Source: Diploschistes diacapsis (lineage: Eukaryota). From it: a stretch of 64,000 nt of DNA. The stretch is taken from contig JALAIB010000002.1 in assembly GCA_023645945.1 (NCBI GenBank), positions 1 through 64,000 on the forward strand, given 5' to 3'. This document shows, one piece after another, positions 1-64,000 of the stretch (within the stretch, counting starts at the first letter, position 1; every line of letters starts with the position of its first letter). The notes under the pieces are model-generated. The model was given only the letters and a program-made list of their open reading frames with translations, was not told the origin of the DNA and ran no database searches. The position numbers were made by a program, and so were the translations under genes.

Positions 1-1
1 C

Positions 2-454
2 GGCGAAACAGACGGCATCGACTACACCTTCACCACCCCCCAACACTTCCAAGCCCTCCTCTCGCAGAACGCCTTCATCGAGCACGCCCAGTTCGGGAGC
101 AACCTGTACGGCACCTCCGTGGCGGCCGTGCGCGCGATCCAGGCCAGCGGCAGAATCTGCATCCTGGACATCGAAATGGAGGGGGTCAAGCAGGTCAAGA
201 AAACGGAACTTGATGCGCGGTTCCTGTTCCTGGCGCCGCCGAGCCTGGAGGAGCTGGAGAGGCGGCTGAGGGGCCGGGGCACGGAGACGGAGGAGAGCGT
301 CAGGAGGAGGCTGGAGAGGGCGGAGGTGGAGATGGAGTTTGCGAGGCAGGAAGGGGTGCATGAGAGGGTTGTTGTTAACGATGAGTTGGAGAGGGCGTAT
401 GCGGAGGTGGAGCGGTGGGTGGTGGATGGGGGCCGGTTTGGGAGTAGGGAGTGA
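2..454 (+). CDS. GUK1: Guanylate kinase, 3' part (5' end outside the window)
   Basis: Frame 2 reads DGIDYTFTT...FIEHAQFGSNLYGTS...ICILDIEMEGVKQVK...FLFLAPPSLEELERRLRGRGTETEES...VVNDELERAY, the typical guanylate kinase motifs; TGA at 452-454. Confidence 0.95.
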   Translation, partial: GETDGIDYTFTTPQHFQALLSQNAFIEHAQFGSNLYGTSVAAVRAIQASGRICILDIEMEGVKQVKKTELDARFLFLAPPSLEELERRLRGRGTETEESVRRRLERAEVEMEFARQEGVHERVVVNDELERAYAEVERWVVDGGRFGSRE

Positions 455-810
455 CGGTTTTCGGGGGCGCTGGGTGTTTGAGGAGCAAGTCAATCAGTTC
501 GAGTGCCCGCGAAAAGGACGGGTAAAAGGAGTTACAGGAATACAAGGGCGTGAGTGGGCGACATTATCATGCGTCGAGGCACCATCCGGCAGCTCGGAAA
601 ATGGTAGAAGAGGTTGTTGTCACAATATCCCGCAACCGAGACATCTACTATTACAAGCACTTTGCTCAGAATCTGCTAGGAAGGACCTCGCCTACACGCC
701 AAACGCGGCAAATATTAATAAAGATATCTTCTCGCTAGCGCTCCAGAAGTACCATCAAAGACAGGGGCCACTGCCAGAGAAGAGCGCCTCACTTGTCCAC
801 ACAAAACCCC

Positions 811-2074
811 TTAGTACCCGTTTATGGTCATCCGCTGCGACTGTCTGCTCAACTCCCTGTCAGCGGAAGGACTGATCGGCCTGCTTCCGGCATGACTCGC
901 CGACGTCTCCTTCAATGCCATAAGTTGCTTCTGGCGGAAGCTTTCATAATGAATATGGCTCGTCGTCTCAATCAGATCCTGCAAGTGCGTCCTGAGTAGG
1001 AAGTCTCGCAGCGCAACAAAATCGCAGTGGTTCTCATCCTCCACGTTGATGACTCCCCATCTATTCTGGCGGCCACGGACGACCCTGCCGTTAATGTTGA
1101 TGTTTCGCTCGGAACCAACAATGGCAAACGGTGTGAGATCCTTCATGTGCGAATTGATCTGGCGCTCTTCGTCGTCGTACTCGCCCTCGTCGTAGGGGAA
1201 CATGCGCAGGTTGTGGAAGGCAAATTCCTCCTTTATGCGCTGCTTGAAGGCCTCGCGCTCTTCGAGAGTCATGGAGTCCGACTTGGCGATCACCGGCACT
1301 ACGTTGACGACGTCGCAGAGCTTTTTGAGGACAACAATATCAATGGGCTTAAGACTGTCGAAAACAGAAGAGTCAACGCTGCAGGCCTAACCAGACAGAA
1401 CGATATGGGTTGTAGCTTACGCGTGACCGGACGGTTGAATGAAGAAAAGGCATGCATGGACTCGAGTGTCTTGAATGTATCGGTCTCTTTGCGCGGAAAG
1501 TTCTTTGCGAAGATATGCGGAGTACTGGTCCTTGATGTACTTGACAATTGGATCCCAACTTCATTCAATTAGCATAGCTTTCACCGCAACAACTCAAGCG
1601 CCTAACCATCTGTCATTGTTGACCTGGTCACCGTAGCCCGGAGTATCCACAATGTTCAATCTTAGACGAACACCATTCTCCTCAATGACTGCGCCAGATT
1701 AGATCGCTAATGCCGAGAACGATCTGCGGGGCTAACCGTGTGAAACACTCTGAATCTCTGTAGTGCTCCTGACCGGCTCGTCGGGAGCTAGACGGCCCTT
1801 TGAATCAATGAGATGGGAAGCGAATATTGTGTTAATGAGCGTAGATTTGCCCAGTCCAGTCTGGCCTAAGCAAGAGTCAGGGGGTGATCAACTTCGTTGA
1901 GGCTCCAAGTTAGTCAAGCTTACCAACACAGATAACGTTGAACTGAAAGCCGCGCTTGAGGAGTTTGCGCTCAATCTGATTTGTGATGCTGTCAAAGCCG
2001 ACATGGCTTTGGGGAGTCACGGGAGAAGGAGACTGGTGTTGTTGCTGCTGCATCATCACGCCGGGTGCAGCCAT
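811..2074 (-). CDS. CDC10: Septin, Cdc10/AspD class (multi-exon)
   Basis: ATG at 2074. Reads [27 protein letters not shown], intron 1866-1923, then QTGLGKST P-loop, [24 protein letters not shown] and HYESFR. C-terminus [23 protein letters not shown] lacks a coiled coil, as in Cdc10/AspD. Confidence 0.93.
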
Positions 2075-2384
2075 TGTGGGCAGGTAACCTGAAAGCAACG
2101 ATAGACACAGACGATGAGCGAATGTCTTGTTGATTGAGCTATCAAAAAGTCGAAAACAACACTTAGGCAAACTAAGAGGTCAGTCAGTTTTGCGAGTCGA
2201 TGAAAGGGGGAAATAATTTGACAACCCGGTCCAAAAGCGTAAACTGGGGAAACCTGCCACTAAGACTGAAGTGGTCAAGCGTCTGCCAAAACTGATCCCT
2301 GTCCCAATTTCTGATAAGTCAGTCTACTGTCTTTCTTCAGCTTGTCTCTGGCCTTTGAGCCTCAAATCTACCATCGTCGTCACT

Positions 2385-2884
2385 ATGAGAATGGCTCTAA
2401 ATGCTTCGCGGCCCTTCGAAGCCCTCCGCGCCTGCATGCAGCAACTGGCGCTCAGCACATCAGCTCCGCGCTTACAACCACTCTCTATATACCCAAGCTC
2501 CTACTCCTACACTATTCCGCGCCTACTTCCTATACTGTTTCCCACTTCCATATCACTTGCCATACCGACGCTTGGAAGTATATGGGAATCGATACTACGG
2601 GCCGTTCCGAAGAAGAAGACGTCTCACAGGAAGAAGCGGCAGAGGTTCCTCGCTGGCAAGGCATTGAAGGACGTCACAGAGCTCAACAAGTGCTCTGCCT
2701 GTGGCAATACGAAGAAGGCGCATCTGCTGTGCCCATACTGTGTGCGAGGTAGGAGTATTTCCTACCCGGTTAAGGCGCGGGAAGCTCACACTTTGTATTA
2801 GAAATTAAAGATATGTGGATAGGCAGAGGGACAAAAGATATTGAAGAAGCTAGAAGGGAGGCGATGAAGGAAAGCAAGGTATGA
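2385..2884 (+). CDS. MRPL32: Mitochondrial ribosomal protein bL32m with presequence; intron 2749-2801
   Basis: WESILRAVPKKKTSHRKKRQR...LNKCSACGNTKKAHLLCPYCV zinc ribbon; spliced C-terminus EIKDMWIG...KESKV*. Start may instead be the ATG at 2391. Divergent from the septin gene. Confidence 0.9.
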
Positions 2885-3164
2885 AGGATGCTGGATTGGC
2901 TATGTTGTACCCAGTACTAGTGAACAATGGCTGGAAGTCGTTTGTCGCTGCATAGCGTAAGGCGTTTAAAGGACTGCTTGATATAGAGCTCCATAGCTCG
3001 GAGATACCACTTCTGTATATCTATTGTACTTTAGAAGGCACATTGTACAAATTTTAGATGTAAATTTTTCAGTACATCACACATGCGAAGCTCGTCATCA
3101 AAGTGCCAGGCAAAACTACTATAACCGAGCTTTCACGTCTCCCCACCGCTTCTATTAGACCACG

Positions 3165-4380
3165 ATGGTAAGCCTGAGGGAAACGGTCCAGAATTGATTA
3201 TTTAACAGTAGGTAGTCCAAACAGTACTTGACCACGTACACGATCGACGACGGTACACATTTCACCTCTCACTAAATATGTCTATTGCTCAACGCCTCTA
3301 GCACACATCACCGATATCTTTTCCTTAGCCGTTGCTTCTGGTCAAATTATCTCGGCCTCTGGTTCGTCTTCCCTCAAAGTCCATTCCACAGACGAGCAGG
3401 AGTTTCCTTTAAAACAGACCCTCGAAAAGGTTCATCGATTAGGATGTCATCATCTCTCGGCTAGCAAAGATGGCCTCAAGCTTGCAAGTACAGGCTTTGA
3501 AGGCCAATGTATCCTTTGGGACTACAAGGATGGGGAATGGAAAGAGGGAGGCAAGATAGTTCGTAAGTTGCATGCTACAGCACCCTGAATAGTCTTACGA
3601 ACTTCAAAGATGGCAACAAAGCTGGTGAGATATGGGCCATCGCCCTGTCGCAAGACGGTAGGTACCTAGCCAGCACGACTTACGATGGCCGAATCAACGT
3701 ATGGGATACCAGTGGGGAACGGCAGCAGATTCAATCGTTCGAGACCAAGGGAAGCTACGGCATGACGATTGATATCGTAAGATGCTCTCACATGTTCCAG
3801 GAAAGGCTCATTTTTCCAGTCTCCTGATGGTACGTTGACTGCCAGCGGCCACCAAAATGGAAGCGTCTACATCTTCAAGAATGAATTGGGCCGCTTGTAT
3901 CACTCCTTACCTGGTAGGTTGCATCATGTGGTGTAATAAACAAGCTTTCTGACGGCTAAGGTCTCGTCAAGCCCGTAAGGGCCGTAGCATTCTCTCCTGC
4001 AGGTAAGTTGCTCGCCGCAGCTGGAGATTCGAAAGTGATAGCCCTGTACGACGTCTCTTCTGGCGAACAAATAGCCAATCTTACTGGCCACGGGGCATGG
4101 ATCTTTTCAATCGACTGGAGCTTCACTGGAGAGTACCTCTTGAGCGGGTAAGCATATACTCGGTTAGCCGTGATTTTGGCTGACGGTATTCAGGGCCTTT
4201 GATGGCAAGATCAAAGTGTGGTCAATCGACACACGCAATTGTGTTGCAACGCATACTGAGACAGACAAGACCATTTGGGCGGTGAAGTGGCTGCCAAAGG
4301 CCACCGGCAAGAGTGAGATGTTTGCAGCAGCCGGTGCAAACCGGAGTATATCTTTCTATCGTGAGGCTACTGGCGGATAG
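3165..4380 (+). CDS. SKI8: Ski8/Rec14 WD40 protein (Ski complex / meiotic recombination); many short exons, absent from the ORF track
   Basis: Manual splicing gives M|SKQYLTTYTIDD|AHITDIFSLAV...VHRLGCHHLS...ASTGFEG...IWAIALSQDGRYLASTTYDGRINVWD...KPVRAVAFSPAGKLLAAAGDS...LTGHGAWIFSIDWS...AAAGANRSISFYREATGG*. Confidence 0.88.
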
Positions 4381-4745
4381 TTCACTGAAGGGTTGCACGC
4401 GTTGTCTGTAGGCGAAGGTCTCCTTAATGATGCACCCATATGAGGAGTGCTGGAAGCTTTGATAGCTAAAATGGACTGCGTTTACACAATGATGGTCTTT
4501 GGAAAAAGGAAAGGGAGACACCCTGATCTTGTGCCAAAGTGCAGTAAATCTCGAGAAACATGTCTCAGGCAGCAGTTGCGCTCAACGGCTATTGTCGATC
4601 TAGTCGGACCATCTCCAAGGTAACAAACGAAATGACTCATTTAAAGAGTCCGTCATCTCGAACGAATCATGGACCTATGGAGGTAGTTGCAGAAAGATAG
4701 GGGTTAAGGGCTCAGGTTGGGGGAGCGTGTATATTAGTAAACGCA

Positions 4746-4823
4746 AAACGCGCTAAGACGGGCGCGAATAACCCCATTAAGTTGTTGCGTTAGAAACGCG
4801 TTCTCCCTGCCCCACGTCGCGTC
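4746..4823 (+). promoter_or_regulatory. Cluster of MCB-like CGCG elements (MBF/Mbp1-type G1/S sites) upstream of RNR1
   Basis: ACGCGT at 4796-4801, plus AACGCGC (~4747), GCGCGAA (~4762) and TCGCGTC (~4817), all within 200 nt of the RNR1 ATG. Confidence 0.7.
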
Positions 4824-4935
4824 TTCTTTAAAGAGGCCTGTTCTGTACCTGCATACCTATCCTTCTCTCTCGCATCTTCAAGAAGCTGTCACCAACCGAT
4901 ACAGACAAGCATCATTTCCTATACCTTCCTTCACA

Positions 4936-7835
4936 ATGTTTGTTTACAAAAGAGGTAAGTCTTTGGTGCTCGCTTCTTTATGTCCTTTGCAACGGGCATC
5001 ACTGACGTTATGTCCTTTACAGATGGCCGCAAAGAGCGGGTACAATTCGACAAGATCACTGCTCGTGTGTCGAGACTTTGCTATGCCCTCGATCCAGAGC
5101 ATATCGATGCGGCTGCTATCACGCAAAAGGTGATTTCTGGCGTCTACCAGGGTGTTACCACCATTGAGCTAGATAACTTGGTAAGCCGCCTCCCGATATA
5201 ATATGATTTTTATACTTATGTGCTCTTCTAGGCTGCCGAGACAGCGGCCTACATGACTGTTACCCATCCAGACTACGCTATTCTTGCAGCACGTATTGCT
5301 GTTTCCAATCTTCACAAGCAGACGAAGAAGCAGTTCTCGTCGGTTATCAGCGACCTCTACCACTATGTCAACCCCAAGAATAACAAATCCTGCCCAATGA
5401 TTTCGACACAGACGTATGAATGTGTCATAAGGCATGCCGAGGAATTAAACTCGGCTATTGTTTATGACCGAGACTTCAACTACCAGTACTTTGGGTTCAA
5501 GACACTCGAACGCTCATACCTTCTTCGCATCAGTGGCAAGGTAGCGGAGCGCCCCCAACATATGATTATGCGTGTGGCCGTGGGCATACACGGTGATGAC
5601 GTTGAGAAGGCCATCGAGACTTATAATCTGATGTCGCAAAAGCTGTTTACACACGCGTCACCTACACTCTTCAGCGCTGGCACACCACAGCCGCAGCTGG
5701 CTTCATGTTTCTTGGTAGACATCAAGGATGACAGTATCGATGGTATCTATGATACACTGAAGACTTGTGCTATGATTTCCAAAAACGCTGGAGGCATTGG
5801 TTTGAATGTTCATAGGATTCGGTCGACTGGCTCCTATATTGCAGGCACTAATGGGACCTCGAACGGTATTATACCTATGCTGAGGGTTTTCAACAACACT
5901 GCAAGGTACGTTGATCAGGGGGGCAACAAGCGTCCTGGTGCATTCGCCATCTACTTAGAGCCATGGCATTCTGATGTCTTCGAATTCCTCGACCTTCGGA
6001 AAAACCACGGTAAGGAGGAGAACCGTGCACGTGATCTTTTCCTTGCTCTTTGGATCCCTGACCTATTCATGAAGCGTGTCGAGAAGAATCAAGAATGGAC
6101 ATTGTTTTGTCCTAACGAAGCGCCTGCCCTCGCAGACGTTTATGGCGAAGAGTTTGAGGCTCTTTATGAAAAGTACGAAAAAGAGGGCCGTGGCCGGAAA
6201 ACCATCAAGGCCCAGAAGCTCTGGTACTCAATCTTGGAGGCACAAACTGAGACTGGAAATCCGTTCATGCTCTACAAGGATGCTTGCAACCGCAAGAGCA
6301 ACCAGAAAAACCTGGGCACCATCCGCAGTTCCAATCTCTGCACAGAGATTATCGAGTACTCCGCCCCTGATGAGGTTGCCGTATGCAATCTTGCTTCTCT
6401 TGCTCTTCCTTCCTTCGTCAACGCTGCGCAGGGCGAGTATGATTTTGGCAAGCTACATGAAGTTTGCCAGGTTGTTGTTCGCAACTTGAATAAGATAATT
6501 AACCTAAACCACTATCCTGTCCCTGAAGCTAGACGCAGCAACTTCCGACACAGGCCTATCGGTGTCGGTGTCCAAGGTCTTGCGGATGCTTTCCTCGCCC
6601 TACGTTTGCCATTTGACTCTCCCGAGGCGAAGCAGTTGAACGTTCAAATCTTTGAAACCATCTACCATGCATCTCTCACCGCGTCTTGTGAACTCGCAAA
6701 AGAACTTGGCGCCTATGAGACCTATGAAGGATCACCCGCTTCTCAAGGTATCCTCCAATATGACATGTGGAACGTAACACCGTCTGACCTTTGGGACTGG
6801 GACGCCTTAAAGGCGGATATTGCAAGCCATGGTCTTCGCAATAGTCTTCTTGTGGCCCCAATGCCAACGGCCAGCACAAGCCAGATATTGGGCAACAACG
6901 AGTGCTTCGAGCCATACACATCTAATATCTACTCTCGTCGGGTGTTGGCTGGAGAGTTCCAGGTCGTCAACCCGTGGCTTCTCAAGGATCTTGTCGACAT
7001 GGGCTTGTGGTCCGACAACATGAAGAATCGCATCATTGCTGATGGTGGGTCGATCCAAAACATTCCGAACATCCCAGCGGAGACGAAGGCGCTTTACAAG
7101 ACCGTTTGGGAAATCCCCCAGCGAAGCATCGTCCAGATGGCTGCCGACCGTGGTGCCTTCATTGACCAATCCCAATCTCTCAACATCCATATGAAAGAAC
7201 CAACTATGGGCAAGATCACAAGTATGCACTTTGCGGGCTGGAAACTTGGCCTCAAGACCGGCATGTACTACTTACGTACAATGGCTGCGTCGGCACCCAT
7301 CCAGTTCACCGTTGACCAAGAACAACTGAAGGTTGCTGATACCAATGTTGCTCGTGTTAATGGTCTGAAAAAGAAAACGACGTCCATGTCCCCCGCAGGT
7401 AACTACGGTGCAGTTCCACGTCCTATGTACGTTCAGAAGTCTCAAGCCGCGAACGCCGTGACCGGCATGCCTACTCCAGACACGACACCGCCAGCCTCGA
7501 CCGAGAACAAGCGGTTTTCCCCAAAGATCAACAAGGCATCCTCAGATGTGCCCGCCTTCCAGGCTGACGCTGAAGAGGGGGATAGTCCCAAGGCCTTGGC
7601 CACCGAGCCATGTAGCACCCCTGACAAGGATGATGCACTCCCAGACCCTGTCATTGGCACTAAGAAGAGGCAGGAAGAAGATATTGAAAAGGAGAGCGAA
7701 GATCGGGAAGGAGACATCTACGCACAAAAGGTGCTTGCATGTAAGAGTATCCAGTATTTCCCATCTACTACAGAAACTAACAACATCTCAGGTAGCATTG
7801 AAAATCCCGAATCGTGCGTGATGTGCAGTGGCTAG
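4936..7835 (+). CDS. RNR1: Ribonucleoside-diphosphate reductase large subunit (class Ia)
   Basis: [24 protein letters not shown]-cone, [18 protein letters not shown] (catalytic Cys), [21 protein letters not shown], and a C-terminal CxxC (SCVMCSG). Introns near 4955-5021, 5181-5231 and 7741-7791. Confidence 0.98.
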
Positions 7836-8303
7836 GCTATACAGTTTGCTGGCGTACCGTTTGGCTTGGGTAGGATATGGTAATGGGTGGTTCACGTTCC
7901 GTGTGGCGTTTGCGTGGTCTTTTTAACGTTTGATGCATTAATCATGTGGCAGGATTGGGTACACTAGCATACCATTGTGTTCTCTGTATCATATCTAGAA
8001 AAGGACAGCAATGATTAGTGGATCATATCCATTTATGTCAGCTTGCATCGCTAACTATACGTATCTCTGTTTCCCTCTTTACAGGGTGGTCAACCTCGGC
8101 CGGGCAGGAGTCTTGGCGTATCTGTAGATGGAATACCACCTTGAGTCTCATGGCACAATGAGTCAGATACTACCTCCAGAGGTAATCAATGACATGTCAT
8201 CGAGCCTGACAAGTGCATCATGTCGGATTCACTAAAACTGGCTGGATTCTATCGTCAATGTCCCCGTGCGCCTTCCTCGTCTGTTGCAATTACCGCCAAC
8301 ACC

Positions 8304-9164
8304 ATGTTCTCCCGTCTCCGGAATGGTTCGAAGAAAAAGCAACCACCACAAACTCGAGCACGGCAAATCCCACCGCCTCCGTATTCCCGCACCTCCTCCT
8401 CTAAGCTCAACCTCAGCTTTGCAACCGTCCCGGAAAATCCACCCCTCTACTTCCAACCCCGCACATACACAGCCCTCTTCCTGTCAAACCCCCACGCTAC
8501 CCCTCCTCCGACATGGAATCGCTTAATGTCCACCTTCCACTCTCCATTCTCCAGGCTCCTCCAACCCGACCCTGACTCCCACCTCGTCGAGGTGTCCGGC
8601 TTGACAAGCTTCCCTTCCCCACACTCTTTCAATGGCCTCACACTCCAGAATGGCGGGGAAACGGAGCGCTGGACTCTCCTCGATGCGACAGGCCGGGAAA
8701 TAGAGGACGTGGAGTCCAAGCTCGCGGAATTGGAATCGGGCCTGTTGGGGGGAGCGGAACAGGAGCGGAGTCTAGCATTTGTGGTGCTGGTGATCAACGT
8801 AGGGGACTACAATCCTCAATCTTTCGCAGGGACGGCCAGGTTCGAGCGAGACCGGGCGCTGCTGAGGATGCTCTGCGCCGACGAGTGGGCCGCGGATGCG
8901 GAGCTTGTGGTGTGTTTGGATGGGGTGGAGGAGACTAGAGGGAAGGATGCTGGGTATGGGTTCTTCAATGCAGTTGTTGCGGGATTCAAGCAGGTGGGGA
9001 GCGAGGAGGGGAGAGAGGTGGGCGCTTATTTCCTGCAGAGGGTGGAGGATGAGGTGGAGATGTCGCCTTGGAGGTTTGTGAGCTGTTTGGCGGCTTCTTT
9101 GAAGGATATAGGAATCGAGATGAAGAGGAAGAGGATCAAGGAAGAAGTAGCTGCGGGGGCTTGA
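8304..9164 (+). CDS. Hypothetical protein resembling a degenerate G-alpha/Arf-like GTPase domain
   Basis: Intronless ORF (ATG 8304, or 8220). WTLLDATGRE / FVVLVINVGDYN / LLRMLCADEWAADAELVVCLDGVEE / REVGAYFLQRVED echo the order of G-alpha C-terminal motifs; no intact P-loop. Confidence 0.55.
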   Translation: MFSRLRNGSKKKQPPQTRARQIPPPPYSRTSSSKLNLSFATVPENPPLYFQPRTYTALFLSNPHATPPPTWNRLMSTFHSPFSRLLQPDPDSHLVEVSGLTSFPSPHSFNGLTLQNGGETERWTLLDATGREIEDVESKLAELESGLLGGAEQERSLAFVVLVINVGDYNPQSFAGTARFERDRALLRMLCADEWAADAELVVCLDGVEETRGKDAGYGFFNAVVAGFKQVGSEEGREVGAYFLQRVEDEVEMSPWRFVSCLAASLKDIGIEMKRKRIKEEVAAGA

Positions 9165-10761
9165 AGGACTACTGGGAAGGTGGAAGGGAGGGTCTCTCAC
9201 GTATTGATGGTGGGTGGGCTTTCACCGAGACTGGAAGGGTTAGTCGGAAGCTGTCGTCAGGCACATCTTCACGGAACCACGGAGGCACAACTATTCTTGT
9301 TCGTATGTACATCCGGAGCCAGCCGAAGCTGAGAACCCCCGACTATTTGGGATCGGATTAGAATATCTACGTGGAAATTAAGCTTGAGGAGGAGACAGGC
9401 TTTAGTGATCTACACATATAGGCCAAAAAGTTAGCCGCGCTTAGTTCATGCCTGGAGTGCACGCGATAAATAAGTTACATAGCAAACATCTCTTCTATTA
9501 CTCTATGTATCCACGAAGAGCCTGAGGGGTGCTTCAAGGTGCTTCAACTCGACTACGAAATAAAACTCAAAGGTCCAGGGAGAGCTTCAGTATCTTCATT
9601 TTGTTACGTAGTTGATCTGAAGCATTCGTCGAGCTCTTGTGGCATGTGGTGATAGAGGTATTTATCTGAACGCTCACCTTTTGATGTTATCCTGAATGTA
9701 TAGTCAGTCACTCGAAGATGGATTCGCGTACACACCTTGATCCAGAAAGCGCTCCCTTTAGCCGAGACGCTTCCTCAGCCTTAGCGAATGCAACCCTACT
9801 AGATCTCTAAGTTTTCTTCCTCTATCGAAGGGGGCTCGCCCTCGTCATTCTTCGTCCTTTCCGCGCTGTACAATGGTCAGAAAACAAGATCGATTGTACT
9901 ATGCTAGTTCCTCAACGAAACGAGGGATCAAATAATGTGTTTAGAGTAACTCCGGATGTGATCTGGATGTTGGATGTGGATGCATCATCATGCAGGGGAC
10001 TAATTTGCCGAGTCTTTAAGCTTCTTATTTACTTTTTCAACATCGCAAAGAATCATGGAGGTACATTGCTGACACATGATATTATTATTAAAAGATCAGC
10101 TATATATATCTCTCGAGCAAGTGACATTTCTCGCGCGCTTTGCTCCATGTGGCGCATCTGAATAATATGTACTCCATGTATCCTCAAATCGAGGGAGTAT
10201 AGGCCGATTGGGCATTCACAGATCAGAGGTAGCGAACGCCGATTCGCCATCTTGTGAAACTTCAAGGCAGAATTACAAGGCAGCAATTATCGCCAAAGAT
10301 TGCAGATACTCCCAAGGCACACGTGGGTGGTATATCCCTTCGAAGGTTGCATTGCCCGCCAGTCTCATGCAATTTGAAAACAAGTGCTACCTTTGCGTGG
10401 TACAAGCGCACACATGGTTATTCATTCGGACTTGATCTGCAGCCATTGGCCAATGCCAGCCATCCATTGGCGATCTGCGATACCTTCTTGGCTTCGCTAA
10501 GCTTTGGCAAACAACTTCTGCTATGCATATGAACACGAGGTTGCCATTCTGCCCCTCCAGGCCTCCAGAGTTGGGCTTTTCTCACGTTATTTACGAGCCA
10601 CTCTAGCCCTCGGGCTGGCAGCTACTGAACTTTAGTCGAGACTAACTTCTTCGAAATAGCTTGCATGTGCATCCAAAGGCCCTCCGAAGGGCTTATATTT
10701 GTGGATACACTTCGAAGACAATTCATTGTAACCAGGAGCCTCCCTAAGCAAAAAGAGCAAT

Positions 10762-12300
10762 ATGGCTACAATCACGGACATGTATGCCACAGGCGACGGC
10801 ATTGAAAGAATCGACATTAAAGGCTTTCAGGTGAGATCAGGCACACTCAAACCATTGTTGCTTACTTTGGCAGGTTATCATCTGGCTCTCGGCAGGCGTC
10901 CCTGTACCATTCCTCCTATACCGGCTTCTACTGCGGATGAAGATATTCAGGAAGCTTTTTATTGACGACTATCTTGTTATAATTGCTTGGTTTATTCTGC
11001 TGGCGTTCGCTATAACTTGGCAGATCTACTCACCTGACATGTATGTGGTTGTCAATGCTTTGACTGTGGTCTTAGTAGAGTCTATCACGGATATACTCTA
11101 TCACACCGCCCGTTTCCAAACAGCATCTGTCATCTCGTGCCTTCTACAGGCATTTGGGCTGTGGTCGATCAAATCCTCCTTTCTGGCTTTCTTCTGGAGA
11201 CTTGGCACCAACGTCCAACACCAGCGAATGATCTGGTGGTCGGTGGCGGTATGGAATGCCGTTTGCTTTGCTATCTGGATTGGGACGGCAGGTTGGAAAT
11301 GCGTCGCCGTACCTGTCCAGGTGGCTGTTGGTAGGCTATTATCCAGAAGCGCTTCCAGATTCGTCGACTGAACTGCGCAGCGACATGCAACAACAGCAGC
11401 GTTGCGGCCTTTTCTCAAGCTTCGATTAAGGTTGAAACTGCTGTTGATATCCTCTCGGATGTTGCGAGTAAGTCAACCCACTATTACTTCGGATAGGGTC
11501 AACTAAGTCGCCTCAAGTTTTGGTAATCCCGGCAACACTGTTGTGGAAGTCTCAACTTCAAATCCGCAAGAAGCTTGCACTAGGCGGAATATTCTCACTG
11601 ACTCTATTCGTTATGGTCGCCAGTCTCGTGCGAGTCGTCATAACCACGAATGGAAGCCAGACTGATGATCTGACCTGGATGGGCGCATGGGCTGGTATAG
11701 AAATGGGTGTTGGTGAGTTCTCCCATCGAGTGAATATGGACGACCTGCCACAAGCTCTTCAGCCAGTACAACGATATCTTCCATCGACCGCCTATGATCA
11801 ACGACATCTTGAATTTTCGCTAAATGTAAACAGCCATTATCGTCTCTTGCCTCTGCTCCTTCCGCACCCTTTTCACGAGCCGAGTCCGCTCCGGACGAGT
11901 ATCCGCTTACGAGGCCTATCGAGCCTCCAAATCTTTCCATTGTCGCGGCCTCCCTCAATCTCGCCAGAGACAGACCCTATATCGTCTTGGTTCGTTCTTG
12001 ACGCAGAATGGCAAGTATGCCGATGCCAAAGCCACGGTCGAACGCGGAGATCGGCACGATGCAGACACACGCCAGCTGCATGAGCTTGACAAGTCGAACT
12101 TCGGAAAGGCGCTCGTTCAGAAACCATGCACGGTGCGAGACGAGTTGGCTCCGGTGTGTCATGGGCCAATGCCGATTCGAAGCATACCCGCTGGTGTGGA
12201 CGCCGATACAGATCTGACGGAGAAGAGCTGGCTGGATATTGAATCGCAAGAGGCGGAAGAGTCGCCAAAGTCACAAAACAAGACCCATGATCAAGGCTGA
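10762..12300 (+). CDS. PTH11-like (fungal rhodopsin-family) integral membrane protein without a CFEM domain
   Basis: Spliced product has RLLLRMKIFRKLFIDDYLVIIAW, WSIKSSFLAFFWRL, DILSDVA, IPATLLWKSQLQIRKKLALGGIFSLTLFVMVASLVR, WAGIEMGV|AIIVSCLCSFR. First intron 10831-10873. Confidence 0.85.
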
Positions 12301-13635
12301 GTCTCCCTTGCAACACCATAGCTCGAAGATCCATAATTGATAATAGAATGAGAACATGAGCGACAAGAATTATCTTAGTGCTCAAAGTCATTCATCCAGT
12401 GAACGATGAAGGCCATTCGTCATTCCTATTCTGGTTTGAATGGTCATCATTGCAAACTTCAAAAGGTAACAAGGACCCGACTTCAGAGTACCTCATAGCC
12501 TTGTCACTTTATCTACAAACCATGAGGATTGAGCAAGGCCTACAGCAAGGCGTTTCGCTAGCACAGGTATAGCAAAGTTGAAGAAAGCCACGGACAGGAT
12601 GAGGAGAGGAATCTTACATTGGAGCTCGGGACTGCTCCTGTCTGACCGAGCGGGAAAATGCGGATCGTCTGTATAAAGTGGCTGACGGGTACGCTATAAA
12701 GGATCTGATTTTCGCCCAAGAGGCAGCGCTAGCATGTGGTAGAGCTCCATGCTCGCCTGTGCGAAGGAAGTTTGCTTTGTATCCCGCTTTGGCCCTGTTA
12801 GCGGTGGAGGAAGAAGCATTATCAGAGGGCCAATCTGCAAAACTCCAGAGCAAGGACAAGATAACAAATCGTATGGAATATACGAAGCGCTAGATACAAG
12901 CACAATCGCAGCCGCCAATCATATATCACATTGCCGGCCTTTCGGAAATGATATAAATTCCAAGCCTATTCCTTCTCCCTCTCAAACCGAGTCCCTTAGC
13001 ATTTGAATTAATGATAGCCAAATGCTTGTTTGAAGGTTGAAACGTATGATGCAAAATCATGGTGCAGGGCTGGCATGGGAGCCCTGGCCTGGCATTAGAC
13101 AGAACCTGTTTGGAAGTCAAAAGCTTCCCATATTTTGATTGCTGGCCTTGCCATGTAACTTGATGTAAGCCATGGGGCTGTACTGAGTCGTGGCTAGAGT
13201 TACAGCCTTGTTCACAACAAGACCTCTCCGTAGGTCCATGTAAGGGGGGGAGTAGCGATTGGCGAATGAGTTGTACTTGAAACAACCCTGTTTTTAGACC
13301 AGGGGAAGAAGTCACGTGTAGCACGTGGGGAGCATGCAGAACCAATGTGGTTTCGCTATATATATCAGTTTAGTTCAATACTGGCAGAATCCAGTATTGT
13401 TGGTCTTTTGGCTATGTGGCCTAGCGGTACTAAACTGGCGCTTTGTAATATCACACCAAAACAAAGTCTACTCTACAACCTATATCGCAGATGCAAAAAT
13501 AGACTGTGCCTGTTCCTAGCGTGGTTGCACTCTGCTACTCTATTTAGGAAAGCTTTGATCCCACATGTATGGAGCCCATAGAGGCTCGCAGGCTATCTAT
13601 CGCCAGTGGTCCGTCTTCTGTCAAAATTCTGAAGC

Positions 13636-15066
13636 ATGCCCGCTCCTCTCCTGGATCGAATCTCAACTGGTAGCGCCGGAAGCCGCCTGAAAGGCGAGCT
13701 TCCGGACTTGCACCAGCACCACCACTCTTACCACGCCCATGGCACTGGCCACGAGCCTTACGATACCTCAATCATCGACTATGCGGACGAAGTGACGCAA
13801 CTGAACTCAAAACTGCAGATTGTTTGGAGCGAAGCAATGGACGACGATTACTACACGAGCAGTACAAACTACGAACATGTCCAAGTGCTCATGCTTTCGT
13901 GGGAGAAGGAGGCCGACGACCTCAGTGTGCAGGAAGAGATCGATAACCTGACCGAAGTTTTTCAAGACACATACAACTACCACGTCACTCACAAGATGAT
14001 CAAGAAAAGGGAAAAAAAGAAAGCTCAAACCCAGATCAATGCCATCGTCGCGAACTGGGTTGATGAACACGATGGTCTTAAAACGTTGCTGGTGGTCTAC
14101 TTCGCTGGGCATGGAAAACCCGGGCATCAAGCTGGTGAGCTCGTCATCAATGGCTACCAAAACCAGCCCTCGGACGTTCGGAGGTATCTCAACGAAGTTG
14201 TATGGAATATTACAGAGTACGTGCTGCGAGACATTCAATCCGATGTTCTCCAGATCTTCGACTGTTGCTACGCGGGAACGTTAGGTACAAGAGGGGGCTC
14301 ACAACAGTCTTTTGAGTATCTTGCAGCTACCGGAGCTGACGATACGACTGCAAGCCCGGGCAACAATTCGTTCACTTCAGCTCTGGTTTGGGCCTTGAAG
14401 GAACTCGCAAAAGACAGCACAGCCCGTTTCACTACAGTTCATCTGCTCGAGAAGATCCGGCAAAAGCCAGGTTTCCCAGAAGAACAGGAGCCAGTCTTGT
14501 CGAAGCGACGAGAGAACTCCGCAAACGAACGCATCATAATCCATCCCCTGAAACCTGGAAGCCCTGTGAGCGGTGCACCTAGGCCTAATGGAATAAGCCA
14601 TCACAACATACCCCACCAGGACGTCGTGACTCTCAAGTTCGTCTTCGAGTCTCGTCCGAGCGAGCGAGACATTCGCAACCTTGGCTCTGATCTCAATCAC
14701 GTCGTGCGACAGCATCAATTACACGTCAATCGCATCATGTGGGGTGGCATTCAGCCCCGAGCCGACATGGTATACCGCGCAATATCCAACATGAAGGCTC
14801 TGCGTTCGCGCCGCCAGTCCGAGATGCATGGACTGGGCACTAACGGTAACAGATTCCAGTCCAAGGCGGTGGAAGTCGCGACAAAATTCGTTCAAGATCT
14901 CCAAGAAGAGGTCCAAGAACACGTACAAGAGCAAGTTCAGGAGCAAGTGCATGAACAGGTTCATGAGGAGTTCCAGCGCGAACGGGAGGAATATGCGCAT
15001 ACAGCAGCTAGGAGGCTGGAGAAGAGCTCGACCAAGAGGTCGGTATCGGCGATGCTGGAGGAGTGA
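13636..15066 (+). CDS. Caspase-fold (clan CD, C14-like) cysteine protease-like protein with a C-terminal extension
   Basis: Intronless 476 aa. VQVLMLSWE, LLVVYFAGHG (His codon 14110-14112), LQIFDCCYAG (Cys codons 14263-14268), EYLAAT, SFTSALVWAL. Confidence 0.8.
   Translation: MPAPLLDRISTGSAGSRLKGELPDLHQHHHSYHAHGTGHEPYDTSIIDYADEVTQLNSKLQIVWSEAMDDDYYTSSTNYEHVQVLMLSWEKEADDLSVQEEIDNLTEVFQDTYNYHVTHKMIKKREKKKAQTQINAIVANWVDEHDGLKTLLVVYFAGHGKPGHQAGELVINGYQNQPSDVRRYLNEVVWNITEYVLRDIQSDVLQIFDCCYAGTLGTRGGSQQSFEYLAATGADDTTASPGNNSFTSALVWALKELAKDSTARFTTVHLLEKIRQKPGFPEEQEPVLSKRRENSANERIIIHPLKPGSPVSGAPRPNGISHHNIPHQDVVTLKFVFESRPSERDIRNLGSDLNHVVRQHQLHVNRIMWGGIQPRADMVYRAISNMKALRSRRQSEMHGLGTNGNRFQSKAVEVATKFVQDLQEEVQEHVQEQVQEQVHEQVHEEFQREREEYAHTAARRLEKSSTKRSVSAMLEE
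14905..14970 (+). repeat. Imperfect 12-nt coding tandem repeat (EEVQ EHVQ EQVQ EQVH EQVH EEFQ)
   Basis: gaagaggtccaa gaacacgtacaa gagcaagttcag gagcaagtgcat gaacaggttcat gaggag. Confidence 0.8.
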
Positions 15067-15853
15067 TATTTACTGTCTCGCATGCTTTTCGCCTGCCTAG
15101 TTTTCTGTCCGTCTTGCATTGCTAGAATGCGTTTCGTTTCCGTAAGCACTTTTGTTTGACAGGGGTTTTGTTCCCCTTTCTATTAGTATTTCTGCGGCGT
15201 TCTGAGCGATACCCTGGTAATTTTCCAATTTCCAAGCATGCAATCCGCTACATCGCTTACATTGTAAATGATAAAAAAAAACACATTGTTGGTAATGAGC
15301 ATCTAGCGGCTAATACGTTAAAAGTTTTGTGTAATGTGTTTCTCCAGCGCTGTACGCCTCTCTAGAAGTCCTCCCCCTGCATCTGCGTTTGGCTTCCATA
15401 GGGTTATGCTTAGCCCCCGAGTTTGAGGCTCAGATCCTTCGCAAGGGGTCCCTGCTCGTGGTTGGGGGGCCAATATTGCGCCAGAGCGAATGACGGCCCT
15501 CCCAAATGGTGTGAGAGCCTCGAAACATTGTGGACTCCCTTTCGAGGCGGGTGCGCACGGAGGTAAGGCTTCACACATAGGCAAAATCAGGCAGTTTGCC
15601 TACTCACCCTTGCGGCAGTACACAACAGGTAAACCTTGCCAGCAATGAGCGCGCGCTGTCACTGCCTGGTTTTGTATACATAAATAGATTGCCACCCCCT
15701 CAGGTATTCGCACTTTCTTCTTGCACACAAATCCTTAAACGAAAGCGTGAAGCCGAAAAGGTTTCAGGTTTCCCTAATCGGCCCCACTAAGCTCGATTGG
15801 GTAATCTGACAGAAAGGAATCCTCCGTTCCTTCCCAGCAGACAGATTCTCATC

Positions 15854-16310
15854 ATGTCTGGCGAGCAAAAGCTGTTTGAGGAACAGGTAGAGGCAACTGT
15901 ACGCACAGGCAACGATACTTATATCAGTTGATGATCACTGACAGGAATGCTAGCCGGAGACTGAGGCTCTTTGGGAAGCTAGCTCTCACCCAACAACAAG
16001 GGCAAGCATCGACAAGAGAAAAGTCAAAGCCAGGGTAAGGCTAGCCTACTATCTTCCACCCCTCTGGGGTTTTTTTACCTTGGGAGGTCACTGACCTTCG
16101 TTCCTCCAGCCCCCACACCTGTTTACAACCGGCGCCAAGGTCCTCATGCGCAGGAGCTCGACCGATATCTTCGAGGATTATATGATCGTGACAGAACCTG
16201 TATTCGACGAAGATCGGAATGGGTGGGTCTACCGGCTCAAGGAAGATAGTTCGACGGGCCTTTCGTGGCCGAAGAAGGTCAAAGAGACGAACCTAAAGCG
16301 GAGAAGGTGA
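15854..16310 (+). CDS. Small three-exon 104-aa protein with an SH3/Tudor-like beta-barrel C-terminus (not in the ORF track)
   Basis: Exons 15854-15886, 15954-16034 and 16110-16310, with GT-AG introns and CTGAC branch sites. Product: MSGEQKLFEEQ|PETEALWEAS...KVKAR|PPHLFTTGAKVLMRRSSTDIFEDYMIVTEPVFDEDRNGWVYRLKEDSSTGLSWPKKVKETNLKRRR*. Confidence 0.7.
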
Positions 16311-17146
16311 AGCGAAAGCTATAGAATGATTCGCATTACCTGAATGGAATTGCACTTGCATCTTCGCCTTTCGTTCGTCACTGCCTCGTCTTTTATTAAT
16401 GCATTGTCTTCGGGCGGCGACTAGGTTCCTTGCTTTGTACGTGGCAGGACGGGGTCTTTGCCACACTTTTCAACAGTTGATGCATTGCCAGCTGAAGCTG
16501 GGGTTACCCTAATAATCCTATGCCGTAAAAACTCCCCTGGGCTTTTGGAAGAAAACTAGCCACACCAACATGAATCCCGAATGACGTTTCCAAACACAGC
16601 CACATAGTTAAGCCACACCACAAAATTTTCCCACACAATCATTGTTCCCAACCCACTCCCCAAACTTTTTAACTAAGCCTCGAGTGAAGAATATTCGGGA
16701 GGTGGCAGCCTGGGGCTCGAACCCACGACCTTCGACAAGCTCATCTCCATTCGCTTTCACTGGGTGTTGTATGCCGGTTCTGCAAGGGCAGTTGCCCAAA
16801 GGCGTAACTAGTTACCATGCCTGCTTATGTAATCTCCCATCTAGAAGGAAACGGGCGACTAAAAATTAACTGCCTTTGGATTAAGGCCATCTTTTTGGGG
16901 ACAGGCGAATAATGTATGTGTGCGCAATGATCAATTTGCCCAGGGTATCCTCACTCGGATATGCCGAGGGGTTGTATTTGCGTCGCAAGCACGCACAAAA
17001 GTCCATGCGCTCGCAAAAAAGAGCCTTTCCTACCGTGCAGTCGAGCGTAAATCTGCCTTACTCCAACGTCGGGGTCAGGCAAGGCCCGTTCGAGAATGCG
17101 CGCCCGGGGCTTGTTGCTGATCATCCTCTGCTCTGAATGTGTCCTA

Positions 17147-17215
17147 CAGTCAGGTGCCAAAAGTAGTTAGGTCCTGCCGCTTATGGTGTACCTAACTACT
17201 TTTGGCCTAGTACTG
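17147..17215. mobile_element. Miniature Tc1/mariner-type inverted-repeat element (MITE or internally deleted relic)
   Basis: TA|CAGT...ACTG|TA ends. Perfect 17-bp inverted repeat: gccaaaagtagttaggt (17156-17172) and acctaactacttttggc (17190-17206). Confidence 0.75.
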
Positions 17216-17387
17216 TAGGTCCCCCGAGAGTCCAGTCAGCCGAATAAAGGTTGTCAAGTTCGCACATTTACGCTTTTCTTGTTGGCTTTGCATTGCTTTT
17301 TGACTTTTTTTCGGCGTCTGTTGGCCTTTTTTCCTCCGTATCTGATTGCTTGCTGCTTTGCATGGGTCCTTGACGGTTAACGCAGTA

Positions 17388-18995
17388 ATGTCACATTCCA
17401 GTCCTAGCTCCTCCTCCGCAGCCTTGCCTGCCATATCCCATGATTTCGCGAAACAGATCGAAGAGGGTCGCTCGCCAGTTGGTATCTCCCACGACGAGGA
17501 GCGGGATACATTCGACGAGAAATTCGAATTGAAAAGCCCAACCGCGCTCAAAAGTAGAAGCAGCACCTTTGCAGCCGCCACTACCCGGAGTTCCATATCC
17601 GCCGTGCAAAAGGCGCTGTCATGGGGTACTTCCGTCGGCGCCGCCGTTAAGCCAAACACCTCTTCCTCCAAGGCCGAGGTGAAGGTCAATAAGCTCGAGG
17701 ATTATCCCCTGGGCTACCCACGCGTGAGCTACCTTCTCAACAGCGACGACTCCTTCATGATGTACCGGCGCTTCGGGCAGCTTCACTCCCGCCTGCTCCT
17801 GCACAAACAGGACCAACTGCGAGAAATGGAAGAAGAACTCTTGGCCCTCGACAAGCGGGACGACAAGCTCGAGGACACGCAGATCTACCTCAAATGCCGA
17901 TCCGAGGACGACGAGCGGGATCCGCCCAAGCGAGGGCGTAGCAGAAAGGAGCTGTTGGAGCAGATCGAGAAGACGTTGATGGAGTACGGCAGCGTGCTGA
18001 CGCAGGCGAATCAGCTGCAGGGGCTGAATCGGCCGACGGATCGGGACCACGCGAGCGTGTCTCATTATTTCCACAATGAGCAGCCGCTCATGGAGCAGGA
18101 TCGGGATTGGCTGTACCGGAAGGAGGACCTGGTGACGATAAGGGAGGGGAGAGAGCATGCGTGGCTGGATGCGGCGGTGGAGGGGTTCTTGCGGTGGTAT
18201 CCTTGTCGGCCCATCAAGGTATGAGAGACCCATTCCAAGTGCTATTATCGGGCATTGGCCGCCGAAAACCGGCGAATATGGCATGGTATAGGCTTCCCAG
18301 GGACACGAGACTGAGACAACCAACAGTACCTGTTCTGCTCCGAAGAAACACGCGCCAAAACATCCAATTCGACTATCCACTACTTTTCGCGCTCGCGCAT
18401 CAGCTTCGTCGTTACGCTGCTTATCACAATCCTTATCCTCGTTCTACTCGTGGTACCCATCTGGGTACTGTTCTACCTCACCGTAACTCTACGGACGGGC
18501 GTCGCGGATACGGTCTGCATCGGCGTTCTGCTTGTATGCACGCTCGTGTTCTCGTGTGTATTAAGTCTGTTCACGAGGGCGAAGCGGCACGAGATTCTGG
18601 CGGCAGCTGCTGGGTGAGTTCATTCAACGCCTTTATTCCCTTTTCACTACCACCGTATTCTATCTGGCGTTTCTGGGATATGGTCTACGAATGGGGCGGA
18701 GACGGCTTCATCAGCGGGAGCGCTCCAGTCGCTCCAGTGCGTCCTTCTTTCGTATTGCCATAGCAAACTTGTAATGATACAGATCGATATCCTGAAGGCA
18801 AAAAGCCCACTTTTATCCTGTCTTCCAACTCATATATACTCGCATGTGGCTTCCGCCTGCGGCTCAAGCGCATATCAATCCTCAAGATTCCGAACAAGTG
18901 AAGACGCAACAGACTAATTCCGCGAGAGCAGATACTGCGCCGTTCTCGTCGTCTTTGTGGGTAACGTAGGCAACAATAGCAACCTTCAGCAGTAG
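17388..18995 (+). CDS. DUF6594-type protein with an N-terminal helical domain and C-terminal transmembrane helices
   Basis: Exons 17388-18218, 18327-18613 and 18932-18995. Motifs GYPRVSYLLNSDDSFMMYRRFGQLHSRLLLHKQDQLREMEEEL, KEDLVTI, hydrophobic helices, and FTRAKRHEILAAAAG|YCAVLVVFVGN. Confidence 0.85.
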
Positions 18996-20097
18996 CCTTT
19001 CGAGGCTCCAATGGTCCAAGCGTGCTCGCTTGCCCTAACATTCCGGTATCGGTTATCAAGGCGTGCAATAGCTCGCAGGGGCGCATCCAACACCGATGCT
19101 CACGTCGGAACCTAGCTGGTCAGATCGATAGCCAAGGTACTCACCAACAGTCCGGGCCTCGAACCGCAAATTAAAACTCCCTCTCTCCCCCCTGCGGATC
19201 CAAAATACTAGCAAAAACGGGCGCCGTCCCTTAATTGCAAGGCGCCTTAGGACCATGTAGCTGGGTCAGACTGTATTCGGGAGCCTTGACACAGATGGAA
19301 TGGGAACTTTGCCACCGAGGCAGATTCTTCTGCCAGGAGGCAAAGGGGCAAGGGGAGGCTTGATATTGGAGAGTCTCTTGCTTTACCTACCTGGTACGTA
19401 GGGGTGGTCGGAAGGCCTGGGGTACAAGGCTTTAGAGTCAATATATAGGATTTTTTTTTGGTGGGATTGGGTGGGGGGGCATATTCCTCGAAGGGATAAG
19501 GATCGATGGGGGTTTGCATACTACCGGCCCTCGGATCTTCGTACATCGCTCAGGCACAGCAGATGCTGTCCGCTGTGGGGCATCATGATATATGATACTA
19601 GGTATGAACGACGATGGAGACGACGATGACGGCCGCTTATGTATATATAACTCTTCGAGATCACCTCTCACCTTACACAAAAATCGTGCATAACTCGCAT
19701 AAATTTCATAATCTGTATGGGGGGGTGTTACAAGTCGTTTTGATTGGCTATATAATATATGTTTGTGTGTTGCGTCGACTACCGTGGGTGCTAACCTTTG
19801 TTCTGAGGGGGTAACTTCGTAGATGCAAAAGCACAGCCTCCCCAAGAGCCGCAGGCATCGCATCAGTCCAGTCATCTAACCAAACCAGGAGGAGTGTGCT
19901 GGATCCTTCAGAGGAGCAAAACTGGCATAATGTAAGATAAGATCAAAAAACGTCTTAGCCCAAACATCTTCCCACAAGATGATTACACCAATGGCAGACC
20001 TGCCCGTTGCATTTCCGTCATCCTCCACCGGTGCGCTTCTGTTCTATGTAACCTCTCTTCTCTTTCCTCTCATTTGCATTTCAGCATCACGAGCATC

Positions 20098-21214
20098 ATG
20101 ACTACCCTCTCTTTCCCATTTCCAACCGCGTCCCGCACTGTTCTCGCTCCGCTGACCACGGTCTTCACGCCTGCAGCGACGTGCAGCTCATACGTTGCGA
20201 ATGGAATTCTTGCTCCTACCGTTGACTACTGGCAAGCCCAGGCTTGCTCGGACGGCGCCCCAGTAGATGCTCTCCCTTGTTGGCCGCCTGCTCTTGTCCA
20301 AACCTCGATCCCACTTCATGGACGAGGTTTCTACTCCCCTGGCTTGTCATGTCCTGCAGGCTATACATCCGCTTGCACGGCCGCTCAGTCAACGAATGGC
20401 TCCCCGAGCCCGCTGGCCCTGGGAACGTCGTTCGTCTTCCAATACCCTCTTACCGCAGGAGAGACAGCGATCGGATGCTGCCCTGGGTTAGTCAAAACCC
20501 GCGAGTGCACGAACATGCCTAACATCTTGCAGAGGTTTGACTTGCGGATATGGGACCGTCCAAAGTTCCACATGGCAGACATGTATGTCCATCGTAACGA
20601 GCGGGCCAGTAGATAACGTGGCCTTCTGCGACACATCTACCATCGGAACTACACAACTCATCAGCATTCCGGGTCCCTATGTCACGGACAACTCGAGTAC
20701 AGTCACCATAACCAAGGCAACCCTTTATGGGCCTCTGGTCCAGATCAACTTCAAAGCCACCGACATCTCATCATTAACTCCGCCTATGATCACAACAAGC
20801 AAATCCGCCCAGCCTGCCTCTGCGACAGGAGGCGGCTATGGGTCCAACAGCACCGCAGTCACGGACCAATCCGGCGATTCAGGCCTTTCAACCGGCGCAA
20901 AGATTGGCATCGGTGTAGGGGTACCTCTAGGAGTCTTGCTGCTCGCTGCAATCGCCGCCTTCTTCTTCCTCCGGAGACGGAAGAGCAAGCAAGGACCGGT
21001 TCCGATTCAACGGCCGCTAGGGGACCCGAGCAAAGCAAATTCGCCCGGTGGTCAAGGCCTGCACGGCCAGGGCGCCCACGCGCCACATGGGAAGTGGCAA
21101 AACATGTCCGAAGCCCCGGCTGGAAGGCCGGAAAACATCGAGCTTGACGGAAGAAATATGCCGTCAGAGGCGCCACCTGCGGAGCTACCCGCGGACGGGC
21201 CTGGATATAGGTGA
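20098..21214 (+). CDS. Single-pass membrane protein with a Cys/Thr-rich ectodomain; intron 20487-20532
   Basis: LTTVFTPAATC, FYSPGLSCPAGYTSAC, ETAIGCCP; TM segment GLSTGAKIGIGVGVPLGVLLLAAIAAFFFLRRRK; cytoplasmic IELDG/PAELP motifs. Confidence 0.8.
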
Positions 21215-24200
21215 TGAGGTATCAAATGCCATTATAGATTACAATCTTGCATTTCAAATCGTGACGATTCTAGAACGCGGCGAGGACGAAGCAACGAACC
21301 GGTGGTCAGCAACAGGGCCCGTCCAGGTCCGCTTTTCTCAAGGGCTCTTCTACCCTCAGCCCCGACTGCTACGGGTCAAGCTCTCACGGTATATACATGT
21401 ATATTTTCTCATTCACACTCACCCCCGTGCAAGGAAATTCGGCAACCGTGACAGAAACCTGGGACATCTCCAATGCCGTTGAATTTGCCTGGGGGTGCTT
21501 CGACCCATCATGTGTCAACGAACCCCTCTTTGAAATTGTTTCCCTACGAGTCTTGCTAGGTTACTGGCGTTGGGGGGGGGGGGCCGTTTCCCTCTAGCGC
21601 CGAGGCCGCTCTCCACCACTTACAGAGGTGTATGTCCGCTGAAATCGATTTTGTTCTCATTCCCTGGAGCCTTTTTGCCACATGGCTCCTGATCCCCTTT
21701 TGCTGCTCTTCACTTCCCTATCCGGCAACGCAATGTTGATGTTTCGTGGTGACCTGAGTCCCTTACAGGTGTATAATCCTGCTCAAGGTTCCTACCTCAT
21801 AGACTTCAACATACTCCAGCTCGGAACTCCTGCCTCGTGGCATCTCGCTTCCTTTTGCTCTCTAGCTTAAAGCTTCCTACTCCCTTGTATTTGACCGCCT
21901 GATCCTTTTGCTCATATCGATAGATCCTTGTATCTTCTTCCCACTCATCTCTCTTTGATATACATATACGAGTACCGGGGTCTCGTGGCACCGCGCCAGC
22001 TAACAAATAAGTCAAGGAATCTTCTCCCCAATAACGGAAGCTCTCATTGGTTCCTAACCCTTTTCCAGGGAGTACCAGTCCAGGGCGGCACTTGTGCCTA
22101 AGTGAAGAATTAATTGAGCGTCAGAAAGTGCTAGGGTAGTTTGCATTTGCCATTATCTCCTGGATCTGTCAAAGAGATATAGGTTACTATTGTTGGCTTC
22201 CTACTGTTGTAAGCTTCTTCCGCTCACTGCGTATCATCTTGATCGCTCCTGTCGTTTTCAAAGGTTTGTGAGCCGTGTAAGCCTGCCGATACTTACGATG
22301 TTTGCTGTGCGGGCTTTTTTGCTTGTTCGACAGCTCGGATGAGCTCTCGAGAAAGTCACCGTCCGAAGACAGTACCCTGATTTCTTCCTTCAAGTCCCTT
22401 TAATAAGATTTGATTAGGGGCCCGCTGGTCCCGGTGTACACATTGCAGTTGATAGTCTGGCCAAGCAGGTGGCTAGAAAGCCCGGCGGCGTCATTCTATC
22501 CCTGGTCAGGCTAATGTTTCTACTTGATAGATCCACGAAACCTATTCTCTAGGCTATGGTCCAATGTATGTCGGAGTCCTTGCGCCTTCCTCCCCGAAAG
22601 TCCCCTCTCCAAGGTAGCGTAACCGGCACAAGCCTTGGAGCCATTTTAGATGGCTCATGTAGCCACCAAGGGAGCTTATAGAATAGCAACGTGAGCGCGG
22701 TGGGTACCTCGTAGCTCCGTGTCCCTAGTTCGCCTCAGTCCCACCTCTAAGCAAATCAAAGGTGCACCTGGTGGATGCTAAAACTATTCGTTATCGTTTT
22801 TAGGTCGAGGCAGGTTCTTTGTTCTTGCTTTCGAGCGTCTCATGCGTCTCATCGATATCCGCGAGGTCTCACGTTCGTGGTCTCTAGAATGGGCTGTTGG
22901 CCCCCATTCTCGGCCTCTTTCCTCTTCGGTTGAGGCACGGAGGTTTCCAAAGCGGGCTCGAAGATCATCGACGACCTCGTCTACTTGTCGGCGATCCGGT
23001 TTGCTGCTTCGTCCTCAGGACCGGCGAGCTACTTCGGACTTTGAGATTGGCCTTGACTAGCATATTGTGTCTCCCACGGTAGCTTGACGTAATAATGCGT
23101 GGATATATTTTTCTGTGTCTATTGGAAGCTCGACGTCAGAGTTCGGTCAATTTGACGGTCATTAAGACCTTCCTGAATACGAGAAGCATGTCGACTAAAA
23201 CCAGACTTTACTATACGCACCCTACTTGGTTTCATTCACTTGGTTGAGCGTGTTTAGAGAATCTTTCGTCGGTCTTTTGCGACGATATAACTAGTAGCTT
23301 TGGCATTACTGTCCCAGGAAGGTTTATAAGAGCCAACTGTTAACACCATTGAGAAGCTTCCGTCCTAGCATGGGCTTCTTATTCGTATAAGGCTCAATAG
23401 TCTCTTGAACTGTCCCTGGGGACGTACTCTGGGCTGTAATCGTGCGACCAAACGTCCCATCCTAACTCCTGAAGTTTTTTCCGCTCTGCTCTAAGCAGGG
23501 CTACTCTTCGCCTTCAACTATTGGATCATGTCGTCCATGGACTTATCTACCCCCTTTTATTTCCAGATGCGGTAATGCCCACACACGTCCCTTGTACCTT
23601 TGACTCGGGTTCGTAGGATTTCTCGTTGGTGACTGGTTTGATTCCCTATTAAAGTTGCTTGCAGCTCTTGCTTTCGCAATTCTCTTCCTTCTTTTCCAGC
23701 CATGCTTAGAATAAATAGCCTTCCAAATCTCGTTGCTAGCAAGAAGAACAATTTTAAACGTATGTACCGATACACTGACTCCAAGGCCAAAAACACCTGC
23801 CACCGCGGGGATTCACGGTCCTATATTCCGATGACATCAATGTCCATTTCGGTAGCAACTGTAGTTCGTCGTCCCCATCTCGTGTCAAGAGGCTTTAAAC
23901 GCTCTAGCCTGTAGCTTCCCAAGCAACTCTCTAACCGGCCGAACAACCGCCTCCATCCAAACTGCGTGACGAAAAACCGACTACAGGACCCAGACACCAA
24001 GCAAGGCTAAATCAATCCTCGGCCAAAGCTCGACAGTCCCAGCCTCCCTTTCTTCTCTCCTGCGACATAGGTTTTATGGGACATGACAAAGCATCTTACC
24101 TGATGCCAACATATCCCTAGTCCCAAGGTGATGAGTGAGACCCATACCGCTTAAAGCGTTCTAGCTCTGTTGATCGCTGTGACAGAAGCTTCTAAATTTG

Positions 24201-27200
24201 GCCTTAATAGGTCGGATCGACAAGCACCCTCCCTGTAATGTAGCAACTGTAAAGCTCCAAGGACGAAGTCGCCTCGCTGTTCTTTCGTGAGCCGTTTTGA
24301 TATAGAAGTTTTTTTTAGGCCAGACGGCAGATCTAGAAGGCTGCTCTCGGCTTAGGCTTGATTAAACCTGCTAAGCTAATTTGTCGATGTTTTATACTTT
24401 GAGATAAGAGTAGATCCAGAAATCCCCAACCAAGTTGTCTTTAAACGGGCATTTAATAATAGTCAATAGCTTTAAATTAGAGATAGAGGGAACCAGGGAC
24501 GGAATCGACGTGGTTAGCTAGAGTTTAATTGTGGCCTGACTAAGAAGAGCGGAGAAGGATAAAATAAAGTATAAAGTAAACTCTGGTAGTTGTAGAAAGG
24601 TAAGCTCCACAGATTTTAAATTTTGTAGGGAACTTTGGGTCCAAATTCATGGACTGAGATAGAGCGTCCTTTTTTTTATTAGTGTTTAAACTTGTTCCGG
24701 GCCAATTCGTTGCTATCATTTGTAATAGTATAATCAATTGATTAATGGTGAGAAAGATGCATTGTTAAATCTGGTGGGGGCAGCGAGCCCTTATGCCAAG
24801 TGGATGCCTGGCGGCAGCGAGGTCGGCTGCGACAGCCAAGGGCAGGAGCTAGCTAATGTCTCTAGCAAGTTAGTAGCCACTAAATCCCTGGGTGTTACAG
24901 CTTCGAGCTTGTTATGCCATGTTAACAGCCACTGAACATCTTGCGAAATGGTTCTGTATTATCGATATCCATCTACTCATCCTAAAGCCACTCGTTATAG
25001 CCGAGCGGTCGCTTCCTGGAATGGAGAAAAAAGGATGCTCGTAGTCTATTCAACCGAACTGTCAAGCAGTGAACAAATCATCTCCTCCAAAGGCTGTTTT
25101 TCTGCACGAAGGAAGAGATGTGCTCTTTAATCAACATGATTGCCTGGGAACCCACATGGCTCCATCGAAAGTTTTCATTCGGTGAGCAGCCAAACTGGAA
25201 TACTGGCCTGACCTGCATGTACTGAAACTCGTTTATTATGAAGAGATCAAACAACAAAATGATACGGAAGAAAACGTCCCTCAATCGCATGCATGTTTGC
25301 ATCCTCTCTAGCCATAATTTTTCTATGACAGGTTAAAATTTCCCCCTCATGTGGTTGAATCGACTTATTCGAGCCCCTAAATCGGTACGACTAAACCGGT
25401 ATGATCGTCCCTGCCAGCTTCTCGGATGGTAATATCGAAAGATGTATAAGCGAGTACTTGGGTTATGCTCGAAGGAAGCTCTGACTGGATATGCTCCAAC
25501 AAAGAGAGACAATGGCTGTAATGCTATTAAGAAGCCCAAGACGCGAACTTTGCCGTTAAAATGACCATGTTAGCTCTGCATGCTCAACTCGGCGTTTAGA
25601 TGGGTATTTTAGAGCCTAAAGTTAGACAGTAAAGCCTGACTCGCCAGATACTCCCCGGATCAACAGGGACACCTGAAGTGACTATGTGGGAAGTTATAGC
25701 CCAAGCATCATTCACGCGAGATCTTTTGAAACCCTTCCCAGAATTGTTGTTCTTGTAGCTCTTTATTTTTGAATGGTTTCATCATATATCTTTCGGTTCG
25801 CCAGCTCCTGAAGCGAAGTCTTCCGCTTTGCACGGTAAACCACGGACGCAACTGGTTGGAAGTCTCTCGCTCTCCACGGTAAGGTACTGGCATTTCTTCT
25901 CGACCTGGTTGTACAGGAGTCGTGCCTTCCCCACGATATCGCTCCGAGTAACTGGAATGCGCCTACTTCTTTTAGTATCGGTGTCCCCTGTGTTTTTTCC
26001 GGTGCATTGCCTTTCTTCTTATACCCCTACACACAGCTTTTATCGGGATTTGGCTTTCAACGTTGATCTAAGAAGAACTATCTGGTTCTCAGAGTGTTGT
26101 TTTACAGCATAAAGCGAATGAGCCGGACTTATATTCCAAGTTTTGATAGAGTTGGGGGAAATTTGGGTCCCGTTATATTCGTACAACTCATCTTCCGCAG
26201 TTCTTCGCTTCTAATCTCAAGTCCTGTCTCATGGGGTCTCGGTTTAACCATCGCCGTTACCATCCTCGTGGAGCTCATGCTTCAGAGCCGTGTCAGGCAT
26301 CGGTGCTTGATTCGGAGATCCACATCGAAGGCACGGGTTTATTTCAAGCCGCAAGCCAGAGCAGATTTAACTGAGTGGAGGACAAATAACCTCAGCCAGA
26401 GTTCTCAGTCTTCGCATAATGGCTTAAGATTCCGATTAAGTTAGATTCTTTAGAAAACATCCTGGGACGAAGTCGGCATTATAGTCGTGTGATGGCTCCA
26501 ATCTCAACCCTTTCCATAAAGAATTTGCTCGATGACTTCAAGTTATCTGATCACACCCCAAAAGGGAGGGGTTACTCCAATTGGCTTTTCCTGGAAATGC
26601 CCTTGGCTATTTGTTAGGGGTTTACTGACACAAGCTACGAAGGTACCCTTCTCCGCTTTCCCTCGGGCGCTTTCTTTCATCGACCCCTCAGGTTGTATTT
26701 AGTCCTGATAATAGGAGTAAACAAAGTATGGTAAACCCATTGCGAATACAGTAGAAAGCCACAGTTCCCGGCGCCTGGGTAAGTCGTGAAGAGTTGAGGT
26801 GTTGTAGCCAGACGCAGCATTCTATCGAAAAACCCTCATCGTTAGCTTCTGCAATCATTCTTTCTTTAGCTTCCTTATACAGCGGAGACTCCGCCGGAAA
26901 ATAGGTCCTACTTAACCATGGTCTAGGTTCATAGTACCTGGATTGAAAAAGACAAGATTCTCTGCTAGAAATTGAGGATGAGCATCCTACTTTTTCGTAA
27001 ATCAAAAGTGTACTCCAGCCTATCGAAGCGCGCTTCAGATGACTTGTCGTTTGAGGAGGAGGTGATAAGTTATAGAAGCTATACATTGCAGAGGTAAATG
27101 ATATCCCTACCTTGCGAGCCGCCCTCTCGTATCCGTCGATACTCTTATTAAAATCCGCCTGCATCGCTTTATTGGTCCTTTGACTTTGTGTTGGAGTGGT

Positions 27201-27863
27201 CAATGTCGAAATCGCAGCACCCATTACAACAAAATCTGAAGAAACCCCAAACGCCTTTCAATTGGACTAGAAAAGGATCAGCAGCCACAATGCATCCTAT
27301 CAACAAATACCTGAGAGTTGATGCATCGTATAATGCGGGCATTCCATCGATGGGCGCGATCGAGCGCCCCGCAAAACAACATTGGCACTGCTCGGTATGC
27401 CCTGTAAAGATAACGTAACCCGCATGGGCGCTGCAAGTTCACCGAGGTCGAACCTACTCGAACACTGACTATCAGTACTTAGCTCTCGTATTTAGGGTCA
27501 TTAAAGATCGTCATCTTTTTTTCGACGCTCTGTTGTGCTGTTGCATGCCTAAAGTACGACAGTCTTGCAGCCTAGCAGCGTTAAAAAGATGTCCAACACC
27601 CGCACATCTGTTGGCGAGTTATCGAAAAGAATTGTCTTTTCCTTCTGCTCGGTACAGATCCATTCAATGAAAAGAGCAAGCGGTGAAAGCTTGCTTCCAT
27701 CTATTCCAAAGGACTCGGCCGCCGATCGAGCATCTTGTCATGCCTTTTTCGTTCCAGTTAACCAGCCACTGTCCTCGACCGTTTTATCTGATGCCACGTC
27801 TAATACTATCATCTGTTGATTAAATATCATCGCTCATGTGGTATCTGCACCTTCTATCAGGAC

Positions 27864-28135
27864 TTACTTACCGACCCCTAAATAATATTTCCTCTCTGTC
27901 CCGTCTCGACATCTTTCCTAATATCCACAATATGTCGTCTGAACGAGATCTTATCTCCAGGCGCCTCGTACTGAGTGCAGTATCAATTACTAACTAACCA
28001 TATATTATGATCTGGTCTGAGGGCGACATACAGCAGGTAGTGCATGGGGCACTATCGAATGGCTTCTTGAATCCCACATAATTCGGCTCCAACCTAAATT
28101 AGATTGGCCTTCCCCCTTTCGCGTAGATGCCAGTG
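27864..28135 (-). pseudogene. PhyH-like 2OG-Fe(II) dioxygenase fragment, copy A
   Basis: With frameshifts: HWHLRE..GQSNLGWSRIM...HYLLYVALRPDHNIWLVSN*YCTQYEAPGDKISFRRHIVDIRKDVETGQRGNII*GSVS. Nucleotide similarity to copies B and C is visible directly. Confidence 0.7.
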
Positions 28136-28305
28136 TGTCTTGCGGGAGGCCTTGGAATACAGACCTCCTCCTAACTCTGGAATAGAAAATGGATTGTAAC
28201 CCGGCATCTTTACAGGATTGATTGAAAAGACAAAAGCTAATACCAAAGGATTCTGTTCTTAAATAATAAACTTGGTGAATTTTCAAGTCCCTAAAAGGAA
28301 TAAAA

Positions 28306-28406
28306 GTGAATGTTTTTATAAGTAATAAAAGTTCACTTTTCGTAAGTGACTTTTCGTTATTTACAAAGTGACAAGGTGAATGTTTCCGTAAGTGACAAAA
28401 CGTTCA
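28306..28406. repeat. Short direct-repeat cluster, possibly a transposon subterminal remnant
   Basis: gtgaatgtttttataagtaataaaagttca (28306-28335) versus gtgaatgtttccgtaagtgacaaaacgttca (28376-28406); an extra cgtaagtgac at 28341-28350. Confidence 0.6.
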
Positions 28407-31400
28407 ATGGCTTGAAGTGCTCATCAACTCTCTGGGTCCCAATGGAGCTCCTGGGGCCTATGCCTTGCAAAGCAACACGACTGACTGACGGGTTTCAACT
28501 AGGCGTGCAATGCAGAGAGTGGAACCCTATATCGCTGCCGTCCAGGAAGCCTGACCGCCCATGTTTGCAGCTTTGATAGGGACCTCGCGTTTTGAACTTC
28601 TCCAATTTCCAGCAGCCTTTTCTAATTGAGCTGTAAGAGGTAAGATACCTAGCTTTCCGAGATTATAGTTACAACGGAGCCCGTCACACATGCTTATTGC
28701 TTATATATAGGAGAAATAGCTTTTCCGGCTGCTGAAAGCCTTAGTTCTTTTGTTCAGTTCGTTCCCATAATCGTCGGAAGAGAGTCAACAAGGGAGCTCG
28801 CCCCTAAAGGAATATTCTCTGCTCTTGTGATTGGGGATATTGGCATATTGACCTCGGCTTGTAAGATGAAACAGGTTTGCGACAAAAGCTAGAGGTGATC
28901 TAGCTCACTTGACGTTAAGTTTCAAGGTCTCCGCCCCTGTTATTTGATTCCTGTGTCGTTAATGGAGGCGACGTGTCGATATCTAGGACTCAGTTAAACA
29001 AAGGGCAAAGAGTAGTTGGCTCAGGCCTCAGCATTTCTCTCCGTGTTTCTTTGACGATTCATAAAAAGCGGTTTGCTCGCACCAACTTTCCTCCCACCTT
29101 ATTCTTCTCCTATAGGGGTTCACAATTGTATTTCGATGCCTGACGTTTTATAATCATCATCCTGTTTGCCTTAAATACCAGCAGCATGTTCACGACGCTA
29201 TCAGCAGAAAAATGAAGCCTTGGAGATTGCCTCTCTTTTCGAGAAAACAGCGGCCTGATTATCATGGATAGCAGCAACAGAAGGCTCCTGAGTTAAGGAG
29301 TCGCCAAGCAAAGGACCGACAGAAGAAAAGCGAGGCACATCCGAACGCGAAGGGCCTGAGCTAGGTTGAAACTCGTCTCCAGAGGAGGTAAAAAGACCTA
29401 TCAGTACGAGAAGGCCCTCCTGGCTCGGTGGTAGGAGGTGGCACAGGAATCTCAGGGTCAGAACTCGGAAGAACAGAGGAAGAGATTGCATAATACTGTT
29501 TCTTAGGTCAACCAAGAGGGCGAGTAATCCTGTTTTCTATTATTAAGTCCTAGAGTCTTATGAGCCCGTAAGAATCTCGATGTGCTTAAGTTGCTAGATG
29601 GGTAGTTGGAGTCCTAACCCCATTACTTTCATTGCATATTGATATCAACGAGTTGGAGCCCTTTCGGCTAGGTGAATGCTGAAACAATTGCTCCTTCTAA
29701 GGGTTCGGAGTTCGTTGAGAGTAAGTCAGGCAACATTGCACTTTATGGCTATTGTTGTGCATGCATTATCATGCCCTTATGCAAAAGGACAGCTTGGGAG
29801 TGTCTTTTGTCCGTTCGCAGTAATTTCCTCGGCAGGGCCAGTGGGATTCCTGCGAGGCTTCCGTTTTCTTTAGAAGTATTGAGGATGAGCAAGTTCCTGC
29901 GCGTTATAAACAGCAGGGGCCTGTAATATGCATCCCACGTCTTGAAACCAGGTTTATTTGACTCAAGTTTAGTTATGCGAACTCTCTCGCCTATCGTATG
30001 ATGCATAGAAACTGAACGGTCATCTCATATGCTTCAAGTAGTCTTTCAGTTATCCCAGGTTTCAGGTTTAGAGTCCTTGGGTACACTACGCTAAGAGTTT
30101 GTTCTTGAGATCATGAGTAAAAATGAGTTTCAACCTCTGTAGGACTTTTGATTCCTCGCGGCAGTGAGCAATGCCTTTTCTCTTACTAACAGTAGGTACT
30201 CCTTCCTCATGCCATGTTTTTCATTTATAATATCAAATATAAGGGAAGACTCCGGAGCGGTAACAGAGTCATTCCTCCAGATTAAATCCTCTTTCAGTGA
30301 GCCACGGAAACCGCCTATTCCATATCTGTCCTCTGTAATGGCTGCAGTGCAAACAGTCGTCCACATGCTAATAGTGACAGGTAGCGCAAGTCCACATCCT
30401 GTACATTACCAAGGACTTCGCCCTCTTTTAGATAGATCCGTTATCAGATCGCCCACATAAAACTTCGTGAAACTGTATCTCCACAGTATCCGAAGCAAAA
30501 TTCTAGGCCATAGTGATATCATGATGCACAGGAAGGCGGTTCTAGAGGTAAGCCCGAGCTCCGCATACAGTCCCGACGAGGGGTTTTCCTCTTGCTCAAC
30601 TTCACTCAGGAGATTTGCCCCGTATGGGTAATCTTCTTTTCGTTGAGTACGGCTTCCTGGAGTTTGGTAGTATGTTCTGAGTGGCGTCGCGGCGGACGCT
30701 AGGAGGTCTAGGCCATGGGCAGCAATTTATTGATTTGGTAGACCGTGGCAGTCAGCCTGAAGTATAAAGTTGAATAGTGTATGCTTCGAGGTGGAGCCCG
30801 TAGGTTTTCCCAACGAGTAAACACGTCTTCCCTAGCACTTTTCATTTTTCCCCCATTGATTATGATCACACCATCGGTGTCGAGACCAATTAGCTGTCGA
30901 GCCTCCTTGTCTTGTTATAATCGCGATTAGCCTGCAAGCATAGTCAACCGTTTCTCCCAACGAAGGATGACCTCCAGCTCCCTTTTTGGTCCCTGGTTTA
31001 GATCTTTCTGTTTTAAGGATCTCATTACGCCGTTAGCCACCGTCTTCGGGAAAGCCCCACTTGGCAGACCTGTATTGATTGGTTAGTGGCTGATCAGCTT
31101 TCGAAGCCTTCCGAAGGATAGCGGTGTTCCGGTGATGGACCAGTTATGCGTAATACCCCGGAACGAACCTGCGCACTAGATGATATGCATCTTTTCTCTA
31201 TAAAAACCTCATCGAACATTGCTCTCCTCGTAAGAAGAAAGGGGAAAGGCACGCCAGAGCTCGAGCTCGTAGTCAAGTTGTATCGGGGTGCGAGATATTG
31301 CCCTTAATCTGTCTAGGCTGTGCGAGGCCTCTTAGTTATGGCCACTTTTTGTTCCTAGAACCGGATGTGTCTTTCTTCTATGGTATGATCACTTATGCTT

Positions 31401-33619
31401 TGCAATAGGTTCGAGTAGCTTGCGGTATGTTTCCCTATGGTCAAAAATTAAGTCTTCAATATGTAGGCCCAGGCCTTTCCAGAATCACTGAAAATTAGGC
31501 TTATCGGAAGCGAATGCCTAAGGGAACCACCATGCTTGCGATGACGGAAAACGGTTTTTTGTAAGCCCTGTAGGTATCGAGTAGGGTGTTGTTGCAGTTC
31601 GTGACCTTAGATCATCTCATTAAGGCACGACTTTATGGTACTTTATCGCATTTGTTCCGTGTTATTCTGCTACACTTAACCATGTGGTGACAACGAACTC
31701 TGATTCGAATGATCCATCAACCAAGTCCCGCTCATGGTCCAGTTCATCGGAGGAAAGTGAGGTGGAAGGTTCCTACGACTCACAAACTCAATAGATGTAA
31801 CTCTACACGACATCACTTAGAGGCTAAGGCCAGAAACTCCTGCGGACACAAGTTTTTTATTCGTGCAAAAGTAAAGTATAAGTTCCTTGAGTAGTCAAAT
31901 GAACTGGAAAAATTATCCCTGAATGTGTTGCTCATGGTTATAAGGTAGGGTATCCCGGATTTGGTGTTGTAACAAAGCTTCCCTAGTCTTAGCAGTTCGT
32001 ACCCAAGGGTTACTCTCGAGCCCGGAGTCCCTCTATAATCTCGAATTGTGTATCTCTCTGCCTAGTGTATCTCAACCAGGCTCAGTCCAGGCCTGGACTT
32101 TCCGACGCCATGTCAGTCCTGGCCGGTCTTTCTCAGCTAGCATACCAGAGAAAGACTCCGAGCACCTGTTTCTTTGTCTTTGATTCTCAACAGCTCTATC
32201 CTCTCATGTTCACTGTTCATAATCAATATTTTATGAGAAATTATTCTCTGGCCATTGCCAAACCCAAATACTGCTATTGTTTGGCCCCCCAAATCGTCCT
32301 AGGTGGGATCTCAGCACGTGCTTTGATATTTAGACAACGCCTAACTGGAAGTAATAGAGATAGGCCACTGGGCCTGTAGGTGTGACGTTCATCACTAAAA
32401 CGGTAGTGGCCTTGCATGCATATGCAGCTAGATTAGTAGGTGTCAAAGGTACGGAGTTCCTGCCTTTTCTCCATTTTGCTCTCTGAAAGGAATCATATGG
32501 TCTTCATGCCATATTTGACCATATGGTGGCCACAAAACTGTTATCTCAAGTCACCCGGACCCTGTTGTTTGCTAGGTGCATTGCCAGGTTCATAATATAG
32601 CAAGAGCCCTCCAAATGCGGTGATAACTCCTCTTCATGCTGTTATCACTTATTTTCAATACTTACGCTGCAACAGAGGAAGGTTCACAAGCACCACCCTA
32701 GGTCATACCAGTTGTAGTTGTGTTCGACCAAACTTCAACGTGTTCAAGCATGACTTGACAACGCTATCCAAGTCCAACAGTCCTGAGCCGAGTCTTTTAG
32801 CTAGCGCCATGGGTTACATCTATCTTATGGTTCGGGACAAAAAAAGCCAAAGGTCCCCTAATTTTTGTACAGAGATTTCAAGGATAAGGGTAACCATCGT
32901 GACTCCGGTTAAACCGCCTTCACGGAATACAACAGCCGTACCTCAGCGCTTTCACTCTCCGGCCCCTCTTCGACTTCTTCTCAAGCTTGGAGGTATCCTC
33001 GAAAGCTTTGTTCTGTTTGATAGGCAAATAGGATGAGCAAGCTGGTGCCTTTTAGTGCGGTCTTCGACCTTCGGATCACTGCAGATTCATTCGCATTTTT
33101 GAGAACCAGTGAGGCTAGATTGGTATCGTGCTGAAGTAGAAGATGTCCTATCTGCTCTACGAGGATACGTTGGCAGCTAGAATCATCTAGAAGTTCGAAG
33201 ATGCCGATGCTTGACTCTCCAAGTACTTACCGTGATCCTGAATGCTTTCAATGTAACAAATAGGTCTCAGTCGGTTACTCGAATCCTACAGATTGCGCCC
33301 GTAGGGTATAGTTGTCCAATATTCGCTCAATCTTAAAACCGACATTTGTAACATCCTCGCCACTAGACCTGCCTGTAAGATGATGTTTCGGGACAGGAGA
33401 CGGAGAAAGAAAGACAAAAATCACGGCCTTGTGCATATTTGACAAGCAAAGCTAGTCCACACTGATCTTATAGATATCTGACGATGTCTTCTCGTATGAC
33501 ATAATGTTCTCCTCACCTTTACCAACTCAGGCGTTACTATAGTCAGGTATCCGACTCCTAGAACATGGATTGAGAAGGAGAAGCTTATATTAACATACTC
33601 CAGAAGCACGTCCATTTAG

Positions 33620-33976
33620 GGCCGTGGAACAAACTTTATACCACTGTTCTTTTCGTCCTGGGCAGACCACGTTTTGATATCGATGGTATGCATAGAATTA
33701 TCTTTTAAAATGAGTTCAGTCTTCTGTCTCTTGTAGCAGCTTTTATTAGTGATGAATTTGTTAATGTATGCTTAATAGTAGCTCTGTGCAATTATCATTA
33801 GCTTTATTATTCATATTTATCGATTTCTGTATGATATTTCCACCTGCCCTGTTTCGTTATTATTCTTAATCTTTATGTCAATGTGTCTGAACGAGTTACT
33901 GTCCCCAGGCGCCCTGGAATTTAGTGTAGTACCGATAGCTAACCAACCAAGTATTATGATCTGGTCTGAGGGTGAC
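33620..33976 (-). pseudogene. PhyH-like dioxygenase fragment, copy B (RIP-like G-to-A mutated)
   Basis: VTLRPDHNTWLVSYRYYTKF/APGDSNSFRHIDIKI...NIIQKSINMNNKANDNCTELLLSIH*QIHH**KLLQE/LILKDNSMHTIDIKTWSAQDEKNSGIKFVPRP. Confidence 0.75.
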
Positions 33977-36859
33977 AGGACCCAAGCCAATCGAACCCAG
34001 ACTTTGTTTCTGTTTCCATCACGAATCCGGTGGTTTTGCTCGGTACCCGTTCCATGCCTCATCCCAACTATTAAGAAGTCTTGATATTATATAGCTCTCA
34101 AACTCCTAACGGAAAGGTCTGAGTGCTAGCGCCAGTTCTGGTTTCCTTCATTATTGGGTTAAGCTGGATCCAAGGCAAGAAAACGTCCCGAGCATTGGGA
34201 TGCTCATGAACTGGCAGAAACAGACAACGCTTATTCATTCTAGCATAAGTACATGCTTGACTTCCAGGTGTTGGAAGGCTCCGTAAATATCGATGCGTAT
34301 GTTAAAACCTTGTATCTATGATTCGGCGATATCGACAACCTGCTGCGGTCGATAGACGGTATAGAAAATTCTGGGGATTACAAATATCCACGCAAAGAGG
34401 TTGCAGTTTGCTTCACAGGATGATAGATCTAAGAATCAACTCGAAGTTGCTTTCTTTCACCAAAATGGCATTTTGCGTATTTAGATTCGGAGGAATGATT
34501 TTGGATGGAAGACCGCTCCGTCGTGTATTCCACTACAGTTGATTTAGCCCATGTCTTATCAGAAGATGATCCGAGGACCTGAGCAATAATGCAGCACGGA
34601 ATACGTCGGAGTCCAATTCTGAGAAACCAGCTCTAAATGCAGTTCTCTTCGCCTTAAGATCCTGTTATTGTAGGGATCCATCATCTGGGAACTTCATCGG
34701 TAAACTATAATGTCCCTCGCGGCTTTAGTAATTTGGTATGCCCATGGCTAGCTCCTTGAAGTTTAGCAGTAATTATAATGCTGTCGAAGCGAAGGTTCCT
34801 CCTCAGCATCATCCTCGCCTCGTCTTTTTGCGGCCAGATAATATGCATGTATCATAGGTTTCTAAAGCGCAATATCTTGACTGGTTTGGGTTAAAACCAG
34901 GTACCACGGTACCTAAGCTAGTAAAAGGCTGATATGATAGTCGGTATCTCTAATAGCAGAATATGGGCACAATGACAATACCCAGCCATCGTTTGTTATG
35001 CGCTTCAGAGGCACAATTTAGCTCTAGGGGAATGTCTAGACCTTGCACGATAGACCTTGCACGATACCTAGTGGCGACAACAACCAACGAAGGTCCTCAT
35101 CTGGCTGTACGCACAGTGACTAGTACGTTTTTGAGAAAAACCTCTGAGCTTACTATATGGGCCATAGCACTTTACGTATTGTGCTGAGTTTACCACGTTG
35201 TTTCGAGTTGCTCCTAGATATCATGTTTCATCCGTGTCCTTTAGTAGTATTATGGTTGATCTTTCTATCATAGGCAGCCACACAATTGCTCTATTGATAT
35301 CTTAGGACCCCAGTCAAGATACACGGTAATGCTGGACCTGAATTTATGTCGAGGAATGTGCAAGAACGAGAAAAGCTCTCTGCATACCTCTATAAGGCTT
35401 ATGCTTTAGGGAGGGAAGGAGAGTGGCTTCCTCGAGTCTGATATCAGGATGTTAGGTAATAAACTGCTCCCTCTTTGGCATCGATCAATGATCGCAAGTT
35501 CCAAACTAGTCCTCCCATTGCGGCTCTGGCTCTTCCAAATAATTGTGCAGAACGCGTTCATATTCGAGCTTCTTTAAAGCAGTGCAGAGAATTAATGTCA
35601 AGAAGCTAATAGTATAGTGTTGTTCTTACCGTCTTGCTGCATCTTTCTGTATCCAGATTAATTGAGCGGAAGATATGTATGATGCCCTCCCAGTTGTTGT
35701 TGAGCCAAATCTGGGCAGTTTGAAAAAGCGAGACGCCAAAATCTCATCGTCTTAAGCAGCAAGGAGACCAAAAGAAAGGACCCTGGTCAGCATTGTGAAG
35801 TGCTCATTTTCCCAGTAGAATATGTGCCTTGAATTCTGTTTTAGCAGTCAGGATCATGGGAACAAAGCCCTATCGTAATCCCTATGCTGAACTATAAAGC
35901 AACCATGTTAAAGGAACCTAAAATTCAGTAGAGTAGTATCTCAAGCCCTTTGCAACCATATTCTTCCACTTCTCTACTGTTTTGATTTAGTGCATATGCC
36001 TAGGTTTCGAACACGACTTTTCTCCTGTGGCTTATCACCGAATTCATTCGTTGTCTCCACACTTTGATCCTGGAGGGAGGTTTCAATTCACTTAGGTTTC
36101 CTACACTCAGCGTCATCGGTGATAGCGACCTCATGTTGTAGGGTACTGCTCCCCGAAGCGCGAGGAAAGCTTGATAGCGTTATGTTCCTAGCATTGCCTC
36201 TGCTGTTTGCTACTCACAGAATACAGTACGCGAAAGCTTCTTATAAGAGTATAGAGGGATCTTCCTTGGTCTGGGTAGACTCTGCAATGGCTATGTTCCT
36301 CATCTGTGAGAGACTGACAAGTCAAGAGCGGCGGAATCGATAGCCGTAGAGGACTTATGAGGGAGTCATCCGGGTTATGTTGGAATTCTTAGCATTATTG
36401 TCGGTAAACTGAATTCTAGCGAGCTTAGAAATCCAGTTCAGCTCATCAGGGACCTTCCGAATGTGATAGCGCGAGGCCATCTCGATGGTTGATTGGTTCT
36501 TTCGAAGGATCCCCTTGTCTGAGGGAGGTAAGCTGTTGAGGCAGTTCCTGTGACCTCTAATTCTTTTAGAATCGCTTTTCACTTTCGTAGTTGCTGGCTT
36601 TGATGCTCTTCGCTAATCATCCTGTCTCAAGTCCCCATAGGTGTGACTGATGTCGCTCTCTTCTATATCGAGGATATTTTTATTTTAATTTCCTTGTCTT
36701 TTTTTATCTGACCCCAATGAGCTGGAACTCAAAGACCGCAACAGCGCTGCGAAAGATGCAACGGTAAACGACCTGATCGGTGGCCAGGCCTCAGCGTTGT
36801 TCCGGTCCGCTTGGTTCTAGGGAAAGAAAGGGCTAGAGCGTCCTTGTACAAACTGTAAT

Positions 36860-37225
36860 GAAGATTTTCAACTGTCCTTCCATAACCAGTGGGTCAGTCC
36901 ACTTTCGTCTTCCCACCAGAGCATCGGTGATGGCACCCAGGCCAGTGATCTGAGTAGCCGCCGCAAAAGAATAAGGGACACTGCCGTGCATGTTGTGCAA
37001 ACCAGAAGGTGATGAAAACCCAGGGACGAGATCTCTATGCCCTGAAGATAGTTGTTCCCACGTTCCTGCTCCAGCAATATCCAATCCCTAATGATCGGCT
37101 TGAATACCGACGTACCAAGATAAAACAGCGCGGCGAACGTTCTTTGCTGGCATCGTTCCATGTGGCAACTCCGGTCTTGATATCCTTACGTCCCTACGCT
37201 TTGCATGGCTGCTTTGCAAAGTGTA
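36860..37225 (-). pseudogene. PhyH-like dioxygenase C-terminal half, fragment E
   Basis: QPCKA/DVRISRPELPHGTMPAKNVRRAVLSWYVGIQADH*GLDIAGAGTWEQLSSGHRDLVPGFSSPSGLHNMHGSVPYSFAAATQITGLGAITDALVGRRKWTDP; contains the putative distal His (LPHG). Assignment to the same family rests on recalled family pattern. Confidence 0.65.
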
Positions 37226-38307
37226 ACGATTCGACTCCTTAGCAGGGTGGGTCAATTGAATAGGTCTGATGCCTGTAGCCATGCGACGGCTGTCAGCTAG
37301 TCCACGCTTTGTCCTCGGATATCTGGAAGCATCTACTGCCATAACATTTGGTTATATATGTGATTGGCAGGGACCCGAAGCCGATGAATAATGCTCCAAA
37401 GCAAACGAGCAGCGCAACCAAGGGTTGAAAGCCTAGGTCAGATCGCACGGATTTTCGCTAGAAGTAAACGATAACCCTGTAATGCACCACCCTGCAATAC
37501 CGAGCAGTGCAATCATCCGCTACGGCACAAGTCCGCACCTTATCTAGGCCATTCGTTTCGCGAACAGAAGGACTTTATAGTGTGCGAGCGCAGCCAAGTC
37601 ATATCATTTTGCGTTGTGAGCTCCGGGCTGATGTCTGCGTGAGCAATCCTGTTACTCCCTATTTGACAAATGGCTTCCAGAGAGTTTTCAGATTTGCGCG
37701 CTTGCGAGCATATTGGGTCTTGGAAGCTCCAAGCGCCCAGGAAATGTAGTGAGATTTGGTGTCCCTGTTCCCTTAGGGTCTGCATCATAGAATACCAGTG
37801 ACGTGAGAGCTTCTCACCCCGGACGATTTCCTCTATTTCTTTTCTTCGCCGCTGTCAAACTTGCCTGTGAGCTATATCCAAAGGATACTCTTCATTGCAT
37901 GTCTTGTCAGCTGGAAAGCCCTTAGAACTCGGCAATGTCCCATCTCCTGCGGCCTCCTCCAAAGATCTTTTTGGTAGCTGATGAGCATCTTACGTATAGG
38001 GAAACCCTGGGGAGCCCGGATAAGTCAAAGTTGGGTCAGAACCTCCCTTGAAGATTCACCCGCTTTGGTATTAAAGCAAGGAATACGTTTTTTTCCGACT
38101 TGAAACTTTGCAATCTATCCTTCAAAGAAAATTTCAGGGCAGAATCCGCCTCCTACCCCTGAGGGCGGGAGGAGATCCACATTCCAAGGTCTTTGATAAA
38201 ATACTCACTATCCTCAAACACCAAAGCGCCCTAGACATCAAATCACAGGATCAGGAATGATTCCAGAATCCTCATAACAGCGCGTAAGAAGACTGCCGGA
38301 ACCTTTA

Positions 38308-38650
38308 GCTGAATTTCATGCCGCTATTCTTTTCATCGTTAGTAGACGGCATTCTTCCATCGATCGTATGCACATGACCATCCTTCAAGATAAGCCTAGC
38401 CTTTTTGCCTTCTTGCAGAAGCTTCCACCATTGACGAATTCCTCTATGCATTCCTAGTAGTAGCTCGGTACAATAATTTTCGGCCTCATCCATACTTACG
38501 GATCCTATATGACGTTTGCCCCATGACCGTTCTCGACGTACTTTCGGATATCTATGTCGATATGACGGAAGGAGGTTTTGTCCCCTAGCGCTTGATAATT
38601 TGCGCGGTAAGGATAAGCAACCAAAGGAATCGTGGTCAGATGCTACTCGA
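38308..38650 (-). pseudogene. PhyH-like dioxygenase fragment, copy D
   Basis: LVAYPYRANYQALGDKTSFRHIDIDIRKYVENGHGANVI/GSVSMDEAENYCTELLLGMHRGIRQWWKLLQEGKKARLILKDGHVHTIDGRMPSTNDEKNSGMKF. Confidence 0.75.
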
Positions 38651-38720
38651 CAGCACAGAGAGACCGCTCGCTCAACCTCGGTGTTTTTTTGTATGTTTTT
38701 GTCCCTGCCGCCCTGGACAA

Positions 38721-39080
38721 CTGTAGGAGTTTCCACCAGCGACGAATTTATTGACGTATGCCCAGCAGTAATTCTGTACAATCATCTTTCGCTTCATTAT
38801 CCATGCTCACTGATCCTTGTATGATGTTCCCTCCTTATTCTGTATCGTCGTGCTTCCTAATATGGTGTCAATAAGCCTAAAAGAAGTCTTATCCCCGGGC
38901 GCATCATACTTCGTGTAATAAGGATAGCTAACCAACTATATATTATAATGTGGTCTGAACGCCACATGTAGAAGATAATCATAGAACATTGTCGAATGAT
39001 CTGCTGAATCCCGCTGTAATATATGATACGATTCCAACCTAAGTTAGACTGGCCACCTCTCTCATGTAAATGCCAGTGAT
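38721..39080 (-). pseudogene. PhyH-like dioxygenase fragment, copy C (tandem, immediately upstream of copy D)
   Basis: HWHLHERGGQSNLGWNRIIYYSGIQQIIRQC/YDYLLHVAFRPHYNI*LVSYPYYTKYDAPGDKTSFRLID...IIQGSVSMDNEAKDDCTELLLGIRQ*IRRWWKLLQ. Confidence 0.75.
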
Positions 39081-41755
39081 AAAGGGCGAATTCAAGTTAC
39101 CAACGGTCGTTGACAAGAAACAAACGGGCTCGGAACAATCGCAAGTCCGCCGACTCTCGCTCCTGGGATCAGTACTAGACAAAGCTCAGTTACGTGTTAG
39201 CCAAGCGGCACTCAACATTCCAGCGCAGCAGTGCTAGATTTTCAGGTATAAGTGGCTTCCGCTGCTGGACGATATAGTCCTAGAGTGCTTTCAATTGTGC
39301 TTTTTTCATTGTGAGCGAGAATTGATCCCAAGCCGAGTCCCATCGAAGTCTACTTTCTGTCCTCCGTTCGAGCACCGGCACTACGGGAAGAATCGTAGAT
39401 GTGATACTCTTCGTCATCTCTGAAACCCAATCTTGCAGGTTGATCGAGCGGATCCCATACGAGAATGGTTTTCATCAAGAGGATCCGGTTGTTGAGCTGC
39501 TAAAGCGCTTTCGCGTGTATGAGCCAATCCGGTCCTAAGTTCCTGTTGCCCGTGCCGGTACTGACGTTATCTTAGTGCTAGTATTGCAATCCCTCATAGC
39601 GATGCTTCAGATATAGGTCTTTTATATGCTCCCATGTGGAATACCAAGGCTTAATTGATCCCAAAAGAATGGTGGATGAATAGCTTTCTTTGCTGCAGAG
39701 ATCAGACAAAATAGTCCCTCTATATATAGCATTCGTATCAAAGGATTGAGTACAGAGGAGGCTATCGCCTGGTGAACCCTTGTGCCATTCATAATCTCGG
39801 TGTGACTCTTCCCTACATTTCCCATGTGTTCAAGTGACTTGTGCTCGTTTATCTTCCATTATGGCGGTAACTGTATGGCGATAACCACGTGTGGCTGAGA
39901 AGTGGGTTCAGATTCTTAGTTCATTCTACCGATGCAACATGCCGGCTTTCTTGTCAGTAGACTGCTCGAAGAGAATCAATCAGGAGGAATCTTTCTTTGC
40001 GCCTCAGTCTAGGATGTCCAGAAGCTTGTTCCTACCTTGGGACTCTGCTGTCTAGAAAGCGGCCATATACAGCCAAGTATAGGTCCCGTCTTCTTGTACT
40101 TTGGAGATTCAAGAAGCCAAGAAGCTGTTGGTTGTGGCAAAAACATAGCTGGATCATAATCGGGCCGAATTTTCCGCTAAATAGGCACGCCTGCCGTTCT
40201 TCCCACCGCTCCACAGAGATCCTTTCATATGCATCAGTAAGCCGGTATTATTGTGGAAGTTTCCAGCTTGAGCCAGGTACACTTATAAGATGCCCATAGG
40301 ATGGGGGTCTAGGCACAAGAAGCCAGTAATGTTCCTACCTAGCTGTTATTCCTGGTCTCGGCGTCCTAGCATGCTTAGCCGAAGGAAGATTTGCCCGTTG
40401 GATCACAGAGCTGAACTTTCTGGCTTCGTTCAGGCAAACTAACCCCGCCATGATGATATCTCTCTCCCAGGAAGAGGCTGTTGCCTACGTTCCGCATGTG
40501 TAGTTGCGTTAAGCAGCCGTTGAAACGAGTGAGAGATACTCGTCAGGTACATGTACAGACGGAAGGAGACCTCCACCTGAGCGTGCGGAACAAAATAAAA
40601 TCTAGCACTCATCGGCATAGTTTTACCAAGACGCAGACGTAAATAGACAAGCCGAAACCTATATTGCTCACATATTATGCGTCGGATGATCGAATAGTCT
40701 TTGGAGACTTCGGTGGAAATATGCAAAGTAGGAAACAGAGGAGAAGCGCAAGTTAAAAGATGACGTGGGGTGGTGATGTTCAAGTACTTGCCGAAATAGC
40801 AAACAAGCCGGGCAATCACCACCAAACATGTTCCCTTGATTCACCCATCTTAAGAGTGCTTCAGCCTCATGCTAGAGTTTCGTTCATTAGCTGCCATTCC
40901 ACAGTTCATGTGTTTGTTAGGTTGAATAGCAAGTCCCATCCTGGTAAAGAGCTTGATGACGAATATATAATGAATAGAGGCAATCGTTCAAGATGTTGAA
41001 CTCACAAAGCTCGGAGCTTTGAGGTGCTATCCACCGCCGGAAACTATCGACGTTGATGAACTTGGTTCATCCTTTCGCTGTGGCTCAATGCCTTCGCTCT
41101 AGCAACTATCAAACATGGAATCATCGAGTCACTGAGCGACGAATGCGGGGTGGGGACGAACACTTCCTCCATGTGGCTGTTAGCCATACGGCGCGCCTTA
41201 TCGCTCGAGGAACAGGTGACAAGTGTATAATATGCCAAGCTGCTGTTCGGTTAAGATTGGACGGATGGTAGCTGGCAAGGGCAAATAAGCTGCCGTCGAG
41301 ATGAAATGGAGGACGAGGCTGCGTACGATCTGAGCGAGTTGTTGCAAAGGGCGAAAAGTAGCTGCCATTGGAGTCAACAGTCGCTTTCGCGAAAATCCAC
41401 AAAACTAGAATCCAGATGTTGTAGCAATGATCGCCTTGGGAAATATACTGAAAGACTCCATGAACGCGTCGCGTTATCAAAGCCGAAAAAGACAGCGCCA
41501 GTGAGACGGGTTGAGCTACTGTGCTAAGCTGGGTGAGTATAAAAAAGGACAAAGTCCCGGTCTACCCAAGCAAGTAGCCAAGCAGCAACCAGGTATCTTA
41601 AACCTCATCAAAATACAATCAGCAGCAGGGCCGAGTCAAAAAATACAATCGAATGTCATCATCCGTCACCATATCAATCAGCAAGAAAAGATCGTCATGC
41701 TACTAACACACGCTTACCGCCCAAGGCCAAATGGTACGAAAAGTTTTATTCCGAC

Positions 41756-43025
41756 TCATGCCTCAGGTGTGCCGACGCCCCTCTTGGCGAACTTGCTACT
41801 CCTGTCCTCCTTGAACTTCTTCCACAGTTCGGCAACCTCTTCTCCGCCCTTGGCGGTCTTCTCCACCACGAGGCCCTTGAGCCATTTATTTTCCATCTCG
41901 AGCTGATCGACGCGCTGCTCAAGCTGCTCGCACTTGTCGGTCATCTCCTTCGCGGTTTTCTCGAGGGCTTGTTCGCGTTGCTTCTTCTTCACACGAAAGC
42001 GAGCAGAGGCGGCGGTGTTGCGACGACGCTTGTCTTCCTCAGCGGCAGCACGAGAGCTCGCTTCCAGGACGGCAGGATCTGTGCCCGCAGCGCGTTTGCC
42101 ATTGGGCGGGCTGGGGGTTATGGTAGGGTTGCGAATATGTTGGATATCGTATGGGGAGGTCGGCGAGGGAAAATTTAAATCGAAGTCTTGCGCTGGTGAC
42201 CCGTAGCTCTGGACAGGAGCGAGCTGAAGCGGTGCATCACTTGTGGTGATATAAGGAAGGCCATTACTGTAGTTGAAATCTGAGATGACAGAGCTATCAG
42301 CAACCTCGATCAAGATCGGATACGGATGATGTAAGCAAGAAGGACGGAGGGGGGGAAGGTATTACACGCAAGGGAGGAGTGGTGAGGATGGTAAGGCATC
42401 TTGCCGGTGATGACTTGTGTACCCATTGCCGGGCCAGACAAGACAAGGGCCAAGGGGACGATATGGACAATGATGAATGATGGAGAAAGGATAGGTAGGT
42501 GCAAGCAGTACCGTCTTCGAAGTTCAAAGCTTCGATGTCCCCATTGTTGCTAGCAATGAGTTGTGCGGCAGGCTGGGTAGAGCTCGACTTGGCAGAAGTG
42601 GCAGAAGTGGCAGAAGAAGTGACAGAATTGGCAGAGCCTGGGAGTGTCTGGCTAGTGTCGGATGTCCCACCTTGATGCAGAGCGCGACCGGGATCAAAGA
42701 GGATAGAGTCGAGGGATCGAACGGTTGGCGACTGCTGCTGCTGCTGCTGCTGCTGCTGCGGAGGGTCTAGGGGATTTAGCTGCTGGAGCGCAGGCCCCAG
42801 GGGGCTGTCGAAAGTTTCGTTGCCGAAATCATCGAGGAACTCGGTGTGCATGAACAGGTCGAGCTCATCGTCGTCTATTCCGAACCCCTCTGATGTATCT
42901 CCATTGCTGTTATTGTTGTTATTGCTGCTGCTGTTGTAGCCGTCGTCCTGGTGGTCTGCTATGGCGTTGAGACTGGCGATGAGCTGGGAGACATTGGGGC
43001 CTCGCCTGGGCTGATAAGTAGACAT
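41756..43025 (-). CDS. metR: bZIP sulfur-metabolism regulator MetR/CYS-3; intron 42280-42511
   Basis: N-terminus RRGPNVSQLIASLNAI; bZIP AAEEDKRRRNTAASARFRVKKKQREQALEKTAKEM...LEMENKWLKGLVVEK; polyQ tract. Confidence 0.88.
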
Positions 43026-43171
43026 GGCTTGGAGGGGCCCGAGCTGCCCCCTCGGCCAATAGTGGGAGGCAGTTCAGCGAAAAAAGCTATGGCGAGATTG
43101 GAGCTAAGGATGTCGTGCTGTGGAAGTGACGTTGGTTTTGAGCGTCGGAGTTGTGCGAGCACCTCGCTTCG

Positions 43172-43200
43172 CTGGCACTGGCACTGGCACTGGCACTGGC
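43172..43200. repeat. (TGGCAC)n hexanucleotide microsatellite upstream of metR
   Basis: ctggcactggcactggcactggcactggc. Confidence 0.85.
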
Positions 43201-44000
43201 GATCGTCCTTGTAAGCCTGAGGCGGACAAAGGTAAACGGGGAGGAATTCTAAAACAAAAGGTGATGGATGATAGCAGGAGCTGTATCTTCGAAAAGTCAA
43301 ATTGGGAGACTGAGAGAAAACGACTGTTGTGGGATGTGGGAGAAATTTTGATCATTGCAGGCATTATGACCGGCGGTGGGGGCTAAATTGAATTACGGTT
43401 CCGATTTCAAATCCCCCTCGAGTAAAAGCAGCCACCACCACATGGCCTCTGTCTCTTTGTCTATCTCTTTGTCTATCTTCCACCCTCCATAACTCCAGCC
43501 CACTTCATGTGAATCCCGGCTTAGCCGCTACTTCCGCCCGAAATTGAATCCCAATACACGAATTCCATCGCGCCCCCACACCAAGCCAACGCTACTCAAC
43601 GACCTAGTACTTTATATTATTTCATAATGTGACTGGGCGGCCTTACAGCGGTGGACGCTAGGAAAGCTTCCGAAAGCATGCAGGAAGGGGGAACCCGGGA
43701 TAACTACTCTGCACGCTGTTCTACGTTGCGTAAAGAGAGGGTGGGGGTCACGCTGAAGGATCGTCCCTAAAATAGTCTAGTAGCAGAAAAGTATATGGAT
43801 AAACAATCATCATGAGGTATGGTAAGGTGTAGTAGAATGTATGTGCAGGTGGAATGGGGAACTGCTATGTTCTTGTCCTCGAGGTGGGTATTCGGGCCAA
43901 GAGCGCTGGAATTTCTCGGACAGAGAAAAAAGAGAGGAGGACCGGAAAAGGGAGTGAGTGAGCAAGGGCGGCCAGCTATCCATGCGAAGCCCAATGCCGA

Positions 44001-46323
44001 TTACTTATTAGCCGGTGACTCCTTCGACAGCACGGGCTTATCGACCTCGTCCAGCTTCGAGTCGCTTTCGATGGTATCTGCAGGCGCATCTGCAGATTTG
44101 TCAGCCTCACCGCCCTTTCCTAGCTCGTGGGGGTGGTCAAGTGTCAAACTCACCGTGGCGGGAATACATCTTCCTCTCCCACTCATCATACTCCTTTGCC
44201 TTCCCACTCTCCACGTCCTTGCGGCTAACGTTCCACTTGCTCTTGGCCAAGCCCATGCTGCCCAGGAAGCCCACGGCGTCCTTCCACTCGCTCTCCTTTC
44301 GGCCTTTGCTCCACTTCAACTCTTCCGCCATCATGTCGATGGTCTTGGGCAAAGCCTCAAGCGCCGCCTGCGCGTTCAGGAAAGCGAGGCGCGTCCGCCG
44401 AGCCAACACGTCGACGGCGGTCTGTGCGTATTCGTGCCGCACCGCATAGCGAACTTCGCCGTCGACAAATGGATAGAGCTCCGCTATGCGGGCCGCGCGG
44501 GCTGGGAAGCGCTTCTCGGTGGGGCTGGACAATGCGGCTACTTGCCACGCTCGGTCACCGTACGAGTCAACGAGGTGCTTGGCAACTTCCGTTTCGACGC
44601 CGAAGTGCTGAATGAGGTTGATGAAGAGGGTCTTCGAGTAACCGTGTGCGCCAATGAGACGGACTTGGTGTGTTTGGCATGTGCCGTCTAGCGGCGCTGC
44701 GTCGTCAATCATTTCGGTACCAGATATGCGAGGGGCGTCCGCCAGTGGTTGTGTCTTCAAGGAGAAGCGGTCGATGGCCTCGTCGACAGCCTCTTCTGCC
44801 ATCTGCCGGTAAGTCGTCCACTTTCCCCCGGCGCAGGTAAGGAGGCCGGAGTCAGAGGTAGTGATGAGATGGTTGCGGACGAGGGACTCGGTGTTCTTGG
44901 CTTTGGGATCACGTACGAGGGGTCGGATGCCTGACCATGCAGCCAGTACGTCTCCTCTCCGTACGTTGATATCTGGAGCCAAGTAACCTCGAATCTCTGA
45001 AAGAATCCAGTCAATCTCTTCCTCTCCAGCCACTGGGTTTTGCTTAATCGCGCACGGAGCATCAGTTGTGCCAGCAATCGTGTTTCCTAGCCAGGGAAGG
45101 AAGAATATGACTCGACCGTCCGAGGTGTGCGGATCGATCAAGCCCATGTTTGAAGGAGAATAATAGCCTGGAAGGATGACATGGACCCCGGAACTAGGGG
45201 CTACAATCTCCTGGACTTTGGGATCGTCCATTTTCCGTATACCGTCAGTAAACGGGCCGGTGGCGTTTATTATTCCTTTAGCTCTTATTCTGAACTCCTT
45301 CGCTGGCTTGCCGTCTCTTTCCTCAATCACGTCCTTTGCACGAGCGGCACACAGCTTCCCCGAAGCGTCCTTCTCTAACCCTGTGATTTCGACGTGGTTC
45401 ACCACCGTGCTGCCGTAAAGAGCCGCGGTCATCGCTAACGAGACGTTCATCCTGGAGTCGTTGTGCGCGCCATCTGCAGACCAAGTCAGCTCTCTTTCAT
45501 CCCCCCCATGCGGATTGCTAAGAATACCGTAATACACCAACGCTCCCACGACATCATTCTTCCTCAACATTGGAAAGGCCTCAAGCGCTTTGCTCCTCGT
45601 CAGAAAGTAACTGCTCTCGATCCCCTCCGACCCGGCAAGGAAGTCGTAGGCCTTTGTCCCCAGCCAAAAGTACGGCGCCTGCCACCACTTCTGCACCGGC
45701 AGCATGATGGGCAGCCAATTGGACAGATGCGGCGCCGTATCCAGAAAGTACTTTCTCTCCCGCAGCGCCTCCTTGACAAGCTTGTACTGGTTGTAGTCCA
45801 GCTCCCACACGGCCTTCTCCAGGTATCGCACTCCGCCGTGCACGAGCTTCGTGCTCTTGCTGCTGGTCCCGCTGCTGAAGTCGTTGCGCTCGACAAGCGC
45901 GACCTTGAGCCCGCGCGTGACCGCATCGAGCGCTATGCCCGTGCCCGTCGCGCCGCCTCCTATTACTAGGAGATCGTACTCTTCCCCTTGGCCCGATAAT
46001 TTCTTCTCCGCCTCGCCCGCCTTTCTGTCCGCCGTTTCACTCCCCAAGAGACCGAGCACCCCGCTCTTCGCCTTGTCGAGCGTGGCATGCACGTCCAACA
46101 CGCCGCCACTTCGCTTCAGATCGGCAAGCTGCTCGGTCCGGGATTTCACTTGCGGGAAGCGTGGCGGGGCGATGGTGCCGTCGGCGGCGAAACGGAGGGG
46201 TGCGACGGGGGCATTGGACCCCGGGATCTCGCGCGGGCGGTATATGTAGTAGAGGACGCCGCTACCAGCGACGGTGGCGGTAGCGGCGTAAAGGAAAGGA
46301 CGAGCGAGTCGGCGAGACGCCAT
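44001..46323 (-). CDS. GUT2: Mitochondrial FAD-dependent glycerol-3-phosphate dehydrogenase
   Basis: DLLVIGGGATGTGIALDAVTRGL, GTSSKSTKLVHGGVRYL, AWSGIRPLV, GGKWTTYRQMAE, DVLARRTRLAFLN. Intron 45474-45527 and a terminal intron after YSRH; last exon ends ...ESPANK*. Confidence 0.96.
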
Positions 46324-47142
46324 GGTACCTCGCTTAAAAGTCTATCTAGCCAGTCGACTGAAAGATGCACCGTAGCTGAGGCGAGGATAAGTAAGGGGGG
46401 GGAGGGTTCGCTCTCACAGAAGGAGGGGGTCACGGCGGAGGAGTCATCGCGTCTGTGGTCGCGAACGTCAAGCCACTTAGTGACCAGAGGGTTCGTACAG
46501 ACAGCAATAGACGATAAGAATACAACAGTCGCAAAAGGATGGAGCTTTTGTTTTTGTCTTTGACTTCTGCGGAAAATTGGGTATTTTTACGCCAATCATG
46601 ACGTCCTCTGGATTCTACGTGCTCCTGGCATGTGGAACCAAACCCCCATCCCATTGGATGCCTACACAGCTACTAGTGATGATCTCTGAGACTTACTGCG
46701 CAAAGAACAACGGGCTCTTAATGCAATGCGCTAGACTTAAGACATGCAACTACTGTAACTAGTCGTTGTCGTGATCCTGGATTGTCAAGATCGAGGCCTT
46801 CTCAGCCACACAAACCAAGTCCGGGGGAGATCTCATGATCCATCGTATTTTGGATTGGACATGGCTGACGCTCCGTGGTATCGGAAGGGAAAGGAAATCG
46901 ATCTTACTAGTTCTGATCGAAATTGGCACAATGCGGATACAGGGGTTTATGTATACACACTCAGGGTGCAGGTATGTCTATGGCATGGACACCGTCACGC
47001 CGTACAGCAGTAGGAAACAGAACAACCTTAATCCTCATTATACTCAAGTTAAAGTGCCAACTACCCTAGTGTTTCTTTGTAAAGACAGCATGAAAACTTC
47101 TGCCAGCAACAAGCAATCCAGTTGTGCGCAAATCCACCCTTT

Positions 47143-49371
47143 TCACAGCAACGCGATGGCCACCAGAATACCAGCAAGCGCCGTTCCCACAATTGCCACA
47201 TCCTTTCCAATGCGGTTGCCTTCGCTCTGTGCTTTAGGTTCGGTCGTAGTCTGCTCAGGTTTAGGCACCAAAGTTTCTATAACGGTGGTCTGAACGGTCA
47301 CGATAACAGGTGATGGCTGTGGAGGCGATGCTATAACAACGACGGTGTTCACAATAGTCTTCTCAGGAGGCGTTGACTGCACAGCGTAAACGGCTGTCCT
47401 TGGCCATGGGGGCTGGTTCATCTCAGTCGGATCCGGAACCTTCTGGGAAACAACAACGTCGTCTGACCAGATCATGGTTCCAGAGGTGCCTCGGTCAGTG
47501 AGTGTAGTGACTCTGTCGGGTTTGACCCAAGACCATGCATGAGTGGTGATAATCGTTTTTGGAGTCCAGGTAGGGTCCTGAAGCTTCTTATCACTCATGA
47601 CCATTCCAGAGATTGAAGCAGCCTCCGCTTGAAAGTCGGACCAGATCTTCCTTGGCCCGTCGTCCCATGCACTCTTGAGGATTTCGGGCACTTTCGACGT
47701 CAGGGCAAGATTCTCTTTGACCGACAAGTAAACAGCATCGGTGGGCTCTGGATCCCCTGCTTTGGACTGCATATCAAGCGCAGACTGGACGTCTTTGAAA
47801 TACGTGGTCACTATGGGATCTAAAAGCTCTTGAAACTTGGATTGCTACAGTGAAGAGTCAGAGAGGTAATAAATGAGGAATTCGACGTACCTGAGCCGTG
47901 TTGAACGTCGTACTCCTCGTAGCCTGGCTCGGATACACACCAACGACTAGCGTCGTGACAATATCTCTGGCCTCCAAGCTACCATCGCGGCAGTTGTCAG
48001 TCGCGTTGAGTAACACGACCGTGCTGTCGACGTCAACATCGGGACAGTCGTAGCCCTTATAAGCAATGTTAGGGAAGTCATCAACAGACCAAGGTGGCAA
48101 AGGCCTCAGAAGGCTTATGATTGCGTATCAGGAAATGAACTTACATGGCTTCCATTGTCAACTCTAATACCATATTTCGAGTCGTTGTCGTCATCATCTC
48201 TGGCTTCCAAGCTACTATTGCAGCTGTTCTTAGTCGCGTTTAATAACACGACTGTGCTGTCAATATCAATGCCGGCAAAGCCGTGACCCTTTACAGACAA
48301 TGTCAGCGGGCTCAGTAACAACAGACCGCGGCGACAAGGGATGAAAGGGCTTTGGGTTCGTACTGGGAGAGAACTCACATCGCTTCCGTCACCACCATTA
48401 AAACTAAAAGCTGGGTTGTTGTCATTACCAATATGACCGCTTTTGCTATCGTCAACACCATGGGCGTCATCACTATCGTTGGATCCGTGATAGCTGTCGT
48501 TGGGACCGTCGCCACCTCCAATGCCATTACCGTCCTCGTTGGCGCCGTCATCACCTCCATCGTCATCCGTTGGTGTAGCCCCATCATCTCCAAAGATAGC
48601 ATTACGGATTGCTTGGTATATATCCTGAAAATTCTCAAGGCTGTCGTTAGTCAAACTCAAATAATTCAGTAGCACATAGGTATGGCTCTGAAAGGCCAAC
48701 AGTTGGTGAACACGTACCGCTGGACTCATTGACTTCGGATCGTCTCCGGAATCTTCACCGTCATCCGGTGGTGTGTCTGCACCAACACAAGGAGATTCAG
48801 GGCCAAGGTATGAAGGTTCCGGACCAGAGCCTATAGTTACAGTCAAGGTTGTAGAGTGTGCAGGTGATCTAAGCGTATTTGCAGTTGACGGCGTGTCAGC
48901 GATGCTCCAAGGCGTCCTTGTCTCGGTCCATCTCTCGGTCCATCTCTCGGTCCATCGATTCGGGATCATCGAGCTGGTGGTTGACGACGACTCACCTGTA
49001 CCTAGATATGGGTCGGAGTCCGGTTCAGGAGCGACTGAATAGACCACATGGGGGTGGAACTCTGTGCTCGAAGTTGAACATGAAGCTTCGGTGGTCGACG
49101 TTGTGCACGACTCAGTGAGTGAGCCTTCTGGGCCAGCATAAGATGGTTCGTCCGTGGTTGAGCAAGGAGATTCTGTAGCCGGAGTTTTATGGACGGGAAC
49201 GGTTTGAGCCTTGATTGAGCAGTAGCCCTGTATTATAAAATGTCAGCATAATATAATATGACAAGGGGCTTAACTGACATCTGCAGAGTGTAAATGACCT
49301 GTTTCCTCTGCAATGCCAGGAGCAGCCAACGCTAGGACAGTGCATATGGAGATAGGAGCAGTGAGCTGCAT
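47143..49371 (-). CDS. Secreted Ser/Thr/Asp-rich, probably GPI-anchored cell-wall protein (multi-exon)
   Basis: ATG 49371 MQLTAPISICTVLALAAPGIA (signal-like), intron, GYCSIKAQ..., repeated exon modules, and a hydrophobic C-terminus SEGNRIGKDVAIVGTALAGILVAIALL*. Internal exon joins are only partly resolved. Confidence 0.6.
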
Positions 49372-50465
49372 AGCGGAAAGCAGATATTCCAGCTAGTGCG
49401 GCGGCTGGTGGCGAGATTGAACGGTTTTCAAACAGTCTGTCAAGCTGTCGACAGCTGCGAGAGCAAAAGAAGTAGAAGAAGATAGGAGAGAGATAGGGAG
49501 AGTCGAATGTTTCGAGGTTCAGAAGCCTTCTCAAAGCTATCGAGAGCAATAGCAAACGGGGTGGCACAATACAGTGCTAAAAATGCTGACAATGACAGTG
49601 AGGAGAGGCGAAGGAAGAAGAGAGAGAAGACAATGAGGAAGGGAACTTATAGGAGGGAAAAGCGTAGCGATGATGCTGTTTGCCGGAAACCTACGATAGC
49701 CCTGGAGAGCCCTGGAGACGGGCTGCAATCGGACAGAGAAGGCACGCTGGAGCTCACCAGGAGCATCTTCTGGTGAGTAATCTGAGATAAAAAGGAAAGA
49801 GACATGCAGAGAAGAGCACATAAAGATGGCAAGGCCTGATCAGAGAAGAGCCCAAGCCGTGCTTTCCAAAATGAAGATTTTGTTGCCACCTCTGGAGCCG
49901 CTGTGGCCCTTTCGTAAGGGGCTCGATGGTAATACTGGAGTTCAAGACGTTTGACACTGACTGCTTATGGTCTTGATGGGATGAAGCACCAAGCCTGCAA
50001 AAAAAATAATTTCTCACTGAAGAATGGCCTGTGGCTATATTCGAGTTCTATTAGTATATTTGTTCTAGCTCAAGTGCTTGGAATTAGCACACGGGAGCGT
50101 ATTCGGCTCAGCAGGCTTCTTAAGCCTACAATTCAATGGATACACTACACGAAAGTCAAAGTGGGCAGTCCACATGGCTATGAGAGAGGACCAGTCGGGG
50201 ATGAACGCCAAATAGCAATGCAAGTGACAAGACCCTTAGAGATGCCCAGCAAGAGGCGGTCGTCACCTTGTCCTTTCTTGAGAATCCTTGACTCCAATGC
50301 TCACATCATCAATGCAAGAACCCAACCGACAGACTTGACAGACTTGCTTCCCTTGCGCAGTAGTCAACCTTTGCTATTGGGGAATTGACTTCCAATGCTC
50401 CTCCGTACCTCTCAAACAGATCTTATCTCGCGTGCGGCGGCGACAGAGACAATCGCTGAAGGCAC

Positions 50466-53400
50466 TCATCTCCACCTCCCGGCTTCTCGTTCTTGCTCAA
50501 CTCGCCTAGCATCTAGTCCGTCTTCGTCTTCATACTTGTAACTCACACGCCTACTGGGTTGCTTTGTACCGTCACCCTTCCGCTTCGGAGCACCAAACGC
50601 TCGGCGTTGCATCTCGCGTTGGAGACGTTCACGATCACGAGCTTCGCGCTCTAGTGTATGGACATCCTTCTCCGCTTTGTTTGCTGGAGCTTTTGGAGCC
50701 TCCCTCTCTCGCTCCTTAGCGCGCTCCACCGGTCTACTTTGCTGCATGCTTGCACGTGGACCAGTTGGGATCGGTTTGGCCAGTACCGGAACTTGGACTT
50801 GAGAGGTACCATTGATTGCCATAGACCCGCGGCGAGAGGCTGAAGAAGGGCCGTGGAAGCTGGGCGTGATCGGAGTTTGGGGCTTAGAGCTCTCATGGCT
50901 ACGTGAATGACGGTCAGAGACTGTCTCATAGTTCGGTGAATGTCCACGGCGAGAGCGCTTCCTTTCGTGGCGTTCTCGTTCGTCCTCTTGGCCATAGTCA
51001 CGGTCCCGTCGTTTCCGTGAATTGTGCCCGTCGTAATCGTCGGTCAACTCGTGTGCATATGGCGTGGTTGGTGTTGGATCAACGGAGTATTCTTGAGACC
51101 TCGAACGTTTCCTGCGGTGCTTTCGCTCTCCCTTGTAAGTATCCTCACGATGGCGGTGTTTCTCCTTTACTACTGTTCTGTCTGGTTCCCAATCACGGTC
51201 TGGGCTCCGACTCTGGGAACGGGCCCGGTGTCGGTGACGTTCCGAGTGATCCGTCTCCTGATCGTGGCGACGATGAGAGCGGTGAGAAGAGCGTTTAGTA
51301 TCGGGTGCTTCGATGGCGTCTTCTTCCTCATAACGGTGAGAGCGGCGATGGCGCCTTTCTTCTCGCCTTTCTTCCCGCTTTCCATTGCGCCGGTCATCAT
51401 GTCTCTCCTCCCTTCTTGACTCGCTAGGCTCACTTGTGAAGGCATGGTGCTTACTTCCATGGTTGTTCATGTGACGAGGAGCAGGCGACCTTGAGCTGGA
51501 GCATGAATGCGAAACTTCTTGGTTGTGGATAGGGGACCGGCTATTTGCAGTCAGCTTGCAACCAAACGGTAAGTTATAGATGCTGCCATATTTGACCTAC
51601 CTTCGTGAGCGGCCCCGAGCATCGCTGCCCACGGGCTCGGGTATGATGGGCTTATCTGAGCCCGCGAGGCCCCAGCCACTTCGTCCCGTATTGCGCAGTC
51701 CCTGACGCAGAGCCCGTGGACCTGTGGGCGCACCTACAACGCCGACAGCTTTAGGTTCGGCAACAGCTATATCTGTGTTTTGAGACGCATCGCTAGGTGT
51801 TCGTCCACCGTGACTATGGCTTTGTACTCGGCCTGGGAATTGCGACGCTGGCCCTACAGAGGTAGTTGAAGCGGGAGGAGGCATAACATTGCGTGAACGG
51901 GGCTCGTCCGAGATAAAGGTCTGGATGGGTCGAGGAGTCGGATCTGCGACTTCACCAAGGTCTTCTAATCCCTGCGCTTCACTGTGTTGTTGCTGCCTCT
52001 CCGTTTCGGAAGGTACTGTGTTTGCTGATTTCTCAACCGTGGCAAAAGACTCATCGGGAAGTATCATTTTACCACAGTCTTGCTGTTCATCATGGACAAT
52101 ACTTTCGGAGCCATCATTAGCTTTAACATCTTGCTCAACTGTCGCTTCAGTTGGCAATGTCTCTTTCGAGTTTGGACTAATGCTAGAGTCTGCATTTTCT
52201 GTATCAACCCAAGCGTTCTTCGAATCTTCATCGACGGATGGCTTTCTCCCCAATTCCTCATCAAAATCGTGTTGCCCACCAGGCGCAAGTTCCTTCATCA
52301 TCTGCGCCTCTGCTTCTGCTGCGGTCATGCTACTCTGAGCAGGCTGGCCTTCGGTCGTACTTTCAAAGTTCTGGTTTGTGAGCTGCTCATTCTGTGAATG
52401 TGGATACAAATTCTGCGTAGGACCATTGTGGTTAGCATACCCACGCTGATTACCTTGATACGATTGATTGTAATTGTTTCGGCCGTAGCCTCCATTGTAG
52501 TATCCACGCCGACCGCGGCGGTTCTGAAAACCTTGACGGCCATGACCACGTTGGAAATCATTGTTTGCATATGATTGATCATTCATCTGGTTGTTATTGC
52601 CGGACATGTTATATCCACCTTGATTACCAAAGCTGCCATTGCCAAATGAATTGTTATTGTACGAATCTTGGCCGGCCATCCAAGGACTGCCAAATTGGTT
52701 TTGGCCGTTCAATCCCATTCCCATATTCATTGCATTCATGTTCATGCCCATGTTCGAGCCGTCGAACCCGCCAAACATTTGTGACATCATCGAAGGCATC
52801 ATCCCCATACCTGTGCACTTTCGTTAACAAACAATTGGACATCAATAAAGGAGGAATCCTTACCCATCATGTTTGGGAATCCGCTCATAGGCATCATGCC
52901 GCCGCCGGACATCATAGAATTGAAATCCATGGGGAAGGTGCTGTTCATATGATTCATACCGTTTAATCCGACAGCGCCGTTCGGGAGGCCTTGGCTAGTA
53001 CTGCTTCCGGCAGCCCATTGATTCACATCTTCGCCTATCTTGCTTTCGTCAAAATCTCTATTTTTTGGGGGACCTTCCTTTTCTTTGATTCCATCCCCTA
53101 AGCTCGCCGCATCTGGTTTATTTGGCACATATGGTTCAGTAGACTGAAACGGGTCAGCTGGGGGGGCTCAGTTGTGAAATGCTAATGCTTGCAGAGACGA
53201 TAACTAACCTCCGGCAGTGTTTGCTTTTCACCTCTGCGAGAGCCTGCCGATCCGTGTGACCTGGCAGAAACTGACTTCTCCATATGCAGTGCTGTCGGTT
53301 CATTCTGACGGACCTGCACAGCATCGCCACCATACTCTTCATCTTTCTCGTCGCTAACGCCATCTTCCTTGCCACTGATAGCTTCGCCAGGAGTCCCGCC

Positions 53401-53877
53401 CACTGCTTCCTCTTCCTTTACTGCTTTAGCAGCTTCTGCAGCTTGGCGCTTCATGCGCGTATCGAACTTATTCTTGAGCAAAGCTCTGATGGTCGTACGC
53501 ATAGACTTGTTCGCCGTACAGATACTCTTATCCAATGGGCTGTGGTGGCAGAGAACGCATTCTTCCGAGTCGTCCGGCAGCTCTGTCTTAAAGCCTTGGA
53601 TTTTGTCAGAGGTAGGCAAAGTATGGGGAGGCTGCTATACGTACAGTTTTCGCAAATGTTAGTTGAGCAACATGGCAGCCTGATAGTATTGTATGCGATC
53701 AAGTCACATATGCCACATCGCAGCTTAGCTGGAATTTCTCGTGTAGTGAGAGATCTATCACGAAGTTAGCGCCAGAGTTTACCTCAGGCGAGTGGAACCT
53801 TACTTTCCCAGCTCTTCCAGTTCGGCTTCCGTTGGGACAACCGTTGGGAACTTAGCGGAGAGAGACCTGGAGGCCAT
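50466..53877 (-). CDS. Low-complexity protein with an N-terminal RING-like Zn finger, Met/Gly/Asn-rich middle and Arg/His/Ser-rich C-terminus (possibly nuclear, RNA-processing)
   Basis: LRCGICDLIAYNTIRLPCCSTNICENC...CVLCHHSP...ANKSMRTTIRALLK; PTGPR motifs; C-terminus RRVSYKYEDE...VEQEREAGRWR*; several introns. Confidence 0.7.
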
Positions 53878-54351
53878 GTTCAAGCCAAAGACTTGGTATG
53901 GTGAGAAAAAGGACTGCCAGCTGCTATAGCTGAATTGAGGGGCACTGTATCTGGAAAGAGAAGAGGTAGGCACAGAAGAATCAGAAGTCGTCAGGTTGGT
54001 GGATGTTTCATGATGGAAAGAAGGCCGAAATGCAGTGGCACAGACTAAAGAACAACAGGTGTTTGAATCAACCGGCTCAGATATCTGTTATGATCTAGAT
54101 TGCAGTCAAACTTGGGCATTTCATGAAGTTGGAAAGTTTCAGTTCATGAGAGCTTACCTAAGGAATGAAAAGGTATAACTTAAAGTTGTGCAAGAAAGCA
54201 TAACTCCACTATGCCTAGCTCTTTGCTACCGGTAGATACTGATGTCAATATTTTACAATATCAAAGGCTTTCCTGTTGTTAATGTTTTCAGTATTGTGCT
54301 TCTCGTCTGTATTGTTAGATTGTATACGATAGATAGCGGAAGGAGGTTACC

Positions 54352-55700
54352 ATGATTCTGGGCCCTATTGCTTACATAGACTGCATGGTGTTTGTTGTTC
54401 TTCTAATACCACAACTACTTTACCGAGTAAACTGGAGTAAACTGCTCCTTACAGGCTTGAAAGCACTGCCTTATCTATGTATGAATTTCCCAGAAAACTC
54501 ATTGGAGATAACTAATCAACTGCAAAATAGTTATATTTATTCCGTATTCGTTCATTGCCGAACGCTATTACACACCCAAAAGAGACCAATCCCCTCATGT
54601 TCAGCGCTCACGGCCGTTCCAAGACTTCGTCACGCGCTCTGTCAAGTATGCATTCGCAAATATGTCAGCCGACATTGGGCGTATCTTCTTCTCCAGAGAA
54701 GTTGCATTACCATTCACACGTTTCCGTATGCTCCGTAATGGCATTTTCCGTTCACCTGTCAAGTGGGCAGAGGTAAGGATACAAGGGAAGGAGAGGTATG
54801 CTGACGTGAAAGTATGCTCTGACAAAGATACTGAAGTGTGTAGTGTACGCGGTCTGCTAATGAAGGCTGATCCCTCGAAAGAGGCAGACATGGTCGTCTA
54901 CTACTGCCATGGTAAAACGCTAGCCCCATGGCCTTCACCTTCTGATCTGACCTAAAACAGGTGGCGGCTTCTCCATGGGCTCACCCTACTTCTACCTGGA
55001 GCCGCATCTTGTTCTGCTATCGTTACTTCAGAGACATTATCAGAACCCGGCCGTTTTCTCGCTGGATTACGATCTGGTCCCAGATCGAAAATGGCCTGTT
55101 CAATTGGACCAAGTAACGGCTGGCTACCAGTTCGCCCTTTCGGTAGCCTCTGGCGATTCCGCTCGAGTGTGCGTGGCTGGCGATTCTGCAGGCGGCACGC
55201 TTGTATTGAGTCTCCTCTTAGCCCTTGCAAAAAAGGTAGGGGTCAACGGAATTAAGCCCGGATATGCAACTCTATTGAGCCCTTGGGTAACGCTCGTGTC
55301 TCCAAGCAATAAGGACACGAAGAGCGACTTTCTCAATTTCGATACTTTACATTTGTATGCAGGTGAATATGCCGGTACGACCGACAATCTCTACAATCCT
55401 TTAATATCACCCGGCTGTTGTAAGGACTTGCAGTGGTGGGCATCCGCCGCGCCATTGAATGGATTTTACTTCAGCTTCGGGTCCGAGGAAGTTCTTTCTT
55501 CAGAGGCGAAGACATTAATCCAGCTTCTGCGAAAAGCCTCTGTTCCGGTTCGTGTAAGGGAGGAGCCAGGAGGAGTACATGCATGGGTCATTGCAAACTT
55601 ATTTCTGTGCAATACATTCGAAGAAAGGATCTTCGGAATGCAAGAGGTGGTAAAAGCGATAGTTTCTAATATCCCTCCGTCAGCGAAACTAAAAAATTAA
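54352..55700 (+). CDS. Alpha/beta hydrolase (HSL-type, Say1-like) with an N-terminal hydrophobic segment
   Basis: YYCH|GGGFSMGS oxyanion motif, AGDSAGG nucleophile elbow, LLSPWV, GGVHAW. Confidence 0.88.
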
Positions 55701-55936
55701 GTCGCTGCGACCACTGTCTTGGGCTAACTGTAGAAATGAAGAAATCATGATAACATGCCTCGCCTAGAGCCTGTCTTGCCTTTCATGATTGTCCTTGTAA
55801 GCGAACAAAAACATCGAGGAAGTTGCCGCAGAAAACCGAAGCGTAACTTCCTGACGCTAGTCCGCAAAAAGAGGCCAACCGTGATTTCAACATCTTCTGG
55901 AGGTTCAGAAGCATCAACTAACACAAAGACATCACA

Positions 55937-57394
55937 ATGCTTACACGTGCTCTGAGGCCAGGCCAAAGACTACCTCTACGGAGGAATGCAGTGACCAGTC
56001 TCTCCCGACGGTTAGTCACGACAGATGCTGCATCAGCACATGCGGACAAGGAAAGCGTACCGACAGTAAGTACTCGAGAAGCAATTTAATGAGATGCAGA
56101 GTTTGATAGGCTGGGCAGGAAGATGACAAGCCATTTGAAGTCAAGCTCTCCGATGAAAGCTTCGAAACATACGAGCTTGATCCTCCTTCATATACCTTGA
56201 ACACTACGAAAAAGGAGCTGAAGCAGATGTACCGTGACATGGTCACGATAAGGTGAGATTGAGCCCTGTATGAAGATTAGTTCGTCCTCGCTGAGTGTTT
56301 CAATGCAGGCGCATGGAAATGGCTGCCGATCGTCTCTACAAAGAAAAGAAAATCCGAGGTTTCTGCCACTTATCGACAGGACAGGAGGCTGTTGCAACCG
56401 GCATCGAGCACGCTATTACCAAGGAAGACTCTGTGATCACTGCGTACCGATGTCATGGCTTTGCTTTGATGCGCGGTGGAACTGTCAAGTCCATTATCGG
56501 GGAACTGCTCGGCCGAAGAGAAGGTATTGCTTACGGGAAGGGCGGATCGATGCATATGTTCTCGAAAGGCTTTTTTGGCGGCAACGGCATCGTCGGCGCT
56601 CAAGTGCCTGTTGGCGCTGGGCTTGCATTTGCACAACAATACACGGGAAAACAGAATACCACGCTCGCCTTGTACGGCGATGGTGCGGCCAACCAAGGTC
56701 AAGTTTTCGAGGCGTTCAACATGGCCAAGCTATGGAACCTACCTATTATTTTTGGATGTGAAAGTATGTTCTTCTTCCGTCCTTACCGCAACATCCATTT
56801 GTCGCATTACTAACAGATGCGCCAGACAACAAGTACGGCATGGGCACATCCGCCAACCGCTCCTCCGCCCTGACCGACTACTACAAGCGCGGGCAGTACA
56901 TCCCCGGCCTGAAGGTCAACGGTATGGACGTCCTCGCCGTCAAAGCCGCCGTCCAATACGGCAAAGCCTACAATCTCGCCGGCCACGGCCCCCTCGTCTA
57001 CGAATACGTCACATACCGCTACGGCGGGCATTCCATGTCCGACCCGGGCACCACCTACCGCACTCGCGAGGAGATCCAGCGCATGCGCAGCACCAACGAC
57101 CCCATCGCGGGCCTGAAGCAGAAGCTGCTCGACTGGGGCGTCACATCCGAGGAGGAGCTGAAGACCATCGACAAGGACGCCCGCAAGTACGTCGACGACG
57201 AGGTGGCGGAGGCGGAGAGGATGGACGTCCCGGAGCCGACACCCAAGGTTTTGTTCGAGGACATGTACGTGAGGGGCAGCGAGCCGCTGTGGGTGAGGGG
57301 CCGGACGCCGGATGAGACGCACTACTTCGACGACCTGGGCGTATCGAAGGAGGGATCGACGCAGAGGTTTGATAAGGAGAGGGCGATGGCTTGA
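55937..57394 (+). CDS. PDA1: Pyruvate dehydrogenase E1 alpha subunit, mitochondrial
   Basis: [63 protein letters not shown]. Confidence 0.97.
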
Positions 57395-57964
57395 GGAGTC
57401 TGTATAAAAATGTTGGTAGCAAGGCGTATCTTAGAAGCGTTCAAGGGCATTGTAGTTTGGTTTTAGAAGGTTCAGCTTCGTCCGAATTTTGCTTTTCGCT
57501 CAATCGACCCAACGTGCAACCGACTCAACTAGTGTGATATCCATCGCAGCTCAGCCCAGCAAGCAACCGGCTATGGGGAGCTCGCGATGCTCCGTAGCTC
57601 CAAGCGCCCCAGAAACGCCAGTGATCCCTAAACGCCTAAACATCCCCAAGCCAAAGGTTCATCACCAACCTTTTCCATGCTCGCTAGCCGTGAGCGCGCC
57701 CACCCCTGTACTGGCCTTGAACACACTCTCCTCTACTCTGCGCTACCCCTGGAGCACTCCCGCGTCAGTCATACTCAGGGTATCTCCGCCGGGTCTTTGC
57801 CAAGCATGGCAAAGTCCGCGTTCATGCCCACGGTGGGTATGTGCGTGTCTGTGGAGAGACTTCGGCTTCTTTGTGGCTCCCGTGCTGCTTCTCCCCTGGC
57901 ACTTCCGTTTCCCCCCTTGCCCCATCTCGCCAATACGCGATCCCTCCTTTTTTCCCTGCCCCCG

Positions 57965-59739
57965 TCATCGCCCAACACGCGATCCCTCCTTTCCCCCTTC
58001 TTTTGCGCCATCGTCTCTCTCCACCTTCCCGCCTCCCCCCCCGTTAAGCTCGGTCGTGTCTGTGCTAATCTTGGGCTTCTTCGCGGCTCCCTGCTCCTCA
58101 TCCGACTCCTCGTCTTCGTCGTCCACAATCTTTCTCTTCCCCCTCCCACTTCGGGCTCTGCTAGCGCTCTCGTTTTGCGCTGGCCCATTATCGCCCGCAC
58201 TTTCCGCCCCCTGCTCCTCATCCCTCGGACCCTGCTCCATCTTCCCTAGCAGCCGCTCATAATCCTCCCACTGCCGGGCCAGCGTCTGCTCCAGCTTCTC
58301 CACCCTCTCGTCCCCCTCAATCTGTATCAGCAGATCCTTGTGCTGCCGATATATCCTCTGCTTGACCAGCAGCCGCCAGTAGTAGAACGCCCTGTCTCCC
58401 TCGTCGCTCGCCCAAGCCTTGCGCGTCAGCCGCGTCGTATTCGCCTGCCGCGTGTACTGCGGGATCTGCGATAGGAGGTGCATCTCCACCAGCCGCGCGA
58501 ACTGGCGCGGGGCAAGCTTGTTCTTCGTACGCAGGGTTTCGAGGAGGGGCTTGTCGAGGAGCTTGGAGGTGGGGACACAGACTCGGGGGCGGCGCACGGT
58601 GAGCTTGGGCTCGAGGTTCACGTTCAGCTTGATTTGGGAGAAGGTGCCGTTTGCGGAGAGGCGAGCGTAGTCGCAGAAGTCGCGGAGGTCGTCGAAGTGC
58701 TCGTTAGGGTCCTCGACGGTGATCTCTATGCAGGCGGGATCGGAGAGGATGGAGGAGATGGCGGCCTTGTAGAGGTGGCGCCCGTGGCCCCGGCCTTGGA
58801 AGGGGGGGAGAATGAGAAATTGGGAGATGCGGGTGCGGTTGGGCAGGGAGGTGAGAGAGATAGGGTCGGGTGGGGGAAAGGAGAATGATCGAGGGGAAGA
58901 GGCTTGTGCGGTTGCGTGAGTGGAGCTGGAGGTGAAGAGGGAGGAGGTGGAGGGCTGGTAGGTGAGGAAGCCATAGGCCGTGCTGTAACCGACAAGGGAG
59001 TAGGGGGAGTAGATGAATTCAGTGGTAGGGAGTTTTTCAAAGCTGGTAACCATAAGCAGCGTAGTGTGTATGCGAAGGCGATGGCTTACATGAACCAGAC
59101 TCGCCAGCGCGCGGACGACCACTCCGGATCGTCCATAGGTATCAGGACGCCACCATCGATAAAGAAGGGTATTAGGATCTGGACTCGCTCGATAAGCTTC
59201 GCAACGCTGGGATCGGAGAGTTCTCCAGCCCATATCTCATAGTCGTGCCCTTCGAGAGCATAAGAGCTCATGCATTTTCCAGGCGGTTTGAATGAGCCTG
59301 CCTTCTCGGCATTGCGGAGTCGGCTATCGAAGTCTTCCGGACTATTGAAGGCGTCTTGGGCATGATATTAGCTTTGTAAATATGGAGAAGTCGCATGATC
59401 GCACATGGTGGCAAATACTCCTTGAAGATTTTCTTCAGATCCACCGCTCTTGTATCTCCAACAGCCTTCCATTTATCGCTATACGTGATGTCTAGGTTCG
59501 GATATACGTCATGCGCTGTGAAGCGAAGTTTCACGTCCAGGTCTTTGTAACCAAATATCGATTGATCTTGCCCAAAAAATTGCTCGGTATACTCGGGATT
59601 GAAGGAGTAGATCTGCTCGGGGCCACCTTTAGAAGGCTGGCTTATGGTGATCTGGATAGCTTCATTGGCGCTTGTAGACCCTGTTGATCTGTCAGACGTA
59701 ATTGCTAGCATGTGAAACTAGCATACATTCTTCGTCCAT
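57965..59739 (-). CDS. HAT1: Histone acetyltransferase type B catalytic subunit
   Basis: MDEE|WSTSANEAI, IFGYKDL, QILIPFFIDGG, RISQFLILPPFQGRGHG, EITVEDPNEHFDDLRD, YWRLLVKQRIY. Confidence 0.93.
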
Positions 59740-60598
59740 GACTGCTTCTGTCAGTGTTTGATCGCAAGTTGCGATGAACAGGCGCAAAGCACGCTCAGCT
59801 TTCAATGTCAGTGATACGGAGTACTAGGACGCGCCGTATCGTGTAGCCGCCGCGCTAAGGAGATGCGCATGGACCCAGTGGTATACTTGATGGATAACGT
59901 ATAACTTAAAGAGACCTCACTTCAACGAATCTCTGAGTGATCTGGATTTTGGTGCTTGAATCGTGTGCAACAAGGTGGCACCAAATGTCCAGTTTCTTCG
60001 TCAAAGTCGATACTATTTGTAATGTTATTAATACCAGTGCTTCATTGATCATTCCCAGACAGGCTGCAATATACTACTATATCCCTACCATATCAAAAGC
60101 ATGGAGGGATAGATAATAATCCAATAGGGTTGAATGCTACTTGAGGTGTATGCAGTACTGGTGGAAAGACTCTAAGTGAGTATAGGCTTTGCGCTGCTAT
60201 TGGAAATAGCCCATCGAAACTTGGTTCTGCTACATCTTTATTAATGAGTGCCTTATACCTGCTCCTGGATTTATAATGCGTCTTTGTCGACCCCGAGGTT
60301 GGTCTGCATTCTGAATTTGAAGACTCCATACCGCGCCCCTGCTCAAAGAGAAGACGCTATTGTTACCCCTTTCAGGGCCCATGGCTGCCTTAGCATCTGG
60401 GGAGATTCGCGTAAACCATACCCTCGATCTTTGCCTCCTCCATAGTCTCCCGTCCCAGCTTTGTACAGAAGCCTTCCGACCTTGAGACTGTCTGCACAAA
60501 ACGAGCTCATTCTCCAAGCTGTAGTTTTGCAAAACGTATTCTACAATACCACGCCGCTGTAAGTCAGGCTTGACGTAAGACTCCCGTAAAGACTCCCG

Positions 60599-62607
60599 AT
60601 GACTGCGAAAGGTTCAATGCATTGCTGGTGCAATGCACTTTGTTTGATCCGTGCCAACCACCCCACCATTTCCAAAAAACATCAGAGGAGAGGAGAGACG
60701 ACGGGAGATGAGGTCGTCCAGGAGATCAAGCCAGAACAAGCAAGTCGTTGCGATCTGTACGATGTTATCGTTCAAGATGCCTACACAGAAATGAACTGGA
60801 CCGAAACCTTGAATGATAAAGTTATAGGGGCGAGAGACTACTCTTTGAAAGAGATGGCCGATGTTCGCAGTCTCCAAGGCTGACACGTACTAGGGAATGG
60901 TACGGAGGATAGCTCCGAAGATGGCTCGGAAAATGGTTCGAAGATGATTCTGAAGACGATCTGGGCGATGAACTAGTTAATGACCTGGAAGAGGGCCCAG
61001 ACGACAACATGGAAGACGGGTTGAGCAACGACTTGGGGAGCGATTCGAAAGAGGAACTCAAATATCAGCTTTGGGCATGTGCTTACTGCTCTGATAATTA
61101 CCTAGGTACGATTCGCTAACCTTTAATAAGGAGTTCAACTTTACGCTAGCAATAGAAATCCTAACGACTAGAAAGCTGACTTCGTTGCTGACGATGTTCG
61201 CTCTCACTGGCAGGAAGCACGTCAGTTGACAGAAGAAAATCAGCATCTCTTGGGCTCCATTTTATTAGATGAGAAGATGCGCCAGTCAATCCTCAAGATG
61301 CATATCGAGTTCTGGTGTAAGAAATATTCTATCTTCTCAGATTATTGGCTAATCTGTTGAAGCTTGGAAACGTCAGAAGCAAAATCGACCTGCAAACATA
61401 CGACTCGTTGGGCTCAAGTGCATCGGCCCAATGCCATTGGAAGGAAAGAGTGTAGCGACAGAGGAAAATCACTGTGCTTTTCAAACCATTTTGGACCTTG
61501 ACAATTCATACCTACCCATGAGCACCTTAACCAAGAGCGATTCACACACCATCAAGCTCAGCAAAAGATGCGTGCCTTGCTGGGCTCGTCATCGACTCAC
61601 AGTGGTGTTGGCAACTCGACAACTCTTCGCTAGTACAGAGGATCAACAGCGCACCTACGCCAAGAATGGTTGCTTCCAGACAGGATGGTTCGGCACTCGA
61701 TACTGTTACCGTCATGCCGACGATGAGTTGGGCACAAATTGGCATCCAGTGCCACGATATGATCCGGCCCAATCAGCTCTGAGTTCCGAGGTCGACAATC
61801 GCATTTCATGTCAGCAGCTTCAAAACAGTGGACCAGTAGCGAAGACATTCAGCTTGCGATGTCTCTTGCCGCGGAAATTAGAGCAGGTCATCGACAAGGC
61901 ACTGACTTGGTTATCTTGGACATTGAGTTCAGTCGAAGTGGTCAGGTTAAGGGGGTTGCTCTTATCGAGTACGTATCCGGACGGGTCCTCTTAGACACAT
62001 TGGTCAAGCCCCTAGCACCTCCGGAGCTCTCTCAATTGAAGCTGGCTTGGAGAAGAGGTTTAATCGATCACTTGTGGTCCAGGAAGCTCGATTCTTCTGG
62101 TACAAACACTGATCAAGATCTCGATGTCTGGGCTATCGCAGAGGTCCTTGAAGATTCTGGAGTTACAAAAGATTCCGTCATTTTGGTCTGGCATTCAACG
62201 TATTACGATTTGACCTTATTGGACACTTTCTTGGAAACTGCTGGAGCTAATTCGGCGCTACCCATCCGAGGGCAAACTGTGTTCGCCTGGTGCCTCACGT
62301 TCGCGCCAATGTGCCTCCTCACAACGGGAAACCCTTCCCTGCGGCTCTATCAACAATATTTCCCATTCTATTTCCCAGCCATGAATTGGTTGGGCGTAAT
62401 CATCGAGCCTTAGTGGATTGTCAGCAAACCCGACTTATCATGACGGTGTTCGAAGAGTTTGCCAAAAAACCAATCGGCAGTCCTGGAAGGCTAGAATTAT
62501 CTGAAGTTAAACCCACTCAGCAGACTCTGGAGAACTGGTTGGTTGACCCAACTCTGGTCCCCAATCACCAGGAAACCCAGAATCGGGGCCGATGGACTGA
62601 CATCTGA
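60599..62607 (+). pseudogene. Frameshifted DEDDh-type 3'-5' exonuclease gene with upstream acidic and Cys/His-rich segments
   Basis: LVILDIEFS (ExoI), VILVWHSTYYDLTLL (ExoII) and, after a frameshift near 62280, NHRALVDCQQT (ExoIII). Upstream CVPC and C..YCYRH motifs are broken by stops and frameshifts. 5' boundary uncertain. Confidence 0.65.
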
Positions 62608-63679
62608 CTGAATGGGAGCGCTTTAGTGTGTAGAGCGTGCAACTCAGCGGAGAGGTTTGCACAGCTTTTACTCGTTTGAGTCCATCTCGAAGACCATCTT
62701 CGACCCATGTACATGTCCTTCTCGTATACCTATTCTCTCGCCGAAACTGTTCATGGAAGCAGCTTGTCACGTGTGAGCTTGTTTTGAACGAGAAGCCCCA
62801 ACTAATTTTGCATTTTGCTCCAATGTAGCAGCGGCGGCCTGATTTTCGCGCGGAAACAGATGTGATTTTGAGAGCGCGATAGGTGTTTACAAATCAATGA
62901 GAGCGTCGGGAGATGATATCGATTGAATGGAGAGAATCCCTCGGCTAGGAAATGTCTAAATACAAGGTCTACATTTCAAAGTTTTTTCAGAACAAAGCGT
63001 ATTCTCATGCCATACTAGTGTTATGGATCTGGGATCCACTTCAGATCCTAACAAGGGTATGGGGTGAAGCTACGGACTTTAGTAGCTCTACTGAGAAGAA
63101 TACCGTTCTCGGAGCATTCAATAAGCTGTTGAGGTAGAATGCTTCACAAACCAAGGTATGGCCACTTGTCCTTACTTCGGTACATTTCGACTGCTTAGTC
63201 CAGTCCTGGCTTTGTTGTATGATATACCTCTGGAGAAGATGACCAGAGCTGGAAAGGTTCATATCTCTGGTTTGTTCCGATACCTCATGTGGTACATTTG
63301 GTTTTGCAGATCTGGCAGAACGTGCACGCGACAGGCTCGAACAGGATGTTCAGCCTCTGAAGCCAACCCAAGGCCGTGTATAATTTTTCGTTTTTCTGGG
63401 TTCTCCGTCCGCCAGCCGTATGGTATTGGGAACAGAGGTATGGTAAATGGGAGGAGTTCATTTGATTAAATACGAGTAGGGTGTTCATGGCCCTAAAGCG
63501 TTTTAGAAGGACGTAAAGCGTATTGGCCGTCCGGCCGTTCAGAGTCGGTCTCACAACCTTCAATTGGGTTTCAATATCTCTTCTTGGTTGGTCTCTGTCA
63601 AGAGCTGTCCGTAATTATTCGATTTTGGCCGTCTCGGCTTTGGCGTAAGTGTTACAGGAATGCTTGTAGATGCGCATGT

Positions 63680-64000
63680 AAGGTCGGCGCCGCCGACATC
63701 GCTCGAGCAGCCTCCCAATCTCGGTATAAGACCGGGGCAGATCCTGTTAAATACGTGCGAAGTAACACCGGTGGACCACCCGGTGCTTTGAACTCGTCCG
63801 CACAGACGGACCTAGGTGCTATGATCAGTAGGGTGACAATGATTTGGCGGGCTTGTTCGAACCATGCTCACGTCTTGCAGCTTGTTGGATCCTGTAATAG
63901 AGTGTCTCGAGCGCCAAGCTTCTGTCTCACGATAGTCCTGACGGCCTCCTCAGGAGTATGATCAACGAATTCATCTGATAAAGTTTTGTGACCAACCGGA
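63680..64000 (-). pseudogene. Patatin-like phospholipase fragment, truncated; continues beyond the window
   Basis: PEEAVRTIVRQKLGARDTLLQDPTSCKT, intron 63812-63871, SVCADEFKAPGGPPVLLRTYLTG...WEAARAMSAAPT, then a stop soon after with no DGG motif. Confidence 0.7.

What the first reader, a model, noticed from the sequence alone, without database searches (positions are those of the whole stretch)
13636..18995. Candidate protease-gated membrane-effector module: caspase-like protease, small SH3-like protein and DUF6594 TM protein
Seen: three consecutive co-oriented, apparently intact genes. The first is a caspase-fold protein with an intact His-Gly and Asp-Cys-Cys dyad. The second is a 104-aa three-exon beta-barrel protein. 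The third is a DUF6594-type protein with a ~100-aa disordered N-terminal leader (containing acidic sites such as SHDEERDTFDE), a helical domain and C-terminal TM helices. Established: fungal and bacterial gasdermins are encoded beside their activating proteases, including caspase-like ones, and DUF6594 has no assigned function. Inference: an undescribed regulated-cell-death or allorecognition cassette in which the protease cleaves the leader to release a membrane effector, with the small protein as adaptor or inhibitor. Its position in an accessory block beside a decayed mobile region fits an immunity locus.
Basis: partly seen in the sequence, partly recalled or inferred. Interest (0 to 1): 0.8.

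Follow-up and report, generated by a model that had tools for sequence, protein, structure and literature searches.

The report
Fungal protease–SH3–DUF6594 three-gene module
Many filamentous fungi keep three uncharacterised genes together (a caspase-like protease, a small fast-evolving protein and a membrane protein), and the arrangement looks like an undescribed protease-triggered cell-death switch, though no activity has been tested.

Summary
The three genes are real and form a recurrent module. In 80 metagenome loci fetched with the protease, 16 of 31 in its clade have DUF6594 within 0.9-2.6 kb, against 0 of 49 others. These make 10 lineages (proteases 33-43% identical to this one), in four gene arrangements, with unshared flanks; all 10 also carry a small SH3-like gene, one only weakly. 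Locus tags show the same adjacency in Thelotrema, Xylographa and Lecanora. In this genome 4 of 12 DUF6594 loci lie beside caspase-fold genes of three types. The protease has an intact His159/Cys211 dyad and a MALT1/caspase fold; its best profile match is the bacterial EACC1-associated caspases, which activate a pore-former by cleavage. DUF6594 models as a helical hairpin plus three membrane helices, with no clear structural match. Best reading (0.55): a protease-gated membrane death effector using a new effector family and a hypervariable regulator. 'Accessory block' and allorecognition polymorphism were not supported. Cleavage, binding and toxicity are untested. No paper naming DUF6594 was found.

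The parts
13636..15066 (+). Caspase-fold (clan CD, C14-like) protease, 476 aa, one exon: peptidase domain about 60-310, small conserved alpha/beta domain about 325-400, long C-terminal helix
   Evidence: PF00656 E 1.4e-6; NF047832 E 7.9e-13, below cut-off; AF2 pLDDT 80.8; MALT1 Z 17.8, rmsd 3.4, 208 aligned
14110..14112 (+). His159 codon (FAGHG), catalytic His
   Evidence: 55 of 56 homologues
14260..14268 (+). Asp209-Cys210-Cys211; Cys211 is the inferred nucleophile and Asp209 an inferred S1 residue
   Evidence: 55 of 56 homologues; role by analogy with PMC4357240
15854..16310 (+). Small SH3/Tudor-like protein, up to 104 aa (exons 15854-15886, 15954-16034, 16110-16310); the conserved domain is exon 3
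   Evidence: Gene model; family of 229 clusters at 50% identity, including some long repeat proteins that are probably chance hits; no Pfam family; weak YdhK match E 0.025
17388..18995 (+). DUF6594 protein, 393 aa (exons 17388-18218, 18327-18613, 18932-18995): ~105-aa leader, helical hairpin domain, three C-terminal membrane helices
   Evidence: model of the 62%-identical homologue P0077
18357..18359 (+). Lys288 in the linker before the first membrane helix: candidate basic cleavage site (hypothesis)
   Evidence: Lys or Arg in 26 of 26 aligned rows with a residue there; rows are related

Best explanation
The three genes are one functional module of filamentous ascomycetes: a protease-gated membrane effector used in regulated cell death or non-self defence. 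Shown: the genes are intact here, the protease keeps its catalytic dyad, and the three families stay together through rearrangement and through swaps of protease type. Inferred: DUF6594 sits in a membrane in a latent state; the activated protease cuts it, probably after Arg/Lys, either in the basic half of the leader or at the invariant Lys/Arg before the first membrane helix; the freed part oligomerises and permeabilises the membrane. Inferred: the small SH3-like protein, the fastest-evolving part, is the trigger-sensitive regulator (inhibitor, decoy or adaptor), standing in for the sensor domain this protease clade lacks.
For: Metagenome loci: 16 of 31 clade loci have DUF6594 0.9-2.6 kb from the protease and 19 of 31 an SH3-like gene, against 0 and 0 of 49 others; with at least 3.5 kb on both sides, 9 of 11 (6 of 8 after merging near-identical loci) against 0 of 6. 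Four gene arrangements; flanking genes not shared between lineages or with the window, apart from four weak pairs, three of them among HET, or otherwise unlinked loci. Linked proteases fall in clades with named Leotiomycete, Eurotiomycete and Lecanoromycete proteins. Locus tags: Thelotrema MMC10_002621/002623, Xylographa vitiligo MMC15_003626/003627, Lecanora helva SH3-like ACLMJK_004366 beside DUF6594 ACLMJK_004367. Own genome: 4 of 12 DUF6594 loci adjoin caspase-fold genes, including the only two CHAT genes found; chance about 2e-6 under uniform placement. Partner proteases carry TPR or kinase-like domains, and HET, NLR and ankyrin genes lie near several loci. Best profile match is the EACC1-associated caspases, shown to cleave and activate a membrane-disrupting effector (10.1101/2025.11.14.688446). 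Median pairwise identity: SH3-like 25%, protease 35%, DUF6594 47%.
Against: No experiment; linkage shows a shared pathway, not death or cleavage. DUF6594 shows no profile similarity to EACC1. 8 of 12 DUF6594 copies in this genome have no caspase-fold neighbour in the stretches fetched, and 2 clade proteases with full flanks have no partner (L053, L063). In X. soralifera the closest protease and DUF6594 hits are on different contigs. The clade's tree roughly follows fungal classes, as a conserved signalling gene would. One close relative shows no divergent allele. The P1 inference is uncertain: EACC1 caspases share the Asp two before the Cys and were modelled on an Asp site, though they have Asn where this protease has Glu101.
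Confidence: 0.55

Rival explanations
1. A real module, but non-lethal proteolytic signalling: the membrane protein is a sensor or anchor, and cleavage releases its cytosolic domain or the SH3-like protein as a signal (stress, septal plugging, development).
For: Class-level vertical pattern of the protease clade; housekeeping flanks at most loci; strong conservation of the cytosolic helical domain; PMC7159879 first read EACC1 as a membrane sensor that activates its caspase.
Against: Many paralogues, broken copies, protease swaps and NLR/HET/CHAT neighbours are typical of defence genes; the nearest bacterial system proved to be a pore-former.
Confidence: 0.2
2. DUF6594 and the SH3-like protein are a toxin-antidote pair; the protease destroys the antidote rather than cutting DUF6594.
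For: A candidate SH3-like gene lies on the 5' side of DUF6594 in 5 of 12 own-genome loci, one (C4143) with no protease found on its 11.8-kb contig; the SH3-like gene persists when the protease type changes (C4066, C1824).
Against: SH3-like identities do not track DUF6594 identities (Spearman 0.15, 28 non-independent pairs) whereas protease identities do (0.56); 7 of 12 own-genome DUF6594 loci show no such gene; one predicted ORF fuses the small domain to the protease (P0171).
Confidence: 0.17
3. No shared function: the genes are neighbours by inherited synteny or by collecting in defence-gene islands.
For: Most named examples are lichen fungi; the chance estimate ignores clustering of defence genes; some members of each family are unlinked.
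Against: Adjacency within 2.6 kb survives inversions and reordering while flanks turn over, and recurs with different protease types.
Confidence: 0.08

Closest known systems
Bacterial EACC1-caspase module (PMC7159879; 10.1101/2025.11.14.688446)
   Same: Protease's best profile match (NF047832, E 7.9e-13); bacterial loci pulled in by the protease alignment are such operons (8 of 8 proteases tested above cut-off); variable domains fused to the caspase; neighbouring membrane protein as presumed substrate.
   Different: Score 48 against a cut-off of 140; DUF6594 (about 390 aa, three membrane helices) shows no similarity to EACC1 (about 120 aa, one helix); a third gene is present; alpha-1 pocket residue is Glu, not Asn.
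Fungal gasdermin-protease clusters, het-Q1/het-Q2-like (PMC8851545)
   Same: Effector gene within 10 kb of a protease gene, including TPR-CHAT; interchangeable proteases; several clusters per genome.
   Different: Effector models as all-helical with membrane helices, unlike the beta-rich gasdermins (recalled); main protease is C14-like, not S8 or CHAT; extra SH3-like gene.
Metacaspases and the paracaspase MALT1 (C14B; PMC4357240)
   Same: Fold (Z 17.8 to MALT1), His/Cys dyad, acidic residues at the alpha-1 and Cys-2 pocket positions.
   Different: 11-17% identity; distinct from this genome's own metacaspase (C3079); extra C-terminal alpha/beta domain.
HET-S/NWD2 and HeLo-like clusters (PMC10197012, PMC12881547)
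   Same: Small fungal gene clusters that control a helical membrane-targeting effector.
   Different: Those use amyloid templating from an NLR; here there is a protease, no NLR in the core, and the hydrophobic helices are C-terminal.

Membership tests
Clan CD / C14 caspase-like peptidase | Caspase-hemoglobinase fold | tested here: met
Clan CD / C14 caspase-like peptidase | His-Gly ... Cys dyad | tested here: met
   His159, Gly160, Cys211 in 55 of 56
Clan CD / C14 caspase-like peptidase | Proteolytic activity | not testable with these tools
   Needs an assay
True caspases (C14A) | Basic S1 pocket (Arg, Gln at Cys-2, Arg) | tested here: not met
   Asp209 at Cys-2, Glu101 on alpha-1, Asp95 before it; mapped by sequence alignment, not on coordinates
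EACC1-caspase system | Caspase above the NF047832 cut-off | tested here: not met
   48.4 bits versus 140
EACC1-caspase system | Adjacent EACC1 gene | tested here: not met
   EACC1-like profile (8 sequences) against DUF6594 and protease profiles: probability 0.1%; not compared with the small protein, which has no hydrophobic helix
EACC1-caspase system | Cleavage releases a membrane-disrupting fragment | not testable with these tools
   Needs an assay
Fungal gasdermin-protease cluster | Effector has the gasdermin fold | tested here: inconclusive
   Model nearly all helix, which argues against it; structure searches gave no clear match to any family
Fungal gasdermin-protease cluster | Protease gene within 10 kb | tested here: met
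Fungal gasdermin-protease cluster | S8 or CHAT protease | tested here: not met
   Window protease matches only PF00656; CHAT genes flank the paralogue on C4066
DUF6594 (PF20237) | Pfam match above cut-off | tested here: met
   204.7 bits, positions 1-232 of 238
SH3/Tudor-like barrel | Small beta-barrel fold | tested here: inconclusive
   Not folded; weak matches to YdhK (E 0.025) and scattered Tudor/SH3 Pfam models in 1-2 of 123 members; Atlas leads only
Allorecognition (het/vic) locus | Divergent, balanced alleles | tested here: inconclusive
   One well-covered relative, about 2% divergence like the flanks; no population data

The most novel reading that the evidence does not exclude
DUF6594 is a large, previously unrecognised family of fungal cell-death executioners, a third class beside gasdermins and HeLo/MLKL-like domains. 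It is activated by a fungal lineage of caspase-like proteases related to bacterial EACC1-associated caspases and gated by a hypervariable SH3-like protein that acts as guard or decoy.
Probability: 0.4. Interest if true: 0.92.

Novelty: new variant of a known kind. Interest (0 to 1): 0.77.

Why it matters
Known fungal death executioners are few, and fungal caspase-like genes other than metacaspases have almost no assigned substrates. This module names a candidate substrate for a widespread fungal caspase-like clade, gives a Pfam family with 12 loci in this one genome a testable role, and defines an unannotated small-protein family. It can be tested with three short genes in a laboratory yeast. 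If true, it extends the protease-gated pore logic shown for bacterial EACC1 and for gasdermins to a new effector in eukaryotes.

Tried and rejected
Complex prediction (protease 44-400, DUF6594 95-277, small domain as partner): no verdict, score 0.00, alignments not used; no evidence either way. Structure searches with the DUF6594 model: no Foldseek match at E 0.001 in PDB or BFVD; VIA best Z 8.7, generic hairpins and three-helix bundles including ESCRT-III-like ones, no gasdermin among 50 rows; this shows neither a new fold nor absence of relatives. Atlas: no usable hit for DUF6594. PDB sequence searches: nothing significant. EACC1 likeness of the protease's C-terminal domain, seen by eye: not supported. 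The N-terminal [LIVM]E[KER][GA] motif of DUF6594 leaders as cleavage site: set aside, because it also occurs in unlinked copies and often lacks a basic residue. Cryphonectria vic3 as a homologue (recalled lead): two papers gave no domain data, so untested. No RNA holder listed. Reverse search for small-gene paralogues with single proteins found only the queries, so unlinked copies cannot be counted. Prokaryotic DUF6594 relatives were not scanned (one search found no usable pattern); the family search rang in 0 of 14 control genomes. PADLOC: only weak caspase matches in homologues. Transposon domains in 21.5-41.5 kb: none in 90 ORFs. Earlier scan findings were not available.
Full report
Observation. 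The window is from a lichen-forming ascomycete, judged by named relatives. All three genes are present and open. Gene 1 (13636-15066, 476 aa) matches PF00656. Gene 2 can be spliced to 104 aa with canonical introns; only its last exon has homology support, and a near-identical NCBI record is modelled differently. Gene 3 splices to 393 aa with DUF6594 from residue 110 and three hydrophobic helices; homologues continue through the same third exon.

Linkage in named genomes. Of 16 longer DUF6594 homologues, 4 of the best 5 lie on contigs of the same length as contigs holding protease homologues. Locus tags confirm adjacency in Thelotrema lepadinum (MMC10_002621 and 002623, one gene between) and Xylographa vitiligo (MMC15_003626 and 003627); in X. 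soralifera the two closest hits are on different contigs. In Lecanora helva a small-family gene (ACLMJK_004366) is next to DUF6594 (004367), while the protease hit there has a distant tag. One predicted ORF joins the protease's C-terminal half to the small domain (P0171), which may be a gene-calling merge.

Linkage in metagenomes. The protease alignment found 113 relatives among 603 stretches, and the best 80 were kept. I scanned all 80 with locally built profiles. I assigned 31 to the window protease's clade from a tree of 36 locus rows plus named proteins, adding near-identical duplicates by hand. Of the 31, 16 have DUF6594 0.9-2.6 kb away and 19 an SH3-like gene; of the other 49, none has either, but many are short or bacterial and only 6 have 3.5 kb on both sides. 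With that much flank the clade count is 9 of 11, or 6 of 8 after merging duplicates; L053 and L063 are clear negatives. The 16 collapse to 10 lineages whose proteases are 33-43% identical to the window's and group with named Leotiomycete, Eurotiomycete and Lecanoromycete proteins; a short locus near a Sordariomycete protein shows the small gene only. All 10 have a small-gene candidate, weak in L072. Four arrangements occur. Flanking ORFs are not shared between lineages or with the window, apart from HET-domain paralogues and one other weak pair. Ordinary synteny does not explain this.

Paralogues in this genome. DUF6594 is on 12 contigs. Four adjoin caspase-fold genes: the window; C4066 (TPR-CHAT, a metacaspase-like C14 gene, DUF6594, TPR-CHAT, holding the only two CHAT genes found); C1824 (caspase fused to a kinase-like DUF7580 region, with kinase and ankyrin genes); and C3391 (similar, apparently broken). 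A fifth (C3013) is next to a NACHT-WD40 gene; the other seven have ordinary neighbours. Ten caspase-fold genes were found, a lower bound. Three of seven non-window loci being near DUF6594 has a chance of about 2e-6 if genes were placed uniformly, which overstates significance if defence genes cluster. Among 2610 ORFs within 3 kb of DUF6594 or protease genes, the seven best small-domain scores came from seven different DUF6594 loci, all on the 5' side; four are own-genome paralogues at only 5-11 bits, and the best from six DUF6594-free loci was 2.6 bits. These four are candidates, not established members.

The protease. AF2 gave pLDDT 80.8; best structural matches are MALT1, caspases and metacaspases. 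His159 and Cys211 are kept in 55 of 56 homologues. PMC4357240 (passages) gives Arg/Gln/Arg as the caspase pocket and alpha-1 Asp plus Cys-2 Asp for metacaspases and MALT1. Here Glu101 aligns with the metacaspase alpha-1 Asp and Asp209 is at Cys-2, suggesting Arg/Lys cleavage. The best library match is the EACC1-associated caspases, below cut-off, and eight bacterial proteases from the same scan exceed that cut-off. In 10.1101/2025.11.14.688446 (abstract, passages and section 9; supplements not seen) such a caspase cleaves EACC1 and the C-terminal fragment kills cells and disrupts liposomes. The modelled site there is an Asp, so specificity here stays open; those enzymes have Asn where this one has Glu101.

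DUF6594. A 62%-identical full-length homologue folds (pLDDT 75, pTM 0.57) into a disordered leader, a long helical hairpin, a small helical region and three C-terminal helices. It shows no profile similarity to EACC1. The proposed acidic site is limited to the closest homologues. In 13 of 15 proteins checked the leader has an acidic first half and a basic second half. One linker position just before the first membrane helix (Lys288) is Lys or Arg in 26 of 26 rows; by analogy with EACC1 it is a candidate cut that would free the membrane bundle.

The small protein. It belongs to a family of 229 clusters at 50% identity, mostly stand-alone and under 135 aa among the best 150 listed, with no Pfam family. 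Trp39, Tyr41 and Glu59 are nearly invariant. An SH3/Tudor-like barrel is suggested by weak matches only. It is the most divergent component: median identity 25% against 35% and 47% across 11 linked loci, though short alignments inflate that contrast.

Context and variation. One well-covered relative (X2) differs by 2.0% in a DUF6594 piece and 2.3% in a protease piece, against 0.7-2.6% in flanking pieces, so no divergent allele is seen. It has a one-base deletion at 14012 in an A-rich run of the protease gene; 188 indel rows were hidden, so compensation cannot be excluded.

Literature. Full-text searches found no paper with DUF6594, with PF20237, IPR046529 (recalled accession) or 'DUF 6594', or with DUF7580; theme searches gave gasdermin and review papers or nothing. 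I read passages of PMC8851545, PMC12881547, PMC10197012, PMC13304501, PMC7159879, PMC7849911 and PMC12611243; none of the passages describes this trio. Subscription papers and supplements, such as Dataset S1 of PMC8851545, were not searched and could list it.

Verdict. A dedicated three-gene module is well supported (about 0.9). That it is a protease-gated membrane death effector is the best inference (0.55); non-lethal signalling (0.2), a toxin-antidote pair opened by the protease (0.17) and coincidence (0.08) remain. It works like the EACC1 and gasdermin cassettes but fails membership of both. Novelty: new variant of a known kind; interest 0.77.

Noticed in passing
L026 (G000:C4066) 420-10000: TPR-CHAT, metacaspase-like C14 gene (743-aa ORF), small-gene candidate, DUF6594 and a second TPR-CHAT in one 12.5-kb contig.
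   Followed up: partly
L032/L033 (G000:C1824) and L039 (G000:C3391): Caspase-fold domains fused to a kinase-like DUF7580 region beside DUF6594; the C3391 copy looks broken.
   Followed up: partly
L043 (G000:C3013) 3395-9809: NACHT-WD40 NLR gene next to a DUF6594 fragment; DUF6594 may also pair with NLRs.
   Followed up: no
L028 (C205), L138 (C957), L140 (C3223): Three further caspase-fold genes with His/Cys motifs, one with TPRs, and no DUF6594 in the stretches fetched.
   Followed up: partly
window 13346-13456, 16675-16720, 17143-17219: Short high-copy elements in the module's intergenic DNA (bin depth up to about 50 times background, many loose ends); 17143-17219 is a 30-nt inverted repeat; 16675-16720 resembles a tRNA arm by eye, but ARAGORN found no tRNA.
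   Followed up: no
window 14012 in run X2: One-base deletion in the protease gene of a close relative; may be a broken allele or compensated by an indel not shown.
   Followed up: no
P0113, P0121, P0126, P0184, P0214: The small domain also occurs as tandem repeats and in larger proteins with DUF6590/DEK_C or TPR-kinase domains.
   Followed up: no
L059 12094-12277; L081 12915-13223: About 80 bases missing from the small gene in L059 relative to L056, and frame breaks in the L081 DUF6594; broken alleles or assembly errors.
   Followed up: no
P0034; L063 8293-11179: Two caspase-fold domains in tandem, one from each fungal clade.
   Followed up: no
L094, L114, L122: Bacterial EACC1-type caspases fused to a YqgE/AlgH-like domain.
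   Followed up: no
window 21500-41500: 20-kb gene-poor, lower-GC stretch with diverged three-copy repeats and no Pfam match; origin unidentified.
   Followed up: partly
window 10835-12300 and 20053-21214: Flanking genes are a Fung_rhodopsin-domain membrane protein and a Ser/Thr-rich single-pass membrane protein without a Pfam match; neither recurs beside the module in the loci compared.
   Followed up: yes
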